A DNA stretch of 64,000 nt, from positions 15,794-79,793 of the forward strand of contig CAYRBO010000016.1 in the NCBI GenBank assembly GCA_964422545.1, given 5' to 3'. Positions within the stretch are counted from its first letter, which is position 1. Each line of letters begins with the position of its first letter. The DNA comes from an uncultured Anaerolinea sp. Lineage in GTDB: Bacteria > Chloroflexota > Anaerolineae > Anaerolineales > Villigracilaceae. The notes under the pieces were generated by a model. The model was not told where the DNA came from. It ran no database searches and saw only the letters and a list, made by a program, of their open reading frames with translations. Both the position numbers and the translations under genes were made by a program. Positions 1 through 64,000 of the stretch are shown in pieces.

Positions 1-165
1 CTTTGTCTGCGCTTGGCAGATTGACGAACGTAGCCAGTCTTGCCACATCTCGGCATCTCCTGGCCAAGATACCGGGACGTGGTCTTCTCGATAACGGGAA
101 ATGCAACGGATGGAAAGCGATAAACTTGCTTTGTATTTGATTTGGTCTCTGAATCGAATCATCAT

Positions 166-1338
166 CTATGGTACGTATTCATAAAGATTGTTGTTGTAAA
201 GTAGCCACAAGTTACCATTTCCGTCGCTTAATACATTTGTATCGACAGTGGAAAATTTGCACCATTTTCCCTTGGCGGGATCAAGCCATGTTAGACCCCC
301 TCCCCTTCTAAATAGAATCCTTCCGTCAGAGCTCTCAATCAAAGGAACGGGTCTGGCCCACACATAAGTGTAAAACGGGCTTATGTTTTTGGTGATAAAA
401 ATGGGCGAGCGCACAATTTGATGCCAAGTCGGATAATCTTTCGTGGTTAAATCGAGCCAGCCAAAATCATTTAGCCACAAGCGACCCAACCGGTCAAAAA
501 ATAAATCTACATACCCTTGTTCAACGAAATTACCTTCAGCGACCTCCTTCACACTAATCGTGCGCGATGTTTCAGTAGCAGGAAAATATTGCACGATTTC
601 CTTTTCTTTTGATCGTGACAGGAAAATGCTTCCATCTTGGGCGAGCGCAATTGACGCACCAAATTCATACCTTTTGCCAGAGATGTGTTTTTTCGCTTTT
701 GTGGTCTGTGGATCAAAACTATACAATGCTGTCTCATCCCGGCTGTTATGCTCTGCAACAAACCAGACAATCCCATACTCATCTATAGACTTTTTTAACT
801 CTCCCCACACACGCCAGTCCGTTGTGAGTTCTCCAGCGGCATCATCGACAAACTCAAACTTTCTATCCTCGCCCAAACGTAGGAAGAGCGGCACAGTTTT
901 ACGAGAGGTGAGTTGCAATGCCCAAACTTGACCGCTTTGAGATTGAAACAAGTTGACGGGGAGCGTTTCATCTCCATTCATCCCAAACGAAATGCTTTCC
1001 CATTGTCTGGTATCGGTTCGGTATAGGAAAAATTGATTATCAGACCTCAGCCAAAAAGTATCATAGCCTAAATGATGCTCGATCAGTTCAAGGCTTGTCT
1101 GGCTACTTTCGTTCAGAGTGGCTTGCATCTTCCATTCCGCAGGCAAAGGCACAAAGAGCGTCTCTGAAGAACTGCGGTCTTCCCTGACTGGGAATTCAAA
1201 TTCAGTAACGGGGGGAATACATCCATCATCTTTCGTCTGAGTTGGAATAGGGGTTAGTGCTAGCGATTGGGGTGCAATTGGCGCACACGCAGCTAACCCC
1301 AACACGATGGCATAAAATAGGACAAAACATTTTTTCAT
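166..1338 (-). CDS. Lipoprotein, putative immunity protein for the hydrolase-type Rhs tip upstream
   Basis: ORF 166..1356; likely start MKKCFVLFYAIVLGLAAC (signal peptide plus lipobox) at 1338. Lower GC than surroundings. It begins 6 nt after the stop of the orphan toxin cassette 1344..2777, the usual toxin-immunity arrangement. Confidence 0.45.
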   Translation of the reverse strand: MKKCFVLFYAIVLGLAACAPIAPQSLALTPIPTQTKDDGCIPPVTEFEFPVREDRSSSETLFVPLPAEWKMQATLNESSQTSLELIEHHLGYDTFWLRSDNQFFLYRTDTRQWESISFGMNGDETLPVNLFQSQSGQVWALQLTSRKTVPLFLRLGEDRKFEFVDDAAGELTTDWRVWGELKKSIDEYGIVWFVAEHNSRDETALYSFDPQTTKAKKHISGKRYEFGASIALAQDGSIFLSRSKEKEIVQYFPATETSRTISVKEVAEGNFVEQGYVDLFFDRLGRLWLNDFGWLDLTTKDYPTWHQIVRSPIFITKNISPFYTYVWARPVPLIESSDGRILFRRGGGLTWLDPAKGKWCKFSTVDTNVLSDGNGNLWLLYNNNLYEYVP

Positions 1339-1343
1339 GATTG

Positions 1344-2777
1344 TCACCTTGGCCAACCGAAGAAATCGTATATATCATTGCGGACGTATGGACTGTTGAT
1401 TACTGGATAGTGGTCCATCCTTGGATATGACTTATATCGATAAAAAGCCGTATCCGTTTGAGAAACTGAAAGCTTGGCAGTATCAATTCCACCGTAAGCA
1501 TCAGCAATGAAGACTGGAACCGCAGGAGCATTTGGCCCATTACTTGTAACCAAACCTTGCACAACTTTATCAAAATCTGAATTTTCTGGCATACCAAGAG
1601 TGCCAGCAGCAAAAGGTGGGTCGAGCAATATCACGGCATGAACCTGAGTTCCCGCATTGTGTAAATTATCAGCCACAACAACACCGGTATCTGCGCCAGC
1701 ACTAAATCCCACAATAACTACTGGCACGCCAGGGTGCTTTTCTATGATTTTTTCAGTATCGGATTGTTGCCCTGCTTTTGTACCGGGATAAGGAACATAG
1801 ATGGGTGTATAATCAGGATATTGCTTCTGCATTGTTGCTCCCCATCCAGTTAAATCTCCTTTAGACCCTGATATTCCACAATTTTCACCTTGGGCATTTA
1901 TGCTAGGACCCGTTGCTCCACACTCAAGAAGTATTATACCGGCTTGAGTTTTTGGTTTGACTGGTTTAGGCTTAGGTGGACATTTCCCCGCATCTTGGCC
2001 TGGGCAGCCGACATCATGCCCTGACGGGTCGTTATACCGGACGGGATTATTGTTCATCCCGGCATAGCGATCCCAGGCTTGCGTCCCCTGGCTCTCGAGC
2101 GGGATGATGGTATCCGCCTGGGTGAAGCGGCCTAGGCCGGGATCATACCATCTTGCGTTGTAGAACATCAGCCCAAACTCAGGGACGTTGCTGTATTGGC
2201 CGGTGTAGGTGTAGTTTGTGAAGGTGCTGCCCCAAGTATAACGGACTTCGCCCCAAGCGGTGTAGCGCATTTCGGAGGTCTTCGCGCCGGTCGAGTCGGT
2301 CGTCAGGCTGGTCGAGCCCAAATGGTCGCCGAGGATGAATTCGAGGGTCGCGGAGACGGGCACGGTGTACTTGCGCATGGCTATTCTTGTCGAACCAGCG
2401 AAATAATACTTGGTGATCGCGCTGCCAGTCTTTTCATAGTGCCCGCCAACAAAAACGGTTGTCTGTCCATCCGCTGTCGATTTTACCCGCTTTCCATCAC
2501 CGTCGTAGGTGAATTGGGCGATGGTGGCATTGTTTTTCTTGACTTCCACCACGCGATTTTCCCCTGCGGGGACGATGTCAGCGTTATACAAGAGTTGGTA
2601 CTGCCCATCGTTGGCGATGGCACGCTCTATCTGGCTGCCGTTGGCGTCATAAGTGTAGGTGTTGGGTGTGCCAGTGCCAGGTGCCAGGCGCGTTGCGGCG
2701 TGGGCGTGGGCCGAGTCGCCGTAGGTATACGCCAGGGACGCGGCGGTCCGCCTAGCGAAGCGGCCCCAAAATAACAC
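1344..2777 (-). CDS. Orphan Rhs C-terminal cassette (YD repeats + RHS core + alpha/beta-hydrolase-like toxin tip); no independent N-terminus
   Basis: Translation opens inside YD repeats (YTYDANG, FTYDGDGKRV) and continues through the core TKYYFAG...DHLGST...RYTAWGEVRYTWGST...GLMFYNARWYDPGLGRFTQAD...PVRYNDPSGH. The tip contains GFSAGADTG, a GxSxG nucleophile elbow typical of lipases and esterases. No start codon context; abuts the stop of the upstream ORF. Confidence 0.6.
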   Translation of the reverse strand: MLFWGRFARRTAASLAYTYGDSAHAHAATRLAPGTGTPNTYTYDANGSQIERAIANDGQYQLLYNADIVPAGENRVVEVKKNNATIAQFTYDGDGKRVKSTADGQTTVFVGGHYEKTGSAITKYYFAGSTRIAMRKYTVPVSATLEFILGDHLGSTSLTTDSTGAKTSEMRYTAWGEVRYTWGSTFTNYTYTGQYSNVPEFGLMFYNARWYDPGLGRFTQADTIIPLESQGTQAWDRYAGMNNNPVRYNDPSGHDVGCPGQDAGKCPPKPKPVKPKTQAGIILLECGATGPSINAQGENCGISGSKGDLTGWGATMQKQYPDYTPIYVPYPGTKAGQQSDTEKIIEKHPGVPVVIVGFSAGADTGVVVADNLHNAGTQVHAVILLDPPFAAGTLGMPENSDFDKVVQGLVTSNGPNAPAVPVFIADAYGGIDTAKLSVSQTDTAFYRYKSYPRMDHYPVINSPYVRNDIYDFFGWPR

Positions 2778-2779
2778 CG

Positions 2780-3742
2780 CTATTTGCCAAAGTCATACAA
2801 TAACTCAAAACACTTTGAACTGTTTTCGGGATGAACATACATCTCATAAAATGTCACTTCATCAATGCCGGATACATCGCTCAATTGAAGAAAAGGTCGT
2901 TCAGATGGCTCGTTCACAAATAAGAGCACCTTTCTTCCCGCTTCAGCAAATGGTATTTTGACAGAGGGATCCCACAAAAACCAAGACAATTGGTCTCCGC
3001 CAATCCTATCTGGGCAAATTTGTGGCTTTTCTTCTTTCGCGGCAGTTCCTTCGTAGACCGCTAATAATCCCTGACCTGAGTAAAATAATGCGATGGTGAA
3101 GGGTATTTCTGGGTTAATAGTTTGTCTATCCGCAAAAATCCATATTTCGTCTGGTTTACCATGCTTTTGTAGCATTTCTATCAAGGGATAATAGATGTCA
3201 GTAGAAATGGTTTGAACAACGCCATTTTCATCAATAGAAATTCCCGCGCCAATGGCGCCATCAGACACGTTAAGCGGTAGATTTTTATATGCGACCCAAT
3301 AAAAATCACTACTGAACGTGATAATTTCTGGCGACAGTGTCTCGAGAAAGTTTCGTGCTTCCTGCCAGGAGGTTTTGCCTGGCATAATACCCCACCAACA
3401 CGGCAGCTGGCAGCCGCCATTATTTGATAATAAATCCAGTACCAAGGCCTGTGCTGTTTCGGGTGAAAGCGTTGGACGCGGTATCCATGTTGGCGCAACT
3501 GATGTGGCGCGGGAAATGGGCGACTGGACTAAAAAGGGTGTTTGGGTAGATGGCTCTGTGATAATAACCCGGGGTGTTGCAGATGCAAATGCTGCTTTGC
3601 TCGGAATCTGACTGGCGGGTAACGGGAGAAAATCGATATCTGGGCGTAGGTTACAACTCGAAAATAGCAGCGCCCAAGACACAAGTGCATAAACAATCTG
3701 GATGGAATGGGATTTGGAAAGAAGTTTATTCATAATATACAC
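2780..3742 (-). CDS. Lipoprotein, putative immunity protein for the metallopeptidase-type Rhs tip
   Basis: Signal/lipobox LLFSSCN near the N-terminus (start 3742 or 3733). Begins 4 nt after the stop of cassette 3746..4726. No recognisable enzymatic motifs. Confidence 0.4.
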   Translation of the reverse strand: MYIMNKLLSKSHSIQIVYALVSWALLFSSCNLRPDIDFLPLPASQIPSKAAFASATPRVIITEPSTQTPFLVQSPISRATSVAPTWIPRPTLSPETAQALVLDLLSNNGGCQLPCWWGIMPGKTSWQEARNFLETLSPEIITFSSDFYWVAYKNLPLNVSDGAIGAGISIDENGVVQTISTDIYYPLIEMLQKHGKPDEIWIFADRQTINPEIPFTIALFYSGQGLLAVYEGTAAKEEKPQICPDRIGGDQLSWFLWDPSVKIPFAEAGRKVLLFVNEPSERPFLQLSDVSGIDEVTFYEMYVHPENSSKCFELLYDFGK

Positions 3743-3745
3743 CTT

Positions 3746-4726
3746 TCAACGGTTCAGCCAAAGCGGCATTTTTGAATTCATTAGTGTCATCCGCTGGGTT
3801 CCTAGACCACCATCGCGACCAGATAAATCCCAAGTGTTGTAAACCCAGCCAATGAACATGTCGGCGAACACCTCACTAGCTGTGTTGTCCCAGCCGAACT
3901 GCCAATTATCCCATCCGCCTGCAAAACCGTAATACCGACCATACTCATCTGTGTGATCCCCATCGGCATCTCTTAATAAATTTGCGTTCAAACTATTCTG
4001 AGCATCTTTGCCAACCACTTGGTTAAAGGCATGGCCGAGTTCATGTACGATAACGCGCATGTGGTTTTCCAGATAATTGGGAGAATCTTTAACCGAATAC
4101 AAAGTGATATGGTTATATGCGTTTGTGTATCCAGCGTTTCCGGGCTGCTCATTTGACCAGGTAAACGTAAAAATATTGCCATAAACTTTCTTGAACGCCT
4201 CAGCCGCCGATGAAACCTGCGGGCAATTATCATCCCAACCATCGCACATCTGATTGTAAGCTTGTTGAAAGGCTTTTGCCACATTTTCTACCGCAGTTCG
4301 GACTGCCTTTTTGGTTTTGGCAGTCCAGCCATTACCATCAAAGGTAATACCATACTGAGCATCGACAAATGGCAAACTCCAAGTGTCTGCACCATTGCAC
4401 TCCGGATCAGCGTTCGAGCCCGCGCAAACCGATGTATGCCCCGACGGATCGACGTACCTGAGCGGCGAATTATTGACATACGCATACCTGTCCAGCCCCT
4501 GCGCCCCTGGTGGGACAATCATATCCGCCTGGGCGAAGCGGCCCAAACCGGGGTCGTATCCCTTCCGCTGCGCTTTAGGGACGCTGCGCAGCCAGCGTGC
4601 CTGGTAAAACATTAGGCCGAAGCCTTCGGTTCCGCTGGTGGACGGGTCGTCCATGTACGAATACTGACCGGTGAAGGTGTAGTTTGTGAAGGTGCTGTTT
4701 TTACCACGAAGGAAACGACGGAACAC
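3746..4726 (-). CDS. Orphan Rhs C-terminal cassette with HExxH zinc-metallopeptidase-like toxin tip
   Basis: N-terminus LRGKNSTFTNYTFTGQYS is the truncated RHS core (diverged, ends ...RYVDPSGH). The tip carries VIVHELGHAFN, an HExxH zincin motif. The extreme N-terminus is encoded by the junction repeat 4690-4975 and is probably not genuinely coding. Confidence 0.6.
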   Translation of the reverse strand: MFRRFLRGKNSTFTNYTFTGQYSYMDDPSTSGTEGFGLMFYQARWLRSVPKAQRKGYDPGLGRFAQADMIVPPGAQGLDRYAYVNNSPLRYVDPSGHTSVCAGSNADPECNGADTWSLPFVDAQYGITFDGNGWTAKTKKAVRTAVENVAKAFQQAYNQMCDGWDDNCPQVSSAAEAFKKVYGNIFTFTWSNEQPGNAGYTNAYNHITLYSVKDSPNYLENHMRVIVHELGHAFNQVVGKDAQNSLNANLLRDADGDHTDEYGRYYGFAGGWDNWQFGWDNTASEVFADMFIGWVYNTWDLSGRDGGLGTQRMTLMNSKMPLWLNR

Positions 4727-4975
4727 GACGGAAGTGCACTCAAGGTTTTCCGTTGCGCTCCGTCGTCGCCGTTGTGGTGAAAATTTTTCGGCGCAGGCGC
4801 GTCCCTGGCCGCTGTTACGTCAGAGCTAGGCGCGCTCGTCGGCGGTCAGCAGACGTTTGTAGAGTGCCAGTTCGCAACGGGGTAATCTGGTTAGAGAGCC
4901 CCAGCCCCGGCTATGACCTGGCGTGCTGGGCAAGGCGTGTTAACTAGCGAAGCCATATCGAAACGCGGCCAATCT
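4690..4975. repeat. Cassette-junction repeat, copy A (~285 bp) with imperfect 17-bp inverted repeat
   Basis: About 200 bp are near-identical to 10370-10570 (gtgaaggtgctgtttttaccacgaagg[a/g]aacgacggaacacgacggaa...ttccgttgcgctccgtcgtcgccgttgtggtgaaaa...ggcgcgtccctggccg...gtttgtagag), then both copies rejoin at gcgaagccatat. Replaces the 5' part of the RHS core in this cassette. Confidence 0.6.
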
Positions 4976-5006
4976 CACACCGTCTGGAGATAGATATATT
5001 TTTCAT

Positions 5007-5549
5007 CTATTGCTCAACGAACAAATCCACATAAGCACCCACCGGAATCCCTGTTTTTTCATTACCGGATAATAATTCACCCACAACTAATATGCGCACA
5101 ATTTCTTCCTTACCTTCACTTCGAACATTTGGTTCAAGTATAGGGCGAACTGAGTTTGTAAAATAATTTGGTTGTGCGCCTATAATTGGGGAAAGAATAT
5201 ACCCATCTCCGCCAGTAATGCTATAGTATATAGTATCATTCCGTACTTCTACCCATCTCTTATTTTGGAGAACAAAAACTCTAACAAATAATGTGTCAGT
5301 ATTAGTTGAAAGATAGATTGACTCTCCAGAAATATTCTCAACCAAAATATGTACATCTGAACCGAACTTATATTGATCGCCTTTGATAGCTTTTACTCGT
5401 AAGTGAGTATTCATATTAGTAATTGGGATCATCTCTCCAAATAACTTTTCTAAATCGCTGGAAATAGTCGGTTGCTTTGTTGTGCAACCATGAAGACTAA
5501 AGATTAAGACAGCTATGCTAATAGCTATTTCAGCAAAGGTCGATTTCAT
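5007..5549 (-). CDS. Lipoprotein, putative immunity protein (AT-rich)
   Basis: MKSTFAEIAISIAVLIFSLHGC signal peptide plus lipobox. Markedly AT-rich. Begins 13 nt after the stop of orphan cassette 5562..6752. Confidence 0.45.
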   Translation of the reverse strand: MKSTFAEIAISIAVLIFSLHGCTTKQPTISSDLEKLFGEMIPITNMNTHLRVKAIKGDQYKFGSDVHILVENISGESIYLSTNTDTLFVRVFVLQNKRWVEVRNDTIYYSITGGDGYILSPIIGAQPNYFTNSVRPILEPNVRSEGKEEIVRILVVGELLSGNEKTGIPVGAYVDLFVEQ

Positions 5550-5561
5550 AGACGCAGACTC

Positions 5562-6752
5562 CTAAGGAAAAAGAGGCAAAGGTTGCCCGGTTTGCATAAA
5601 ATATCTCAAAGATGGCAAAGATGGTAGAGAAATTCTGATGTCAGGGTATATTCGAGACGGACCAGGAAAAGCAGAGCTCCCCAAATTTATAGATTGTTCA
5701 TACTCCAGTGTAATTGTCAGAGGGTCATTCCCGTTAAACTGCGGAGGGTTAGGAACAGAAAAATCACTACCAAACCCACTCGACAACCGAACAGAGCCAA
5801 CGGACCTCACAAGTGGCAGATTCCCACTTTCAAAAATTATCCCCGTAATATCCAAATAATCTCCTGAATAATTTACCAATGTCATATCAGATATTGCGAT
5901 ACCCGTAGCCTCATCATATGTGGCCGTGAAATGTACCCAAAAATTCGCGTCCGTATTTTGTGGGCCAACAAAACCGAACCTGAGAAAAAGTGCCAGAGCG
6001 CAAACTGGAGCACCCTGGCGGGTTCCACAAACAGACGCTTCATTAAGGGATAGAAAATCATCACTGCTTTGATCTGGAGCATTAGCAGGAGAACCACCTA
6101 TATGGTAGCCCAAATCTATTTGTCTGGAAAAGTGCCACGTTTGGGCGGGTTGCGGCGGTTGTGGAGGCGGAGGCGGGGATGTTCGCTTTTTATAACGAAT
6201 TTCGCCATCACAACCCTGTTCATCACAGGCCTTATGCCCGCTCGGGTCATTATACCTGACGGGATTATTGTTCATCCCGGCATATCTATCCCAAGCCTGG
6301 ACGCCCTGGCTCTCGAGCGGGATGATGCTGTCCGCCTGGGTGAAGCGGCCAATATAAGGGTCATACCACCTGGCGTTGTAGAACATCAGTCCAAAATCAG
6401 GGACGTTCGAGTATTGTCCGGTGTAGGTGTAGTCGGTTGGCGTGCTGCCCCAAGTATAACGGACTTCGCCCCAAGCGGTGTAGCGCATTTCGGCAATTTT
6501 CGCGCCGCTGGCGTTGGTGGTGATACTGGTCGAGCCGAGGTGGTCGGTCAGGTAATAGACCGGGTCAGTGCAAGTCGTGTCGGAGCAAGTCCGCGAGGCG
6601 ATGCGCTGGGTACCGGCGAAGTAGTATTTCGTCCAGACGGTTGCGCCGTAGGCGGAAGTTGTTAGGGCGGCGGGGCGGAGTTTGGCATACGAGGCCATCC
6701 GCCCGGTAGGTTGGGCAAGGGCGGCCAGTTTGGCGCCGCCGGAGGGGTGCAA
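5562..6752 (-). CDS. Orphan Rhs C-terminal cassette with uncharacterised toxin tip
   Basis: N-terminal ~170 aa (GGAKLAALAQP...TKYYFAGTQRIASRTCSDTTCTDPVYYLTDHLGSTSITTNASGAKIAEMRYTAWGEVRYTWGSTPTDYTYTGQYSNVP...PVRYNDPSGH) are near-identical to residues of the main Rhs protein. Then a Pro-rich linker and ~200 aa with no motif I recognise. Confidence 0.6.
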   Translation of the reverse strand: MHPSGGAKLAALAQPTGRMASYAKLRPAALTTSAYGATVWTKYYFAGTQRIASRTCSDTTCTDPVYYLTDHLGSTSITTNASGAKIAEMRYTAWGEVRYTWGSTPTDYTYTGQYSNVPDFGLMFYNARWYDPYIGRFTQADSIIPLESQGVQAWDRYAGMNNNPVRYNDPSGHKACDEQGCDGEIRYKKRTSPPPPPQPPQPAQTWHFSRQIDLGYHIGGSPANAPDQSSDDFLSLNEASVCGTRQGAPVCALALFLRFGFVGPQNTDANFWVHFTATYDEATGIAISDMTLVNYSGDYLDITGIIFESGNLPLVRSVGSVRLSSGFGSDFSVPNPPQFNGNDPLTITLEYEQSINLGSSAFPGPSRIYPDIRISLPSLPSLRYFMQTGQPLPLFP

Positions 6753-6818
6753 GGTTAGCGGGCCGATGTACCCGTCGCGCCGCGATTCGAAACCTGCCCT
6801 GAATATGAAAGGTGGTAA

Positions 6819-7211
6819 CTACCGTGGAATTCTCTTACTCTGTGAGGATTTTTTTCTGACAACATAACGCCGCGAAACATAGTAGGTGAAAAGTATGGGT
6901 AGAATGATGATTAGCGCAAAACCAATTAGAAACTCTTGTCTAGATGGCTTCCAGAACATGACTATGGTCAAGTATATTCCTAGTAGAAGGCCAAATATTT
7001 GTCCTCTAAATCCATCTACGCTCATCGTTCCTCTCGGATAATCAGCATTGATCGGAGTACCACAAAGATAATATAGCCATTTTGGGGGAACAATAATTTT
7101 ATCGACATTTTCTTTGGTTGTTCGTTTCGACATAACATGAGTAGTGATAAAAAAGCCAAGTATCCACGAACCTATTGCCAGTATCAAAAGGGGCTCCATA
7201 CGATGCTCCAA
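6819..7211 (-). CDS. Small polytopic membrane protein, putative immunity protein
   Basis: Three to four hydrophobic helices, AT-rich, begins ~20 nt after the stop of cassette 7233..8165. Confidence 0.4.
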   Translation of the reverse strand: MEHRMEPLLILAIGSWILGFFITTHVMSKRTTKENVDKIIVPPKWLYYLCGTPINADYPRGTMSVDGFRGQIFGLLLGIYLTIVMFWKPSRQEFLIGFALIIILPILFTYYVSRRYVVRKKSSQSKRIPR

Positions 7212-7232
7212 TATCCAATATTTGAAATAATT

Positions 7233-8503
7233 TCATCTTAGCTCTTGACGATTTTGTTTATTTTTATGTGGGATTTCTCCGAGGGAATCTACCCAATTAA
7301 GCCAATGGTTCTGCACGGTCGCAATACTTAAACTCCTCGCTAAATTATAAGTCACTGTTCCTGCCGTTTTAGAACCTGATACTGTCGTTACTACGGTATC
7401 CGCTAATTCGGCAGTAAAACCAAAACCATAGCCACCAACAGCCGCACTCCCAAAATCCATCCCTCCGGTAGGGGATAAATCGTCATCAAACTGGTCATTC
7501 AAAGCGATGGATGCTTGTGCTCCTAATGCATTTATTCCAGCCCTCGCCGCTTGGGCTGTAAAGCTACTTGCAACTTTTGCTTCTAAAACGGCAGGGCCGG
7601 TCAATGCGACAGCAGCACCCGTAGCCATACCAATTAAGGCATTGCCGGTCATTTCTTGTGAATTGTAACTTTCACCAGCTGTGACAGAATAAGCCGCAGC
7701 TGATGTAGCGGCACCTACACCTGCACCGAAGAGAGTAGCCCCAATAGCTGTCCCTGCTCCTGCGCCAACTCCTGAACCAATCAACAACCCTGCTGTTGCG
7801 CCAACAAAAGCAGCTTGCATGTAATCTCTCGGTGTCAAATTTGGATGGGTAAAATACACAATCGCAACACCAACTACAGCCCCTCCCACTAATCCTACAA
7901 GACATGTAGGACAATGCCCTGACGGGTCATTGTACCTGACGGGATTATTATTCATCCCGGCGTACCTGTCCCAAGCCTGGACGCCCTGGCTCTCGAGCGG
8001 GATGATGGTATCCGCCTGGGTGAAGCGGCCTAATTGGCCGTCGTACCACCTTGCGTTATAGTAATACAGCCCAAACTCAGGGACGTTGCTGTATTGACCG
8101 GTATAAGTGTAGTCGGTGGGCGTGCTGCCCCAAGTATAGCGCGCATCGCCCCAGGCGGTACCCACTCCGCTGCGCTACGGGGGGCTGCGCGCTAGCGCAT
8201 TTCGGCAATTTTCGCGCCGTTGGCGTTGGTGGTGATACTCGTCGAGCCAAGGTGGTTGGTCAGGTAATAGGCCGGGTCAGTGCAAGTCGTGTCGGAGCAA
8301 GTCCGCGAGGCGATGCGGAATGCCCCGGCAAAGTAGTATTTCGTCCAGGTGGTCGCGCCGTAGGCGTAGTTGGTCAGGGCTGCGGGGCGGGTTTTCCCGA
8401 CCTGACGGCGGGACGATGTCGGCCATCCGGCCATGCGCCCGGCGGGTTGTGCGAGCGCGGCCAGTTTCGCGCCGGTGGCTGGCGCAGGACGAATTTTAGT
8501 CAC
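7233..8503 (-). pseudogene. Disrupted orphan Rhs C-terminal cassette (glycine-zipper tip paralogous to the main Rhs tip)
   Basis: ORFs 8192..8503 (GAKLAALAQPAGRMA...TKYYFAG...GAKIAEMR) and 7233..8165 (ARYTWGSTPTDYTYTG...DPSGHC, then a Gly/Ala-rich tip ending KQNRQELR like the main protein's KHKQELR) are in different frames. A ~35-bp insertion (acccactccgctgcgctacggggggctgcgcgc) at 8165-8200 interrupts the conserved AEMRYTAWGEVRYTW segment. Confidence 0.5.
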
Positions 8504-8530
8504 TCACCCATATCCGCGATCTGTAGTGAA

Positions 8531-9385
8531 CTAAAATAGATAGCGATTTATTAAATTAACTAACAGTGTTGTGAAAACATTTATAAGGGTATGCATCATT
8601 ATTGACAAATATAACATTTTGTACTTTTTTATTATCAATGTAGTGAATAAAACACCCAGCGGAATAATTATAAAAAACATTGATAAGTTCTGAATATCGA
8701 AATAGTGTATTCCCCAAAATAAAATAGCCTGAATAAAAAGGGCTTTATTTTCATTGCACCCACTCATAATCAAAAAACTAAACAGCAACCCGCGAAAGCA
8801 AGCTTCTTCAATCACGGACACCACTGAAAATTGCGATACAAAGGTATATACGATGATAGATAACAAGTTTTGAGGAAAGGGTTGAGTGAATGTCTGATCA
8901 AGCAACGCATAAATCAAGGCGATTATGAAAACCGCGAAAATAGACCACAATATCCCAGAAAAAGTTACCCAGAAGCCAGGCATCTTTATATCTTTTCTGT
9001 ATACAATTATATAAGTCAAAAGAACGATACCCAAGAGAATTAAACAAATTTTGTAAATTGCAGTATTTTCTCCTCCTAATCCGATGCTAAAGAAGCAACC
9101 TAACACTATCATCCAGAGAGAGAAATGATCGTGTAACACACTTAGCCCGTTGCTTTGATAAATTAATATACTAATTACAATTATTGTGTAGGGGATAATT
9201 GTACTGAGATACCAATAGTTATAGTCTCGATCAAAATTAGAAAAAAAGAATGGGAAGATATAAAAGCGAACAAGTATTAAGATAATCAGCACAATGCCCA
9301 TTTTAGGGTTTGCAAGTTTTCTTATATTGAAAAAGGCCCTTAAAATATTTGATTGTTTAGCAATCATATTTTCCCAATTAAGCAA
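8531..9385 (-). CDS. CPBP-family intramembrane metalloprotease (CAAX protease / Abi-like), putative immunity protein
   Basis: Seven to eight TM helices with the CPBP motifs EEACFRGLL (EExxxR), WGIHYF (FxxxH) and HTLIN. Very AT-rich (~30% GC). Lies downstream of orphan cassette 9501..10598. Abi/CPBP proteins are established bacteriocin immunity proteins. Confidence 0.65.
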   Translation of the reverse strand: MLNWENMIAKQSNILRAFFNIRKLANPKMGIVLIILILVRFYIFPFFFSNFDRDYNYWYLSTIIPYTIIVISILIYQSNGLSVLHDHFSLWMIVLGCFFSIGLGGENTAIYKICLILLGIVLLTYIIVYRKDIKMPGFWVTFSGILWSIFAVFIIALIYALLDQTFTQPFPQNLLSIIVYTFVSQFSVVSVIEEACFRGLLFSFLIMSGCNENKALFIQAILFWGIHYFDIQNLSMFFIIIPLGVLFTTLIIKKYKMLYLSIMMHTLINVFTTLLVNLINRYLF

Positions 9386-9500
9386 ATCGATATCAGAAGT
9401 ACCATTTGAGGATGTAAATATCTTTCTCTCTCCATCTCTTGGAAGTTAGAAAAGAGATGGAAAGAGTTGACTTGACTAAAAGCATATCATGGTTCGTTAG

Positions 9501-10598
9501 TTACGGCAAAAACGTTGGAGTAAAGAAAAACGGCGTTGGCGTACTTGATGGGAACGATGTTGGCGTAGATATAACCATGTTAGTTGAAGTTGGCGATGCG
9601 GTGGGCGAAGGCGTTCCAGAACCGTAAGGGCCGAGTCGCGGCGTCGTCCACCAACTATAAATCGAAATACCTATATCACCGATTATTGGCTTACCAAGTA
9701 TGATGGCATCAAATACTTTACCAAAGCCAGAATATGGCACAGTAACAGGGTGACTTGCAAGTACAGGATCTATCAAGTCCGCTCCGCAACTAGGCCCAAG
9801 TGATGGATTGAAACAAGTATCGTAAACAACCTCGCCGACGGTACCTGCTGCATCGACTGCTGTATTTACAGCATCTTGACCAAATAATGTCGGTGTTGGC
9901 TGTGGTGTTGCCTGAGGAAGCGCCATTATACAAGAAGCCCCTGCTTGACATTGTTCGGCTGAAGCAGTTGCTTGATAGGCTGAAGCTGTCGCGTTTGCCG
10001 CTGTTGCAGTAGCGCAAGCATTTGAAGGCTCTCCCTGGCATGGAACAGGCGTAGATTGCATATCTGGAAGCGAAAGAGTGGGGCGTGGTGCAGGCGTTTT
10101 GGGTTTCACAGTCTGGGTTGGCTTGCAATTTTTCCCATCATACCGGCCACCACAGCCCACATCATGCCCTGACGGATCCGAGTACCTGACGGGATTATTG
10201 TTCATCCCGGCATAGCGATCCCACGCCTGGACGCCCTGGCTCTCGAGCGTGATGATGGTATCCGCCTGGGCGAAGCGGCTAAGATACGGGTCGTACCATC
10301 TCGCGTTGTAATACATCAGTCCAAAATCAGGGACGTTGCTGTATTGGCCGGTGTAGGTGTAGTTTGTGAAGGTGCTGTTTTTACCACGAAGGGAACGACG
10401 GAACACGACGGAATGCGCACTTAAGGTTTTCCGTTGCGCTCCGTCGTCGCCGTTGTGGTGAAAAATTTTCGGTGTAGGCGCGTCCCTGGCCGTTGTTGCG
10501 TGAGAGCCAGGCGCGTTCCTCGGCGGTGAGAAGGCGTTTGTAGAGCGCCAGTTGCGCCTACGGCAATGCTTGGGCCGATTGCTGCCTGGCGAAGCCAT
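9501..10598 (-). CDS. Orphan Rhs C-terminal cassette with uncharacterised Cys-containing toxin tip
   Basis: Contains LRGKNSTFTNYTYTGQYSNVPDFGLMYYNARWYDPYLSRFAQADTIITLESQGVQAWDRYAGMNNNPVRYSDPSGH, then a Pro/Thr linker and a ~170-aa domain of unknown type. The first ~70 codons of the ORF are encoded by junction repeat copy B and are probably not genuine. The C-terminal ~40 aa are low-complexity. Confidence 0.55.
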   Translation of the reverse strand: MASPGSNRPKHCRRRNWRSTNAFSPPRNAPGSHATTARDAPTPKIFHHNGDDGAQRKTLSAHSVVFRRSLRGKNSTFTNYTYTGQYSNVPDFGLMYYNARWYDPYLSRFAQADTIITLESQGVQAWDRYAGMNNNPVRYSDPSGHDVGCGGRYDGKNCKPTQTVKPKTPAPRPTLSLPDMQSTPVPCQGEPSNACATATAANATASAYQATASAEQCQAGASCIMALPQATPQPTPTLFGQDAVNTAVDAAGTVGEVVYDTCFNPSLGPSCGADLIDPVLASHPVTVPYSGFGKVFDAIILGKPIIGDIGISIYSWWTTPRLGPYGSGTPSPTASPTSTNMVISTPTSFPSSTPTPFFFTPTFLP

Positions 10599-10640
10599 AT
10601 TGGCCCCAGTCCAGGCATGTGTCTCGTTGGGACACTTTCG
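10370..10640. repeat. Cassette-junction repeat, copy B
   Basis: Near-identical to 4690-4890. Contains the hairpin ggaacgacggaacacgacggaa / ttccgttgcgctccgtcgtc. Sits immediately 5' (gene orientation) of the truncated core of cassette 9501..10598. Confidence 0.6.
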
Positions 10641-10653
10641 GGTTAGAAATCTT

Positions 10654-10995
10654 TTACTTTTGCGAATCCCAATATTTTTGTTTTAGGTATTGACCTAACA
10701 CAATGACTGAGAGAATAGGAGCGTATAGAATAGCATAGAAAATCACTTTGTCATATATAGGTGAAAATGTTAGATTCTCGATCGCAACGACATAAAACAA
10801 ACCGAAACTAATCCATTGTATACTTGCAATTTGTAATAAAGCTTCTAGTGTTTCTATGTTTTTCTGTCTCATGTCAGTAAAAAATAATACCTTTACTAAT
10901 TTCTTTCTTAATTTGGCAGGGAGTTTGATGTAGGTGAAAAACCGCATAGATATTGTTAGTAAGATCCCAAAACATCCTGCTACAATCGCTATCAT
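10654..10995 (-). CDS. Small membrane protein, cognate immunity candidate for the full-length Rhs tip
   Basis: Start ATG at 10995 preceded by AAGGAGG (5-nt spacer). MIAIVAGCFGILLTISMRFF... has three to four hydrophobic helices. AT-rich. Starts 19 nt after the Rhs stop at 11015. Confidence 0.55.
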   Translation of the reverse strand: MIAIVAGCFGILLTISMRFFTYIKLPAKLRKKLVKVLFFTDMRQKNIETLEALLQIASIQWISFGLFYVVAIENLTFSPIYDKVIFYAILYAPILSVIVLGQYLKQKYWDSQK

Positions 10996-11014
10996 AGAGA
11001 TTACCTCCTTGTAT

Positions 11015-14000
11015 TCATCGTAATTCCTGTTTATGCTTTTTAGCCTGACTTTGTCCCCATTGTGTCGCAAAAGAAGTGGTAACACCTGTAAAAGTTCCTT
11101 GCACGGCTGACCATCTTGTCCATTGAATTTGGTTGATTATGGTTTTATTTGGCGAAAGAAATTCGCCAGCAAGGGTACTGGCCCCACTGTCAAGCGCGCC
11201 GCCGAATGCACCACCAGCAAAAGCAATTCCAAGATCTGGAAGCGAAAACTCATCTGGTGACGTTGCCGCAAGATACGATGCCGCGCCACCAATTCCTTCA
11301 GCCAACATCTTTTTTCCTAATGGTTGACCTGAACTTGCTGCTGCCGTCAGCCCAGCAATTGCCGCATTGCCGACATAAGGAGCACTCTCAAATTCACCAG
11401 GATTCTGAAACATATAAGACTCTGCGGCAAGACCTGTCGCCACACCTACCCCAATGTATGTACTCGCTGTAGTTGCAGCTGCCGACATAGTTGCGTTTGT
11501 TGCCGCAAGAGTAGCGCCTGCCGCTGCGGCTGCTGTGCTTGTAGAGGCGGCTGCCGCAACAATACCAATCCCTGAACCAACCAAGGCTCCGGCGACAACA
11601 CCTACTCCTATGGCTACAGCAAGTTCTTTACCGTTAAAACTATTCCCTTGATTTGTGATTGCATAAGTAACGCCAGCAATCACTCCTCCTGCCAGAGCCC
11701 CGATAAGGGCTGTGCACAAAACCACACAATGCCCTGACGGATCGTTATACCTGACGGGATTATTGTTCATCCCGGCGTACCTGTCCCACGCCTGGACGCC
11801 CTGGCTGTCGACCGGGATGATGGTGTCCGCCTGGGCGAAGCGGCCTAGCGAGCCGTCGTACCACCTTGCGTTATAGTAATACAGCCCAAACTCAGGGACG
11901 TTGCTGTATTGGCCGGTGTAGGTGTAGTCGGTTGGCGTGCTGCCCCAAGTATAACGGACTTCGCCCCAAGCGGTGTAGCGCATTTCGGCAATTTTCGCGC
12001 CGCTGGCGTTGGTGGTGATACTGGTCGAGCCGAGGTGGTCGGTCAGGTAATAGACCGGGTCAGTGCAAGTCGTGTCGGAGCAAGTCCGCGAGGCGATGCG
12101 CTGGGTCCCGGCGAAATAATACTTTGTCCACGTAGTTCCGCCGTAGGTGTAGGCCTGAGCCTGGGCAGCGGGGCGTGACTTGGATAGTCCGGCCATGCGC
12201 CCGGCGGGTTTAGCGAGCGCGGCCAGTTTCGCGCCGCCGGAGGCAGGTTGGGATGGTTCAAACCCTGTCGAAGGCATGCGGTATGTAATGACCAGTTTGG
12301 GCCGCTGGGAGGTCGTGCCGTTATCGGAAGTCTTGAAATTGAAGCGGTCGTTCAGTTCGGCCTCGGTCTTGAGCAACAGGCCATGGTTGGGGACCGCCCC
12401 GCTCACCCATTCCTGCACCCTGGCCGGGTCAAGCGCCATCTGTTTCTCGACCCCCAGCGGTTCGTTATGCGCCACCTGCATCGAGCCGATAGCCGCGCTT
12501 TCGCGGTCATTAGCACCCGCCGCGCCGGGCGACTGCCAGGGAGCGCCGGAAGCGGCATTGTTCCAGGTCGCCTGGCTTTCGCTGAAGGGGACTTTCAGGC
12601 GGTAAGCGCTGATGGTGCTGTCATTGCTTGCCAGGTCGCCATCCGTCCACAGCGAGAGGGTCACCGAAAGAATCTCGGCGTTGGCAGGCAGGGCCGAAAG
12701 GTCGAACTTGAGCAGGCTGCGGGCGAAGTTGTTGGCATAGTCATTCCTTTCACCAATGCCCATGCCTCCCGCGCCGCCATAGTTGTTGTTGTCGGCGCTC
12801 AGGATGTACGCATCGAGGCCGTTCGCGCTATTGGGTTGCAGGGTGAGGGTGTAGACGCTGCCGCCGGGGGTCGGGCTGGGCGTGGGAGTGGGAGTGAATG
12901 TGGACGGAACGGTTGCCGTTGGCGTAACGGTTGGCGTGCGCGTGGGGGTCGCGCTGGGCGTGGGGGAAGGGGTCGGCGAGGCGGTGCTGGTCGCCGTCGG
13001 CGAGGCGGTAAAGGTGGCGGTGGGAGTGGGCGTGCCTTGTTTGACTTCCAGGTGCCCGCCAATGAACAGGGTCGTCTCGCCGTTAATGACCGACTTTACG
13101 CGCCGGCCGTCGCCATCATAGGTGAAGTGGGCATTCATGCCGCTGCCAGTGACCGAGACCAGGCGGCCTTCGGCATCGTAAGCGAGGGTCATAGTCTGTC
13201 CATTGATGGTTCGGCTGACCTGGTTGCCGTTGGGGTCATAGGTGTATGTATTTCCGTTGGAGAGCGAGGCAACGGCGTGGGGGTGATTCGGGTCGTAGGT
13301 GTAGGTCACGCCGGCTTTGGCGGCCAGGTTGCCGGTCAGGGGGTCGTATTGATAGGATTCGTTGTATAGGCCGCTTGTTCCGCCCGTTGCCTGAGCCGCG
13401 GTCAGGCGGTCGAGGGCGTCGTAGGTGAAGTCTTGTAATTGCGGCGCGCCTGCCGCCCAATCCCTAATCCAATCAATGTTGCCAACCGCATCATAGGCAT
13501 ATTCGAGCGATTGCAGCGAGGTGGGAGCGGCGCTGGTTCCCGATTTGATGAAGCGCAGCCGCCCGCCCTGCTGGTTCCAGGCAAAGTAATCGTAATCGGT
13601 CTGCGTGCCGCTGCCATAAGCGCGGATGTTCATGCGCCCGGCAGAATCGTAGGAGGTGGAAGTGACATACGGGCTGCTGCCGCTGACTGTTTCGAGCAGC
13701 ATTTGCGGCGCGTAGGTGTTCGTCACCACTTCGCCATCGGGATAGGTCATCGTCACAGGCAGGTCAGCGCTGTTGTAGGTCCAACCCGTTGTAAAGGATT
13801 GCCCGCTGATGATTTTGGTTTCGGTGAGCATTCGCCCGCGCCAGTCATAGGTCCAGGCGCTGCTGCCGCTGGCGTCGCTCATGCCCGTGCGGCGGCCTTT
13901 GCCGTTCGTCCCAAGGTCATACGTATATGAAGTGTTCACCTGCGTCCCGCACCCCGCGCCGGAGGAGGCTTTGGAGGTCAGCCGGTTGAGCAGGTCGTAG

Positions 14001-17000
14001 CTCAGGGTCAGGCTGCATCCGCGCGCGTCGGTTTGGCTCGTCAGGTTACCGAGCGCGTCGTAGGCGTAGGTCCATCTGCCCATATCGGGATCAGACATGG
14101 TGATTTTGCGCCCGCCAGCGTCGTAGGACAACGTTGTAATTACACCACCGCGCGCCGCCGTCAGCAGGCGGTCGAGCGGGTCGTAGGTATACGCAACGCC
14201 GGGGCCGGCCGGCGGGGTAATAGACGTGGTGCGCCCCCAAACATCGGCGATGCTGGTGGTGACGCGCCCGGCCGGGTCGGTGAGGCGGGTGACCAGGCCA
14301 TCAACGACGGTTGTAGTTTGCGCGCCGTCGGGGGTGGTAATGGTGCTGCTCTTCACGCCGCCCTGGTAAACAGTTTCGCTGGTGGTATAGGCCGGGCTCT
14401 CGCCGGGGCCGTATGGCGCGCTCTGGCGGATTTTGGTGAAGGTATCGTACAGCGTATCAACCGTGTTGAACACGTTGAACGCGCCATCTACGCCTGTGCT
14501 GCTGCCGGTTTCCTGTTTGAACTGGCGGCCCAGGCCGTCATACCGGCGGCGCACGCCGTAGTAGCGGTTGTCATCGATGCGCTGGCGGATGGTGGTGGTA
14601 AACGGCGCGCCGTTTGAGTAACTGATGGCAAGTGTCGGGTTGGCGGAATCATCCTCCGGTCGTATCAATTTGACCAGCCGCCCAAAGACATCATATTGCG
14701 CGCTGGTTATAGCCCCGTTTGGGTCGGTTTCGCTCAACGGCACGCCCAGGGCATAGTCGTAGGTCCAGGTGGCGGTTTGGTTGAGCGGGTTGGTGGTCGA
14801 GGTTGGGTAGGTACGGTAGATGGGGTCAAAAACAGTGGTGGTTGCGCGCGCGCCCACGGTGGGGTTGGCGTTCCAGGCCCCGTACCCGCTCCAGGTGGTT
14901 TCGCTGGTGCGGTTGCCCCAGGCATCATAGCCGTAAGAAACCTGGTGATAACGATTGGCGGGCTGAGCAAATTCGAGCAGCGTGCGCACCGCGGTCAATT
15001 TGCCTTGCGCGGGCTGCACGCCCACTTCCAGGTTGTCGTACAAATATTGCGTAGCTCCGAGCAATCCGCCGCCCGAATCGTAGAGATGCGTGTTTTTGGG
15101 CAGGCCAACCAGGTAAAGGCCGTTCAGGTTGGGCGGCGCATAGGCGGTCGTTTCGCGGATTTTGGTTTGCCAGGCCGAACCACTCTTCTCCTGTCGCAGG
15201 GTTTCCACCAGGTTACCGTAGGTCGATTCGTAAGAAGAAGTGGTTTTGGTGGCCTGGTAAGAATTGTCATTGGCATAGACGCGGTTTTCTTCGATAGAGA
15301 GGTAAATCCAGTTTCTCGACAGGCCTTTGTAGAAACAATCGCCAACATGGCATCCATCGACGCTTGGATACGACATATCCAGGGGGTTGACGCTGTACGT
15401 GTAAAGTGTTTGCGAGTATGTCTTGCCGCCGGAATCCTGGATGGTCACGCTGATTGGGCGGCCTTTCAGGCTGTCGCCCTGGTGATACTGGGTAATCGTC
15501 TTCAACCCGGCGGGGTTGGTTTCGGTGACTGTTGCATGGCCGCGAAATTCGCTATACTTTTCGACATAGGCCGGGCAGGGTGAGGCGGGAGGATTATATG
15601 GGTCATAATCTGGGCAGATGTTCAACAGGGTGTTGCCGTTTGGGAAAGTAACCATCTCGGCGGTGCTGTCGGTGTTGACGGTTGCTCCGGAGTAAGAATA
15701 AGTGTACGTATGAGCATTGCCCTGTCCATCGTCGATGGTTTTGCTCGTCACCCGGTAAATGGAAGTGAGCAGGCGGAATTCGAAGTAGTAGAAACGTCCA
15801 TACCCAGCGCCGGTCACATTGATTTTTGGGTCGGCTTTCGATGCATTGGCTGGTAAAACCTGGACGCTCTCATTGGCCGCGTAGTTGGTTTGCGTACCAT
15901 TGAATAATCCCAGGCTGAGGCTTGTTCCAGCATCCACGCTGCCATGTACCATGAGTTTATATGCGCCGCCGGGTCGAAACAATCCCAGGCCTGGCAGGTT
16001 GGCCTCTCTTGCCACCCCCGAAATAATCATCAGGTCAGCGCCAAGTGTATTTTCCTGGCAATATAATTGTCCGCTTTCGCGCGTCCACCCAAACAAATTA
16101 CATTCTCTCCTGGTTGGGCCAAAATATTGATAATGCGAGCGTGAGCCAGGAGAGTTGGCAGCATAATGCCACATACCGTAATTGAACTGCACCGCGCCGC
16201 CGTAGCCATTCTCTGCTCGGGTCAGGTGCATGTTGTCGCCATAGGTAAAGGTGTGCGCCGGCAGGGCCGTCGTTCCGCCCAGCCCATATTCGGTTATCTT
16301 CTTGAGGGTAGTGGTTTTGCCCCCCGCCGTCCACGAAACCCCGGGCCAGATGAGATTGGCGGGGTTCGTTTCGTATTCGAGTTGATATTTGCGGATAATC
16401 GTTTCGAATACGCCGTCGCCGTCCGCGTCTTGTTCTACGATAATCGAGATCAAGCGCGAGCGTTGGAACTCACGAAAAGGAGCGTCCGTTATCCACTCAA
16501 CCGGATAATCGGAACGCGCCTCGCGTACGAAACGTATCCGGTAACGATTGTGGGGATAGACAATAGTGTTTAGGTATGTGGCAGTTACCGAAGGAACGAA
16601 TGGTCCATGCGCGCTGCAAACATATACTCCCTTGCTGTTCTTCTTCCAGACCCAGGTTTGGAACTCTTTGGTTTCGTCAATGTAGGAATACACCAGGGAC
16701 TTCCCATGCGCGTTCTGTACCCTGGTCAACATCCATTTGTAAGGCAAATCATATTTGCCGCAAATCTCGTCGCTCCCGCCATCCAGGTTATATTGCATCG
16801 AGACCATTTTCTCGAAGTAGTATACGTTTCCTATCTTGTCCCATACTGTCCAGGATGTATCTCCATTGTTTTGAATTTTCCAAAAATTTTCATCCGTCAG
16901 GTGATATCGGGAATCAGCGTTGCTCCAGACAATCGTGCTGCTCACCCCACTCACATTCAGCATGAAAGTATCATCGCCGGTAAAATGGCTGGTGCCGTTG

Positions 17001-18610
17001 TTGTTGCGCTCGATGGAACCTGCATCCAGCGACCAGCCCATGCCTACCCACGAAGCCTGGGTTTTGGCAATTGATTGGTCAACCACCTGGCTGTTGTAAT
17101 TGAGCAATAAACTCGGCTGCAAGCCGCCCGGTCCAGGTGGTACTTCGATGGGGTAGGAGTAGGTGGCCGCACCGGTAAAATTAGACACCTGGAAGGCATC
17201 AATGGTCGGCAGGTGATTGGCCTGCCAGTTGTTGACGCCAATATCGAAGACGGTGAAGTGATTCGAGTACCCGCGCACGACCTTGTTTTCTTTATCCACC
17301 ACCGTTGTCAGCGCATGCCAGGTATCTAACGCAGGGTCATACCAGTGCAGATATAAATCTCCTTCCAGGAGCGGGGGTATCTCGTAATCGGCGTAAGAAA
17401 CTTCGATTTCCACATCATCCTGGAACGTATCCACGCCGCGCTTGCTTTGCGCCCCGCGCGCCGTGATTTCGAAGGGACGCCCGCTCATAGAATGAGATGG
17501 CATCGATTCACGCAGGGGTTTGTGGATGAAAACTTCGACGGATTCAGAGAGTGCGCCTTCAGGGAATTCGACCCGGACCTTGTTTTTCAGCCCGGCTGCC
17601 TGCCCGCCCGCTTGATTGACGCTTACTTTCTCGAACAGGGCCAGGGAACCTTGCCAAGCCCCGCTTTCCTGCTCGCTAGTGGATGGGCTTTTTCCTGCAT
17701 TGTTCACCAGGCGGGCGTCGATGTACAGCGGCAGTTCCGCCTCATCGGAAATTTCCATCTTGAAATCGCCCTTGAGGGCAAAGGGAACTTGCAGCGTATT
17801 GTTTTCTGGGTTGTACGTACCGTTTTTGTCCGCTTGTTTGATAAAAATGCCCCGAGACAGGGAAAACTCGATTGCGTCATAGCCAGTTACACCCTCTACA
17901 ACTTTCCATCGAATAGTCGCCTGCCCGCCCGGCGTGATGAACCCCGGGTTCGATTCCAGCCAAATTTGCTGCCCCACCGGGACGGGCGTTACATCATCTT
18001 CCTTCGGGGATAGAGTGGAAGTCGGCTCAGGCTGCGGCGTTTCGGTCGGCAGCGCTTCATCCGTTGGAAAGGGAGTCGCGCTTTCGGCTGGCTCTGTTCC
18101 CGTGACCGATGTGCCGTCACCCGGTTCGCTGGTAGGCGTCGGCGTCGAAGTTTTATCGTCTTCTTGTTGCAAAAAACCGGGAGCCGCGGCAACCATTCCT
18201 GGTAATACTGCTCCCGATTGGGCAGCCGATGTTTGTTTTGCAAAAACTGTCGCAGGGGGAACAATTTGCTGGAACAGCAAAATAAACAACATGCCGCAAT
18301 TGATGAGCAGTTTAATGATAGCCTCCTGGTAACAGCAATGGTTTAGGAGCGACAATATTGAGTTAATTATCGTCAAAAAATACACATTTGGCAACGAAAT
18401 ATGGGACAGGTTGGTTGGGAAATATTTCCCAAATGTTCGTTTCTGTAAATAGCCTCTCTGCCAGCCCAGGTCTTCTCCAAAATCCAGTTTGCGTTTCCAG
18501 TCGGTTGTCAGGTAAATCCTTACAGGTGGAGCGTTTCGAGCAAAACACAATGCCGCAACGCAAATATTCCTGGGGATGGATTTTGACGCCACTCTTGCGA
18601 ACACATCCAA
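11015..18610 (-). CDS. rhs: Full-length Rhs-repeat polymorphic toxin (signal peptide, Thr/Pro linker, SpvB/Tc-like region, YD-repeat shell, RHS core with inserted DNRLRE-like domain, glycine-zipper C-terminal tip)
   Basis: 2531-aa ORF. A more plausible start is ATG at 18292 (MLFILLFQQIVPPATVFA, signal-like). Dozens of YD repeats (YxYDxxGR/NL). Core TKYYFAG...DHLGSTS...RYTAWGEVRYTWGSTPTDYTYTGQYSNVPEFGLYYYNARWYDGSLGRFAQADTIIP...PVRYNDPSGHC. Then ~260 aa rich in G/A/S/T/I/V with GxxxG-type spacing. Confidence 0.85.
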   Translation of the reverse strand: MDVFARVASKSIPRNICVAALCFARNAPPVRIYLTTDWKRKLDFGEDLGWQRGYLQKRTFGKYFPTNLSHISLPNVYFLTIINSILSLLNHCCYQEAIIKLLINCGMLFILLFQQIVPPATVFAKQTSAAQSGAVLPGMVAAAPGFLQQEDDKTSTPTPTSEPGDGTSVTGTEPAESATPFPTDEALPTETPQPEPTSTLSPKEDDVTPVPVGQQIWLESNPGFITPGGQATIRWKVVEGVTGYDAIEFSLSRGIFIKQADKNGTYNPENNTLQVPFALKGDFKMEISDEAELPLYIDARLVNNAGKSPSTSEQESGAWQGSLALFEKVSVNQAGGQAAGLKNKVRVEFPEGALSESVEVFIHKPLRESMPSHSMSGRPFEITARGAQSKRGVDTFQDDVEIEVSYADYEIPPLLEGDLYLHWYDPALDTWHALTTVVDKENKVVRGYSNHFTVFDIGVNNWQANHLPTIDAFQVSNFTGAATYSYPIEVPPGPGGLQPSLLLNYNSQVVDQSIAKTQASWVGMGWSLDAGSIERNNNGTSHFTGDDTFMLNVSGVSSTIVWSNADSRYHLTDENFWKIQNNGDTSWTVWDKIGNVYYFEKMVSMQYNLDGGSDEICGKYDLPYKWMLTRVQNAHGKSLVYSYIDETKEFQTWVWKKNSKGVYVCSAHGPFVPSVTATYLNTIVYPHNRYRIRFVREARSDYPVEWITDAPFREFQRSRLISIIVEQDADGDGVFETIIRKYQLEYETNPANLIWPGVSWTAGGKTTTLKKITEYGLGGTTALPAHTFTYGDNMHLTRAENGYGGAVQFNYGMWHYAANSPGSRSHYQYFGPTRRECNLFGWTRESGQLYCQENTLGADLMIISGVAREANLPGLGLFRPGGAYKLMVHGSVDAGTSLSLGLFNGTQTNYAANESVQVLPANASKADPKINVTGAGYGRFYYFEFRLLTSIYRVTSKTIDDGQGNAHTYTYSYSGATVNTDSTAEMVTFPNGNTLLNICPDYDPYNPPASPCPAYVEKYSEFRGHATVTETNPAGLKTITQYHQGDSLKGRPISVTIQDSGGKTYSQTLYTYSVNPLDMSYPSVDGCHVGDCFYKGLSRNWIYLSIEENRVYANDNSYQATKTTSSYESTYGNLVETLRQEKSGSAWQTKIRETTAYAPPNLNGLYLVGLPKNTHLYDSGGGLLGATQYLYDNLEVGVQPAQGKLTAVRTLLEFAQPANRYHQVSYGYDAWGNRTSETTWSGYGAWNANPTVGARATTTVFDPIYRTYPTSTTNPLNQTATWTYDYALGVPLSETDPNGAITSAQYDVFGRLVKLIRPEDDSANPTLAISYSNGAPFTTTIRQRIDDNRYYGVRRRYDGLGRQFKQETGSSTGVDGAFNVFNTVDTLYDTFTKIRQSAPYGPGESPAYTTSETVYQGGVKSSTITTPDGAQTTTVVDGLVTRLTDPAGRVTTSIADVWGRTTSITPPAGPGVAYTYDPLDRLLTAARGGVITTLSYDAGGRKITMSDPDMGRWTYAYDALGNLTSQTDARGCSLTLSYDLLNRLTSKASSGAGCGTQVNTSYTYDLGTNGKGRRTGMSDASGSSAWTYDWRGRMLTETKIISGQSFTTGWTYNSADLPVTMTYPDGEVVTNTYAPQMLLETVSGSSPYVTSTSYDSAGRMNIRAYGSGTQTDYDYFAWNQQGGRLRFIKSGTSAAPTSLQSLEYAYDAVGNIDWIRDWAAGAPQLQDFTYDALDRLTAAQATGGTSGLYNESYQYDPLTGNLAAKAGVTYTYDPNHPHAVASLSNGNTYTYDPNGNQVSRTINGQTMTLAYDAEGRLVSVTGSGMNAHFTYDGDGRRVKSVINGETTLFIGGHLEVKQGTPTPTATFTASPTATSTASPTPSPTPSATPTRTPTVTPTATVPSTFTPTPTPSPTPGGSVYTLTLQPNSANGLDAYILSADNNNYGGAGGMGIGERNDYANNFARSLLKFDLSALPANAEILSVTLSLWTDGDLASNDSTISAYRLKVPFSESQATWNNAASGAPWQSPGAAGANDRESAAIGSMQVAHNEPLGVEKQMALDPARVQEWVSGAVPNHGLLLKTEAELNDRFNFKTSDNGTTSQRPKLVITYRMPSTGFEPSQPASGGAKLAALAKPAGRMAGLSKSRPAAQAQAYTYGGTTWTKYYFAGTQRIASRTCSDTTCTDPVYYLTDHLGSTSITTNASGAKIAEMRYTAWGEVRYTWGSTPTDYTYTGQYSNVPEFGLYYYNARWYDGSLGRFAQADTIIPVDSQGVQAWDRYAGMNNNPVRYNDPSGHCVVLCTALIGALAGGVIAGVTYAITNQGNSFNGKELAVAIGVGVVAGALVGSGIGIVAAAASTSTAAAAAGATLAATNATMSAAATTASTYIGVGVATGLAAESYMFQNPGEFESAPYVGNAAIAGLTAAASSGQPLGKKMLAEGIGGAASYLAATSPDEFSLPDLGIAFAGGAFGGALDSGASTLAGEFLSPNKTIINQIQWTRWSAVQGTFTGVTTSFATQWGQSQAKKHKQELR

Positions 18611-18947
18611 AACTGGCGTTGGTACAACCAGCGCTCTGGGCTGCTTCTCCCGAGGAGGCAGTCCCTATGGCGTGATGGAGTTAAATGGCAATGTTTGGGA
18701 ATGGCTGTTGAGCCAATTTGACAAATATCCATATCCTGAGTTACACAAAGAAATCCGCGAACGCGAAAATTATGAGAGCACCAAAACTCGTGCCCTTCGC
18801 TTGAAGCGCAGCGGAAAGGGCGCTGCTTCTCTCTCAACCATCAAGCGCCTAATCTCTCCTGAAGAGCATCGGGACGATGTACTTCTCTGGACTCTCCCCA
18901 AAAAGCATGGGTACGATGTGGTTTGCGCCAGGCGCGCTAATCTGTAA
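18576..18947 (+). pseudogene. Remnant of an FGE-sulfatase (formylglycine-generating enzyme / SUMF1-like) domain, C-terminal fragment only
   Basis: Contains GNVWEWLLSQF (the GNVWEW hallmark) and a degraded ...HGYDVVCARR C-terminal block. No N-terminal two-thirds of the domain upstream. Confidence 0.35.
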
Positions 18948-19252
18948 GAAAACAACCGCCGCGCCTGTCCTGACGGTTTTGGTCAGGGCGAAGCACGGCT
19001 GCTTTAAGATTTTACGCAAAAGGTGACAGCCACCTGGTAACCAAACTGGTCAACCAGAAAGAATATCCTCCATACGAATCGCTTGCGCCAATTTGCGCCG
19101 ATTTTGGCTCCAACCTGCTGCGCCACTCCATGTTACCCCCACGATGTATGAAAAATGGCGGCCTATCAGCCGCCTCATTTGGCGCCCCAGCCAGGACGAG
19201 CACCCCGCAAGGGGTGTTTGCAACCCGGACACGAGCGGGTTAATAAAAAGAG

Positions 19253-19325
19253 CGCCCCAGGCAGGATTCGAACCCACAACCTACTGATCCGAAGTCAGGC
19301 GCTCTGTCCGTTGAGCTACTGGGGC
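19253..19325 (-). tRNA. tRNA-Arg (anticodon read as UCG; anticodon call uncertain)
   Basis: Minus-strand sequence GCCCCAGUAGCUCAACGGACAGAGCGCCUGACUUCGGAUCAGUAGGUUGUGGGUUCGAAUCCUGCCUGGGGCG folds as a cloverleaf. 7-bp acceptor stem, D-stem GCUC/GAGC, GUUCGAAUC T-loop, loop CUUCGGA. Confidence 0.65.
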
Positions 19326-19440
19326 GTGCGGAGTATTATACCGCTAATCTGACACTTATCACCCTTTTTTTTGATACGTGCTATGACTTTCCTCTGACGG
19401 GTATCACTGGCATCTATCCCCGGTCAGATATATACTTATC

Positions 19441-21030
19441 GTGACCAATTTCACAAAAGAGACAAAAGGATTCCCCATGCCTGAAGAAGACCCCAGAATT
19501 TTGGAACTGCGCCAGATGCGCGCCAAGGCGCGCGAAGGCGGCGGCGCGGACCGGATTGCCAAACAACACGCCAAAGGCAAACTGACCGCCCGCGAGCGCG
19601 TTGAAGCCCTGCTCGACCCCGGCACATTCAACGAGTTGGAGCCGTTCATCACCGGCCATGCCGACGATATGAGCATGGCACACGAGAAATTCCTCGGCGA
19701 TGGCGTCATTACCGGCTACGGCCTGATTAATGGGCGCACGGTGTACGTTTACGCCCAGGATTTCACTATTTTCGGCGGCACGCTCTCTGAAATGCAGAGC
19801 CACAAAATCTGCCGCGTGATGGATTTGGCTCTGCGTAACGGCACGCCCTGCATCGGCCTGCTCGATTCGGGCGGGGCGCGCATCCAAGAAGGCGTCAAGG
19901 CCTTGGGCGGCTATGCCGAGATTTTCCGGCGCAATGCCCAGTTTTCGGGCGTCATCCCGCAGGTCTCGGTCATGCTGGGACCATGCGCGGGCGGGGCAGC
20001 CTACTCCCCGGCACTTACCGACCTGATTGTGATGGTCGAAAAGCAGTCGTTCATGTTTCTGACCGGGCCAGATGTCATCAAAGCCGTCACCGGCGAAATC
20101 ATCGACTCCGAATCGCTGGGCGGCAGCGACATCCACATGTCGGTCAGCGGCGTGGCGCATGTCGCCGTAAAGAGCGAGCAAGAAGCGCTGGAGACGGTGC
20201 GAAAATTCCTTTCGTACCTGCCCTCCAACAACATTGAAAACCCGCCTTACGTCCAACCGACGGACGACCCGGCCCGCATGGACGAACACCTCAACAGCAT
20301 CGTCCCGATTGACCCGACCGAACCTTACGTCATGCACCAGGTTATCGAATCGGTCGTGGACCGCGGCACATTCTTTGAAATCCAGCCCAACTGGGCGCGC
20401 AATGCCATCGTTGGGCTGGCGCGCATCGGCGGGCATAGCGTCGGCATTGTGGCCCAGGAGCCTGCCGTTATGGCGGGCGTCATCGACATAGACGCCAGCG
20501 ACAAGATGACCCGCTTCGTGATGATGTGTGACTGCTTTAACATCCCGCTCGTGACCTTCGTCGATTCGCCCGGTTTTCTGCCCGGCATTGCCCAGGAACA
20601 CGGCGGCATTATTCGGCATGGCGCCAAGCTGCTCTATGCCTACTCCAACGCCACCGTCCCCAAAGTGACCATCATCACCCGCAAGGCCTACGGCGGCGCG
20701 TATGTCGTCATGTCGAGCAAGTACCTCGGCACCGATGTCACTTACGCCTGGCCGAGCGCCGAAATTGCCGTGTTGGGCGCGGAGGGAGCGGTCAACATCC
20801 TGTTCAAGAAGCAAATCGAAACCGCTGCCGACCCGGCTGCCGAGCGCAAACGCCTTGCCGACGATTATCGCGCCCGCTTCAACAATCCCTATCACGCCGC
20901 CAGCACTGGCTATGTCGATGACATCATCGAGCCGAAGGAATCCCGCCCCAAGATTATCGCCGCCCTGGCCGCCCTGCGCGACAAATACGCCCCTGCCCCG
21001 CCCCGCAAGCATGGCAATATTCCGGTGTAG
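19441..21030 (+). CDS. mmdA: Methylmalonyl-CoA decarboxylase alpha subunit / acyl-CoA carboxyltransferase (PccB family)
   Basis: Carboxyltransferase family motifs throughout (..GGARIQEGV..., ...ITRKAYGGAYVVM...). An alternative start MPEEDP at 19477 has a better RBS. Confidence 0.85.
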   Translation: MTNFTKETKGFPMPEEDPRILELRQMRAKAREGGGADRIAKQHAKGKLTARERVEALLDPGTFNELEPFITGHADDMSMAHEKFLGDGVITGYGLINGRTVYVYAQDFTIFGGTLSEMQSHKICRVMDLALRNGTPCIGLLDSGGARIQEGVKALGGYAEIFRRNAQFSGVIPQVSVMLGPCAGGAAYSPALTDLIVMVEKQSFMFLTGPDVIKAVTGEIIDSESLGGSDIHMSVSGVAHVAVKSEQEALETVRKFLSYLPSNNIENPPYVQPTDDPARMDEHLNSIVPIDPTEPYVMHQVIESVVDRGTFFEIQPNWARNAIVGLARIGGHSVGIVAQEPAVMAGVIDIDASDKMTRFVMMCDCFNIPLVTFVDSPGFLPGIAQEHGGIIRHGAKLLYAYSNATVPKVTIITRKAYGGAYVVMSSKYLGTDVTYAWPSAEIAVLGAEGAVNILFKKQIETAADPAAERKRLADDYRARFNNPYHAASTGYVDDIIEPKESRPKIIAALAALRDKYAPAPPRKHGNIPV

Positions 21031-21032
21031 CT

Positions 21033-21356
21033 ATGGTTGAAAACCTGCTCAATTCTCTCATTATCACCGCCATTGGGATGGGAATCACCTTCTCGGCGAT
21101 TGTCCTGCTGTGGTGGATGATGGCCGGGCTGACAGCGATTCCCGACAACCAGGCAGACGCAGGCGAGCCGCAGCCTGCTCCCGCTATAGAGAGCGACCTC
21201 AAAGCCCGGGCCGCCGCCGCGGCTGTGGCGCTGGCCCTGACCGAACAAGAGATTTCCTCCGCCCGGCCGCTGCCCACCCCGCCCACCGCGCTGGTCAGCG
21301 CCTGGCAGTTAGGCACCCGCTCACGGCAAATGTACGAGAAAGGCAAACGCAGATGA
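21033..21356 (+). CDS. Decarboxylase small membrane subunit (OadG/MmdD-like)
   Basis: N-terminal TM helix NSLIITAIGMGITFSAIVLLWW followed by an Ala/Pro-rich tail. Position between the alpha and biotin-carrier subunits. Confidence 0.6.
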   Translation: MVENLLNSLIITAIGMGITFSAIVLLWWMMAGLTAIPDNQADAGEPQPAPAIESDLKARAAAAAVALALTEQEISSARPLPTPPTALVSAWQLGTRSRQMYEKGKRR

Positions 21357-21781
21357 AATATAACGTGACAGTAGGCGAGAAAACCTACGAAGTCGAAATT
21401 GAAGACCTCAACAAGCGCCCGGTCATCGCGCGGGTCGATGGCGAAGTGTTCCAGGTGCTGGTGGATCGCCGCGAGACGCCCCCGGCTGCCCAGGCTGCGG
21501 CGACTGTCGATTTAACGGCCAAAAAGGCTGTAGTGGCGTCCATTCCTTCCAGCGTGGCAAGCGCCTCGAATGCGCTGGTCTCGCCGCTGCCCGGAACCGT
21601 CGTCGAAATCTTCGTCAAACCCGGCGAAGAAGTCGAATCGGGACAGGTAGTGCTGATTGTCGAGGCCATGAAGATGAAAAACAGCATCCGCTCGGTGCGG
21701 GGTGGCGTGGTCAAGAGCGTTTTGGTCAACCCCGGGCAGACGGTGGCGCATAAACAAACACTCTTGGAGTTCGAATCATGA
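21353..21781 (+). CDS. mmdC: Biotin carboxyl carrier protein subunit
   Basis: Biotinyl-lysine motif EAMKMKN near the C-terminus, Ala/Pro linker. ATG at 21353 overlaps the upstream stop (ATGA). Confidence 0.8.
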   Translation: MKYNVTVGEKTYEVEIEDLNKRPVIARVDGEVFQVLVDRRETPPAAQAAATVDLTAKKAVVASIPSSVASASNALVSPLPGTVVEIFVKPGEEVESGQVVLIVEAMKMKNSIRSVRGGVVKSVLVNPGQTVAHKQTLLEFES

Positions 21782-22926
21782 ACATCGGCGAATTGCTGCT
21801 GAGCGTTTTTGGCGGGCTGCAATTTACCTGGGCCAACGCCATTATGCTGGCGATTGGCACGGGCCTGATTGCGCTGGCAGTGGTCAAAGAATATGAGCCG
21901 GTGTTGCTGCTGCCGATTGGCTTTGGCTGCATTTTGGCGAACCTGGGCATGTCGGTCTACAACGAGGAGAGTTTCCTGAAGGTGCTGTATGACGCGGGCA
22001 TCCAAACCGAGTTGTTCCCTCTGCTGATTTTTATCGGCGTGGGCGCGATGATTGACTTTCGCCCGTTGCTGGCCCAGCCCAAGATGGTGCTGCTTGGCGC
22101 GGCGGGACAGTTCGGCATCTTTGGCGCGCTCATCCTGGCGACCCTGCTCGGCTTCCCGCTCAACGAAGCCGCTTCCATTGGCGTCATCGGCGCCATCGAC
22201 GGCCCAACTGCGATTTTCGTCACATCGAAACTCGCCCCCGAATTGCTCGGCCCGATTGCGGTGGCGGCTTATTCTTACATGAGCCTGGTTCCTATCATCC
22301 AGCCGCCCATTATGAAACTGATGACCACCCGCAAGGAACGCCTGATTCGGATGGAGTACGCGCCCCGGCCCGTTTCCAACCGCACGGTGGTGGCCTTCCC
22401 AATTGTGGTGACGATTGCCATCAGCCTGCTGGCCCCGGCGGCAGCCCCGCTGATTGCGGCCCTGATGCTCGGCAACCTGCTCAAAGAATCGGGCGTGGTA
22501 GAGCGTCTGAACAAGGCCGCGCAGAACGAGATTATCAACATCACCACCCTGTTCCTCGGCCTGGCGATTGGCGCGACCATGACCGCTGAGAAGTTCTTGT
22601 ACGACCCTGCGACCGGTTTCCAATTCCGCACGCTCGGCATCATGGTGTTGGGCCTGCTGGCCTTTATCCTCGATACGGTGGCCGGGCTAACCTTCGGCAA
22701 AATCATGTCCTTCTTTAGCGGCGGCAAAATCAACCCGCTGATTGGGGCCTGCGGCATCAGCGCCTTCCCGATGGCCGGCCGCCTTTCGGCGCGCGCCGCG
22801 CTCGATGAAGACCCCGATAACTTTATCCTGATGCACGCCATGGGCTCAAACACCGCCGGTCAACTCGGCTCGGTGATTGCGGGCGGGGTGTTGCTGGCGA
22901 TTGTGAGCAAAATGCTGGGGATGTGA
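21778..22926 (+). CDS. mmdB: Na+-translocating decarboxylase beta subunit (OadB/MmdB family)
   Basis: Polytopic membrane protein with the typical OadB N-terminus MNIGELLLSVFGG...; start overlaps the upstream stop (ATGA). Confidence 0.85.
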   Translation: MNIGELLLSVFGGLQFTWANAIMLAIGTGLIALAVVKEYEPVLLLPIGFGCILANLGMSVYNEESFLKVLYDAGIQTELFPLLIFIGVGAMIDFRPLLAQPKMVLLGAAGQFGIFGALILATLLGFPLNEAASIGVIGAIDGPTAIFVTSKLAPELLGPIAVAAYSYMSLVPIIQPPIMKLMTTRKERLIRMEYAPRPVSNRTVVAFPIVVTIAISLLAPAAAPLIAALMLGNLLKESGVVERLNKAAQNEIINITTLFLGLAIGATMTAEKFLYDPATGFQFRTLGIMVLGLLAFILDTVAGLTFGKIMSFFSGGKINPLIGACGISAFPMAGRLSARAALDEDPDNFILMHAMGSNTAGQLGSVIAGGVLLAIVSKMLGM

Positions 22927-22969
22927 GGCGGAGTTCGGACTTTTTCCCGAACGGGTAGCACGAGAACGA

Positions 22970-23425
22970 CTACGATTGATTGGTGATTGGTGGCAGTTTT
23001 TTGACGAAATGCACCAGCCGCTCGGCTTCCTCGTATCCCAGCCGTTTGTGCGCGGCGATGCTAGTTTCATTCTCAACCCAGGTATCTGAGGCCATCTCCG
23101 TCAAGCCACGCTCACGCGCCCAGACTTCCATCGCCCGCACCAACGCGCCACCCACGCCTTGGCGGCGCAGGTCTTCGTCCACATACCAGCCTTCGATGTA
23201 GCCGACCGGCCCCGTTTCGCAGCCATCGGCATATTTACGAATGCCGCCCTCCAAGAAACCGCCGGGCCGTCCATCGGGACGAACGGCGATGAAAACCGGC
23301 GTATCGGGGGCGGCCAGCAAATCGCGCATTTCGGCTTCGTGTTCTGCAGGAGTGGCATCGGGCCATAGCGCGAGGCGCATACGCAGCCACTCACTCCAAT
23401 CCGATTGTTCCAGTCGTCGAATCAT
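22970..23425 (-). CDS. GNAT N-acetyltransferase, AAC(6')-I-like (aminoglycoside 6'-N-acetyltransferase family)
   Basis: Recalled similarity to AAC(6')-Iy/Iz: ...RLALWPD..., FLEG..V....RRQGVGGALV, EMASDT..EN..S...H..LG.EE.ER...F.K. Confidence 0.6.
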   Translation of the reverse strand: MIRRLEQSDWSEWLRMRLALWPDATPAEHEAEMRDLLAAPDTPVFIAVRPDGRPGGFLEGGIRKYADGCETGPVGYIEGWYVDEDLRRQGVGGALVRAMEVWARERGLTEMASDTWVENETSIAAHKRLGYEEAERLVHFVKKLPPITNQS

Positions 23426-23428
23426 CGG

Positions 23429-24274
23429 TTATTTCCTTCTCATCATGAATTTTCGCGCAAAATCCCGGGCAGATTCGACGGGATTTTCGCTTTCGCCAAT
23501 CTCGCGTACGCAGGCCGAGCCGACGATGACGCCATCGGCGAGTTGGCCTACGGCGGCGGCCTGCTCGGGATCACCAATGCCAAAGCCGACGCAGACGGGG
23601 ATATCGGTATGCTGGCGCACCCGCTCAATCAGTTTGCCGAGGCCACTGGTGATGTCTTTGCGCGCCCCGGTGACGCCGGTGACACTGACGAGGTAGATGA
23701 ACCCCTGGGCCTTGCGGGCGACGATTTCCATGCGTTCGTCGGGGGTGGTGGGGGCGAGCATGGTGATGAGGGGTAATGGCCCGTCTGGTAGGGGCGTTGC
23801 ATGCAATGCCCCTACAAATTCATCCGCTTCTTCGGGCGGCAGGTCGGGGATGATGAAACCATCGGCCCCGGCTTCGGCGGCATCGCGGATGAAACGCTCC
23901 AGCCCGTAGGCTAACATCGGGTTGTAGTAACCCATCAGAATCAGAGGAATCTCCACGCCGCGGCGGCGCAGTTCGGCGACGGCAGCGAGTACGTCTTTTG
24001 TTGTGACGCCTTTTTCGAGGGCGGTTTGGGTGGCTTTCTGAATGACGGGGCCATCGGCCAGCGGGTCGGAGAAAGACAGGCCAACTTCGATCAGGTCGGC
24101 GCCGTTTTTGGCCAGGGCTTCGAGAACATCAATCGAGGTGGGGATGTCTGGATAGCCGACGGGGTAGTAAGGCATGAAGATGGGTGTGCTGCGGAAGGCG
24201 GTTTGGATGCGGTTCATAGCTGCTCCAATTGGTGATTGTTGGATTGGGTGATTTGGTGATTGAAAATCGCTCAA
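23429..24274 (-). CDS. trpA: Tryptophan synthase alpha chain
   Basis: Full-length TrpA-like sequence (..YPDIPTS..., GFGI). Last gene of the trp operon. Confidence 0.9.
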   Translation of the reverse strand: MSDFQSPNHPIQQSPIGAAMNRIQTAFRSTPIFMPYYPVGYPDIPTSIDVLEALAKNGADLIEVGLSFSDPLADGPVIQKATQTALEKGVTTKDVLAAVAELRRRGVEIPLILMGYYNPMLAYGLERFIRDAAEAGADGFIIPDLPPEEADEFVGALHATPLPDGPLPLITMLAPTTPDERMEIVARKAQGFIYLVSVTGVTGARKDITSGLGKLIERVRQHTDIPVCVGFGIGDPEQAAAVGQLADGVIVGSACVREIGESENPVESARDFARKFMMRRK

Positions 24275-25477
24275 TCACTCAATCGCCAAATCACCAAATT
24301 CTTTCATCACAGTGTTCAAGTCTTTATCACCGCGACCAGAGAGATTGACGAGGATGATTTGGTCGGGGCGCATGTGGGGAGCGCGTTTGAGCACTTCGGC
24401 AATGGCATGGGACGATTCGAGGGCCGGGATGATGCCTTCGGTGCGGCACAAGGTCTGGAAGGCGCTCAGGGCTTCTTCGTCGGTGGCGGAGGTGTAGAAG
24501 GCGCGTTCCTGGTCGCGCAGGTGGGCGTGTTCGGGGCCGATGGCGGCGTAATCGAGACCCGCCGAAACAGAATGAGTTTCAGCGATTTGGCCGTCTTCGG
24601 TTTGCAGGACAAAGGTGCGGGTTCCATGAATCACGCCCAGGCGTCCACGCAAGGGGTCGCCAAAGCGGGCAGCATGTTTGCCGGTGGCGATTCCGCTGCC
24701 GCCCGCTTCTACCCCAATCAGTTCGACATCCGCATCCTCCACAAAGCCGCTGAAAACACCGATGGCATTCGACCCGCCGCCAACACAGGCGATGACCGTA
24801 TTGGGCAGGCGGCCTACTTCTTTAAGAACCTGTTCGCGGGCTTCGCGGCCAATTACGGACTGGAATTCGCGCACGATGGTGGGGTAGGGATGCGGGCCGA
24901 GGGCCGAGCCAAGCAGGTAGTGGGTGGCGCGGACGTTGGTGACCCAGTCGCGGATGGCTTCGTTGATGGCGTCTTTGAGGGTTTGCGTACCGCTGGTAAC
25001 AGGGCGGACTTCTGCGCCAAGCAGTTTCATGCGGAAGACGTTGGGTTCCTGGCGGGCGATGTCTACCGCACCCATGTAAACGACACATTCCAGGCCGAGC
25101 AGGGCGGCGGCGGTGGCAGATGCGACTCCGTGCTGGCCTGCGCCGGTTTCGGCAACGATGCGGCCTTTGCCCATCCGTTTGGCGAGCAGGGCCTGACCGA
25201 GGGCGTTGTTGATTTTGTGCGCGCCGGTGTGGGCCAGGTCTTCACGCTTGAGGTAGATTTGCGCGCCGCCGAGCTGTTCAGAGAGCCGCCGGGCGTAGGT
25301 GAGCGGGGTGGGGCGGCCAACGAAGTCGGCCAGCAGTTTGTTGAACTCGCGCTGGAATTCGGGGTCGCGCTGTGCGGCGACAAACTCGGCTTCGAGTTCG
25401 GTTAATGCGGGCATGAGGGTTTCGGGGACGTATTGTCCGCCGTAGGGGCCGAATTTTGGGGAGAGGAGGGTGGGCAT
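24275..25477 (-). CDS. trpB: Tryptophan synthase beta chain
   Basis: [16 protein letters not shown]-lysine region [17 protein letters not shown]. Stop abuts the trpA start. Confidence 0.9.
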
Positions 25478-25514
25478 GGGATTTTTTTATTTTCGATTTT
25501 TTGATTGGGCGATT

Positions 25515-26177
25515 TTATTGGCGAACGGCCTGAACGAAGGCTTGTATTTTGGCCGGGTCTTTGACGCCGGGGGCCGATTCGACGCCGGAGGCAACGTCCA
25601 CGCCCCAGGGTTGGACGCGGGCGATGGCTTCAGCCACGTTTTCGGGGGTCAGGCCGCCTGCCAGCAGGAGCGGAATCTGTTTGGCGAGTTGGGCGGCGGC
25701 GTCCCAATCGGCGGTGACGCCTGAGCCGCCGTACAGGCCGGGGACGGAGGCATCGGCCAACAAGGCAGGGTTGGCAACGGATAGGAACGGATAAACGGAT
25801 GGCGTCAACGGATAGGAACGGATAAACGGATGGTTGTCAACGGATGAATCGGATGACAAACGAATGGCTTTGAAGGCGCGGGGGCCGAGTTCGGCCAGCA
25901 TTTCGGGGGGTTCGTCGCCGTGCAGTTGGGCCAGGTGCAATTGAGCGGTTTCCAAGATGGAACGGATTTCTGAAACGGATGAGTTGACGAAAACGCCAAC
26001 CAGGACAATTTCAGGACGTTTTTGGCGTAAAACGGATGCAATCTTGCGGCAGGTCTCCGGGGCAATGCAGCGCGGGCTTTTGGGGTAGAAATTGAAGCCG
26101 AGCATGTCCGCGCCCGCTTCGATGGCGGCGAGGGCGTCGGGGAGGGTTTTCAGGCCACAAATCTTTATCTTAGTCAT
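25515..26177 (-). CDS. trpF: Phosphoribosylanthranilate isomerase, with an in-frame tandem-repeat insertion
   Basis: Real start MTKIKICGL at 26177. The upstream part of the ORF is encoded by the GCAGAAT repeat and is not genuine. A ~30-aa insert NHPFIRSYPLTPSVYPFLSVANP is encoded by tandem AACGGAT-type repeats at 25774-25865. Confidence 0.8.
   Translation of the reverse strand: MTKIKICGLKTLPDALAAIEAGADMLGFNFYPKSPRCIAPETCRKIASVLRQKRPEIVLVGVFVNSSVSEIRSILETAQLHLAQLHGDEPPEMLAELGPRAFKAIRLSSDSSVDNHPFIRSYPLTPSVYPFLSVANPALLADASVPGLYGGSGVTADWDAAAQLAKQIPLLLAGGLTPENVAEAIARVQPWGVDVASGVESAPGVKDPAKIQAFVQAVRQ
25774..25865. repeat. Tandem 32-bp direct repeat (caacggataggaacggataaacggatgg x2 plus a partial copy) inside the trpF coding sequence
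   Basis: Directly visible tandem duplication. Translated in frame as HPFIRSYPLTPSVYPFLSV. Confidence 0.7.
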
Positions 26178-26265
26178 AGGAAAATGCAGAATGCAGAATG
26201 TAGAATGTAGAATGCAGAATGTAGAATGATGAATGCGGAGCGCAGAATATTCTGCATTCATCATT
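26178..26265. repeat. Heptamer (GCAGAAT/GTAGAAT) tandem array with an inverted partner (attctgcattcatcattctacat) forming a long hairpin, trpC-trpF intercistronic
   Basis: aatgcagaatgcagaatgtagaatgtagaatgcagaatgtagaatgatgaatgcgg...cagaatattctgcattcatcattctac. Confidence 0.7.
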
Positions 26266-27114
26266 CTACATTTGGGCTAGTTCCCTTATCTTGGCCGGAA
26301 TATCCTCCGCTGTCACCAGGGCTTCGCCGACCAGGATGGCGTCTACGCCGATTTTTTGCAGGCGGGCGACATCGGCGGCGGTGAAGATGCCAGATTCGGC
26401 GACGAGGGTGATTTCGGCGGGAATGAGGGGGCGAATCCGTTCGGTGGTTTCGAGCGAGACTTCAAATGTGGACAGGTTGCGATTGTTGATGCCGATGAGC
26501 CGGATGCCAGGGATTTTGAGGGCGCGTTCGGTTTCGGCTTCGTTGTGGACTTCGACCAGGGCGGCGAGCCCCAGGCTGAGGGCGCAGGCGTGCAAGTCGG
26601 CGAAGCGGGCGTCGTCGGGCAGGGCGGCGGCGATGAGCAGGATGGCGTCGGCGCCGTTGGCGCGGGCTTCGTAGATTTGGGAGTCGTCAATGATGAAATC
26701 TTTTCGTAAGAGCGGTAATTGGTGATTGGTAATTCGTAATTGGCGCAGGGTTTCGAGTTTGCCCTGGAAGAATTTTTCGTCGGTGAGGACGCTGATGGCG
26801 GATGCGCCGTTTTGGGTGTAGAGGTCGGCTACCTGGAGCAGGTCGAGGTGTGGGGCCAAAACCCCCTTCGAGGGGCTGGCGCGCTTGAGTTCGGCAATCA
26901 GGGCGGGGGGCTTTTCCCTCACCCCTATCCCCTCTCCCGGTGGGAGATGGGGATTTTTCCCCCTTCCCCCGTTGAGGGAAGGGCCGGAGATGAGAGCAGC
27001 GAGAAAATCGCGAGGCGCAGGGGAAGATTCTGCGGCGCGGCGCAGGGCCGGGGCGTCGAGCGCCGCGATTTCCAGGCGTTTTTGTTCGAGGATGGTTTCG
27101 AGGATGTTGGTCAA
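26266..27114 (-). CDS. trpC: Indole-3-glycerol phosphate synthase, with an in-frame palindromic mini-insertion
   Basis: IGPS motifs (LIAELKRASPSKG...). TTG start at 27114 with GGAGG 7 nt upstream. A ~25-aa insert GPSLNGGRGKNPHLPPGEGIGVREKPP is encoded by the palindromic element at 26910-26990. Confidence 0.85.
   Translation of the reverse strand: MTNILETILEQKRLEIAALDAPALRRAAESSPAPRDFLAALISGPSLNGGRGKNPHLPPGEGIGVREKPPALIAELKRASPSKGVLAPHLDLLQVADLYTQNGASAISVLTDEKFFQGKLETLRQLRITNHQLPLLRKDFIIDDSQIYEARANGADAILLIAAALPDDARFADLHACALSLGLAALVEVHNEAETERALKIPGIRLIGINNRNLSTFEVSLETTERIRPLIPAEITLVAESGIFTAADVARLQKIGVDAILVGEALVTAEDIPAKIRELAQM
26910..26990. repeat. Palindromic mini-element (CCCTCACCCC-n3-CCCCTCTCCC-n4-GGGAGAKGGGA) inserted in frame in trpC
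   Basis: Shares a ~45-bp core with 36980-37035 in priA. Both are translated in the same frame as LPxGEGxGVR. Confidence 0.6.
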
Positions 27115-27179
27115 CGGATGGCCTCCGGCGAAGCGAATAAACGGATTTTGGGAACGGATATGGAACGGATAAACGGATT
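27115..27179. repeat. AACGGAT-type repeats (AUCCGUU in the mRNA sense) filling the trpD-trpC intercistronic gap
   Basis: aataaacggattttgggaacggatatggaacggataaacggattttaagcggatgg: six copies of the ..cggat.. motif. Confidence 0.6.
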
Positions 27180-28211
27180 TTAAGCGGATGGCGAGGTGAA
27201 GGATTGGCTGAATTCGACGAGTTGGGTCATTTTGGCAAGGGCCGCGCCGCTGGCAAGGGAGTCTTCGGCTTCGGCCAGGGCGGTTTTGATGTCGCCGGTT
27301 TGGGCGGCCAGGGTGCCGGCAGCGTTGAGCAGGACGGCATCGCGGCGAGGGCCGTTCAGTTTGCCAGTGAACAAGTCACGCATCATCTGGGCTGCTTCGT
27401 CGGGAGTGCCGCCGCGCAGGTCGGCGATGGTGGCGCGCGGCAGGCCGTAGTCGGCGGGGTCGAGGTCGTAGGTGCGGACGGCGCCATCTTGCAGGTGGCT
27501 GACGCGGTTGGGGCCGAGCAGGCTGAGTTCGTCTGTCCCGCCTGCGCCGTGAATGACCAGCGCGGCATGGCTGCCGAGTTCGTTGAGAACGTGGGCAAGC
27601 GGTTCGGTGAGCGTGGGAGCGTAAACGCCCGTCAGTTGGATTTCGGCCCCGGCGGGGTTGGTGAGAGGCCCGAGGACGTTGAAGATGGTGCGCTGGCCGA
27701 TTTCCTTGCGCGGGCCAACGGCATGTTTCATAGCCGGGTGGAATTTGGGCGCGAACATGAAGCCGATGCCGATTTCGTCAATGGCCTGGCCGACCTGTTC
27801 GGGGGTCAGGTCGAGGTTGAGACCCAGGGCAGCCAGCACGTCGGCGCTGCCGCATTGGGAGGATGCGGCGCGGTTGCCGTGTTTGGCCACCCGTCGCCCG
27901 GTTCCGGCCACGACAAAGGCTACGGCGGTGGAGATATTGAAGGTGTGCGCGCCATCGCCGCCGGTGCCGACGACATCGTAAATGGGTTGGGAGCGGTCGC
28001 TGACCGGCACTTTGAGCGAAACGGCCCGCATGGCGCGGACTGAGCCGGTAATTTCTTCGACCGTTTCGCCTTTCATGCGCAGGGCGACGAGGTAGGCGCC
28101 AATTTGGGCCGGGGTGGCCTGGCCGGTCATGATGATGGTCATGGCCTGCTCGGCTTCTTCGGCGGTCAGGTCGGTGCGATTAATGACTTGGGCGATAAAG
28201 GGTTTTAACAT
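27180..28211 (-). CDS. trpD: Anthranilate phosphoribosyltransferase
   Basis: GTGGDG motif. Real start MLKPFIAQVI at 28211 with a GGAGG RBS. The ORF extension to 28265 is repeat-encoded. Confidence 0.85.
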   Translation of the reverse strand: MLKPFIAQVINRTDLTAEEAEQAMTIIMTGQATPAQIGAYLVALRMKGETVEEITGSVRAMRAVSLKVPVSDRSQPIYDVVGTGGDGAHTFNISTAVAFVVAGTGRRVAKHGNRAASSQCGSADVLAALGLNLDLTPEQVGQAIDEIGIGFMFAPKFHPAMKHAVGPRKEIGQRTIFNVLGPLTNPAGAEIQLTGVYAPTLTEPLAHVLNELGSHAALVIHGAGGTDELSLLGPNRVSHLQDGAVRTYDLDPADYGLPRATIADLRGGTPDEAAQMMRDLFTGKLNGPRRDAVLLNAAGTLAAQTGDIKTALAEAEDSLASGAALAKMTQLVEFSQSFTSPSA

Positions 28212-28228
28212 AAGGGCCTCCGGAAAAT

Positions 28229-28281
28229 TCAAAATGAAGAATGCAGAGTGCAGAATATTCTTCATTCTGAATTCTGCATTT
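28229..28281. repeat. GCAGAAT heptamer hairpin element, trpG-trpD intercistronic
   Basis: aatgaagaatgcagagtgcagaatattcttcattctgaattctgcattt. Confidence 0.65.
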
Positions 28282-28282
28282 G

Positions 28283-28846
28283 TTAAAGGTTCAGGAAGTT
28301 TTGCAAGATTTGCTTGCCGTGCTGGGTAAGAATCGATTCGGGATGGAATTGAACGCCGTAAGTTTCGGCGGTTTTATGTTTCAAGCCCATAATTTCACCT
28401 TCGGCGGTGAAAGCGGTCACTTCCAATTCGGCGGGGACGGGCGATTCGACAATCAGCGAGTGGTAGCGGGTGGCTTCAAAGGGGCTGGGGATGCCGTTGA
28501 ACAATCCCTGGCCGTAGTGGTGGACGCGCGAGGTTTTGCCATGCATCAGGCGCGGGGCGCGCGAGACTTTGCCGCCATAGATTGCGCCCAGGCATTGATG
28601 ACCCAGGCAAACGCCCAAAACAGGAATTTTGCCAGTGAAATGGCGCATGGCCTCGGCGGAGATGCCTCCATCGGCGATGGGTTCGCCAGGGCCGGGAGAA
28701 ATGACCAGGTGCGAAGGCTGGAGCGCAATCAACTCGTCGAGCGTAATCTGGTCATTGCGAAAGACGCGAATATCGGCGCCGAGTTCGCCGAAGTATTGGA
28801 CGAGGTTGTAGGTGAAGGAGTCGTAGTTATCAATGAGGATGAGCAT
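28283..28846 (-). CDS. trpG: Anthranilate synthase component II (glutamine amidotransferase)
   Basis: [18 protein letters not shown]..., catalytic Cys in GVCLGHQ, triad His in the HPES segment. Confidence 0.85.
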
Positions 28847-28861
28847 AAGGAAAACCTTTCT

Positions 28862-28936
28862 AAATGCAGAATGATGAATGATGAACGCAGAATGAAGAGC
28901 GGTTTTTATTCTGCATTCTGCATTCTAACTTCTGCA
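28862..28936. repeat. GCAGAAT heptamer hairpin element, trpE-trpG intercistronic
   Basis: aaatgcagaatgatgaatgatgaacgcagaatgaagagcggtttttattctgcattctgcattctaacttctgcatt. Confidence 0.65.
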
Positions 28937-30397
28937 TTATTTTTCTTCCGCCATTTCGACCGCTTTCAGCACGGCGCGGGCTTTGTTGAGGGTTTCTTCG
29001 TATTCTTTGGCCGGGTCAGAATCGGCGACGACTCCGGCGCCAGCCTGCACGCTGACCGTCTGGCCGTGACCGACCAGGGTGCGGATGGCGATGCAGGTAT
29101 CCATGTTGCCGTCGAAGGAGAAGTAGCCGATTGCGCCAGCGTAAGGGCCGCGCGCGTCTGGCTCAAGGTCGGCGATGATTTCCATCGCGCGGACTTTGGG
29201 CGCGCCAGAGACCGTGCCAGCCGGGAAGGTAGCCCGCACCAGGTCGAAGGCGCTCAGTTCGGGGCGCAGCGTCCCTTCGACGTGCGAGACGATGTGCATG
29301 ACGTGCGAATAACGCTCGATGGTGAAAAACTCAGGCACTTTGACCGTGCCAAATTCGCAAACGCGTCCCAAGTCGTTGCGGCCCAGGTCAACCAGCATGA
29401 TGTGTTCGGCGCGTTCTTTGGGGTCGGCCAGCAGGTCGGCGGCCAGGGCCTGGTCGGCAGCGGTATCGGCTCCGCGTGGGCGCGTCCCGGCGATGGGGCG
29501 CAGGCTGGCTTTGCGGCCTTCGAGACGGACGAAAATCTCAGGCGAAGCGCCGACGATGTAGAACGGTTCGCCATCCAGGTCGCCAAAGTCGAAAAAGTAC
29601 ATGTAGGGCGAGGGGTTCAGCCGCCGCAGAGCGCGGTAGATGTCGAACGGGTCACTGTGGGCCGGGCGCGACAGGCGCTGTGAGAGCACGACCTGGAAAA
29701 TATCACCAGCGGCGATGTGTTCCTTGCCAATCCGCACGGCCTGTTCGTACTCGGCCTGGGTTAAGTTCGAGGTCACTTCAACGGCGGCAGGCTGCGGAGC
29801 ATCCGTTCCGCGCGGTAGCGGCAAACGGGCGCGTAAACGCGCTTCAATGTCGTCTAATTTGCGGTTGGCAGCGTCCACATCCCCATCAAAGGCATAAGTG
29901 ATGAGGTTGATGGTGTGGCGGGCGTGGTCGAAGGCGATGAGGGTATCGGCCAGCAGGAAAACTGATTCGGGCAGCGTGCCGCTTTGCAGGTGCTTTTGCA
30001 GGCGCGGCTCGAAGTAGCGGATGGTTTCGTAACCCAGGTAACCCACCAGCCCGCCGATAAAGCGCGGCAGGCCTTCGGGCAGTTCGGGGGTGAAGCCGGA
30101 TAACTGGGATTGCAGGTAGTGGAGCGGGTCTTGCCCCGGGGGGATTTGGATATGCTCGATGGCGTTTGCCGAGCGGCGTTCTACGCTCTGGCCTGTAATC
30201 CGATACTCGTAGCGTGGCTCAATGCCGATGAAGGAGTAGCGGGCGATGCGCTCGCCGCCTTGAACCGATTCGAGCAGGAAGGAGGGGCCGCCGCCGCGCA
30301 CCTTGAGATAGATGCTGGCCGGAGTATCGAGGTCGCCCGGCAGACGGCGGATGATGGGGGCGAGGCTGGTGGTAGTTTGGATGAGTTCGGTGACCAT
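28937..30397 (-). CDS. trpE: Anthranilate synthase component I
   Basis: Chorismate-binding family signature (..GAIGYFSFDGNMDTCIAIRT..). AAGGA RBS and ATG at 30397. Confidence 0.9.
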   Translation of the reverse strand: MVTELIQTTTSLAPIIRRLPGDLDTPASIYLKVRGGGPSFLLESVQGGERIARYSFIGIEPRYEYRITGQSVERRSANAIEHIQIPPGQDPLHYLQSQLSGFTPELPEGLPRFIGGLVGYLGYETIRYFEPRLQKHLQSGTLPESVFLLADTLIAFDHARHTINLITYAFDGDVDAANRKLDDIEARLRARLPLPRGTDAPQPAAVEVTSNLTQAEYEQAVRIGKEHIAAGDIFQVVLSQRLSRPAHSDPFDIYRALRRLNPSPYMYFFDFGDLDGEPFYIVGASPEIFVRLEGRKASLRPIAGTRPRGADTAADQALAADLLADPKERAEHIMLVDLGRNDLGRVCEFGTVKVPEFFTIERYSHVMHIVSHVEGTLRPELSAFDLVRATFPAGTVSGAPKVRAMEIIADLEPDARGPYAGAIGYFSFDGNMDTCIAIRTLVGHGQTVSVQAGAGVVADSDPAKEYEETLNKARAVLKAVEMAEEK

Positions 30398-30700
30398 AGA
30401 TGTCCTTTCTTAAGAGAATAGTCCCCTCCGTCCGTTGGGACGAGAGGGGACTCCCGTGGTACCACCCAATTTACGCTTGCTTAAGAAAAATCCCTGTTGT
30501 GATGCAACAGGGAAAGGAGAGCCAGCGTCACTTTTTCGGGTACGGCCAGGTTTGGCTTATACCCTCACCCTGTAACGGGAGTTCCCGGATTAGGTTACTT
30601 TTTGGGTTCCGCTGCCATCCGTTTTTCCGGTTGGTATCCGTTCCCATGTTCACCCGCTCAACTCGGTGGGCCATTCGGCTTCTGCGCTTTTACCGGATTC
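30398..30700 (-). promoter_or_regulatory. Tryptophan T-box riboswitch leader with intrinsic terminator
   Basis: In the minus-strand sense: T-box consensus AAAUUGGGUGGUACCACGGG (GGGUGGNACC core), directly followed by terminator GGGAGUCCCCUC-loop-GAGGGGACU plus UAUUCUCUU. Structured upstream hairpins (CCCUGUUGCAUCACAACAGGG). Lies immediately 5' of trpE. Confidence 0.6.
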
Positions 30701-30878
30701 ACACCAGGCACCGGCTCTCTGAAAATCGCTTTGAAGCGTACTCGTCCACGTCTTCGTTTTTGGTTGTTAAGTTGGGCGTGATTATATGCCGCAAAGCAGA
30801 TTTGTCAAGACAAAAACGGCAACAAAAAGAACTGCCCCACATGGGATTATGGAGCAGTTCCAGTTGAAATGGTGAGTA

Positions 30879-33125
30879 TCAGGCTTTTCTATCGTCCGCA
30901 GGCAGAGAAGCGGGTTCTCCTGCAACGATGGCAGACGGTTCATCCACATCCACGCCGGTTTTGGCTTTCTTCTTACCGTCACCCAGGTCGATTCCAAACA
31001 GTTTCAAGATGGGGACAATGGGCAAGTCGCCGACGACGCGGAAATTGGCGTCCTGGCGCAGTTGATTGAGGCTGGTGGTCAGGTCTTGCTTGCCAGCGAT
31101 GACCGGGGTCAGACGTTCCACCAGGTCGGCTACCTTCAGGCTGGAGAAGACGCGCGGGTTGACTTCGGACATGACTTGCTGAATGTAGGGCCGGAAACTG
31201 TCGATGTTCTCGCGCACCCAGTCAATGGTGGCGTTCTCGGCTTCGTCTACCTGGGCACTATTAACGCCATTGGCATTGATGATGCGCCCAATGAGGGGCA
31301 CTTCCTCGCCCAGCAGGTTGATGCTCTGCGAGAAACTCATCAGGTCGGTGATGATTTTGCCGGTCTGCCCGCCGGTTCCGTAGATGTGAACCTTGACTCC
31401 CGGCGCCATTGCCATGAAGGCTTCTTTGTAGGCCTCTACTTGCAAGGTGGCGAGCCGTTCGCGGTGAGCGTGTTCGAGCTTCATTTTTTCGAGTTCGACC
31501 AGCACCGGGGCTTTCTCGTACAGGTCGACCAGTTTTTGCTGGGCGGTGATTTCGACTTCTTTTAGCCGCTGGAGACGCTCGGCCTCCACCTCGGCCTGGG
31601 CGCGGGCGATTTCAGCCTGGGCCAGACCCTCGGCGCGGTTGACAACGACCTGCTTTTCGGCAACCTGCACGCGGGCCGCCTCGACTTCGGCTTCAGCCAG
31701 ACCCTGGGCCGCCGCTTCGGCGCGGGTGGCCTCAGCCCGGATTTTAGCGGCGCGGGCGCGCTTTTCGGTAGCGGTCGATTCGGCGTCGGCCTTGATGAGC
31801 TCGGCTTTGGTCTGGGCTTCGGTGCGCATCTGCAACGCGCGGGCCTCGGCCTCGGCTTCCACTTTCAATGATTCGGCCAGTTTGTTGGCTTCGACCAGCG
31901 CAATTTCTTTTGCGCGTTCGGCGGCGGCCAGTTGCTCGGCGCGTAATCGCGCGGCTTCAGCCTGAGTGCGCTCGGCGGCGCGCTCAATCTGGCGAATTTG
32001 TTCCATCGCCAGGCGTTCAGCCTCGGCTTTGGTCTCTGCCAGTTTGATGGCCGCATTTTTCTGCTGTTCGAGGGCGCGCAATTCAGCCTCGCGCTCCTTT
32101 TGGATGCGCGCCAGAGTAGCGGCTTTTTCTGCTTCGGCCTGACCGAGGGTTTGACCCAACTGCACCTTGGCAATATCGGTCTCGTGCGCGGCGGTCGCGG
32201 CTGCTTTTGCCAATTCCAACTGCTTGACTTCCAGTTCGTGACGGCGAATTGCCAGGGCTTCCTGCTGAGAGAGCGTTGCAGTTTCAACTTCGCGCTCGGC
32301 TTCCAGCCGTTCAGCAGCCAGTTTCTTCTCGGTTGCGGCACGGATTTCGGCCTCTGTGCGCTCGCGTCCCTGGTCGTCTTGCAGTTCCTGCACCTGTTCC
32401 TTGTTGGTGGCGATGCTGGTCTCTTTGGAGATGCGCGATTCAGCCTGCTCCACCAGTTTATGGTAGGCCATGCCTTCCAGTTTGGTGATGGTCAGCAGCG
32501 CCAGGTCATAGCCAAGTTCGGAAAGAATATTGTTGACCTTGGGAAAGGCAATTTCGGCTAATTTTTGACGATTGGCGATGATGTCCTGCAACCCCATTGT
32601 CGCAGCGGCGGCTATCAATTCTGCCGTGCCGACCTCGGTGATGGTGTTGATGAGACCGCCCGTATCGAGACCGACGCGCTGGGCGGCGATATCCGCTTTC
32701 TCTGGGTTAAGTTTGGCAACAGCGTGCGCCCACAACCGAAAACTGACTTTGCTGTTATCAAGCGCTTCCACGCCTTCATCGTTATTACCGCGAATTGGGA
32801 CGGTGAAACTGATGGTTTTGAGTTTGATGACCTGGGTCAGCGGGTTCAACCAGTAACGGGAAGGGCGCGCCGCGCTTTGCCCGAATACTCGGCGGTCATT
32901 GGACATGGCCGCAATGTGCAGGCCATCCCCGACCACCACATGGATTTCATCCGGCGGAACGATGATACGGCGGCCAAAGCCAAATACGTTGCGGGTGCGG
33001 TCAGCCTGGGTACGCAATGCTGACATGCTGGTATTGAATTCTTCCATTTGTTGTTCAGATTTGCGCCGGGAAGGCGTGGCCTGGTCAGACTGCGCGGCGT
33101 CGTTCTTTTGCTTGTTGTCCATCAT
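30879..33125 (-). CDS. Flotillin-like SPFH/band-7 protein with long Ala/Glu-rich coiled coil
   Basis: Start ATGATG at 33125 preceded by GGAG. N-terminal SPFH domain, ~350 aa of EA-rich heptads, flotillin C-terminal region. Confidence 0.75.
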   Translation of the reverse strand: MMDNKQKNDAAQSDQATPSRRKSEQQMEEFNTSMSALRTQADRTRNVFGFGRRIIVPPDEIHVVVGDGLHIAAMSNDRRVFGQSAARPSRYWLNPLTQVIKLKTISFTVPIRGNNDEGVEALDNSKVSFRLWAHAVAKLNPEKADIAAQRVGLDTGGLINTITEVGTAELIAAAATMGLQDIIANRQKLAEIAFPKVNNILSELGYDLALLTITKLEGMAYHKLVEQAESRISKETSIATNKEQVQELQDDQGRERTEAEIRAATEKKLAAERLEAEREVETATLSQQEALAIRRHELEVKQLELAKAAATAAHETDIAKVQLGQTLGQAEAEKAATLARIQKEREAELRALEQQKNAAIKLAETKAEAERLAMEQIRQIERAAERTQAEAARLRAEQLAAAERAKEIALVEANKLAESLKVEAEAEARALQMRTEAQTKAELIKADAESTATEKRARAAKIRAEATRAEAAAQGLAEAEVEAARVQVAEKQVVVNRAEGLAQAEIARAQAEVEAERLQRLKEVEITAQQKLVDLYEKAPVLVELEKMKLEHAHRERLATLQVEAYKEAFMAMAPGVKVHIYGTGGQTGKIITDLMSFSQSINLLGEEVPLIGRIINANGVNSAQVDEAENATIDWVRENIDSFRPYIQQVMSEVNPRVFSSLKVADLVERLTPVIAGKQDLTTSLNQLRQDANFRVVGDLPIVPILKLFGIDLGDGKKKAKTGVDVDEPSAIVAGEPASLPADDRKA

Positions 33126-33341
33126 TATTACTCCTTTTTGGGAAAATGCCACCGTCCCGCCAAGAACACGGGGCTTTTGGAACACACCCAAGGTTCACCG
33201 GTGATGAGCGGTTGTTTACACAGATATTCGCAAATTGCGCGAAAAAGTTTCAGGCCAAAACAGGCTTTTCGATTTCCACCGTATGGGCGGTTGAGGGCAT
33301 GCGCTACCAGTCTATGGTTGCAGCCTGTCGCCACCGTCAAC

Positions 33342-33863
33342 CTATAGCCGGTCACCCTCCCCCAGCATAACCCGGTCGGAGCCGCGTGCAATTTCCCAGG
33401 GATAGATGACGCGCGCGTCGGTCACATCGGCGAAGTAGTCGGGGCGGGCCGAGCCGAACAGGCTGCGGTAGGGGTTGAAGTGCAACACGCAGGTTTCAGG
33501 AAAGCCGCCCGCCGCCGAAACACGGTTCTTGACGGCGGTAATCGTCCGCCCGGAGCCCCACACGTCATCCACAATCAGAGTGGCGCGCCCGGTCAGTTTG
33601 TCCTCGGCCGGGAACTGGATGAATTGCGGCCAGGCCATCAGTTTTTGGTCGCGGCTGGCCTCGAAGGGGAAGTCGACGGCGGCGGTCAGGACGTGGGTGA
33701 TTCCCATCGCTTCGGCCAGCAGCCCGCCGGGGATGATGCCTCCGCGCGTAATGAGAACCATCGCTTCGAATTCGCGTTTGAATTGGGGGACGAGTTTGTC
33801 GATGAGACGGTCGACATCGTCCCAGGAGAGGAACAGGCGGCGGGGGGCGGGGGAAGGCTGCAT
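33342..33863 (-). CDS. Type I phosphoribosyltransferase (xanthine-guanine PRTase-like)
   Basis: PRPP-binding motif LIVDDVWGSGRT and a Gpt-like N-terminus (LSWDDVDRLIDKL). Confidence 0.6.
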   Translation of the reverse strand: MQPSPAPRRLFLSWDDVDRLIDKLVPQFKREFEAMVLITRGGIIPGGLLAEAMGITHVLTAAVDFPFEASRDQKLMAWPQFIQFPAEDKLTGRATLIVDDVWGSGRTITAVKNRVSAAGGFPETCVLHFNPYRSLFGSARPDYFADVTDARVIYPWEIARGSDRVMLGEGDRL

Positions 33864-33864
33864 G

Positions 33865-34752
33865 TCAGTTTCCTAAAACGGCGGCCAGCGGGGCCGGGGC
33901 GGGAATGTTGGCGGACTGCCCGGCGCGTTCGACATCGCGCGCCCACAGGTACAGGCAGGTGTGATACGCGGTAGCAGTATACGATGAAATCACGCTGGCG
34001 GCCATGAAAAAGAGCGAGGCGGCCAGCACGCCCAAGAAAACGGCAGCAACTATCAGCCAGGTCGCGTTGGCGGCGAGGTTGATGAGGGGCAGGGCAATCC
34101 CAAATCCGACGACCAGGCCAATCGCCACGAAAACGAATCCAATCAAACCGGTGACAAAGCGCACCCCGACCGTGCTGATGCCGACCAGCAGCAGGTTATT
34201 CTTGACGATGTAGGTGGCGCGCTTGAGGCCGTCTTTAAGATTGACATCTTCGATGACCATAATGGGCAGGACGAGGTAGGTGGCTTCGGTCCAGAGCGTG
34301 TCGATGAGATTGGCGATGGCGCGGCGGATGCCGCTGCTGTTGCGGCCCCGGCCCTGCACCATGTTTTTGACCACGTTGACCAGCGTGGAAGCCGCCGCCA
34401 GCGAGAGGATGTCGAGCCAGTCGCGCCGGACGACCGCCCAGGCTTTATCCATGCGCCCGTCTCCCTCAGAGAGGTAGCCGAAAATCAGGTAGATGGTCAT
34501 GGCCGAGAATATGTAGGTGACGGAGTATTGCGCAAAAGCCAGCAGCGCGCCAAATATCCCCAGCACCACCCGCCCGAACAGCGATTCGGTGCCGAGCAGC
34601 AACGCGGCGGCGATGATGGGAACCGCGCCAATGACGGAGACGATGAAGCCAACGAATAAGGCGTAGATGGATGGTTGGATTAAGTCTTTGTCGGCCAGGG
34701 CCATTTTCCAGGCCTGGGTGAGGAAGTTCCAACCGCGGGTGAAGGATTGCAT
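33865..34752 (-). CDS. Polytopic membrane protein, function unknown
   Basis: Six or more hydrophobic segments, no recognised motifs. Start overlaps the downstream gene. Confidence 0.45.
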   Translation of the reverse strand: MQSFTRGWNFLTQAWKMALADKDLIQPSIYALFVGFIVSVIGAVPIIAAALLLGTESLFGRVVLGIFGALLAFAQYSVTYIFSAMTIYLIFGYLSEGDGRMDKAWAVVRRDWLDILSLAAASTLVNVVKNMVQGRGRNSSGIRRAIANLIDTLWTEATYLVLPIMVIEDVNLKDGLKRATYIVKNNLLLVGISTVGVRFVTGLIGFVFVAIGLVVGFGIALPLINLAANATWLIVAAVFLGVLAASLFFMAASVISSYTATAYHTCLYLWARDVERAGQSANIPAPAPLAAVLGN

Positions 34753-34760
34753 GACAGCTC

Positions 34761-35849
34761 CTAGTTTCCAAAATTATACTGCGTCGCCTGGGTGGTGACA
34801 TCGACCGGCTCAATTGAGACCAGTTTTTTTGTGCGCGGCAGGTAGTAAATGCGATAGTCGATGCCTTCGAGCAGGGCGGCGTAGGCCTGGCGGCTGACCT
34901 GGAAACTCTTGCCGTCGATGACGTAGTAGTAACGGGTCGAGCGGTTTTTGCCGCCGCTGGTGCGTTTTTCCTTGCGGCCAGGCCCCTGCGCCTGCTCGAT
35001 GGAGGAAACCGACATATCCAGCAGGCCGTTCAGGAACATCCAGCCGCCGACCAGCGCAAAAATTCCCAAGACCAGGGCCGGGATGAGCAGGGCAGGCAGG
35101 GCCTCGCCAGAATCAACATTCGGATATATCTGAAAGAAGAATAAGCCGCCAAAAACCAGCGCCATCAGGCCAAAAATGGCTCCAAAAATCACCCCTCCCA
35201 GCGGTTTCATGCGTTGGGCCGGGGTCACCTCGCCGTTGCGGTTGCTCGTCAGGTCGTCAAGGGTGAATCCGTTGGCCTGCGCCAGGATTTCGGTCAGCGC
35301 CGCGCGCACCTGGGCCGGGCTGGCCGGGAAGATTTCCTCGGCAGAGAGCACGAATCCGCTCTCTTCGAGGTAAAAGACACGGTAGGTTGCGCCGGGCAAC
35401 AATCCGCCAGTATGTGCGGTGGAAGGCAGCGCTAAGCGGCGTTCCCCAGCCTGAAAGGAGTAGCCGTTTTTATCAAAAGCCACCTGTCCCTGCGCCTGGC
35501 GAATGGCGCGATTCTCGCGGTCGCGTTTGAGTTTGAGGGCGTTGGCGAACAACTGCCACAGGCGCGGGACGAAGGTCGCCACCAGAACCACCAAAATCAC
35601 CCCCAAAAACAGGAAGGGGATGAGGAAATCATCGCCAACCCCGGTCAGGGTAAAAACCGTACCGAACAAGACCAGGAAAGCCAGAATGGGAATGAATACC
35701 AACACAATTCCGCAGCCGCTGCCCAAGCCCAACGCCAAATTGAGGCGTTGGTTTTGGGCTTCGGTCATTTCTCCCATGCGGTTGGCGGCCAGGCCTTGCG
35801 GGTCGAGCAAGTTCATATCGCCGCCCAGGGTGGTGAAAAGGGTTTGCAT
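34761..35849 (-). CDS. Membrane protein, function unknown
   Basis: Start MQTLFTT at 35849 with an AGGAGAA RBS. Several TM helices flanking a soluble middle domain. Confidence 0.45.
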   Translation of the reverse strand: MQTLFTTLGGDMNLLDPQGLAANRMGEMTEAQNQRLNLALGLGSGCGIVLVFIPILAFLVLFGTVFTLTGVGDDFLIPFLFLGVILVVLVATFVPRLWQLFANALKLKRDRENRAIRQAQGQVAFDKNGYSFQAGERRLALPSTAHTGGLLPGATYRVFYLEESGFVLSAEEIFPASPAQVRAALTEILAQANGFTLDDLTSNRNGEVTPAQRMKPLGGVIFGAIFGLMALVFGGLFFFQIYPNVDSGEALPALLIPALVLGIFALVGGWMFLNGLLDMSVSSIEQAQGPGRKEKRTSGGKNRSTRYYYVIDGKSFQVSRQAYAALLEGIDYRIYYLPRTKKLVSIEPVDVTTQATQYNFGN

Positions 35850-35871
35850 GGCGTTCTCCTGAATGAAAAGA

Positions 35872-38481
35872 TTATAGCAAACTATGGGGTTCCACTTCAA
35901 CACGCCAGCCATTCAGGCCAGCCAGGTTCGGCAACAGTGAGACCGGCTCAGGCCCGCGCAGAATGACCTGCCAGCGGAAAATGTCATTGACGCGGGCAAA
36001 AAAACAGGGCGCGGGGCCAATCAGGTCGGTCTGGGTGCGTTTTTCGGTTTCGATGAGGGCTTTCAATCTCTGGGCCAGGGCACGTGCTTCGTCTTCGGCT
36101 TTGACCGGGTCGCGGTGGCGATATTCGAGCCGGAGCAAGCGCGAAAACGGCGGGTAGCGCAGCAAGCGGCGATTCTCGATTTCCATGCGGTAAAACCCGG
36201 CATAGTCGTGTCCTGCCGCCGCTCGGATGACCGGATGCTCGGGCATGAAAGTCTGCATGACGACCTTGCCGCCACGCGCCGAACGTCCCGCCCGCCCGGC
36301 GACCTGCGTCAGCAGTTGGAAGGCGCGCTCCCCGGCAAACGGGTCGGGCAGGTTCAGGCCCACATCGGCCAGCACAATCCCGACCAGCGTCACGAGCGGC
36401 AAATCGAGCCCTTTGGCGAGCATTTGCGTCCCGACCAGGATGTCAGCCTGGTGATTGGCGAAGTGCGTGAGGATGATTTCGTGGGCGTCTTTTTCGCGGG
36501 TGGTCTCCCAATCCCAGCGCAGGACGCGCGCCGATGGAAACATGGCCGCCACATCCGTTTCCACTTTTTCGCTGCCCAGCCCATAGGCGCGAATGTTCTT
36601 CCCGCCGCAGGCCGGGCAGGTCTGCGGCATTTTCCGGGAATAGCCACAGCGGTGACAAATCAGGCGGTTAACCGAAGAACCGGAAAACTGGTGAAGATGA
36701 TGCGTCAACGGCGTTTCGCAGTGCGGGCATTTGAGGACATGCCCACAATCGCGGCAGAAAACGTAGGTGGCCGTGCCGCGCCGGTTCAGGTATAAAATCG
36801 CCTGTTCACCGCGCTCAAGCACCTCGGCAATCGATTCAGAGAGTTCGCGGCTAAAAATGCCCCGGTTGCCCGACTTGAGTTCCTCGCGCATATCGACGAT
36901 GGATATGGGAGGCAGTCCACCCTCCAGGCTATCTGTTACCCCAAGATTGGCTGCGCGCTCCTTGAGTTCCAGCAGGCGCATTCCCCCACCCCTCACCCCC
37001 GGCCCCTCTCCCAGGGGGAGAGGGGAGATAGCACGGTATCTCGTTTCGACGGGCGGGGTGGCGCTGCCCAGCACCGTTACTGCGCCGCAGATTTTCCCAT
37101 AGATTTCCGCTGCCCGGACGGCAGAGTAAAACGGCGGCTCGGACTGGTAGTAGGAACTGTCGTGACACTCATCGACCACAATCAGCCCGACATCCGGCAG
37201 GGGCGTGAACAGAGCCGAGCGCGGCCCAATGACCAGTTTGAGTAACCCGGCCCGGGCGCGCCGCCAGGTATCGTAGCGCTCGCCATCCGACAGGCGTGAA
37301 TGCACCAGCCCGACCTGGCCGGGAAAACGGTCGAGGAAGCGGCGCACGGTTTGGGGCGTGAGGGCAATCTCTGGGACAAGGACAATCACCCCCCTCCCGC
37401 GCCGAATCGACTCGGCGGCAGCCCGCAGGTAGAGTTCGGTCTTGCCAGAACCGGTGATGCCGTGCAGGAGGAAGCCGGGATTCGTTACTCGATATTCGTT
37501 AGTCGATATTGGATGTTCGATATTCGAGGTTCGAGTATTCGAATATTCGAGGGTCGAGGGTCGAGAGTCAAAGGCGTTGAGAATTTCTTGCAAAGCCGAT
37601 TCCTGCTCGCCGGTGAGAATCACGTTTCGATTCCCAACTCCCAATTCCCGGTTGCCCAATTTGCCCAGCGGGTCGCGCCAGATTTCGCTCTCGAACAGGC
37701 GAATCAGGCCGCGTTCCTCCAACTCCTGCAAATCGGCCAGGGTGCAGCCCGATTGGGCATAGACCCAGGTAACGGCCACCGCGTCTGGCTCGTGGATGAG
37801 GAAGCGCAAGGCGGCGCCGCGCCGCGCGAGCGTATCGGCGGTTTTGCCCAGGTTGGGCAATTCCGCTTCGGCAATTTCGGGCGGAACGGCCAGCTGCGCC
37901 ATGCGGACGTATTTGGGGCGCACCGAGGGCGGCGGCAGGACGGCCTGTTTGCCCAACACCCCGCGCTTGACCAGGACCTCGGCGGTTTTACGCCACTCGA
38001 CGGGGCCAAAATGCCGGTCAATTTGCCGCCCGCGCAAGGGGTTGCGCTGCACGAACAGGTCGAGCAGGCGTTTTTCGACCTTGCCATCTGCCGTAGCCGG
38101 GGCGCGCAGGAGCGTGTAGAGCGTATCGGCCTGCTGGCTCAGACCGGTCGGCAAGAACAGGTTGATAACCGCCGAAAGCGGATTCAGGGTGGCTTGGGCC
38201 AGTTGGCGGGCAAAGGCCAGCTGCGGCCCGGTCAGCACCGGCTGGGGGTCGAGGATATTCAGAACCGGTTTCGGATTCGGCACCGAGGCCGAATCCATCA
38301 AGTCGAACACCACCCCCTGAACGGTCTGCGTCCCAAACGGCACGCTGACCAACTGCCCCGGGCCGACGGCCATCCCGGTTGGCAGGACGTAATCGAATTC
38401 GCCGGAAACAGCGGGCAGGTTGACGGCAACACGGGCAAAAGCCATGCGGCCATTATACGGCGATTTTCGCCAATCATCCAA
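35872..38481 (-). CDS. priA: Primosomal protein N' (replication restart helicase PriA), with two in-frame repeat insertions
   Basis: Walker A GITGSGKTE, DECHDSSY, helicase C motifs, Cys4 zinc finger (CRDCGHVLKCPHC...CHRCG). Inserts encoded by the palindromic element at 36980-37035 and the AT-rich palindromic repeat at 37480-37570. Confidence 0.8.
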   Translation of the reverse strand: MDDWRKSPYNGRMAFARVAVNLPAVSGEFDYVLPTGMAVGPGQLVSVPFGTQTVQGVVFDLMDSASVPNPKPVLNILDPQPVLTGPQLAFARQLAQATLNPLSAVINLFLPTGLSQQADTLYTLLRAPATADGKVEKRLLDLFVQRNPLRGRQIDRHFGPVEWRKTAEVLVKRGVLGKQAVLPPPSVRPKYVRMAQLAVPPEIAEAELPNLGKTADTLARRGAALRFLIHEPDAVAVTWVYAQSGCTLADLQELEERGLIRLFESEIWRDPLGKLGNRELGVGNRNVILTGEQESALQEILNAFDSRPSTLEYSNTRTSNIEHPISTNEYRVTNPGFLLHGITGSGKTELYLRAAAESIRRGRGVIVLVPEIALTPQTVRRFLDRFPGQVGLVHSRLSDGERYDTWRRARAGLLKLVIGPRSALFTPLPDVGLIVVDECHDSSYYQSEPPFYSAVRAAEIYGKICGAVTVLGSATPPVETRYRAISPLPLGEGPGVRGGGMRLLELKERAANLGVTDSLEGGLPPISIVDMREELKSGNRGIFSRELSESIAEVLERGEQAILYLNRRGTATYVFCRDCGHVLKCPHCETPLTHHLHQFSGSSVNRLICHRCGYSRKMPQTCPACGGKNIRAYGLGSEKVETDVAAMFPSARVLRWDWETTREKDAHEIILTHFANHQADILVGTQMLAKGLDLPLVTLVGIVLADVGLNLPDPFAGERAFQLLTQVAGRAGRSARGGKVVMQTFMPEHPVIRAAAGHDYAGFYRMEIENRRLLRYPPFSRLLRLEYRHRDPVKAEDEARALAQRLKALIETEKRTQTDLIGPAPCFFARVNDIFRWQVILRGPEPVSLLPNLAGLNGWRVEVEPHSLL
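36980..37035. repeat. Palindromic mini-element (same family as 26910-26990) inserted in frame in priA
   Basis: cccccacccctcacccccggcccctctcccagggggagaggggagata, translated as SPLPLGEGPGVRGGG. Confidence 0.6.
37480..37570. repeat. AT-rich degenerate tandem repeat built on the palindrome TCGAATATTCGA, in frame in priA
   Basis: cgatattcgttagtcgatattggatgttcgatattcgaggttcgagtattcgaatattcgagggtcgagggtcgag encodes ..TRTSNIEHPISTNEYRVTN.. just upstream of the Walker A motif. Confidence 0.5.
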
Positions 38482-38555
38482 AAGATGGATAAACAGGCCG
38501 TCAATACATGCTATACTAGGTAAAGATTGTCAATTTAAGTTACACTACAGGCGGT

Positions 38556-41237
38556 TTGAGAATGGAAAACCTGACAGGCAGGCAGTTCGGCCCATACCAA
38601 ATTGTGGCCCCGCTGGGCGAGGGGGGCATGGCAGCAGTTTACAAAGCCTACCAGCCCTCTATGGAGCGGCATGTGGCGCTCAAGGTGTTGCCGCGCCAGA
38701 TGGCGGAATCGGAGGAATTCATTGCCCGCTTCAAACGCGAGGCGCGGCTGCTGGCGCAGTTGCAGCACCCGCACATTTTGCCGGTTTTCGATTACGGCGA
38801 GGCAGAGGGATTCACGTACATTGTGATGCCCTATGTGCAGAGCGGCACCCTGGCCGACCTGCTCAAGGCGCGGCGCGTCAATTATTCTGAAATTCGGCGC
38901 ATTATTACACAAATTGCCGATGCGCTCGGTTACGCTCACGCACGCGGCATGATTCACCGCGATGTGAAACCCAGCAACGTGCTGATTGATGAGCGCGGCA
39001 ACTGCCTGCTGACCGATTTCGGCCTGGCGCGCATGTCTGAGGCGACCTCCATGCTGACTTCGTCCGGGGCGATTATGGGGACGCCAGCCTATATGTCGCC
39101 CGAACAAGGCACCGGCGGGGTAGTGGACGGGCGCAGTGACATCTACTCGCTGGGGGTCATTCTGTACGAGATGGTGACGGGGCGCGTGCCGTATTCTGCC
39201 GAAACGCCGATTGCGATTGTGTTCAAGCACATCCAGGACCCCTTGCCCCCGGCGCGGAATTTTGCGCCCGATTTGCCCGAAGCCCTGGAGATGGTGCTGC
39301 TGAAATCACTCGCCAAGCGCCCCGAAGACCGTTACCAGACAACCGACGAGTTCATCCACGCCATCCAAGAAGCGATTCCATTCACTTCCGCGGTCACCCC
39401 CGCGCTGGCTTCGTCCCCGGCCCCGGCCTTACCACCCTATTCCGCGCCGCCTTCGCCCAATTCCAACCTGCCGACCATGCTGGAGCCGGTCTCGAAGCCG
39501 CCCTCCCGTCCGCCTTCTACGCCGCCAGTTGCGGCCCCGGCCAGTTACACGCCGCCTGCCCAGCCCTCGTATAAGTCAATTTCTCAATCACAAGTCCAGC
39601 CTGCGCGAAAAGGACTTCCCGTTTGGGCAATGGCCGGGGCCGGGGTTATGGGTCTTGGCCTGGCCGGAATTGTGGTGATTGCGCTGGCAATTAACCTTAT
39701 CAGGAACAATTTGGCCGCGCCTGTTCCAACCGCCCTTTCAACGGCAACGCCGCCTGCGGCGGCCACAACCGCGCCTGAAGTTGTCGCGCCGACCGATTCC
39801 GCGCCGGCCGCAGCCCTGGAAATCTTGCCCGGCGAGTATTTCAATGATGATTTCGAGAATCAACTGGCCGAGGGCTGGTGGTGGGAAGCAGAAGACCCGT
39901 CGAGATGGAGCCTGAGCAGTGCGCCGGGCGCGCTCCAAATCATTGCATCGGGAACCAGTTTTAGCGTTGACGGCATTCCCACCAACCTGTTGCTGCGCAA
40001 GGCCCCCAGCGGGGATTTCGAAATCAGCACCTTGTTGCGCTTCTCGCCGCAAGTGAACTACCAATTCGCCGGGCTGGTCGTGCTCCAGGATAAAGGCAAC
40101 GCTCTACAATTTGGGCGCGGCTATTGCAATTCGCCCGATATTTGCGTTGGAGATGGGCTTTACTTCGATAATTGGGGAATTTCAGATATTGCCAATAACA
40201 CGCTCGCCACGAAAATCTGGGGAGAACAGATTTATCTGCGCCTAAAAAAAGCGGGTAACATTTATTCAGCCTTCTATAGTAGCGATGGGTATGCCTGGAC
40301 GTTTCTTGGAGAACACGAACGTGAACTTTTAAACATCCAGGTAGGAGTAACAGCCGCGCAATCCCCGACCAACATCCCGGCCAATTTCGATTTCTTCTCT
40401 CTGTCGGAACCGCCCCGCGCGGTCGTCCGCCAGGAAATCGAATGCTTTTCCGCGCCCGATATGGGCAGCGATATTCGGGGAGTCTTCCAGGTGGGCGAGA
40501 CTGTTTCACTTCAGGGCCGCAGCGCAGATTCCGAGTGGCTGGTCTCGCACGCTGTAAGCAGCCCCCAAGATTTATGCTGGATTCATTTTTCGGTAAACAA
40601 CCGGGCGGAGATTGCAGAATCCCTTCCGGTCATCGACCCAAATCAAAAAACGGACTCGCTGCCCGAACCGCCGCCGCTAGTCATCCCGCCGGGGCAAAAG
40701 TTCGCGCGCATCAACAACATCACCATCAACGCCCAAAACCAATACGTTGTGGAGTATGAGACATTTGAGTACACGGAAACCCTGCCCGGTACGCACGTCC
40801 ACTTTTTCTTCAACACCGTGCCATTCGACCAGGCCGGGTCGCCCGGCAAGGGACCCTGGAAGGTATATGGCGGCCCGCGACCGTTCACCGGCTACCTGAC
40901 ATCCAACCGCCCCCAAAACGCATCGCAATTGTGCGCGCTGGTGGCAAACCCCAACCATAGCGTGATTCCCAACAGCGGACATTGCTTCCCGCTGCCCGAT
41001 GTGCCGACCGCAACGGCGCGGGTCGAGACGGCCTGCCGAAATACCCCATCAGAAAGTGGAACGACCCTGGCCGTTTTCCAGGCCGGGGTAACCGTCCTGC
41101 TCAAGGGCGTCTCCAGCGACCAGGGCTGGCTCTCCATCCAAAACCCGGACAATCTAGACGCATCGGCTTGTTGGGTTCCTTTCTCATCCAGTGTGCTGAG
41201 CGGTGACCTGGGGAACGTGCCAACCATTACCCCATAA
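38556..41237 (+). CDS. Ser/Thr protein kinase with TM helix and large extracellular beta-sandwich (ConA-like/DUF1349-like) domain
   Basis: Hanks kinase motifs HRDVKPSNVLID, DFG, SPE. Pro-rich linker, TM at ~aa 350. The C-terminal ~500 aa are an extracellular globular region. Confidence 0.8.
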   Translation: MRMENLTGRQFGPYQIVAPLGEGGMAAVYKAYQPSMERHVALKVLPRQMAESEEFIARFKREARLLAQLQHPHILPVFDYGEAEGFTYIVMPYVQSGTLADLLKARRVNYSEIRRIITQIADALGYAHARGMIHRDVKPSNVLIDERGNCLLTDFGLARMSEATSMLTSSGAIMGTPAYMSPEQGTGGVVDGRSDIYSLGVILYEMVTGRVPYSAETPIAIVFKHIQDPLPPARNFAPDLPEALEMVLLKSLAKRPEDRYQTTDEFIHAIQEAIPFTSAVTPALASSPAPALPPYSAPPSPNSNLPTMLEPVSKPPSRPPSTPPVAAPASYTPPAQPSYKSISQSQVQPARKGLPVWAMAGAGVMGLGLAGIVVIALAINLIRNNLAAPVPTALSTATPPAAATTAPEVVAPTDSAPAAALEILPGEYFNDDFENQLAEGWWWEAEDPSRWSLSSAPGALQIIASGTSFSVDGIPTNLLLRKAPSGDFEISTLLRFSPQVNYQFAGLVVLQDKGNALQFGRGYCNSPDICVGDGLYFDNWGISDIANNTLATKIWGEQIYLRLKKAGNIYSAFYSSDGYAWTFLGEHERELLNIQVGVTAAQSPTNIPANFDFFSLSEPPRAVVRQEIECFSAPDMGSDIRGVFQVGETVSLQGRSADSEWLVSHAVSSPQDLCWIHFSVNNRAEIAESLPVIDPNQKTDSLPEPPPLVIPPGQKFARINNITINAQNQYVVEYETFEYTETLPGTHVHFFFNTVPFDQAGSPGKGPWKVYGGPRPFTGYLTSNRPQNASQLCALVANPNHSVIPNSGHCFPLPDVPTATARVETACRNTPSESGTTLAVFQAGVTVLLKGVSSDQGWLSIQNPDNLDASACWVPFSSSVLSGDLGNVPTITP

Positions 41238-41240
41238 ACA

Positions 41241-41290
41241 AAGACTGTCCCGAAGGTTTTCTCGATCGCCTTCGAGACAGTCTTTTTCTT
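41241..41290 (+). terminator. Intrinsic terminator after the kinase gene
   Basis: aagactgtcccgaagg...ccttcgagacagtctttttcttatttt: GC stem plus T-run. Confidence 0.6.
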
Positions 41291-41556
41291 ATTTTGCCCT
41301 GCACAACGCGCGCACGGGGTCGAACATGGAAGCCGGGCCGTTGCCCAGCCAATCGTGTTGAACCTTGCCACTCGAATCAACCAGGATATAGCGGGGAAAT
41401 AGAATTGACGTTGTATTTGCGCTCCAAATCGTCACTGGATGGCAAATCAACTGGGAAACAATGCAATTTGTCATCAATTCGGAGATACAATGTCACGCCA
41501 AACCCATGTGTATCGACATTGAAATGACATCCAAAGCGCGCTATGCTCAATTTACC

Positions 41557-42153
41557 ATGAAGCGCGCGATTGTTTCGATGATGGTTTTCTTCCTCCTGGC
41601 TGGCTGCGCGGCGGCGAGTCCCGCTCTCACCCTGCCCGGAACACCATGCGGACTGCCGCCGATCGTCATCCCCACCCCATTGGCAGTCACGCCCGGTCCG
41701 GCGGAACTCGACCGCAGCACCGGGCTGCACGTCACCGGAAAGGCACAGGTTATCGACCTGGATTCTTACCAGTTGGAAGTCACCGGGCTGGTAGAACGCC
41801 CGCTCTCGCTGAGATATGACGACTTGCGCTGCCTGCCTAAAATCGAAGTTCAAACCACCATTGTCTGCAAGGGCAATTTCGACGATACTGCCGTGTGGGC
41901 CGGGGTGACAATCAAAACCATCCTGGAACTGGCCGGGGTCAAACCCGAAGCAAAGGAAATCCTCTTATTCGGAGCGGATGAATATATCATCAGCGTAGAT
42001 ATAGAACATGCGCTGTCGGGAACGAGTTTCCTGGCCTATGAACTGCGCGGGAAGCCGGTTCCCATCCTGCACGGCTTCCCGGTGCGGGCAGCCTTCCCTG
42101 GGCAGCCAGGCTTCTATTGGGTCAAGTGGCTGGTCAAAATCGAGGTGAAATAA
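41557..42153 (+). CDS. Lipoprotein with molybdopterin-binding oxidoreductase (sulfite-oxidase-family) domain
   Basis: Start MKRAIVSMMVFFLLAGC (lipobox). TIVCKGNF (putative Moco Cys) and the C-terminal HGFPVRAAFPGQPGFYWVKWLVKIEV block typical of Oxidored_molyb domains. Terminator hairpin at 42159-42192. Confidence 0.6.
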   Translation: MKRAIVSMMVFFLLAGCAAASPALTLPGTPCGLPPIVIPTPLAVTPGPAELDRSTGLHVTGKAQVIDLDSYQLEVTGLVERPLSLRYDDLRCLPKIEVQTTIVCKGNFDDTAVWAGVTIKTILELAGVKPEAKEILLFGADEYIISVDIEHALSGTSFLAYELRGKPVPILHGFPVRAAFPGQPGFYWVKWLVKIEVK

Positions 42154-42206
42154 ATCAAAACATCCCGCTCCTTTTCGGGCGGGATGTTTGTTGGATGATC
42201 GAAATT

Positions 42207-43655
42207 TTAGGGCATCGGGTTGCTGGCCGCCCAGTCGGGGCCGAGGATGATTTCGATATCGGCAGCCGCGTCGGGGTTGTAATCGCTTTGGATTTGAATC
42301 GCTGCGTTGAGCCGAAAGAGCTCTTTGAAATAGGTCAGCGCATAGGGCCGTCCGCGGCGGTCGACGACGATAGTCGCGCCGGGGAAGGTAGATGCGCTGT
42401 CGACAATCACCACGTTGAAGCCAAGCGACTTTAGATAATCAGCGGTCTTTTGCGCGAGGCCAGCGGTATACGTCCCGTTATAGACGGCAACTGTCGCAGC
42501 CTCCTGCCGGGCCAGGTCTAGCGAATCGGCGCCTTGAGCCATCGGGCTGATTGCGCCCGATGCAGTGAAGATTTCATCGCGCAGTTCACGGATTTTATCG
42601 GGGATGGGTTTATAGACCGCCTGGTTTTGCCCATTCACGACAACGTTATAGGGCAGCATCATGGTGAAGTCAATGACACCTTTTTTGATATTTTCTTCAG
42701 GAACATCCTTCGCCAACATGCCTAGCCGCATAATTTGGTCAAATGTCAGATTGGTGTTCACGCCATCTTGAATATTGGCGTAAATTTCAGGAGCCTTGAT
42801 GAGAAGAGATGGAAAAATTTCAGGGTCCAATACGCGCTCCCGAATACCCATAATTACCTGCTGTTGGCGCATCGCACGGTCAACATCACCACCATCCGTA
42901 TAGCGGTTACGCGCGTAAGCCAGCGCTTCTACGCCACCGAGCATGTGCAAACCTCGCCGAAGAAAAATCTCATCGGCCCCTGGCCCTATCGGATCGATGT
43001 ATATGTTCTTCGGAACAAAGACTGGTATCTTGTCCAGTTGGTCAATCAGGTGAACAAAAGCCGCAAATTCGACTTGAGCGTAGTACTGAACCGGCACGCC
43101 GATAACCTGCTCAACCGTTTTCATGGCGAGAGCCGGGCCGCCGCCCGGAAGTTTGGCGGCATCACCGTTCATGTAAGCGGTGTTGATACGACCATACCCA
43201 AAGCCTGGAATGTTCACCCACAAATCTCGGGGAATGGAGAGAATCCCGGCGGTGCGTGATTGCGGGTCGAGCGTAAGCAGAATCATGGTATCGGAGCGCG
43301 CCGGGCCTGAACGGTCGGCGGAACCGTCGTAAGAATCGAGGCCCAATAACAGTACATTGACCCGGCTGGCGCCATCCCAGGCAGGCGGCAGGTCGACATC
43401 TGGAATAGCAGGGGCAGGCGTAGGCAAATTAGGAACTTCACCCCCTGTTTCAGGTGTTGCTTTTTCAGACTGGGCAAAAATTGGATTAGAGACGCCGCCG
43501 CTACACCCGGTAAGGGCTATCCCCGGCAGGGGAGAAAGACACCAGCTTATGACGATATTACGCGCAAGAAAAAACGTTCCGGCAAAGAGCGCAATGCTGA
43601 CGATGCCAAGGAGCAGCCATTTGATGATGGATAGTTTATTCAGATTTGTCTTCAT
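42207..43655 (-). CDS. LytR-CpsA-Psr (LCP) family cell-envelope phosphotransferase with C-terminal LytR_C-like domain
   Basis: N-terminal TM anchor, LCP core (..RSDTMILLTLDPQS..., ILSIPRDLWVNIPG...), C-terminal ~90-aa LytR_C-like region. Confidence 0.7.
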   Translation of the reverse strand: MKTNLNKLSIIKWLLLGIVSIALFAGTFFLARNIVISWCLSPLPGIALTGCSGGVSNPIFAQSEKATPETGGEVPNLPTPAPAIPDVDLPPAWDGASRVNVLLLGLDSYDGSADRSGPARSDTMILLTLDPQSRTAGILSIPRDLWVNIPGFGYGRINTAYMNGDAAKLPGGGPALAMKTVEQVIGVPVQYYAQVEFAAFVHLIDQLDKIPVFVPKNIYIDPIGPGADEIFLRRGLHMLGGVEALAYARNRYTDGGDVDRAMRQQQVIMGIRERVLDPEIFPSLLIKAPEIYANIQDGVNTNLTFDQIMRLGMLAKDVPEENIKKGVIDFTMMLPYNVVVNGQNQAVYKPIPDKIRELRDEIFTASGAISPMAQGADSLDLARQEAATVAVYNGTYTAGLAQKTADYLKSLGFNVVIVDSASTFPGATIVVDRRGRPYALTYFKELFRLNAAIQIQSDYNPDAAADIEIILGPDWAASNPMP

Positions 43656-43663
43656 ATATTTTT

Positions 43664-44236
43664 TTATTGGGGCTTGATATACACCATGCCAAGCCCAAGT
43701 TTGTCCAGGCCATGTTGGGCCCAATAGGTTGAGAGCGCAGAATCAGATTGGAGGACTTCCATCAGGGCCGGAATGGCGCGCGGATCGCCGATTTCAGCCA
43801 AGGCATGGGCAGCCTCCAGTTTCACGGAAGGTGTTGCACTCCGCAAAACTTCTATCAGATGCGGAACCGCTTCAGTGCCGATAGCAATGAGGGCATTGGC
43901 AGCAAGCCTGGCCGTCATCGAATCGGGGGAGGATAGGGCTCGTATCAACGGCAAGACGGCTTCAGGGTGAGGGTGGTGACACAATCCCAAGGCCGCGCAC
44001 TGCCTGATTTCGTCAGATTCGTCCTCCAGCGCAGAGACCAGTCTGCGAACGATATTCTCATCGCTTTGAAACGCGGCCAAAGAGCGCAACGCCCACCAGC
44101 GGGTATCTACATCGTCCGATTGGAGCAGCGGATCGAGGGCCGAGACAGGAAACGCGGGAAGGCGGTTGGCGGCGGCTTCAGCGCGAGCTTCGTCTCCGCT
44201 GGTCAGTTCAGCCAGCAAGGCGTGGAGTTCGTCCAT
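43664..44236 (-). CDS. HEAT-repeat (PBS-lyase-type) protein
   Basis: Repeated ~30-aa units with D..VR..A..AL; no catalytic motif. Confidence 0.55.
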   Translation of the reverse strand: MDELHALLAELTSGDEARAEAAANRLPAFPVSALDPLLQSDDVDTRWWALRSLAAFQSDENIVRRLVSALEDESDEIRQCAALGLCHHPHPEAVLPLIRALSSPDSMTARLAANALIAIGTEAVPHLIEVLRSATPSVKLEAAHALAEIGDPRAIPALMEVLQSDSALSTYWAQHGLDKLGLGMVYIKPQ

Positions 44237-44485
44237 CTAGCGGGAGGGGGGCGGGACTGGCAAGGCTTCGGGGGCGGTCGCTGCCCATTTGTCGCCTTCG
44301 TCAATCAACATGACAGGAATATCATCGACAATCGGGTATTTACGTCCACAGTCCTGGCAAACCAGCCAGGCGTCGCGGGTCAGTTGCAGCAGGCCGTCTT
44401 TTTCGCGCACGCAAGCCGGGCAGCGCAAGATTTCCAGCAATTCTTGAGAGACCATCATTTCTCCTTTTTCGATACGGGGCAACAT
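44237..44485 (-). CDS. Trm112/UPF0434-family small zinc-ribbon protein
   Basis: LLEILRCPACVR...LVCQDCGRKYPIVDDIPVML matches the Trm112p-like fold signature. Confidence 0.55.
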   Translation of the reverse strand: MLPRIEKGEMMVSQELLEILRCPACVREKDGLLQLTRDAWLVCQDCGRKYPIVDDIPVMLIDEGDKWAATAPEALPVPPPSR

Positions 44486-44570
44486 TGTACCACAGCAGGA
44501 TTAACGCTCCCAAAGATTATCATCATATGTTTATATGCGTGAAACTAACCTTCGGAAGGCTTCTTCGTTG

Positions 44571-46511
44571 CTACTGGCACAGGTTGCGCTTTTTGAGCAA
44601 TTTTTCAGGTTCTTCGGTACCAGGGCCATATTCGCAAACGGCGCGCCAGGGCTCGTAATGGGTTTGGAATTTGTCTGCAAAGTAGATTTTTCCATCGCGC
44701 ATGACGATGCGGTTGATGATGACATCGGCGCCATCGGCAGCCCAATCCACCTGTTTGGTTTCGCCTTCCTTCAACTCTTCATTGACTTGAATAACAGGCG
44801 GCGGGGCCGGAACAACATTGAGAGGCCCGGTTGTGTCATACGTCACGGTGCGTCCGTCGGATGTGGAATAAAACTTCCAGGTCAGAGTGCGCGCAGGGCC
44901 GTTGAAATACGTTTCCATCAGCAGCCAATAGGGAGTATCGTTGGTGAATTTGAAATCCACCAGCGGGAAATAGACGGTCGCGTCTAAACCGGCCAGGCGC
45001 GAGTCAATACTGCCATCGGCGCGCTGTTCGTAATAACTGACGCGATACGCATGGGCCGACCGTTCGTTGATGGGAAAGCCGCCAAAAAAGGCTGCGCGGA
45101 AAAGGGTGGTACTAACCTGGCAAACGCCGCCGCCAACGCCTTTGATGGTGCGCCCGCCATAGATGATGAGCGCTTCAGCGTAGCCGTTATCCAGGCTGAT
45201 GTCGCCCAGGTACTTGCCCATTGAGAACGTTTCGCCGGGGGCCACCAATACGCCATGAAAATTGGCCGCGGCGGCCTGGATATTTTGCAGACGGGGCGCG
45301 CTGGAACCGTAGAAATAAGTGGTTTGCGCGCTGACCAGCTGGGTGATGCCCAGCTGAGCAGCCGTGGCATCATCGGCCACTTGCGGCTCGGTAATATTCA
45401 GGCGCAGGTAGGCTGCGTTTTGCCCTGCGGCAACTGCGGCCTCGATTTCATCCAACGTGCCGAGAAAGTCGAGTTTATAGCCGATGGTGGCAGCGCGAAT
45501 CAATTCCAGCTGCAAGGTTTCTTCGTTGAAGATAAAACGAGCATTTTCTTCGGGACGGTCGGTTTGGCGAGCGATGGTTTCGAGGATAGGCTTCAGCATC
45601 GCCCGGTCAGGCTTGACGACGTATTGGGCGTTCCCGGCTGCGTCATAAACGCGACCAACCCGCAACATGGGCGCCAGCTCCAACGGTTGGATTTGCCAGG
45701 GGCCGGGGTCGCCGGCCCGCACATTGGGGATGGAAAGGGTAAACGGCCCAGAAAGCAGGCGGCGGGCCGCTTCGGCCTGGGGAGCGGCATCTAACACTGC
45801 GGGAAATTGTTCTTGAATCACCAGGGGAACTTCGCCATCACGGAAGGACTGCATCTGGACGGTGAGATAAACCAGGGTGGCATCCACATTCAAGCGGCGG
45901 CCAACCTGACCAGGCGTGGTGGATACATTCAAGCCATCAATCACAAGGCTGGCTTCCAGGACGGGTTTGTCAATCTGGGCGGCAAGGTTTTGCAGGTAAG
46001 AATGCGCCAGTCGCTGGTCGAGAACGACAACCGGCGGGACATCTAACCCCACCTGTGAGGCGTTCCATTGGGTATCTAGCATAGAGAAAAGATTGCCCTT
46101 GCGCCCCATCTCGAAGGCCGCCTGGGCGCTGGCGACCGGGTCGAAGACCATTCCCAGGCGAACAGGAGATTCAATCCACACGTTTTCCCCGTCCCGCAGG
46201 ACGATGCGCCCGCTAGTGGGATAGGTCAAGACCGTTTGCAGTTTAACCGCCGCTTCGACCGGTTTCATGCCCGAAACATCCACCCCGGCTACCGTCAGGC
46301 CGGGGAAAATTCGCCCGGCATAGGCAATGCGGTAGCCAATGGTGATGAGGAACATGATGATAAAGAACACAGAAAGGCCGCCCATCAGGGCCAGCAGAAA
46401 TTGTAAAACAACCGACTCGAATTGGCGGCGGTCGCGGCGCTGACGCACGAAGCGGATGGGGGCGGTGGCGGCTTTATCGGCAGGCGGGCGAGGAGAAAGG
46501 TACTGGCTCAT
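44571..46511 (-). CDS. VanW-family protein with N-terminal TM anchor
   Basis: C-terminal VanW domain (...GGRTIKGVGGGVCQVSTTLFRAAFFGGFPINERSAHAYRVSYYE...). Long N-terminal region with G5/PG-binding-like repeats. Confidence 0.65.
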   Translation of the reverse strand: MSQYLSPRPPADKAATAPIRFVRQRRDRRQFESVVLQFLLALMGGLSVFFIIMFLITIGYRIAYAGRIFPGLTVAGVDVSGMKPVEAAVKLQTVLTYPTSGRIVLRDGENVWIESPVRLGMVFDPVASAQAAFEMGRKGNLFSMLDTQWNASQVGLDVPPVVVLDQRLAHSYLQNLAAQIDKPVLEASLVIDGLNVSTTPGQVGRRLNVDATLVYLTVQMQSFRDGEVPLVIQEQFPAVLDAAPQAEAARRLLSGPFTLSIPNVRAGDPGPWQIQPLELAPMLRVGRVYDAAGNAQYVVKPDRAMLKPILETIARQTDRPEENARFIFNEETLQLELIRAATIGYKLDFLGTLDEIEAAVAAGQNAAYLRLNITEPQVADDATAAQLGITQLVSAQTTYFYGSSAPRLQNIQAAAANFHGVLVAPGETFSMGKYLGDISLDNGYAEALIIYGGRTIKGVGGGVCQVSTTLFRAAFFGGFPINERSAHAYRVSYYEQRADGSIDSRLAGLDATVYFPLVDFKFTNDTPYWLLMETYFNGPARTLTWKFYSTSDGRTVTYDTTGPLNVVPAPPPVIQVNEELKEGETKQVDWAADGADVIINRIVMRDGKIYFADKFQTHYEPWRAVCEYGPGTEEPEKLLKKRNLCQ

Positions 46512-47113
46512 TTTCTTTTACCGCTAAACTGTATTTTTGGAAGCAGCATAGGCGTCCTGGCTTTGTAGTCGGCATATTCTTGCCCAAACTCTTTGAGAAG
46601 CTTTCGCTCCTCGAACCAGGCCCCAACAAAAAAATACAGACTAAATACAATCCAGACTGCCAGGCGGTTGACGGTCATATCGGGCCAGGCCCACAAGAAG
46701 GCCAGCCCAGCCGTGTAGAGCGGGTGGCGGACATAAGCATACAGGCCATCGGTAACAAGCTTGTTTGGCGCGGTGGTTTCCAGCCCGGCCAGTTGGGTCA
46801 GCCCGGCGAACTCAAAAGGCCCGGTCTGCATCACCCCGGCCACCAGAGCAAAAAAGGCCGCGCCCTGAATGAGTACAGAGAGATACACCCAGGGTTCAGG
46901 AATCGTGTAGAGCGGGTGGTCAGGAAAGGTGAAAAGCATCAACAAGATCGGGAAAATACTGGCAACCGAGAATATGTTGTAAGAAAAGCGATATAACCGG
47001 TCGGAGGCCGGGCCCAAAAAACGACGCGCGCCATCTTTGACAGCGTGCGAGGCCAGGATGGAGTGGATAACACCCCATAGAATAGACGCAACGATAAGGT
47101 AGAGAGTTCCCAT
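46508..47113 (-). CDS. Membrane methyltransferase-fold protein (ICMT/NnrU/PEMT-like)
   Basis: GLYAYVRHPLYTAGLAFLWAWP matches the RHPxY motif of isoprenylcysteine carboxyl methyltransferase-family proteins. Five TM helices. Confidence 0.5.
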   Translation of the reverse strand: MGTLYLIVASILWGVIHSILASHAVKDGARRFLGPASDRLYRFSYNIFSVASIFPILLMLFTFPDHPLYTIPEPWVYLSVLIQGAAFFALVAGVMQTGPFEFAGLTQLAGLETTAPNKLVTDGLYAYVRHPLYTAGLAFLWAWPDMTVNRLAVWIVFSLYFFVGAWFEERKLLKEFGQEYADYKARTPMLLPKIQFSGKRK

Positions 47114-47225
47114 GTTCAGTGTTCAGTATTCAGTGTCCAGTATCCAGTGATCAGTAAGCAGTAAGCAGTGATCAGTAAGCAGTGGTCAGTGATTAGCGTA
47201 CTGATGACTTGAACCTGCTCACTAA
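47104..47225. repeat. CAGTNNN heptamer tandem array (11 units) with a downstream inverted partner
   Basis: ttcagtgttcagtattcagtgtccagtatccagtgatcagtaagcagtaagcagtgatcagtaagcagtggtcagtgattagcgtactgatgac. Confidence 0.7.
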
Positions 47226-49799
47226 TTATTGAAACGCCGCGATTTCGACCATTCGACCGGCGGCGTGCATAATATAGAATGGCACCCAGGCCACGCCAAA
47301 ATGGTCGAGGAAAATATCGGCTTTCTTAGGCGTCACCGAAATTTCGGTGACCTGATTGACGACCGCTGCCCAGCGGTCATTGGCGTCTTGCTCAATTTCT
47401 GCGCGCCGGCGTTCCAGCTCGGCAATTTGGGTTTTGAATTGCTGGATGGCCTCGACAGACTCGTCCACTTCGGCTTTAGACTGTTGGGTGAGCCGGTTTT
47501 TGGCAATTTGCGAGGTGATACTGCGTTTGCGCCCCAGGCCAAACACGCTGGCGCCCATTTCAAGCAGACTGCCAGTTTCTTCGCGCTTGCGCTGTTCATA
47601 TTCTACCTGATCGCGGGCTAGTTCGCGCTCCTCGCGCGCCAGGCGGTCTTGCAGGGTCGTCAGATTCCGGTCGAGAGCGGCGGTTAGGCGGGCAATTTCC
47701 TTATCGCGGGCTGCGCGGGCGGCCTCGGCGCAGGCGGTCCGAAACTCGGCGGCACTGACATCTGGCCCGGCATAGACTTTGAGAGCTTCGTTGGCGCGGG
47801 CTGTTACCGAGGTGGTGCGATAGACCCAATCAACGAAGTCTTTTTGCAGGTTGGCAAGCAGCCTGGCATCGGCCAACGAGGCGGGCAGCATCTCGAAGCG
47901 CGAACCAGGCTGGGGCTGAACCTCGAGTCGCTGGAGCGGCAGACCAGAACGGGTGAAATTCTCCCAACGCAACACGCCGCGCTTGTCCAGGTTATCTACC
48001 AGAGCGACGCGCTGAACGCTGGCATCAACGCCCAGTTTGCGGTCAATGATGCGCGCGTGCGCATCGGCCAACAGAGCGGGCCGGTAGAGCAGTCCCATCG
48101 GCTGAGCATCGGCGGGCAAGGGTTCGCTGGCGGCGCGCGCGGCTTCCGTCATGGAAAGGGTGATGGGCAGGAAATACTCGGAAACGGCAGCGAGAACGGC
48201 TGGACGGGTAAGGCTACCGGGTAAATCTGGCGCGGGGCGCATAGCGGGCAGCACGGATGGATGAACGGGACTCGATTCGAAAGACGATTGTGATGTTTTC
48301 GCAGGAATGGGTTGCAACCGGGAGAAATCTGGCGCGGCTGAAGCGTGGTTCCCGGCTGCGGGCGCGGAGTCCGCGCCTGTAACGCGATTCGACAAATCGC
48401 GCCACGCGCCTGCCAGCCGATTAAGGGACGGAATCTGCGACCTGGTGAGCGGCCCAGCCAGGAAGTTCATGGCCCAGCGGGTTTGAAACAAAACCGGCTG
48501 TTTCTGGTGGATGTTGTGCAGCAGGAAAACGCGCTTGCCGAGCGCCGAGATGATTTTGTTGTAGGCCGAACGGTCGAGGTCGGCGGTTGCGCCTTGCAGG
48601 CCATCGAGCAGGCGCTGTTTGTCCCATTCGGTTTGCAGTTTGCCCACCAGCCAGGTGCCGGCGTTGGAGAGTCCCTTGTAATCGACATCTGCCGGGTTTT
48701 GAGAGGCGAGGACGAGGCCAACCCCAAAGGCGCGGGCCTGCTTGAGCATGCGCAGGAGCGGAGTTTTGCTAGGCGGGTTGCGCTGGGGCGGCAGGTAGCC
48801 GAAAAGTTCATCGAAATAGAGCAACGCGCGCAGCGAGGTAGAGCCGGGCTGGGTGCGCATCCAGGCCTCGAAAGCCGAAAGCAAGAGGGTAACGAAAAAC
48901 ATGCGCTCGCCTTCGCTGAGGTGAGCGATGTAGAAAACGCTGTGACGGGGCTTGCCTTCGGGTGTGTAGAGCAGGTCGGGAATGTGCATGGGCTGGCCCT
49001 CGCGCCAACTTTGGAAGGCGGGCGAGGCCAGGATGTTGTTGAGAGTGAGAGCCAGTTCGGTGCGTTCTTTGGCAGGGAAGAAACTCTCGACTGGGAAGGC
49101 ACCCAGTTTGTCGAAAGGTGGATTCTGGACTTGCAGGATGAGTTCGGTCAAGTCGAGCGAGTGATTCTTGCTCCAGGCATTCTCGAAGATGTTGGAAAGC
49201 AGGATGTGTTCGCGGGAGCGCAGAGGGTCTATGTCAGCGTAGCCGACCAGCCCAAGCAGGGCAGTGACGGTGCTGGCTATTTTCTCGCGCAGAATTTCGC
49301 GGTTGCCCTCCCAGGGCAAGTCGGGCGATTGGAGGGTGGAGAGGACGCTGATTTGCAGCCCGGCATCGGAACCAGGCGTATAAACGCCAAATTGGGCGGC
49401 GTTTTGCAGGGCGCGAATGCGCTCAGGGCCAATGCCCCACTCTGCCAGGCCGTTTTTCCATTGATTGGCGGTCTCTTGAGCGGCCTGTTCGAGCGATTTT
49501 CCCTGGCGGCGCAGGGTATCGGCATCGAGCCAGGGGGCAAAGTCTTGCGGGGCCAGGTCGGGGAAGTGCAGCAGGAGGTTGGTCAGGTCGCCTTTGGGGT
49601 CAATCAGAATGGCGGGGATTCCCTGCAAGGCGGCTTCTTCCATCAGGCCAATGCACAGGCCTGTTTTGCCAGAGCCGGTCATGCCGGTGACAACGGCGTG
49701 GGTGGTCAGGTCGGCGGGGTCGTAGAGCAGGGTTTGTTCAGTCAGTTTTCCTGCGACCAGGTCGAAGTAGCGCCCAAGATAGAAGTGATTACCCGGCAT
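47226..49799 (-). CDS. HerA/FtsK-superfamily P-loop ATPase (DUF87/DUF853-like) with C-terminal coiled coil
   Basis: Walker A GMTGSGKTGLCIGLM..., ILIDPKGDL, Walker B LLYFDELFGY. The C-terminal ~250 aa are predicted coiled coil. Confidence 0.55.
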   Translation of the reverse strand: MPGNHFYLGRYFDLVAGKLTEQTLLYDPADLTTHAVVTGMTGSGKTGLCIGLMEEAALQGIPAILIDPKGDLTNLLLHFPDLAPQDFAPWLDADTLRRQGKSLEQAAQETANQWKNGLAEWGIGPERIRALQNAAQFGVYTPGSDAGLQISVLSTLQSPDLPWEGNREILREKIASTVTALLGLVGYADIDPLRSREHILLSNIFENAWSKNHSLDLTELILQVQNPPFDKLGAFPVESFFPAKERTELALTLNNILASPAFQSWREGQPMHIPDLLYTPEGKPRHSVFYIAHLSEGERMFFVTLLLSAFEAWMRTQPGSTSLRALLYFDELFGYLPPQRNPPSKTPLLRMLKQARAFGVGLVLASQNPADVDYKGLSNAGTWLVGKLQTEWDKQRLLDGLQGATADLDRSAYNKIISALGKRVFLLHNIHQKQPVLFQTRWAMNFLAGPLTRSQIPSLNRLAGAWRDLSNRVTGADSAPAAGNHASAAPDFSRLQPIPAKTSQSSFESSPVHPSVLPAMRPAPDLPGSLTRPAVLAAVSEYFLPITLSMTEAARAASEPLPADAQPMGLLYRPALLADAHARIIDRKLGVDASVQRVALVDNLDKRGVLRWENFTRSGLPLQRLEVQPQPGSRFEMLPASLADARLLANLQKDFVDWVYRTTSVTARANEALKVYAGPDVSAAEFRTACAEAARAARDKEIARLTAALDRNLTTLQDRLAREERELARDQVEYEQRKREETGSLLEMGASVFGLGRKRSITSQIAKNRLTQQSKAEVDESVEAIQQFKTQIAELERRRAEIEQDANDRWAAVVNQVTEISVTPKKADIFLDHFGVAWVPFYIMHAAGRMVEIAAFQ

Positions 49800-49936
49800 T
49801 GGTCCTCCTGGGGAGTGAATGCGTTAAAAACATAGAACAAATATATCACAAAGAGGGTTAAGGGCAAATTAAAAAATTAGGGCGGGTTGCCCCGCCCCAA
49901 TGACATCAGCTCTTGCTGCTGGCGTAGCCAGAGGCG

Positions 49937-51439
49937 CTATTCACCCTTGTCTTTGGGGCCTTTGATGCTGTTGTCGTTTCGATGATCCGCATCATTGCGC
50001 TTGCTGTTTTTCTCTTCTTTTTCCTTTTTATCTTTGTCTTTTTGACTGTTGCTGCTGGGGGCATTCGCACTGTTCTTGTTCGCATCACTGCTTGCTGCGC
50101 CATTGATATTCGGATTGCTATTTGCAGCACCAGCGTCGTTATTGTCACCATATGCCTGCGCATTCCACGTGTCGTACTTGTCCAAAAAGTCATCATTCCT
50201 CACGCTTAAGGTGGAAGATGCGCTGGTCGGAGGAAGCGCCAGGCCGGGATTGCCGCCCGAGACAAGGGGCTGGTCAGTTTGCGTGGATGTTGCAGCGGGT
50301 GGCAGCGGCTCTGAAATTCCCCCAGGCTCAAGAATTTCTACAGAATCGACAACCAGGCTGCCAAAATCTGTTGTCTGTCCAAAAAGACGGACAACGGCGC
50401 CAAGCCCGGCTTCTGTCATGATGCGCTCTGCGTCTGTTAAAGAGACCGGCAGGCCTGCGATGTAAACCTGCTCGCTTGCCCGGTCAAACGCAACTTTTCC
50501 TGTTAAGACAATCTTTTCAACCCGTTTCTCGCGCATTAGGCTTATCACTTCAAGCATGCGCCGCTGGTCAAATTTTTGCGCAAGTTTTTCTTTTTCATGC
50601 TGGGGCGCAATCAAGAGTTGTAGATTTTCGAGGCTTAGTTTAATAGGGTAAAACACATCGCCCGGCAAGGAAGCAGAAGCAGCCTTCGCCAGGCTGGTTC
50701 CGCCAAAGAGGATTATAAACACTAACAATAGCAATAAAAACACATTCGCGGCAGCAGCCGGAACGCGGAATGTATAAACAGCCGGTCGGCGCGGTTGATA
50801 AACGGCTTGCGCAGTCGGCTGCGGCGCCTGGAAATTAATCTGGTCTCGAATTTCCTGCACGCGATAAACCCAGGGACTCAATCGGTCATAGTAATACGGG
50901 AAAGACGCCAGGGCATTCTCTGGAGCGACACCCTGTGATATAGACTGGAGCGTCTGTTCGAGCGCTTCTTCAAACGTCAATTGGGGAGTCTCATGGTCGA
51001 AATCAGGATAAAGGTTTTGCACGCTGCCTTTTGCGCCATTCTTGCGCAAATCAATCACCGCGGTGAGCCAGGGAGCAAGTTTCTCTTGATATTCTGGGTA
51101 GCGCGCGCAGACCTGTTCGGGCGAATATCCACACACAGTCAGCCGGATGGCATCGCCCAAAGCGGCCTCAAAGGGAACATCAGGAAAAGCGCTGATGAAC
51201 AGGTCGCGCTCCCGGTGAGCAGAAGCCCGCAGTTGTGCTACTACATCAAGATGCGGACGCAGTCTTTCGGCATATTGCGGGTAACGAGCCAGGCACACAG
51301 AAATATCCTGACCTTCTCCCAATGCAAGCAGGCTCTCTTCCAACGCTTTAGAGAAATCCGAAGTTTCTGGCAACATCTTATTATTTATAATCCGGTGATG
51401 AGAAAATATCAAGACGTGTAACCGTCCATGCCTGCGCAA
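49937..51439 (-). CDS. Hypothetical membrane protein with three ~35-aa N-terminal repeats and a K/D/N/S-rich low-complexity tail
   Basis: Repeats CARYPQYAERLRPHLDVVAQLRA, CARYPEYQEKLAPWLTAVIDLRK, LASFPYYYDRLSPWVYRVQEIRD. Single TM helix near aa 230. Tail KDKDKKEKEEKNSKRNDADHRNDNSIKGPKDKGE. Confidence 0.4.
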   Translation of the reverse strand: MRRHGRLHVLIFSHHRIINNKMLPETSDFSKALEESLLALGEGQDISVCLARYPQYAERLRPHLDVVAQLRASAHRERDLFISAFPDVPFEAALGDAIRLTVCGYSPEQVCARYPEYQEKLAPWLTAVIDLRKNGAKGSVQNLYPDFDHETPQLTFEEALEQTLQSISQGVAPENALASFPYYYDRLSPWVYRVQEIRDQINFQAPQPTAQAVYQPRRPAVYTFRVPAAAANVFLLLLLVFIILFGGTSLAKAASASLPGDVFYPIKLSLENLQLLIAPQHEKEKLAQKFDQRRMLEVISLMREKRVEKIVLTGKVAFDRASEQVYIAGLPVSLTDAERIMTEAGLGAVVRLFGQTTDFGSLVVDSVEILEPGGISEPLPPAATSTQTDQPLVSGGNPGLALPPTSASSTLSVRNDDFLDKYDTWNAQAYGDNNDAGAANSNPNINGAASSDANKNSANAPSSNSQKDKDKKEKEEKNSKRNDADHRNDNSIKGPKDKGE

Positions 51440-51844
51440 AGGTTGTCATCATTCGCGGATACTCTTCTGGCCAAGCAGAGCATGGCAAGGTCTCGATACG
51501 AGAAAACGCCACTCAACCACCGTCACGCTCGTATCGAGACCATAATTCTGACAACTTTGACATTCCTGTATGCCATCGGATTCCTGTTCCTTATCTTTAA
51601 AAATGATGGGCACATTCGGATTGGCTTCCAAAATCATTTCCAGGTGCTGTGCCGAAACCTCGGCATTCATAGCGCAGCCGCTTCGCGGGCCGCAACCAAA
51701 GGTTGCTATGATCAGGTTTCAGGTTCAAAGTTCCATAAAAATGTGTCTTGGTTCGCCCTGGGTCAGCCCATACGATTGGTGTCTGACCGAACGGAGACCA
51801 AACACGACAAGTCGTGGCTTGCAGTACAGCCCGGCTTCATCGGG

Positions 51845-51946
51845 GGCCTGCGAGCAACTGTCTGATGATGGGGGAGTGGCCCCGGCAGGATTCGAATACC
51901 ATCCCCTCAATGGGGGCCTGCGAGCAACTGTCTGATGGTGGGGGAG
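51845..51946. repeat. Tandem duplication of the tRNA-Met 3' portion (T-arm, acceptor 3' strand) plus ~35 nt of trailer
   Basis: Plus-strand gggggcctgcgagcaactgtctgatgRtgggggagtggScccggcaggattcgaa occurs twice in tandem (51845-51905 and 51912-51970). The second copy is the genuine tRNA 3' end. Confidence 0.65.
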
Positions 51947-52019
51947 TGGGCCCGGCAGGATTCGAACCTGCGACCAAGAGATTATGAGTCCCCTGCGCTA
52001 ACCACTGCGCCACGGGCCC
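51947..52019 (-). tRNA. tRNA-Met (CAU)
   Basis: GGGCCCGUGGCGCAGUGGUUAGCGCAGGGGACUCAUAAUCUCUUGGUCGCAGGUUCGAAUCCUGCCGGGCCCA: 7-bp acceptor, D-stem GCGC/GCGC, anticodon loop CUCAUAA, T-loop UUCGAAU. CCA not encoded. Confidence 0.75.
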
Positions 52020-52023
52020 GTAC

Positions 52024-52104
52024 TACAGTAATCAGTGTTCAGTAATCAGTTTCCAGTGGGTTTTCGCACTGATGACTGTTTACTGAACACTGTTCACTGA
52101 TACT
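52024..52104. repeat. CAGTNNN heptamer array with inverted partner between tRNA-Met and tRNA-Gly
   Basis: cagtaatcagtgttcagtaatcagtttccagtggg...cactgatgactgtttactgaacactgttcactgatactga. Confidence 0.65.
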
Positions 52105-52105
52105 G

Positions 52106-52177
52106 AGCGGGAGACGGGATTCGAACCCGCGAATGTTAGCTTGGAAGGCTAATGCCTTACCGCTTGGCGACTCCCGC
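52106..52177 (-). tRNA. tRNA-Gly (UCC)
   Basis: GCGGGAGUCGCCAAGCGGUAAGGCAUUAGCCUUCCAAGCUAACAUUCGCGGGUUCGAAUCCCGUCUCCCGCU: anticodon stem UUAGC/GCUAA, loop CUUCCAA (U33, anticodon UCC, A37). Confidence 0.7.
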
Positions 52178-52339
52178 GCGGATTTGTATTCTACTCCACA
52201 GGGGCGGGCATCGTCAAGTCAAAAGAAGAATCCCATAATTCAGCGGTTGAAATTCAGTAACTGAATATTGACCTTCTGCCTTAACCGCGCTATACTTTTT
52301 GTGCGAGAAAGTCTACTACTTCAATAGGAATTATCGCTC

Positions 52340-52795
52340 ATGCGCTTATCTAAACGTGGTGAGTATGGCCTGCGGGCCATGATTTTTCTGGCGCCCCCCG
52401 GCCCGGATGGGCGCGCAACAATTGTGCAAATTAAGGAAATCTCGGAGCGGGAGCACATCCCAATCAAATTTCTTGAGCAAATTCTGCTGGCCCTCAAAAA
52501 CGCGGGGCTGCTGCACAGCAAAATGGGCGTGGGCGGTGGGTATTATCTCGCCAAACCAGCCCGCGACATTACGCTAGGGCAAATCATCCGCGTTCTAGAT
52601 GGCCCAATTGCCCCGGTCAAATGCGTCAGCCAGGTTGCCTATGAACCATGCGGCTGCCCAGATGAGGTGACTTGCGGCCTGCGCATGGTGATGTTCGATG
52701 TCCGCGCGGCGATGTCAGCCATCCTGGATAAGACTTCGCTGGAAGATGTGATTCAACGGGTGCAGGCGCAGCGCGCCCTGCTCGTCAACGAATAA
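52340..52795 (+). CDS. Rrf2-family transcriptional regulator (IscR/NsrR-like)
   Basis: MRLSKRGEYGLRAMIFLA... wHTH N-terminus. Cys ligands CVSQVAYEPCGCPDEVTC. Confidence 0.8.
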   Translation: MRLSKRGEYGLRAMIFLAPPGPDGRATIVQIKEISEREHIPIKFLEQILLALKNAGLLHSKMGVGGGYYLAKPARDITLGQIIRVLDGPIAPVKCVSQVAYEPCGCPDEVTCGLRMVMFDVRAAMSAILDKTSLEDVIQRVQAQRALLVNE

Positions 52796-52891
52796 CCCAA
52801 AAATACCGCCGAGCGAGCGGCCTTTTCTGCGGCTCAATAGTCTATATGTTCTGTAGACTATATATACATTTAGAGAATTTGGAGAAAATTT

Positions 52892-53743
52892 ATGAAATTC
52901 CCTTCCCGTTCTATCCTGTTCGTATTGTTTATGGGGGTTGCGCTTGTTATTAGTGCGTGCGGCGCGGCGTTTGGCCCAGACGGTTCGGAGGCCTATGGCG
53001 GATTGAATTTTTTTGTCTTTGTGCTGGTTGGGTTCATCGCCCAGATGATTGACGGCGCGCTCGGAATGGCCTATGGCGTCAGTTCCAACACCTTCCTGCT
53101 TAGCCTGGGACTGCCACCAGCCTCAGCCAGCGCCAGCGTCCACATGGCCGAGGTCTTCACGACCGGCGTTTCCGGCATCTCGCACTGGAAACTTAAAAAT
53201 ATCGACACCGCTCTTGCAAAAAAATTGCTCATCCCTGGTGTTTTGGGCGGTGTTGCCGGGGCCTACATCCTGACTTCGCTGGACGGTGACCTGCTGAAGC
53301 CCTGGATTTCAACCTACTTGCTGGTGATGGGTGTCATCATCCTGTTTAAAGCCTTCAACGGCGTCAAGAAGAACCAGGGCGAGGTCAAACACGTCAGCCT
53401 GTTGGGACTGGCAGGCGGTTTTTTTGACGCGATTGGCGGCGGCGGCTGGGGGCCGGTGGTAACGACCACCCTGGTGGCGCGCGGCAACAATGCGCGCGTC
53501 TCGATTGGAACGGTCAACTTCTCTGAGTTTTTCGTTACCCTGGCGCAGTCCGTCACCTTCGTGCTGACCCTGCATTTTGCCGATTACTGGCAGGTTATCC
53601 TCGGCTTGCTGATTGGCGGGGTGCTGGCCGCGCCGCTGGCGGCTTATATCACCAAGCGGCTTCCGCTCAAGGTCTTGATGGTGATGGTCGGAGTTGTCAT
53701 CATCGGCCTAAGCATTCGCACGATTTTGCTGGCGGTGATGTAG
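52892..53743 (+). CDS. TauE/SafE-family sulfite/anion exporter
   Basis: Eight TM helices with duplicated halves and conserved G(x)GGG blocks (FDAIGGGGWGPVV). Confidence 0.75.
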   Translation: MKFPSRSILFVLFMGVALVISACGAAFGPDGSEAYGGLNFFVFVLVGFIAQMIDGALGMAYGVSSNTFLLSLGLPPASASASVHMAEVFTTGVSGISHWKLKNIDTALAKKLLIPGVLGGVAGAYILTSLDGDLLKPWISTYLLVMGVIILFKAFNGVKKNQGEVKHVSLLGLAGGFFDAIGGGGWGPVVTTTLVARGNNARVSIGTVNFSEFFVTLAQSVTFVLTLHFADYWQVILGLLIGGVLAAPLAAYITKRLPLKVLMVMVGVVIIGLSIRTILLAVM

Positions 53744-53808
53744 CGGGATATGACGATAGTGAAACTGAACAGTTCACGCGGGGTGATTTTCAGGTTTTCC
53801 ATGGCTGC

Positions 53809-54930
53809 CTATCCATTCTCGGCCAGGCGTGAACGCACTTGCCGTAAAACGTACTGGCGCAAGTCATCCAGCAGGTCGCCGTACAGGACGCGCGCCAGTT
53901 CGGCGGCGGATTTGACCAACGGGCGCGTGACGTAGAGCGAAAGCGCGTATTCAAGCAGGACATCCAGCACGAGCAGTTGGATGTCGGTCGAAAACTGCGC
54001 CAGCTGCGACGTTCCGCGGATGCGCTGGAGCCACTGCGGCGGCGTGCCAACCTGCACTTTACTACTTGAATCAACCTGTATCTGCACACTGGGATGGGTG
54101 AAGACCAGTCCGCCGTGAATCAGCGCGCCGAAGTTGGCGTTGCGAGCCAGCCGCAGCGAGAGCGTTTTTTCAATCGCGGTTCGGCCCGCGAGCCACGACT
54201 CATCGAGCGGGGTGGTCAAACTCTCCAGCGGGGCATCGGGCGAGGGTTCACGCTGCCAAACGCCGCCCCGGCAGAGTACCCGTCCGCGCCAGTGCCGGGT
54301 CTCGAACAGCCAGATGCCGGTCGGGCCGATGACCAATACATCAACATTGAGACTACTTTGCAGGAAGGGACTGCGCGCGGCGAAATAGTCATCTGGCAGG
54401 TGTTCGGCCAGGTATTTGATGAAGGAAATCTGTCCGGCTTCGGCGGAGTCGCTGCTTTCGAGAAAATCCTGGCTGGAAATGGCCTGCCACCACTGTTCGG
54501 TCAGGTCGAGCGAGGCTTGCGGTTCTTCGGGTGGGGGCTGAATCTTTGCCAGGGCGGCAATTGCCAGCCATTTTTCAGCAATTGGGAGAATCAGGATGAG
54601 GGCCTGAATGAAATTGATAACCCCAATTGGCAAGAGAAACAGGCGCAGTTGCGGGTAACTTTCGACAAGCGCGCCAATAATCGCCATGAGCAAGACAACG
54701 CCCGCCAATAATGCCAAAACAATGCGCAGGGCGCGCTTCTCGACCCGAATTTGAGACTGGATGGCTGCGGCGGCGCGTTTCAGGCCTTGCTCGCGCGCAA
54801 AATTGACCGATTTGGCCCAGGCGGTCTCCCAATTCTTGCGCGCCTGCCGCTCCAGGTCTCGGGCCGCCTGGTAGCCTTTGGAGAGATTGGTCCATTCGGA
54901 GTTGATGATGCGCATGGCGGCTCCGCTCAA
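53809..54930 (-). CDS. NERD-domain membrane protein
   Basis: N-terminal TM helices, then FIKYLAEHLPDDYFA...DVLVIGPTGIWLFETRHWRGRV, matching the nuclease-related domain pattern (..D.VVIGP.GIFVIE.K.W.G). Confidence 0.5.
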   Translation of the reverse strand: MSGAAMRIINSEWTNLSKGYQAARDLERQARKNWETAWAKSVNFAREQGLKRAAAAIQSQIRVEKRALRIVLALLAGVVLLMAIIGALVESYPQLRLFLLPIGVINFIQALILILPIAEKWLAIAALAKIQPPPEEPQASLDLTEQWWQAISSQDFLESSDSAEAGQISFIKYLAEHLPDDYFAARSPFLQSSLNVDVLVIGPTGIWLFETRHWRGRVLCRGGVWQREPSPDAPLESLTTPLDESWLAGRTAIEKTLSLRLARNANFGALIHGGLVFTHPSVQIQVDSSSKVQVGTPPQWLQRIRGTSQLAQFSTDIQLLVLDVLLEYALSLYVTRPLVKSAAELARVLYGDLLDDLRQYVLRQVRSRLAENG

Positions 54931-55115
54931 TAGCAGGGAGTATAGTATTATGGCGCAGGATTTGCGCGATTAGCGCAAATCATAGCAACCTTTGGTTGCG
55001 GCCCGCGAAGCGGCTGCGCTATGAATGAGTTCGCCTTACATTTTACAACCAAAGACGCCCAGAATGTTAACTTCCGTATAATACAAGCAAGATATAATCA
55101 TAGCAGGAGCAAACC

Positions 55116-56429
55116 ATGAAACGGTTCGGATTCTTTCTGATACTATTTGCGTCCTTGTTAGCGTTTGCCCGCCCGGCCTTGGCGCAAACCGACGCGCCGC
55201 TGGTGCTGGTGATGGATGCCAAAGGGGTGGTGGCCCCGGCCATGAAAGAATACATCCTGCGCGGAATCAAGACTGCCGAGCAGCGCAATGCAGAATTACT
55301 GGTCATTAAACTCAACACCCCCGGCGGCCTGATTAGCGAAATGGAAGTGATTGTGCAGGCCATTCGCGCCAGCAGCGTTCCGGTGGTGGTTTATGTCAGC
55401 CCGCGCGGCGGCACGGCCGGCAGCGCTGGGGCGGTGATTACGATTGCCGGGCACGCTTCGGCCATGGCCCCAGAAACGATTATCGGCGCGGCCAGCCCCA
55501 TCAGCGGCGATGGGCAAGATATGGGTGAGACGCTGGAGCGCAAGCAAAAGGAAGCCTTGCGCGCCCAGGTGCGCGCCCTGGCAGCGGCCCGCAGCCCTGA
55601 GGCCATTGCCCTGGCCGAGGATATGATTGAAATTGCCAAGGCAGTCTCGGCAACGGAGGCCCTCGAGGTCGGGCTGGTGGATTTTATTGCCCGCGACGTG
55701 GGCGACCTGCTGGAAAAACTGGATGACTTCGAGGTGCAAATGCCCGACGGCCCGCGCACGCTTGATACTGCCAATGCCCGCACTCAGGATTTCGGCATGT
55801 CTTTTATCGAACAATTGCTCGATATCCTGGTCAACCCAAACATCACCTTCCTGCTCATCACAATCGGCGTGCAGGCCATCCTGATAGAGATTTCCAGCCC
55901 TGGCGGTTGGGTGGCCGGGTTTATTGGCGCGGTCTGCCTGGCGCTGGCGGCCTATGGATTCGGCGTGCTGCCGGTCAACTGGTTCGGGGTCATCTTCCTG
56001 GTGCTGGCGTTCATCTTGTTTATCCTGGAGATAAAAACACCCACCTTTGGGGCATTGACCGCGGCCGGGGTGGGCGCGCTCATCGTCGGCGCGCTGGTTC
56101 TGTTCAATTCGCCGGGCGTCCCACAATTCCAAAGAGTCAGTATTCCGCTGGTCATTGCGACGAGTATCATAGTCGGGGCGAGCTTCGCGGTTTTGGTGGG
56201 ACTTGGCCTGCGAGCGCAGCGCGCTCCGATTCACGTCGGGCAGGAATCTCTGGTAGGCGTGATTGGCACTGCGCGGGGAGAGATTAACCCCAACGGACAG
56301 GTGCAATTGCAGAGCGAATTATGGACTGCCGAGTTAGAAGATGGCGCCGACCCCATCCTGCCCGGCGAGAAGGTGAAGGTGGTTGCCGTGGAAGGGCTGC
56401 GTCTGAAAGTTCGGAAAAATAATTCTTGA
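55116..56429 (+). CDS. NfeD-family membrane-bound ClpP-class serine protease
   Basis: Signal peptide, ClpP-like domain (LVIKLNTPGG...), multi-TM region, C-terminal OB-fold (...GEKVKVVAVEGLRLKVRK). Confidence 0.75.
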   Translation: MKRFGFFLILFASLLAFARPALAQTDAPLVLVMDAKGVVAPAMKEYILRGIKTAEQRNAELLVIKLNTPGGLISEMEVIVQAIRASSVPVVVYVSPRGGTAGSAGAVITIAGHASAMAPETIIGAASPISGDGQDMGETLERKQKEALRAQVRALAAARSPEAIALAEDMIEIAKAVSATEALEVGLVDFIARDVGDLLEKLDDFEVQMPDGPRTLDTANARTQDFGMSFIEQLLDILVNPNITFLLITIGVQAILIEISSPGGWVAGFIGAVCLALAAYGFGVLPVNWFGVIFLVLAFILFILEIKTPTFGALTAAGVGALIVGALVLFNSPGVPQFQRVSIPLVIATSIIVGASFAVLVGLGLRAQRAPIHVGQESLVGVIGTARGEINPNGQVQLQSELWTAELEDGADPILPGEKVKVVAVEGLRLKVRKNNS

Positions 56430-56487
56430 CGCTGATTTGCGGCGTGAATAAAATCGTTCTATGCGTTCTTAATTGTGAGGAAGCGAG

Positions 56488-56820
56488 GTGGTTATGCAGC
56501 AAAAATTCGTACCTGGGGATGATTTCGGCTCGTTTTTATCTAGCGTGCAGCGCGCTGTTCACCAGCAAAAAGGACAGGGCGCCTCGATGCTGATTATGAG
56601 CAGGCTGGCGCGCCAAAAGGAGGCCCCTGTGACGCAGATGATGACCAAAATGAAGATCTCGTGGTCTGATTTTACGGAGGGCCTTAAGTATCTCGAAGAT
56701 GCCGGTCTGGTTGAAATGGAAGATGACGACAACGGCGGCACCTTGCGGCTGACAGATGAAGGCCAACACTGGGCGCAGACCATCAGCCTGGAGTTGGATG
56801 ATGATGAGGAACAAGACTGA
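56488..56820 (+). CDS. Small hypothetical protein with acidic C-terminus
   Basis: Coherent codon usage, follows nfeD. No motif recognised. Confidence 0.3.
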   Translation: MVMQQKFVPGDDFGSFLSSVQRAVHQQKGQGASMLIMSRLARQKEAPVTQMMTKMKISWSDFTEGLKYLEDAGLVEMEDDDNGGTLRLTDEGQHWAQTISLELDDDEEQD

Positions 56821-57482
56821 TGTGGCCGGAATGGGTCGTGGCTGGTCTCTTTGGGGTTCTGATTGGCGCGGGTGAAATCGTTTCCCAATTCCGCGATGAG
56901 CCGGATGACGCCCTGCGCACCTTGCCGGCGATGGGATACATGCTGTTCAACGCGCTGGCTTCGCTGTTTGCGCTGGCAATTATCCGCATTTTTGGATGGA
57001 CAATAGGCGTCCAAGACCCGGCCATGGTTGGCTGGGCGCAGGTGGTGGTGGCCGGGTTTGGCGCGATGGCGCTGCTGCGGGCCTCCATTTTCAATGTGCG
57101 CAACGGCGACCAGGTGATTACCATTGGTCCAAGTCGGTTTCTCGAAATTGTGCTGGCCGCAGTCAAAGACGCCGTTGACCGCAAACGCGCCGAACAGCGC
57201 GGCGTGGCGGTTAGCGAAATCATGAAGAATGTGGATTTCGAGAAGGCCTGGATGGCCCTGCCAGCCTACTGTTTCGGTTTGCTGCAAAACCTGCCGCAAG
57301 AAGAGCAGGATAAATTTGGCAAAAAACTGGCCCTGTTGGCGAATTCACCCATGAGCGCGCACGTCAAAACCCTGCTGCTCGGCCTGACCCTGATGAACCT
57401 GGTCGGCGAGAAGGTGCTGGCGACGGCGGTCAGAAACCTGGGCGAGGAAATCCGACCTTCGCCTCCGCCACCGGCGAGTTGA
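56820..57482 (+). CDS. Hypothetical membrane protein
   Basis: Start overlaps the upstream stop (ATGA). Four hydrophobic helices. Terminator hairpin at 57502-57545. Confidence 0.35.
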   Translation: MWPEWVVAGLFGVLIGAGEIVSQFRDEPDDALRTLPAMGYMLFNALASLFALAIIRIFGWTIGVQDPAMVGWAQVVVAGFGAMALLRASIFNVRNGDQVITIGPSRFLEIVLAAVKDAVDRKRAEQRGVAVSEIMKNVDFEKAWMALPAYCFGLLQNLPQEEQDKFGKKLALLANSPMSAHVKTLLLGLTLMNLVGEKVLATAVRNLGEEIRPSPPPPAS

Positions 57483-57619
57483 AATTGATAAAATCTTTCA
57501 AAGGGCTGTCCTGTGACGCTTTGAGGGACAGCCTTTTTGTTTTTATTAAGATTTTTCCAACTTTTATGCGGTACAATCGCTGCGTTTAACGGTAAAACCA
57601 GAAAAGGACAAATTTCCCT

Positions 57620-58591
57620 ATGCCAGCCACCCCTACCAGAGACCGGGTCAATCCCGAAGCCATACCCACAACTCCGCTCCGCCGCCCTGAATGGATTAAG
57701 GTACGCGCGCCTGCGGGCGAAAATTACGAACGCCTGCATGGAATCATGCGCTCGAAGTCCCTGCATACCGTTTGCGAAGAGGCCATGTGCCCAAACCTGG
57801 GCGAATGCTGGGGCAGCGGCACCGCTACCTTCCTGATGTTGGGAGATGTTTGCACCCGCTCATGCGTGTTCTGCGATATCAAGCATGGCAAACCCAACGC
57901 GATGGACTGGCTGGAGCCGGAGCGCGTAGCGCAGGCCGTGAAATCGATGAATCTGAAACACGCTGTCATCACCTCGGTCAACCGCGATGAGCGCAAGGAC
58001 GGCGGCGCGCCGATTTTTGCGATGGTCATCCGGCGCATCCGCGAACTCCAGCCGGGATGTTCTATCGAAGTGTTGATTCCTGACTTCAAAGGCTCGCTTG
58101 AGGCCCTCAAAATTGTAATGGATGCCCGCCCGGAAATCCTGAACCACAACGTGGAAACCGTTCCGCGCCTGTTCAAGCAAATCCAGCCGCAAGATAATTA
58201 CGACTGGGCAGCAGCCACTCTGACCAATGCCAAAAAACTCGACCCCGATGTGCTGACTAAGAGTGGCATTATGGTTGGGTTGGGCGAGGAGATAGAGGAA
58301 GTCAAAGCCGTGATGCGCGACCAGCGCAGTTGGGGCGTGGATATCCTTACGATTGGGCAGTATCTCCAACCAAGCAAGAAACATTACCCAATTTCGCGCT
58401 ATTACACCATGGAAGAATTTACCGAGCTACGAGAATACGGCTACAGCCTGGGATTCAAGTGGGTCGAGAGCAATCCACTCGTGCGTTCGTCGTACCACGC
58501 TTACGAGCAGGTGCGCGCTTTAAGCATCGTCCACCGCAAGTTATATGGCGAAACCGCCATGACTGCCTATCAAGCGCCAGGAAAGGCTTAA
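57620..58591 (+). CDS. lipA: Lipoyl synthase
   Basis: Both Fe-S cysteine clusters present ([12 protein letters not shown] and CTRSCVFC) with radical-SAM fold. Terminator at 58601-58633. Confidence 0.9.
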
Positions 58592-58631
58592 ACATCGAAT
58601 GTCCCGAAGGTTTGGACCCTTCGGGACATTT

Positions 58632-59837
58632 TTATCTGAACGATGCCCGCCCGGGCAAGTCTTTGGCCGATTGTTTGTACGAACCATCATCAGTTTCCCC
58701 GCCTGCGCGGCGCAGTTCCGCCTGGAGCATTTGCTCAATTTGGTGCTTCTCCTCAAAGGAGACAACCGCGCATTCGTGGGCGCGATGCAGCAGGTAGGGG
58801 TAGGGTTTGGCGCCCATTATGCGGCACTGTTCGACCAGGATGGCATGCAGCCAACCAAGTTTTTCCGCATCCTGCGCCACCCATTGGGGGATTTCCACTC
58901 GCACCGGCCAGGGATGGCCCTCACTGCCCACATTCAGGTAAAAAAAGTGCAGGCCGAGCGCCCCGCTATAGTGTTTCTCATTTTTCGTCTGGATTTTGAA
59001 GACCGCCGAGCGTTCGCCGGGTTTGAGCAGCGGGTCTTGGCGCTCACCAAACAGCCAGCGGTCGGTCACGCCGCGCAGGGGATGATAAGAGCGCAAGTTG
59101 TTGGACAAGATAATATCTTGTCCAACTTGAGAGAGTTCGAGCAGGCGGATGACCAAATCTGCGCCGGGTTTATCTACATATCCGGCAGTGACGACTCCCC
59201 GCGCTTGCAAACGTGAAAGTACGCCCAGGTATTTTTGCAGGGCTTCGTGATATTCCTGCCCATCCTCGCCGCCGCTGCTACCCCATAACTCGATGGGCCC
59301 GTCGGTGACGGTGATGACTGGCTGGTCTTCGCCGTATTGAGCAGCCAGGTCGTAGAGCGTGGAACGCTCGCGCAGGTCGCGGCGCAGGGCCACCATGCCC
59401 TCGGTCAGGGGATTGCCCGAAGCGGTAAAAAGTTCGTCGTCGAACAACAACTGGCTATCGGTGAAGACCTGGGTTGTCTCGCCGCTTGCCAGTTTCAGGG
59501 TAATGGCCCCGACATTGATGAGCCCAAATTGCACGGCGGCGTGCCGGTCGGGGTTGATTTGTGACCCGTCAGCGGCGATTAAAACCGCGTTTAACGGCGA
59601 GGCCGGCGGCGGGAGGTGGGTGTCTAACCGCTCATTCAACGGAACCGCGCAACGAATGGCCGGGTCGGCCTCTTTGGCGGATTCCACTTTCCAGCGTAAT
59701 CCCTCCAGATTATCTGCGTTCAGATTGAGCAGGAAACGCGCATGTTTGCGTCGCTCCTCCAGGGTCTTCTTGCGCTGCTGGGCGGTGGCGCCAATTTCGC
59801 GGATTTTCTGGTAGACCTGTTGAAAATCAATAGACAT
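58632..59837 (-). CDS. NurA-like nuclease domain protein (tentative)
   Basis: Start MSIDFQQ at 59837. IAADGSQI... resembles the NurA catalytic Asp motif. Otherwise uncharacterised. Confidence 0.4.
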   Translation of the reverse strand: MSIDFQQVYQKIREIGATAQQRKKTLEERRKHARFLLNLNADNLEGLRWKVESAKEADPAIRCAVPLNERLDTHLPPPASPLNAVLIAADGSQINPDRHAAVQFGLINVGAITLKLASGETTQVFTDSQLLFDDELFTASGNPLTEGMVALRRDLRERSTLYDLAAQYGEDQPVITVTDGPIELWGSSGGEDGQEYHEALQKYLGVLSRLQARGVVTAGYVDKPGADLVIRLLELSQVGQDIILSNNLRSYHPLRGVTDRWLFGERQDPLLKPGERSAVFKIQTKNEKHYSGALGLHFFYLNVGSEGHPWPVRVEIPQWVAQDAEKLGWLHAILVEQCRIMGAKPYPYLLHRAHECAVVSFEEKHQIEQMLQAELRRAGGETDDGSYKQSAKDLPGRASFR

Positions 59838-59939
59838 GACAAGATTGTAGCGCGATTTACCAAATTGCGCCACGTTGGGAACTTTTTGGGCGCGAGCGGC
59901 GTTATAGGGGGGAAGTTCAACATTCAAAAGGAGCAAAAA

Positions 59940-60668
59940 ATGCGTAACAAATTTCTTTTCGTTTCCCTGTTCATGGTTTTAGCGGTGCTGTTGAGCGCGT
60001 GTGGCTCAGCAGTTATGCCAGGCGCGGCGCAGCCAGCCCAGCGCGTTATCTCGGTTAGCGGTTCGGGACAGGTTTCCCTCAAGCCAGATATTGCCTATAT
60101 TTACATGGGCGTTAGCACGGAAGATGAAAGCGCGGCGGATGCGGTTGCAAAGAACAATGCCGACACCCAGCGCCTGATTGACGCGCTGAAGGCCGCTGGC
60201 GTGGCCGATGAAGACCTGCGTACCAGCAACTTCTCTATCTGGCAGAACACGCCCTATGGCATGGATGGAATGCCCGGCAAGCCGGTTTACCGCGTGGATA
60301 ATACCGTCTATGTGACCGTGCGCGACCTGACGAAGTTGGGCGACCTGCTCGATGCCGCCGTGCGCGCCGGCGCGAACAACATCAACAGTATTCAGTTCGA
60401 TGTGGCTGATAAAACCGAGGCCCTCGCCAAAGCCCGCAAAGCCGCCGTCGAGGCCGCCCGCAAGCAGGCCGCCGAACTGGCTGATGCTGCCGGGGTGAAA
60501 CTGGGTGACATTCAGGGTATTCAATACTACGACAGCGCGCCCGTCTTGTATGCCGAAGCCAAAGGACTGGGCGGCGGTGGGGCCGACGCAGCCGCGCTGG
60601 CTGTGCCTATCAACCCCGGCCAAATGCAAATTACGGCGACCGTGACCATCAATTTTGAAATCAAGTAG
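59940..60668 (+). CDS. SIMPL/BP26-family (DUF541) periplasmic lipoprotein
   Basis: Start at 59940 with AAAGGAG RBS. MRNKFLFVSLFMVLAVLLSACG lipobox. SIMPL-type ...VSGSGQVSLKPD... pattern. Confidence 0.7.
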   Translation: MRNKFLFVSLFMVLAVLLSACGSAVMPGAAQPAQRVISVSGSGQVSLKPDIAYIYMGVSTEDESAADAVAKNNADTQRLIDALKAAGVADEDLRTSNFSIWQNTPYGMDGMPGKPVYRVDNTVYVTVRDLTKLGDLLDAAVRAGANNINSIQFDVADKTEALAKARKAAVEAARKQAAELADAAGVKLGDIQGIQYYDSAPVLYAEAKGLGGGGADAAALAVPINPGQMQITATVTINFEIK

Positions 60669-60670
60669 CC

Positions 60671-60727
60671 GGTAATCCAGTAATCAGTAACCAGTGACCA
60701 GTCTCTCGACTGGTCACTGGTTGTATC
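60671..60727 (+). repeat. CAGTNNN heptamer element forming a terminator-like hairpin after the SIMPL gene
   Basis: ccagtaatcagtaaccagtgaccagtctctcgactggtcactggttgtatcttg. Confidence 0.6.
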
Positions 60728-60980
60728 TTGCGGCTCTCCAAGAATTTTTGTGACAAGCATTTTTAGGACACGAACCCTCCGCAAAGAAGTAAGCCACAAT
60801 CATACAAGAAAAAGTGAAGATTGTGTAAGTTTCCAATCGCTCATTACCACCCTGTCACAACTTTCGCGCAACCTTGCCCGAAAGTTTAATTTTTCTTTAC
60901 ATTCCCGCTTTATCATGGGGGTCAAGTTGGATGACAGACATCCACATTCATCTTAAAACACATTCTCAAGGAGAAATCTC

Positions 60981-61820
60981 ATGGTACGCAACATTTTGAT
61001 TGGTACTTTCGCCGCCATTTTGGTGGTGGCACTCGGAACCGCCGCTTACAACGTCATCGGCGCGCAGGCGCAGGGAGCGGTTACCGCTCCGGCGGCTGGG
61101 AACGGCTATGGAAACGGTAACGGAAATGGCAATCAGGGGAACGGCCAGCAAGCCAACCCACAAACTGGCCCGGGGATGCAAGACCACGCCGCCCAGTTGG
61201 CTGCCATTCCGGCCTCCGATTTGAGCGCGGAAGAAGCCGCTGGTCTGCTCTACATGTACGAAGAAGAAAAACTGGCGCGAGATGTGTACAACACCCTGTA
61301 CGCCGCCTGGAGTATCCCCACCTTCCAGAATATCGCCGCCAGCGAACAGATGCACATGGATTCGGTCAAAAGCCTGCTCGACCGCTACGGCCTGACCGCG
61401 CCGTCGCTGGCTCCCGGCTCATTTGCCGATGCCACCCTGCAAAATCTCTACACCGCGCTGGTAGCGCAAGGCAGCCTATCAGCAGGGGACGCGCTGAAAG
61501 TGGGCGGCGCTATCGAGGAATTGGATATCCTCGACCTTCAGATTCGCCTGGCCCAGACCAACAACGCGGATATTCTGTTGGTTTATAACAACCTGGTTAA
61601 GGGTTCGAACAACCACTTAAAAGCCTTTGTCACCGCTTTGCAAAACCAGACCGGCGAAGTGTACCAGCCCCAGTACATGACCCCCGAAATGTACGCCGCC
61701 GCGCTGGCTGCCATGCACGGAAACGGATTTGCCGGGACCAATGGTAACGGTACGCAAGGCGCTGGTCAGGGAACTGGTCAAGGCACAGGCCGCCCCGAGT
61801 GGGCTGGCGTTGGACGATAG
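60981..61820 (+). CDS. DUF2202 ferritin-like domain protein with N-terminal anchor and Gly/Asn-rich linker
   Basis: TM/signal MVRNILIGTFAAILVVALG, (GNGN)n linker, DUF2202-like block EEAAGLLYMYEEEKLARDVY...EQMHMD. Confidence 0.6.
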   Translation: MVRNILIGTFAAILVVALGTAAYNVIGAQAQGAVTAPAAGNGYGNGNGNGNQGNGQQANPQTGPGMQDHAAQLAAIPASDLSAEEAAGLLYMYEEEKLARDVYNTLYAAWSIPTFQNIAASEQMHMDSVKSLLDRYGLTAPSLAPGSFADATLQNLYTALVAQGSLSAGDALKVGGAIEELDILDLQIRLAQTNNADILLVYNNLVKGSNNHLKAFVTALQNQTGEVYQPQYMTPEMYAAALAAMHGNGFAGTNGNGTQGAGQGTGQGTGRPEWAGVGR

Positions 61821-61973
61821 CCCTGGTTACCTCAATTTCTTCTTTCTTCCTTACACTGACAACTTTTGCGCGCGCAGGTGATTTTTGTCAATTGCAGCTT
61901 TCGCAAATCCGTCCTATACTGAATGTGGGACAAGATAGTATCTTGTCCTACCCATTTTCAAGAGGAGGCTTGA

Positions 61974-62831
61974 ATGACGGAAGCACGCAAGAAAATCACA
62001 TTGCCCTACCTGTTCAACAAAGTCGAAAAAGGCGAACCCATCACCTGGCTGACCTGCTACGACTACCCAACTGCCTATTTGCAAGAAAAGGCCGGGATTG
62101 AGATGATTCTGGTCGGAGACAGCCTGGGCATGACCATGCTGGGCTACGATTCGACCTTGCCGGTGACGATGGACGATATGATTCGCCACGCCCAGGCCGT
62201 GCGGCGGGGGGCGCCGACTGCCTTTGTGGTGGGCGATATGCCCTATATGACCTACCAGCCCTCGGTCGAGAGCGCGATTCGGAATGCGGGCCGCTTCATG
62301 GCCGAGGCAGGCTGCGACGCCATCAAACTGGAGGGCGGCGCGGCCATGGCCGACCGCATTAAGGGCATCGTAGACGCCGGTATCCCGGCGATTGGGCACC
62401 TGGGCCTCACGCCGCAATCGGTTGCCGCGCTGGGCGGGTTCAAGGTGCAGGGCAAGAGCGCAGCCCTGGCAAAGAAAATTGTGGACGACGCCAAAGCGCT
62501 CGAAAAAGCCGGGGCGTTCATGATTCTGCTGGAGATGGTTCCCGACCGGGTGTGCAAACTCATCACCGAGCGCGCCGAAGGCTGCATCATCATGAGTCTT
62601 GGCTCCGGGCCAGATGCGCACGGCCAGCTGCTCATTTATCATGATATGTTTGGCCTGTATCCAAAATTCACCCCCAAAATGGCGAAGGTCTTTGGCAACG
62701 CGGGCGAGGTCATCTTGAACGGGTTGAAGGCCTATCACGACGAGGTGATTGGCAAACAGTTCCCGCAGCCCGAAAACTGGTTCGGGATGAAGGATGAAGA
62801 GTTCGACGAACTCAAGAAGATGTTGGATTAA
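61974..62831 (+). CDS. panB: 3-methyl-2-oxobutanoate hydroxymethyltransferase (ketopantoate hydroxymethyltransferase)
   Basis: TCYDYPTAYLQEKAGIEMILVGDSLGMT and downstream PanB blocks. Full length. Confidence 0.9.
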   Translation: MTEARKKITLPYLFNKVEKGEPITWLTCYDYPTAYLQEKAGIEMILVGDSLGMTMLGYDSTLPVTMDDMIRHAQAVRRGAPTAFVVGDMPYMTYQPSVESAIRNAGRFMAEAGCDAIKLEGGAAMADRIKGIVDAGIPAIGHLGLTPQSVAALGGFKVQGKSAALAKKIVDDAKALEKAGAFMILLEMVPDRVCKLITERAEGCIIMSLGSGPDAHGQLLIYHDMFGLYPKFTPKMAKVFGNAGEVILNGLKAYHDEVIGKQFPQPENWFGMKDEEFDELKKMLD

Positions 62832-62881
62832 ATTTATCGGGCAGGGGCGCGGTCACCGCGCCCACCCGCCTTGGAGGAAAA

Positions 62882-64000
62882 ATGACCGATTTACGGAAAT
62901 TGCTCGCCATCCCATCCAGCCGCCTCGATGCCATCAACGCCGTCCTGCTCGACCCCGATTTAAAAGTCGTCAACAATTTTCTCGAAGTGGTTGCCAAATA
63001 CGGCACGCCCGAGGAAATCAATCGCAAGCACCGCGAGGCGCGTAAACTGGAAAATCTGATGAAACAGGTCGAGGAGCGCGCGCCAGGCCACATCGCCGAC
63101 CTGAAGTGGCTGATGGAGCAGCGCGACAAAGGCGCTTTTGTCTCTGTGGCCGATTATCGGCGCAACCTGCTCGGCCCAAAGGCCGATTCTATGCAATTCA
63201 AGGATGAATTTGCCGTCACGCTCGAAGTCTCGGCTTTGCAATACTTCCCCTGGGTGCGCGAAATGTGCGAGCGAGCCATCCAGAACAAAACGTTGGTTCC
63301 AGGGCGTTTCATCGCCGTCCGCAAGATGAAAGAATCCGAATTAGATGGCGACCTGCCTGCCATCGTGGCCGCGCTCGACATCATCGGCGCCTCGTTCGTC
63401 GAAACGCTCGACACCAAAGGCACCGACGGCTCGAACCCGCACCTGGGCGGCCCGGCCACCATCACCGGCTACTTTGGCGGCATTGGCCAGCCCAACGAAC
63501 ACGCCTTGATGTGGCTGGATGAGTTCCTGTACTATTACACCAACTTCGGCGTCCAGCATGTGTTGAACTTTAACGCAGGAACGATTCTGCTGGGCTTCCT
63601 GCTCTACAAACTGGGCGTAGATATCAACTTCAAGATTTCGGTCTTTTTCGGTTCCGACAATCCCTATCACGCCCTGTGGATTATGATGGCCGCCAAACTG
63701 TTCAGCCGTGACGATGGCACTTCTCCGCTGATTGGCTTCAACTGGTCGAACTCGGTCAATAACCAGACGATGGAACTGACCGCCCAGTACCGAAAAGCGC
63801 TCGGCTTCGAGGAGGTGGTGCGCTTCGAGCATCACATTACCGAAACCTGGAAGAGCATTGTCGTCCAGCCTTATGACCGGCGCGCCGAGCTGGTGCAACT
63901 GGCCGACCACGTCGCCAACATCAGCGCCAAGCACGAGGGCGGCCTGCCGGAGACGGAACAGACCCGCGCGCACCCCTCCGATATTCTCGATTACTTCCGC
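62882..64000 (+). CDS. Conserved hypothetical protein, 3'-truncated by the window edge (not in the supplied ORF track)
   Basis: ATG at 62882 preceded by GGAGG (4-nt spacer). Open frame to the end of the window (MTDLRKLLAIPSSRLDAINAVLLDP...HPSDILDYFR) with GC3-rich codon usage matching neighbours. The track's 63341..63973 minus ORF is its antisense shadow. Confidence 0.5.
   Translation, partial: MTDLRKLLAIPSSRLDAINAVLLDPDLKVVNNFLEVVAKYGTPEEINRKHREARKLENLMKQVEERAPGHIADLKWLMEQRDKGAFVSVADYRRNLLGPKADSMQFKDEFAVTLEVSALQYFPWVREMCERAIQNKTLVPGRFIAVRKMKESELDGDLPAIVAALDIIGASFVETLDTKGTDGSNPHLGGPATITGYFGGIGQPNEHALMWLDEFLYYYTNFGVQHVLNFNAGTILLGFLLYKLGVDINFKISVFFGSDNPYHALWIMMAAKLFSRDDGTSPLIGFNWSNSVNNQTMELTAQYRKALGFEEVVRFEHHITETWKSIVVQPYDRRAELVQLADHVANISAKHEGGLPETEQTRAHPSDILDYFR

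Follow-up and report, generated by a model that had tools for sequence, protein, structure and literature searches.

The trpE/trpG (E/G), trpG/trpD (G/D) and trpC/trpF (C/F) spacers of a trp operon are occupied by (GAATGNN)n arrays standing opposite (NNCATTC)n arrays. These elements are probably degenerate heptanucleotide SSR palindromes of the STRR/LSSR class, generic repeats that spread locally and are tolerated in spacers, and they represent neither a MITE nor a known RNA family. The anatomy of the elements, their fold energies, their positions, their turnover among relatives and their distribution across genomes were observed directly.

In each unit of the three elements, a constant GAAT(G) core is combined with two positions that vary. 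Since each array is opposed by an inverted array of like units, each locus forms an imperfect palindrome. On the mRNA, the E/G element comprises the stop codon TAA, about four (U)GCAGAA units, the loop AAUAAAAACCGCUC and about four AUUCNNC-type units, and the ribosome-binding site AGAAAGG stands outside the hairpin. The G/D element is a near-perfect palindrome made up of GCAGAAU, UCAGAAU and GAAGAAU units with their mirror images; downstream of it come GGAGG and the start codon of trpD. The short 5′ arm of the C/F element starts within the final codon and the stop codon of trpC (AUG UAG AAUGAUGAAUGCAGAAU). This element is asymmetric, with about three units on the 5′ side and about ten AUUCUNC units on the 3′ side, and several pairing registers are possible. 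As a consequence of the asymmetry, approximately 25–45 nt of CAUUCUN repeats, depending on the register, are predicted to remain unpaired directly before the trpF start codon, which has no Shine-Dalgarno (SD) sequence.

In the window, which is the whole 64-kb stretch of DNA analysed, GCAGAAT occurs 24 times (expected: 10.4 ± 3.2), with half of these occurrences, 12, inside the three spacers. The exact double unit GAATGNNGAAT is found in these spacers only; the other matches in the window differ by one mismatch and do not exceed chance. TRF detects the arrays with period 7 and 9.4, 3.4+3.4 and 2.4+4.4 copies. The 7-nt units are thus arranged head to tail in at least three copies and above chance, as in heptanucleotide SSRs. 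The first-pass annotation had placed heptamer arrays with inverted copies in these three spacers, at intervals lying within the full spacers of Table 1. This is correct, and its statement that the elements are absent from the rest of the 64 kb holds for the GAATGNN-type unit. An assembly artefact is unlikely, because the sequence is 100% identical in an independent assembly (L001) over 5167 nt, a stretch that takes in two of the elements, and orthologues were recovered from other samples.

The identities of the trp genes were derived from the Pfam families of the relatives' orthologues and from 66–97% tblastn identity. The coding block, split up by the repeat elements, is preceded by a promoter and a T-box leader, an insert of which bears the motif AACGGAU twice, complementary to the ATCCGTT unit described below. 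No intrinsic terminator (G+C-rich stem and U tract) was found at any repeat element; as a terminator-like U tract is missing there, read-through is expected. The open reading frames 25515–26264 (trpF) and 27180–28265 (trpD) begin inside the elements, and their N-terminal extensions, suspected from the outset, are indeed spurious: the true starts are set by the conserved N-termini of relatives, MTKIKICG and MLKPFIA, respectively, and that of trpD is also backed by its GGAGG site. Heptamer repeats can mislead gene callers through such false extensions, through changed C-termini and through in-frame loop insertions.

Table 1. Genes, control regions and repeat elements of the trp operon (positions in the window).
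Feature	Position	Strand	Details
trpE	28937–30397	minus	
trpG	28283–28846	minus	
trpD	27180–28211	minus	ATG at 28211
trpC	26266–27114	minus	TTG start
trpF	25515–26177	minus	ATG at 26177
trpB	24275–25477	minus	
trpA	23429–24217	minus	
trpEGDCFBA coding block, split up by repeat elements	23429–30397	minus	
T-box leader of the trp operon	30433–30763	minus	specifier UGG (Trp); Rfam RF00230, 97.2 bits, E 3e-22
sigma-70 promoter TTGACA-16-TATAAT, upstream of the T-box	30781–30808	minus	12/12 consensus matches
trpE/trpG spacer element	28847–28936	minus	arms 28863–28896 and 28905–28938, 34 nt, 76% complementary
trpG/trpD spacer element	28212–28282	minus	palindrome 28232–28281, 28-nt arms, 86%
trpC/trpF spacer element	26178–26265	minus	arms 26197–26239 and 26249–26272, 22–24 nt, 92–95%
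trpD/trpC spacer, direct AUCCGUU repeats, no hairpin, then GGAGG and TTG start	27115–27179	minus	fold −6.7 kcal/mol, z +1.5
ATCCGTT array within the trpF coding sequence, in-frame hypervariable loop	25769–25845	minus	TRF period 31/18/10, TrpF alignment
trpB/trpA spacer hairpin, different unit GNGUGAUU / CAAUCACC, period 7–8	24218–24300	minus	arms 24229–24261 and 24265–24297, 33 nt, 76%

The GAATGNN unit is not the only heptamer in this DNA. A scan of the window for periods of 4–12 gave five regions with period 7, one with period 8 and none with the others, and nine period-7 arrays were counted against 0.5 in shuffled sequences. The further units ATCCGTT, GTGATTG, CAGTNNN and TCGANNN are located in other same-strand spacers and in the remaining trp spacers, and several unit families combine a core of 4–5 nt with two or three variable positions. 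The trpB/trpA hairpin folds with −27.7 kcal/mol (z −3.36), and its 5′ arm codes for the final residues of TrpB, the C-terminus of which varies among relatives. The AUCCGUU unit of the D/C spacer also occurs in the L002 spacer and, much longer, in the L010 spacer. Both the D/C and the F/B spacers contain repeats without structure. The location of the arrays is mainly non-coding, as in STRR-type repeats, the exceptions being in-frame arrays in loops of TrpF and PriA. Within the window, 8 of the 22 same-strand spacers contain arrays, compared with none of the eight divergent or convergent ones. Arrays are locally concentrated in the trp operon, being present in all five of its spacers of at least 40 nt compared with 3 of 17 other same-strand spacers, and the unit families are clustered in space (p about 0.001). 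This hot spot and the clustering are more easily reconciled with short-range spread than with recruitment serving a trp function.

The distribution across genomes likewise speaks against the operon-specific recruitment that had been proposed at first, since GAATGNN is one of several period-7 families in the window and the same unit is present in many phyla and in viral contigs, rarely near trp genes. The counts of the GAATGNN genome scan refer to 120 sampled genome loci among the matches listed. Arrays were found in at least 103 of these loci and have an inverted partner in 31 of them; the core is carried by Chloroflexota, Acidobacteriota, Verrucomicrobiota, Planctomycetota, Bacteroidota, Clostridia, Cyanobacteria and viral contigs. 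Among the loci listed, the arrays lie nearly always away from trp genes, which are present in four or five of the 120 loci; the other 35 window proteins were matched in three loci only. Only one listed locus (L074, a Clostridiales MAG) has arrays inside trp spacers, and in three more (L100, L089 and L028) the distance is 1–3 kb, without adjacency. In L074, three trp spacers contain GCAGAAT arrays beside a longer element with inverted repeats (GTCATTCTGAGCG.AGCGAAGAATC). An association of GCAGAAT with trp genes across phyla was rejected: one locus in 120 is approximately what chance would give, and 79 unrelated trp loci contain 56 period-7 arrays of many other unit types, within and outside the operon. 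The L074 arrays were retained as evidence for local spread. In other phyla, stop-free reading frames run through the arrays.

The turnover of the elements was followed in a small comparative set of relatives; a metagenome scan with TrpG yielded about five close relatives among 80 loci. The E/G element is orthologous in L002/L005/L006, L008, L009 and L011. These copies have flanks, loop and SD in common and are distinguished by 7- and 14-nt indels, that is, by the whole-unit length changes between related genomes that mark slippage. The G/D element is orthologous in L009 and L011, and in L002/L005/L006/L008 its place is taken by a TCGATAT/ATATCGA heptamer hairpin. The C/F element is present in the window only; the C/F spacer of the relatives measures 13–54 nt, and two of them carry small G+C hairpins there. 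No element is found in the E/G, G/D or C/F spacer of L010. Gain (C/F), replacement (G/D) and absence (L010) all fall within a clade of 86–93% TrpD identity. Strains that are 99.7–99.8% identical carry identical elements, so that over this span of divergence the arrays show no hypermutability. Pairing follows age, the newest element being paired best (92–95%) and the oldest worst (72–76%). The SDs after the elements are invariant among relatives. This invariance and the exact respect of stop codon and SD would fit purifying selection on the neighbouring genes, and would equally fit a designed intercistronic module.

Folded on the mRNA (minus) strand, the E/G, G/D and C/F spacers reach −33.3 kcal/mol (z −5.46), −24.1 kcal/mol (z −4.32) and −30.5 kcal/mol (z −5.26), respectively, and no shuffled sequence matched any of these energies. 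The first-pass annotation had predicted imperfect hairpins of 30–40 bp within the polycistronic RNA. The hairpins themselves are borne out by the folds, but the paired stems measure only about 22–27 bp and are regularly interrupted by internal loops. A predicted duplex of this kind would be compatible with a candidate RNase III site, for which about 20 bp or more are needed. Only the T-box and tRNAs reached the gathering score in the Rfam scan. The spacers gave sub-threshold matches to miRNA hairpins at chance level (E 0.2–0.45), and a known RNA family was ruled out as the identity of the elements, as no curated Rfam model matched.

Stable folds of this kind could reflect selected REP/BIME-type intercistronic hairpins that shield upstream cistrons against 3′–5′ exonucleases or serve as RNase III sites and thereby set the ratios of TrpE, G, D, C and F from one T-box transcript. 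In favour of this explanation are the z-scores, the expected read-through, the position directly downstream of stop codons and close upstream of conserved SDs, and the presence of an E/G hairpin of some kind in five lineages, with a G/D hairpin kept despite the change of unit. The comparison among relatives does not support it. The covariation check yielded no pair changed on both sides among 31 pairs in five orthologues, a set of low power, and paired alignment cells amounted to 81.6% against 81.9% in shuffles. In L002 and L009, decay has brought the E/G hairpin to z about −3. For 9 of 12 elements the antisense RNA gives a more stable fold than the mRNA, with a difference that reaches 14 kcal/mol. 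Furthermore, L010 manages without a hairpin, relatives with fused trpG-trpD have no G/D spacer at all, and the D/C and F/B spacers bear repeats and are nevertheless unstructured. We regard selected hairpins as unlikely, though not negligible.

According to the SSR reading, the arrays would lengthen and shorten through replication slippage, one unit per step, and their inverted copies would arise from intra-strand template switching. A given unit type would then spread over short range into neighbouring spacers and persist where it is harmless, between a stop codon and the ribosome-binding site of the next gene, and in some cases in frame within tolerant protein loops. In the trp mRNA, the predicted mismatched hairpins of 22–27 bp would start 0–4 nt past the stop codon and end a few nucleotides before the SD sequence. 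There they may act as a spacer uncoupling the cistrons, as a barrier to 3′-exonucleases or as an RNase III target, by analogy with REP elements; any such effect would be a by-product and not the reason for the existence of the elements. Besides the fit to a designed module and the identical elements of near-identical strains noted above, three further observations count against the SSR reading. The folds far beyond shuffles and the retention of the E/G hairpin through about 10% protein divergence may reflect some benefit of the hairpin. Among the loci listed, palindromes with GAATG first outnumber those with CATTC first by 40:1, which is not predicted by simple slippage. In addition, arrays are denser in the trp operon than in the other spacers of the window.

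The arrangement bias raises the question of whether (GAATGNN)n...(NNCATTC)n palindromes are a distinct cross-phylum element generated or maintained by a specific mechanism, such as a conserved protein that reads the core (5 nt every 7) or directional strand switching. This idea follows from the core shared across phyla, the 40:1 arrangement and the colonisation of neighbouring spacers by one unit type, both in the window and in the Clostridiales trp operon; we consider it rather unlikely. The bias does not extend to every unit type as a rule: across all of them the G-rich arm comes first in 15 cases against 5, which is a trend only.

The elements might instead be periodic sites for a nucleic-acid-binding protein that reads the GAAUG/CAUUC core every 7 nt and exerts control at the RNA or DNA level. 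Protein binding has been proposed for TAACTGA repeats of Beggiatoaceae and for heptamer repeats of Nostoc. Such a protein would explain why the core is constant while two positions per unit vary freely, and it would agree with the recurrence of GAATG across phyla and the biased arrangement. The CAUUCUN array before trpF and the ACUGNNN array before the gene at 47113, both directly preceding SD-less starts, repeat a layout reported for TAACTGA (PMC4679880). However, no candidate protein was found, the unit was exchanged at a single site (G/D), and many unrelated units behave alike within one genome, so that many proteins would be needed. Binding by a protein appears improbable as the basis of the elements. 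The weakest alternative is the MITE-like family with intergenic insertion preference put forward initially: several palindromic copies within 2.8 kb and the inverted-repeat element of L074 recall one, but the copies differ by whole units and lack terminal inverted repeats, defined ends, target-site duplications, an empty-site signature and constant length or internal sequence, the C/F element replaced the ancestral spacer without an insertion footprint, and arrays extend into stop and C-terminal codons, which makes this origin extremely doubtful.

The locus provides a natural series, in which nearly all spacers of one operon contain heptamer arrays and the relatives display gain, loss, unit-step change and replacement. 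It illustrates how a generic repeat process can leave a local trace that looks like a set of RNA elements specific to one operon. Both the local spread and the bias in arrangement offer handles for distinguishing slippage and strand-switching models from protein-binding models. To our knowledge, no long simple repeat is commoner in prokaryotes than the heptamer, and both the reason for the 7-nt unit and the role of these repeats are poorly understood.

Among known systems, the TRAP protein of Bacillus recognises trp leaders with 9–11 (G/U)AG triplets, separated by 2–3-nt spacers, in unpaired RNA. The trp elements resemble its targets in having repeated NAG triplets in trp-operon RNA. TRAP-like recognition was rejected, and with it this form of the protein-binding explanation, since the triplets are separated by 4 nt and vary between CAG (common), UAG, AUG and AAG, and since pairing involves most of the units; moreover, the operon is under T-box control. 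Enterobacterial REP/BIME elements follow a fixed consensus of roughly 35 nt, are linked to RAYT transposases and can stabilise upstream mRNA. Like these extragenic palindromes, the trp elements are transcribed imperfect palindromes of a few tens of nucleotides within operons and after stop codons. They differ from them in consisting of variable counts of 7-nt units, and the three copies, which differ in unit number, order and loop, have no fixed consensus.

Strictly defined STRR units are CCCCAGT, TTGGTCA or CAACAGT. The unit GAATGNN and the host, assigned to the Anaerolineae/Anaerolineales from the source names given for homologues of TrpD, do not agree with a cyanobacterial STRR in this strict sense. 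STRRs were described as short tandemly repeated repetitive heptanucleotides of heterocystous cyanobacteria (Mazel 1990, as cited in PMC4679880 and PMC4692102). With STRRs and heptameric LSSRs the trp elements share 7-nt units with variable positions, a mostly non-coding location, the occupation of operon spacers, the multitude of unit types and the variation in unit number, and the CAGTNNN arrays of the window have the CAGT core in common with STRR1 and STRR3. The differences lie in the Chloroflexota host, the unit, and the inverted arrays that oppose most arrays and create hairpins. TAACTGA repeats, known from marine Beggiatoaceae, cyanobacteria and Bacteroidetes (PMC4679880), also precede SD-less starts, occur in ORFs as well and are patchy across phyla, which is the layout of the ACTGNNN array at 47113 and of CAUUCUN before trpF. 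They are nearly all direct (one indirect repeat in 169), whereas the trp elements are palindromic and those in the E/G and G/D spacers are followed by normal SDs. The Xanthomonas GGGAATC and Nostoc GGGGA(C/T)T repeats (PMC4692102) are degenerate intergenic heptamers as well, occupying the same spacers in related species with differing length and sequence, and some form inverted pairs capable of stem-loops. They are rich in G and have been investigated for quadruplex formation, whereas GAATGNN cannot form G-quadruplexes. Heptamer arrays have also been reported between genes of cyanobacterial operons (pecE/pecF) and as inverted pairs in Xanthomonas (PMC4692102). Heptamers are described as the most abundant long SSRs in most prokaryotic genomes and ascribed to polymerase slippage (Mrazek 2007, as cited in PMC4679880 and PMC4692102). 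The trp elements belong to this widespread class of bacterial 7-base repeats and are no trp-specific device.

Three spacers of the trp operon, trpE/trpG (E/G), trpG/trpD (G/D) and trpC/trpF (C/F), each contain a GCAGAAT array together with an inverted array, and they coincide with the intervals in which the first-pass annotation placed this heptamer family. The window holds 24 GCAGAAT copies against 10.4 ± 3.2 expected, half of them inside these spacers. The exact double unit GAATGNNGAAT is confined to the three spacers, and the 14 one-mismatch matches elsewhere in the 64-kb window are within the chance expectation, which bears out the reported absence of GCAGAAT arrays from the rest of the window. 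Among repeat periods of 4–12 nt, enrichment was seen for period 7 only, plus a single period-8 region. A separate assembly is 100% identical across 5.2 kb, which makes an assembly artefact unlikely as the origin of the elements. The N-terminal ORF extensions of trpF and trpD, already suspected to be spurious, are artefacts, since relatives with different upstream spacers conserve the true N-termini. The host is an uncultured Anaerolineae/Anaerolineales bacterium, judging from the names on the closest TrpD homologues.

Features of the trp region, other heptamer arrays of the window and spacers of the Clostridiales locus L074
Feature	Position	Strand	Description
trpEGDCFBA operon	23429–30397	minus	genes identified by the Pfam family of their orthologues on related contigs and by 66–97% identity to these
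Perfect sigma-70 promoter	30808–30781	minus	precedes T-box leader
T-box leader	30763–30433	minus	specifier UGG; precedes operon
E/G element	28847–28936 (90 nt)	minus	arms 34 nt, 76% complementary; mRNA fold −33.3 kcal/mol, z −5.5
G/D element	28212–28282 (71 nt)	minus	palindrome, arms 28 nt, 86% complementary; mRNA fold −24.1 kcal/mol, z −4.3
C/F element	26178–26265 (88 nt)	minus	arms 22–24 nt, 92–95% complementary; mRNA fold −30.5 kcal/mol, z −5.3
trpB/A spacer hairpin			unit GUGAUU/AAUCAC; fold −27.7 kcal/mol
trpD/C spacer			direct AUCCGUU repeats, no folding
trpF/B spacer	(37 nt)		AAUC-type quasi-repeats
TCGANNN array in PriA	37480–37576	minus	in frame within ORF 35872–38445
CAGTNNN/ACTGNNN array	47105–47193		up to ATG of NnrU-like gene starting 47113, without SD
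CAGTNNN/ACTGNNN array	52026–52106		hairpin between tRNA-Met and tRNA-Gly
CAGTNNN/ACTGNNN array	60664–60720		hairpin after SIMPL/DUF541 gene ending at 60668
L074 spacers	1512–1937, 3577–3690, 4475–4679		GCAGAAT and GTTGAAA arrays, longer inverted-repeat element GTCATTCTGAGCG.AGCGAAGAATC

The mRNA-strand folds of the three elements lie well past every shuffle. The RNA hairpins proposed earlier thus stand, at a length of 22–27 bp instead of 30–40 bp, and their stems are interrupted in every unit by two variable positions. The C/F element is lopsided: depending on the pairing register, about 25–45 nt of its long CAUUCUN array are unpaired, directly preceding the trpF start codon, which has no Shine-Dalgarno sequence (SD). 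According to the folding model the trp mRNA will adopt these hairpins, and they may have an incidental REP-like or RNase III-site action. At 331 nt the T-box leader is longer than the 219-position model. Two copies of AACGGAU, the complement of the ATCCGTT unit, lie in one leader insert; a second insert is a hairpin resembling a terminator, U run included (30513–30491), upstream of the T-box sequence itself.

The trp operons of seven further contigs (TrpD identity 86–93%) were compared. The E/G element is inherited, with unchanged flanks, loop and SD and with 7- and 14-nt indels; in two lineages a second heptamer family is nested within its loop. In the G/D spacer, L009 and L011 carry the GCAGAAT palindrome; L002, L005, L006 and L008 have a TCGATAT/ATATCGA heptamer hairpin unrelated to it, and L010 has nothing. 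Other relatives have a trpG–trpD fusion. The C/F element is present in the window only, the spacers of the relatives being 13–54 nt long, with small G+C hairpins in two. Strains 99.7–99.8% identical carry identical elements, which sets these apart from rapidly switching contingency loci. The distribution of spacer elements is at odds with TrpD similarity: L008 has the E/G nested insert of L011 and the G/D hairpin of L002, a pattern that suggests recombination between lineages inside the trp operon.

The elements are probably a generic heptamer repeat produced by a DNA-level process, as their anatomy, unit-step indels, turnover, many unit types and presence in coding loops indicate. Slippage would generate the arrays and strand switching the inverted copies, and selection would remove those that damage stop codons, SDs or start codons. 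A hairpin selected in the mRNA, to which the strong folds could be ascribed, is unlikely; nothing in the comparative data indicates that structure is the conserved feature. Across five independent E/G orthologues no compensatory changes were found, and pairing was 81.6% against 81.9% in the shuffled control. Complementarity is highest in the youngest element and lowest in the oldest. For 9 of the 12 elements the antisense RNA folds better than the mRNA, with a margin of as much as 14 kcal/mol; the mRNA mismatches are C·A, corresponding to G·U on the opposite strand, and the sense-strand spacers are G-poor. We give little credence to periodic protein binding as an explanation of the regular arrays, and the MITE suggested earlier is highly improbable.

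Heptamer arrays of other units also occur elsewhere in the window. Arrays occupy 8 of 22 same-strand spacers of at least 40 nt and none of the 8 divergent or convergent spacers, all eight spacer arrays being same-strand (gene calls beyond the trp operon are heuristic). Arrays are concentrated in the trp operon, a hot spot where they occupy 5/5 such spacers versus 3/17 others (Fisher ~0.002). Unit types of the window arrays, put into families by eye, are clustered in space (label permutation p ~0.001). By comparison with the PriA of L010, the TCGANNN array contributes 18 extra residues immediately ahead of the Walker A motif (GITGSGKT). In trpF, in-frame ATCCGTT-unit arrays (25769–25845 and 25958–25985) encode a loop of ~35 residues, which is hypervariable in every relative and has a repeated SVSIRDS motif in L008. 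TrpC has an in-frame insert (…SGPSLNGGRGKNPHLPPGEGIGVREKPP…, 26885–26990) that differs in length in every relative; its coding sequence is palindromic, with G/C runs, and of the 'GEGxGVR' type, which recurs in many genomes. Heptamer or octamer units form the final codons of genes at 22970–22992 and 24275–24300, encoding the C-termini of an acetyltransferase (…PPITNQS) and TrpB (…EFGDLAIE); between close relatives, TrpB, TrpC and TrpF vary in their C-terminal tails. Within 1–18196, the gene of a 2393-residue RHS-repeat protein (11015–18196, minus strand) precedes five or six divergent versions of its own 3′ region at spacings of 1.6–4.2 kb; these resemble arrayed orphan toxin-tip cassettes.

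In species-representative genomes, AATGCAGAATGNNGAAT matched at least 120 loci. Of the 120 matches listed, 103 fall within period-7 arrays that span 28 nt or more, usually ~4–5 units by an approximate count, as chance matches would not. The listed arrays occur in Anaerolineales and other Chloroflexota, Acidobacteriota, Verrucomicrobiota (including Akkermansia), Planctomycetota, Gemmatimonadota, Bacteroidales, Clostridia and Cyanobacteria. Several arrays (L026, L064, L075, L078 and window 26183–26236) have a 21-nt super-period. Viral contigs gave 148 matches, about half of them true arrays. GAATGNN palindromes nearly always have the GAATG array first and CATTC second: the inverted array lies downstream of 31 and upstream of 1 of the genome-locus arrays among the matches listed, and in viral contigs downstream of 9 and upstream of 0.

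The Clostridiales MAG locus L074 comprises an entire trp operon, three spacers of which contain GCAGAAT arrays; sequences like its longer inverted-repeat element are also present in L014 and L110. A link of GCAGAAT arrays to tryptophan was rejected, and the operon-specific recruitment proposed earlier is not supported: in the remaining listed loci with trp genes nearby the arrays do not adjoin these genes, and 79 unrelated trp loci contain 56 period-7 arrays, diverse in unit type, both within and outside the operon. L074 is therefore regarded as a second case of local spread in an operon.

Some features are odd for a generic repeat: the GAATG-first arrangement is near-exclusive, distant phyla show one and the same 5-nt core, unit types are shared over short range, and arrays are dense in this trp operon. 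A translational reason for the GAATG-first bias is possible: the purine-rich arm has an AUG per unit and SD-like runs, and the arrangement would keep it off the next start, whichever strand is transcribed.

The elements belong to the class named short tandemly repeated repetitive heptanucleotides (STRR) in cyanobacteria and heptameric long SSRs in prokaryotes, for which polymerase slippage is a proposed cause and function is speculative (PMC4679880, PMC4692102, bioRxiv 10.1101/2022.06.06.494920). The CAGTNNN/ACTGNNN arrays of the window have a core in common with the cyanobacterial STRR and TAACTGA repeats.

Follow-up and report, generated by a model that had tools for sequence, protein, structure and literature searches.

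Solo BoxC-type repeats translated within trpC and priA of an Anaerolineales genome: probable passengers from a repeat family associated with DUF559 nuclease genes

Two unrelated housekeeping genes, trpC and priA, carry nearly the same short sequence within a 64,000-nucleotide stretch of DNA from an uncultured Anaerolinea sp. (referred to here as the window), which raises the question of what this sequence is and how it came to be translated as part of two enzymes. The initial annotation described it as a hairpin-forming mini-element resembling the Rickettsia palindromic elements (RPEs), inserted independently and in the same frame in both genes, and expected a sizeable genome-wide family. The features that bear on this question are the following.

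26266..27114, minus strand: trpC (indole-3-glycerol-phosphate synthase), host gene, 282 aa, with Pfam IGPS PF00218 in all homologues matched
26916..26953, minus strand: solo triplex-motif (BoxC/PIT/TMECO-type) element in trpC, identified by sequence pattern, hairpin and ortholog comparison
26959..26985 (approximate), minus strand: second hairpin in trpC, beside the triplex-motif copy (−9.5 kcal/mol, z −2.7)
35872..38481, minus strand: priA (primosomal protein N′, replication-restart helicase), host gene, identified by PriA Pfam domains
36990..37026, minus strand: solo triplex-motif element in priA, identified by sequence pattern, hairpin and ortholog comparison

The elements at 26916-26953 and 36990-37026 are near-identical and 37-38 nt long. 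The pattern CCCTCACCCC-N3-CCCCTCTCCC gave two exact matches in the window, at 26916-26938 and 36990-37012, both on the plus strand, where shuffled sequences led us to expect 0.01 matches by chance and 0 of 100 shuffles gave two. The hairpin CCCCTCTCCC-N3-GGGAGAGGGG was confined to the same two sites (26929-26951, one mismatch; 37003-37025, no mismatches), and relaxed and fuzzy patterns detected no further copies in the 64 kb beyond those in trpC and priA. Both copies lie within minus-strand ORFs, have the same orientation and frame on the coding strand and share the peptide L-P-x-G-E-G-x-G-V-R, exactly as first described. On the coding strand, the trpC copy consists of TCCCCaTCTCCC (C-arm with a 1-nt bulge), ACC, GGGAGAGGGG (G-arm), ATA and GGGGTGAGGG (mirror G-arm), and it encodes P-H-L-P-P-G-E-G-I-G-V-R (TrpC residues 55-66). 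The priA copy reads TCCCCTCTCCC-CCT-GGGAGAGGGG-CCG-GGGGTGAGGG and encodes S-P-L-P-L-G-E-G-P-G-V-R (PriA residues 486-497), followed by G498. A hairpin is present at both sites: the C-arm and G-arm of the priA copy (CCCCTCTCCC-CCT-GGGAGAGGGG) form a perfect 10-bp stem (DNA hairpin −13.7 kcal/mol, z −1.65), and the trpC copy forms the same stem with the additional 1-nt bulge (−10.7 kcal/mol, z −2.7). Antiparallel to GGGAGAGGGG, the second G-arm GGGGTGAGGG provides triplets at all 10 positions (G*G:C eight times, A*A:T once and T*A:T once), and the G-half contains four G-tracts. Judged by these features, the single strand could fold as a purine-motif triplex, or its G-half as a G-quadruplex. Of the six frames in which the element can be read, five contain no stop codon.

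The range originally assigned to the trpC insert, 26910-26990, does hold the element and also includes the second, unrelated-looking hairpin at about 26959-26985. On the plus strand this hairpin reads CCCCCTTCCCCC-GTTGA-GGGAAGGG; it codes for 'GPSLNGGRG', lacks any third arm that could be recognised and, among the TrpC orthologues, is restricted to this genome, all 119 others being without it. Possibly it is what is left of a second element in tandem. A permissive Rfam search of positions 26700-27200 returned sub-threshold noise only, with no family matching the element. At the gathering threshold, the Rfam search of the whole window reported a T-box leader and three tRNAs only.

In both proteins the insert was placed in a loop that is predicted to be disordered. 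The TrpC insert region spans residues 43-70, between the N-terminal helices and strand beta1 (ALIAELKRASPSKG); in the PDB alignment these residues are unaligned against 8 residues in 3tsm, and the AF2 model shows a helix at 37-42 followed by pLDDT values below 50. Since this model is mediocre (mean pLDDT 70, with beta1 also poorly modelled), the TrpC loop was placed mainly by the PDB alignment. The PriA insert comes after helicase motif III (GSATP) and the helix belonging to it. It coincides with a gap of 12 residues in the alignment to K. pneumoniae PriA (6dgd), and the pLDDT is below 50 at residues 487-499, which lie between helix 478-485 and strand 501-506. The true start of priA is likely the ATG at 38445, because orthologues begin with MxFARVAV.

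Alignment of the TrpC and PriA orthologues resolved the insert boundaries and revealed both filled and empty alleles. The 120 TrpC orthologues comprise 61 filled and 59 empty alleles, and the empty loops are uniform, with 54 of exactly 13 residues. TrpC has two insertion points, one after RRRN and one before RRRF, and both are occupied in orthologue P0066. For PriA, the nearest relatives are filled, the next clade has 'S-QGGG' at this position, more distant clades have copies of their own and orthologues P0130-P0139 are without the element; at least three slightly different junctions were found, in clades at 63-88% identity. Three filled/empty DNA junction comparisons all gave a net gain of 36 nt (12 aa) per copy, and none of the three showed a target-site duplication or other transposition signature. 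Microhomology of the target with the element end was limited to G- or C-runs, the empty site being AACCTCCCCCCG in trpC and GGGTGGGGG in priA. In one filled/empty pair (P0022 and P0084), the flanks are ~97% identical and the alleles differ by the element. Fitch parsimony required at least 31 changes for TrpC and at least 17 for PriA, which we take as evidence of patchiness only and not as a number of gains, as the NJ trees were weak and noisy and recombination was left out. Presence and absence of the element are thus patchy among orthologues at 63-97% identity, with insertion points that vary slightly within the same loops. The trpC and priA elements are insertions relative to orthologues, and the initial annotation was right that they are translated in frame and represent independent events in the two genes.

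All loop insertions among the 240 TrpC and PriA orthologues have a single orientation and frame, and none of these proteins has a copy elsewhere. The loci are unstable among relatives, the element having been gained, lost or altered at the trpC and priA loops. Decayed copies were observed in P0126 and P0129 and a degenerate hairpin in P0084, and in older copies GEGxGVR is better conserved than the peptide of the C-arm. The presence/absence patterns suggest that the element is mobile.

By their sequence, the window copies belong to the BoxC/PIT/TMECO family of intrastrand triplex motifs. E. coli has provided examples of this unexplained repeat since the 1990s (Bergler 1992 and Bachellier 1990s, as cited; Hoyne & Maher 2000, 2002; Holder et al. 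2015, PMC4666352). The published pattern is CCCTCNCCC-N3-6-GGGNGAGGG-N3-GGGNGAGGG (PMC4666352), and the window copies match it with one additional triplet per arm: a C-arm CCCTCNCCC, a loop of 3-6 nt and a complementary G-arm GGGNGAGGG are followed by a 3-nt loop (CCG or ATA) and then by another G-arm, the mirror image of the first, which gives class II triplets. The general plan of three arms, CCCTCNCCC - loop - GGGAGAGGG - 3 nt (often CCG) - GGGTGAGGG, is common to both, as are the class II purine-motif geometry, the occurrence of solo, inverted-pair and tandem copies, the dispersal above chance and the variable presence between close relatives. Unlike the published versions, the window copies have arms of 10 nt (one base more) and a Chloroflexota host. 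The 23 copies of E. coli MG1655 are 'always located intergenically' (PMC4666352), whereas both window copies, as well as a copy in trpF of metagenome locus L123, are intragenic, and those of the window are translated within essential genes; intergenic location has been reported for the copies in E. coli and lies outside the sequence definition of the motif.

The same study provides most of what is known about the behaviour of the repeat (PMC4666352). Its census covers Proteobacteria and makes mention of cyanobacteria, with Salmonella lacking TMECO; it states that there is no association with transposons, phages or plasmids, and it reports instability at such repeats in E. coli as well as five inverted pairs without cargo. 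The triplex was demonstrated in vitro for single-stranded oligonucleotides of the E. coli version with 9-nt arms and was undetected by in vivo DMS footprinting in E. coli; the full single strand could block polymerases in vitro, and PIT elements acted neither as promoters nor as terminators and did not block polymerases in vivo (PMC4666352). In addition, KP-PGQ-5 (GGGAGAGGGCCGGGGTGAGGG), listed together with KP-PGQ-3 among the G-quadruplex candidates of Klebsiella pneumoniae, corresponds to the G-half of the same repeat; in vitro, the G-half of the E. coli/Klebsiella version folds as a G-quadruplex with a Tm of 58.6 °C (PMC11170735). The work on KP-PGQ-5 concerned the G-rich oligonucleotide by itself, the competing C-arm (hairpin) and the repeat family lying outside that listing, and the G-quadruplex may be regarded as an alternative fold of the G-half.

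The expectation of a large family was borne out across the genome and viral contigs searched. A 20-base pattern for the G-half gave at least 120 matches in genome contigs and at least 120 in viral contigs, and in 83-84% of the matches listed the complementary C-arm, which lies outside the search pattern, was found 2-12 nt upstream. The motif occurs in at least 13 phyla in addition to viral contigs, and the window copies are near the pan-bacterial consensus, the priA copy being perfect. In-frame insertion is tolerated, as first proposed, and is not required, since a sample of 154 copies from different phyla has about two thirds outside long ORFs; the rest are within ORFs in several frames. Apart from the window, in-frame copies were found in verified proteins, namely the TrpF of L123 and, identified by eye, MetRS, LeuRS, an MFS transporter and HypF. 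The matches also answer the objection that the two sites are low-complexity Gly/Pro coding sequence that arose convergently in situ. The peptide is indeed Gly/Pro-rich, and similar residues occur in the same loops of distant PriA and TrpC orthologues. Nevertheless, a DNA identity over 35 nt to copies in unrelated genes and phyla, which includes third-codon positions and an untranslated-looking hairpin symmetry, together with the discrete indel of 36 nt, refutes a convergent origin, to which we assign almost no probability.

The in-frame inserts in the MetRS and LeuRS ORFs consist of a DUF559 domain (E 1e-34) between inverted copies of the repeat. MetRS genes that carry such a unit are annotated as "methionine--tRNA ligase subunit beta" fragments. 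In 80 metagenome loci selected by the core of DUF559, a Vsr-like nuclease, alone, the repeat was present within 250 nt of the core upstream in 49 of 74 and downstream in 54 of 76 cases, and inverted copies were present on both sides of the gene in 41 of the 80 loci. This corresponds to an approximately 39-fold enrichment near the core relative to the rest of the same loci. The distance between repeat and core is nearly fixed, at 10-70 nt upstream and 23-50 nt downstream in the DNA, and at the protein level the repeat-encoded peptide is found 47-63 aa upstream of the core. Furthermore, the left and right repeats of one unit are the same sequence variant in arms and loops. Units with the repeat as inverted ends measure 406-565 bp, and about 30% of those with a recognisable DUF559 core are in frame within host genes, for instance MetRS, MetH and HrpA. 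The priA copy of the window is identical at 34 of 35 positions to the terminal repeats of the DUF559 unit in locus L128. We found no published account of repeat-bracketed DUF559 units, and a link to a flanked gene is unreported for BoxC/PIT/TMECO. E. coli ycjD (DUF559) has no upstream repeat and a messy 3′ end, and as support for the unit architecture it is weak. Among the matches listed, a DUF559 gene was present in only 4 of 120 loci selected by the repeat, and tblastn and HMM searches of six-frame ORFs detected none, either within the window or across ~200 kb of related Anaerolineales loci.

We consider it probable that trpC and priA each acquired a solo BoxC-type copy in the lineage leading to this Anaerolineales genome and carry it as a tolerated passenger, the family representing the ends of a DUF559 unit. 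The window copies are best read as solo, cargo-less members of this DUF559-associated repeat family. The repeat would be the terminal inverted repeat of a unit whose sole gene encodes a DUF559 (Vsr-like PD-(D/E)XK) endonuclease, and solo copies would be derivatives that lack this cargo. Their spread, by copying and removal, may have occurred through nuclease-induced breaks and templated repair or, alternatively, through hairpin-driven replication slippage, with the G- or C-runs of the target as possible microhomology with the element ends. We know of no strand-transfer activity of stand-alone PD-(D/E)XK nucleases, so a cut-and-paste route is unsupported. Since the window has no DUF559 gene, any nuclease activity would be in trans or in the past. 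The copies probably survive in trpC and priA because each adds 12 codons, is free of stop codons in nearly all frames and yields a Pro/Gly-rich peptide in a loop away from the catalytic core. The wider proposition, that BoxC repeats are the ends of a pan-bacterial selfish DUF559 element of ~450 bp, and that both the unit and its solo ends are translated through essential genes, is more tentative, and here we lean slightly towards doubt.

A single orientation and frame throughout, with no copies elsewhere in the two proteins, is not obviously predicted by random insertion followed by selection, and it may stem from allelic recombination of a few old insertions. Taken further, this becomes an explanation without any ongoing mobility, in which the element came into each loop once or twice in the distant past, and the patchiness arose as slippage at the hairpin removed copies precisely and as homologous recombination exchanged filled and empty alleles among related Anaerolineales. 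It would also account for the many decayed copies, the uniform empty alleles and the ~97% identical flanks of P0022 and P0084, as expected after allelic exchange. Against it stand the two TrpC insertion points, with both filled in P0066, the multiple PriA junctions, the closeness of the window copies to the pan-bacterial consensus, and the nested mini-hairpins and tandem second hairpin, which point to continuing activity; on balance we regard this explanation as rather unlikely. Somewhat more doubtful is the idea that the repeats are landing pads, such that homing-type DUF559 genes enter pre-existing inverted pairs, the repeat owes its own spread to a different process and the window copies are unrelated to DUF559. 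Insertion sequences that target REP-type palindromes are known, and the scarcity of DUF559 genes at repeat-selected loci and their absence from the window would fit, as would the cargo-less inverted pairs of E. coli (PMC4666352). The shared variant of the left and right repeats and the near-fixed distance to the core fit a single co-evolving unit, with the caveat that a palindromic target would look the same.

That the host keeps the inserts for a function, either as a flexible linker or as an mRNA hairpin, G-quadruplex or DNA triplex that tunes translation, transcription or replication, appears improbable. The persistence of GEGxGVR in older copies could be explained in this way, and the in vitro G-quadruplex (PMC11170735), triplex and polymerase block (PMC4666352) also speak in its favour. 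However, half of the close orthologues do without the element, copies decay, the sequence is mostly intergenic elsewhere and, within other proteins, is not tied to one frame or orientation, disorder is predicted for the insert, no Rfam family matches it, and the PIT elements were inactive in the assays cited above (PMC4666352). The inserts are best regarded as selfish or neutral DNA that the proteins tolerate, and not as components of the enzymes. It is very improbable that the element is a transposase-driven MITE or truly related to the RPEs. Its dispersal, palindromic form and in-frame occurrence in housekeeping genes recall what is reported for RPEs (PMC10969869), and yet this reading is contradicted by the length (36-38 nt against ~150 bp) and by junctions that have no target-site duplication; moreover, there is no ORF-specific peptide family, the sequence is that of BoxC/TMECO, and the associated gene encodes a nuclease and not a transposase. 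Taken together, the interpretation offered by the initial annotation is partly supported: with copies in many phyla, the case of two isolated sites with convergent residues does not apply, and the likeness to RPEs holds as a behavioural analogy only.

For the window itself the message is modest, in that the two inserts would be loop passengers and not new enzyme features. Beyond it, a classic "intergenic" enterobacterial repeat turns out to be pan-bacterial and can be translated within essential enzymes. This affects gene annotation, where loop inserts of the GEGxGVR type could be mistaken for lineage-specific protein features. The DUF559 association offers a lead on the origin of BoxC/TMECO, as a DUF559 nuclease, such as E. 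coli YcjD or a homologue flanked by the repeat, possibly recognises or cuts hairpin or triplex ends, and the full units in MetRS, LeuRS, MetH and HrpA may allow a nuclease gene to inhabit essential genes without splicing. If true, this would extend the repertoire of selfish elements by a new type, with an 'in-frame passenger' strategy distinct from that of introns, inteins and classical MITEs.

Comparison with known systems places the family between several of them. RPEs measure ~100-150 bp and form ten Rickettsia families, each with its own conserved ORF (PMC10969869). Like the window copies, they are palindromic repeats in frame in unrelated housekeeping genes, where the added peptide is compatible with the fold; by description they differ from the present family, which has a net insert of 36 nt and 12 aa, occurs in many phyla, is mostly intergenic elsewhere and has three arms of a different sequence family. 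MITEs have terminal inverted repeats and target-site duplications, whereas the solo element is a single hairpin with a tail and left no duplication at the three junctions; the DUF559 units, which carry the repeat as inverted ends, may be its longer relatives, and their gene encodes a nuclease and no known transposase. The REP/REPIN-RAYT system (PMC3116915) resembles the present family in that short hairpin repeats, in solo and paired forms, far exceed in number a single-copy gene that has them on either side as inverted copies. There, however, the gene encodes an IS200/IS605-type HUH (Y1) transposase instead of a DUF559 Vsr-like PD-(D/E)XK nuclease, and REPs are extragenic, whereas the present repeats are found in frame in genes; mobilisation by DUF559 is our proposal. 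Finally, the homing endonuclease genes of inteins and group I introns share with the DUF559 units found inside MetRS, LeuRS, MetH and HrpA the principle of a small nuclease gene that resides in an essential host gene and leaves it undestroyed, and a homing endonuclease of a group I intron is among the members of the Vsr/DUF559 clan (PMC3424549). Unlike inteins and group I introns, the DUF559 units displayed no intron or intein signature, and translation appears simply to run through the unit, with the Pro/Gly-rich peptides encoded by its repeats on either side.

Two minus-strand genes of the window, trpC and priA, each carry one copy of a three-armed element, and the first gene of the operon containing this trpC is, judged by its position in the trp cluster, probably the ORF 28937..30397, which follows a T-box leader:

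26266..27114, minus strand: trpC host ORF, carrying one copy
35872..38481, minus strand: priA host ORF, carrying the other copy (true start probably 38445)
30433-30763, minus strand: T-box leader upstream of ORF 28937..30397 (97 bits, above the gathering score)

The initial annotation had proposed a hairpin-forming mini-element inserted in frame at both sites, and this core idea holds on the basis of sequence patterns and orthologue comparison. The shared pattern CCCTCACCCC-N3-CCCCTCTCCC was found exactly at 26916-26938 and 36990-37012; a third match was absent from the window even with up to three mismatches, and shuffles gave a chance expectation of 0.01 matches. The hairpin CCCCTCTCCC-N3-GGGAGAGGGG occurs in the window only at the trpC and priA sites, while single arms on their own had no or weak significance in the window search. 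The coding-strand sequence of the priA copy is TCCCCTCTCCC-CCT-GGGAGAGGGG-CCG-GGGGTGAGGG, and the trpC copy is built likewise, with a 1-nt bulge in arm 1 and the loops ACC and ATA. As had been noticed before, both are translated in the same frame to ..L-P-x-G-E-G-x-G-V-R.. The calculated single-stranded DNA hairpin energies are -10.7 kcal/mol (z -2.7) for trpC and -13.7 kcal/mol (z -1.65) for priA. Since arm 3 mirrors arm 2, a single strand is able to form a class II purine-motif triplex.

The comparison with Rickettsia palindromic elements (RPE), in contrast, had to be abandoned: the element is no RPE relative but belongs to the known BoxC/PIT/TMECO repeat family, as it fits the published triplex-motif pattern. 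This family was found by a full-text search with the arm sequences, which led to Holder et al. 2015 (PMC4666352), where 23 E. coli K-12 'TMECO' elements are listed in Table 1, for example CCCTCTCCCTGTGGGAGAGGGCCGGGGTGAGGGC. The published pattern is CCCTCNCCC-N3-6-GGGNGAGGG-N3-GGGNGAGGG (PMC4666352), and the window copies match it with one extra triplet per arm. Rfam holds no family matching the element.

Several other repeats were observed in the window. A different GC-rich hairpin at about 26959-26985, coding for 'GPSLNGGRG', adjoins the trpC element; it is unique to this genome, being absent from all 119 other TrpC orthologues, and could be what is left of a tandem element, with no third arm recognisable. 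Two small families of palindrome-forming tandem heptamers, (GAATGYA)n and (CAGTRWT)n, have no sequence relationship with the triplex motif and lie at 26179-26280, 28212-28280, 28849-28949, 47116-47190, 52026-52099 and 60677-60702; the former is found at gene junctions of the trp operon, including trpC stop/trpF start, and the latter elsewhere, including beside a tRNA pair. A perfect 49-nt inverted repeat (51664-51712 and 54979-55027) surrounds 3.3 kb with tRNA-Met and tRNA-Gly, and beside it a 60-nt direct repeat (51837-51966) duplicates the 3' part of tRNA-Met; together they have the look of a mobile element, or of a scar left by integration at a tRNA gene. Lastly, positions 1-12200 form a low-GC block (47%, versus 55-61% elsewhere) with five copies of a ~300-nt repeat and further shared segments, which suggests tandem paralogous genes and is possibly a foreign island.

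The names of its TrpC and PriA relatives place the window in an Anaerolineales (Chloroflexota) genome. Orthologue alignment established the insertion in frame, and in three of three DNA comparisons the allele with the element exceeded the one without by a net length of exactly 36 nt: trpC of orthologue P0007 versus P0010, trpC of P0022 versus P0084 (flanks ~97% identical), and priA of P0130 and P0138 versus the window. At the junctions of these three filled/empty comparisons no target-site duplication was found, and the empty sites resemble one element end, namely a C-run in trpC and a G-run in priA. The presence of the element is patchy. Among 120 TrpC orthologues (72-100% identity), the loop was long in 61 and short in 59, and a GEGxGV-like peptide was present in 53 loops; the insert points lie either behind 'RRRN' or ahead of 'RRRF', with both occupied in P0066. 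For PriA, the insert is present in the nearest relatives (84-88% identity), only 'S-QGGG' stands at its site in the next clade, and an SPLxxGEGxGVR of their own, shifted by a few residues, is seen in clades at 63% identity. Across the 240 orthologues, strict element peptides were confined to the TrpC and PriA loops, always in one orientation and frame. A third in-frame copy lies in trpF of a close relative (locus L123, 11063-11097), in a different reading frame (..GRGAGGE..), and in the relatives P0123, P0125 and P0133 an 18-nt mini-hairpin, CCCCCTGACGGGGG, is nested inside the priA element (priA loop of L126).

In both proteins the insert is located in a loop. By alignment, K. pneumoniae PriA (6dgd) has a gap of 12 residues at the PriA insert, between 'SATPALETLH' and 'NVRQGKYRQLTL', and in the AlphaFold model (mean pLDDT 74.8) confidence is low for residues 487-499, which connect helix 478-485 with strand 501-506. 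TrpC residues 43-70, where the structure model is weak, take the place of 8 residues that link the N-terminal helices to strand beta1 in Brucella IGPS (3tsm); in (beta-alpha)8 barrels, a loop that enters beta1 at its N-terminal end is on the opposite face from the active site. PriA residues 266-284 and 309-332 (~37486-37686) form lineage-specific, low-confidence segments, 'GKLGNRELGVGNRN' and 'SRPSTLEYSNTRTSNIEHPISTNEYRVTNPG', that lack a triplex-motif signature; these segments plus the repeat insert make up the excess over 815-aa orthologues.

The 20-base G-half pattern gave at least 120 matches in the species-representative genome collection, where ~1 would be expected in random sequence of uniform base composition. 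Among the matches listed, the complementary C-arm, which had not been searched for, lay 2-12 nt upstream in 127 of 153, and the hosts were Chloroflexota (several classes), Planctomycetota, Acidobacteriota, Armatimonadota, Nitrospirota, Gemmatimonadota, Bipolaricaulota, Bacteroidota, Geobacteraceae, Cyanobacteriota including Melainabacteria, and alpha-, beta- and gamma-Proteobacteria, including isolate genomes of Pseudomonas, Metapseudomonas, Xanthomonas and Salinisphaera; Gracilibacteria and Streptomycetaceae were represented by single MAG matches each, possibly contamination. About 101 of 154 copies among the matches listed lie outside long ORFs. The copies within ORFs include some in proteins clearly recognisable by eye, namely MetRS, LeuRS, an MFS transporter, HypF and an asparaginase-like protein, and cover all five stop-free frames, the sixth containing TGA. 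IMG/VR contigs classed as viral likewise gave at least 120 matches, with the C-arm in 115 of 137 (84%) among those listed; one locus among them, L324, has two DUF559 genes.

Units carrying a DUF559 gene have this repeat as their inverted ends. In a beta-proteobacterial MetRS ORF (L004, 2123-2637) and in a Panacagrimonas ORF recognised by eye as LeuRS (L098, 1734-2203), two inverted copies flank a ~110-aa DUF559 module (Pfam E 1e-34), the entire unit being in frame with the host ORF. The domain is placed in the Vsr clan of PD-(D/E)XK nucleases, among whose members is a homing endonuclease of a group I intron (PMC3424549). A protein search with the insert returned fusions of DUF559 to C-terminal domains of MetRS, to RecX, to Maf and to methylases; in these, 'GRGAGGEG', the repeat in another frame, precedes the nuclease core by a fixed 47-63 aa. 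As a reverse test, an alignment of the DUF559 core (A2), excluding repeat-derived residues, was scanned against metagenome contigs. In the best 80 loci, the repeat was found within 250 nt upstream of the core in 49 of 74, mostly forward, within 250 nt downstream in 54 of 76, mostly reversed, and on both sides in 41 of 80; only 21 other copies occurred in 315 kb, giving a ~39-fold enrichment near DUF559. In 33 complete units (406-565 bp), left and right repeats have their arm and loop variant in common, and similarity ends 1-7 nt beyond the C-arm. About 30% of units with a recognisable core (~19 of 61) are embedded in long ORFs, with MetRS, MetH and a HrpA-type helicase as Pfam-confirmed hosts; the HrpA unit follows motif III, which topologically is where the window's PriA has its solo copy. 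This architecture was seen outside the window and needs experiments.

In E. coli MG1655, the DUF559 gene ycjD adjoins TMECO no. 9 in the fabI-ycjD spacer (L121, 1349500-1352500). The 3' end of ycjD continues into a degenerate C-arm, and downstream lies a partial duplicate of this 3' end, followed by TMECO no. 9. Of 5426 complete E. coli genomes, only 3377 covered the ycjD region to at least 80%.

The window copies would be solo, cargo-less members of the family. Their persistence could be understood from a length (36 nt) that preserves the reading frame, from five open frames and from the flexible loop that the peptide makes. Gain and loss may proceed via structure-prone DNA, either through DUF559-nuclease breaks and templated repair or through hairpin slippage, and the G/C-run microhomology at the target may take part. 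A simple mobile-element story is, however, opposed by the lack of a DUF559 gene in the window or ~200 kb of related loci and by the unduplicated junctions; moreover, we know of no strand-transfer chemistry for a lone PD-(D/E)XK nuclease. It is further opposed by the one frame and orientation that all TrpC and PriA loop copies have, for which a few old events, spread by allelic recombination, account at least as well as repeated insertion. Also, instead of being the ends of DUF559 genes, the repeats could be landing pads for them.

The repeat was first named BoxC in the 1990s and then PIT (potential intrastrand triplex) by Hoyne & Maher; 262 proteobacterial genomes yielded 3610 copies, those of MG1655 being 'always located intergenically', and TM loci are unusually variable between strains (PMC4666352). 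Triplex formation by the single strand was evidenced in vitro by CD and NMR, DMS footprinting in vivo was negative, and neither promoter or terminator activity nor an association with transposons, phages or plasmids was found (PMC4666352). For Klebsiella, the G-half alone has been listed among G-quadruplex formers (PMC11170735). Within the incompletely covered literature on DUF559, ycjD, PF04480 and COG2852, nothing linked the domain to this repeat, so that an earlier description is possible; one paper noted, unexplained, a DUF559 fusion to a SPOUT methyltransferase. Compared with the literature consulted, what is new is that copies lie within essential genes and are translated, that the family reaches across so many phyla, and that its copies bracket DUF559 genes.
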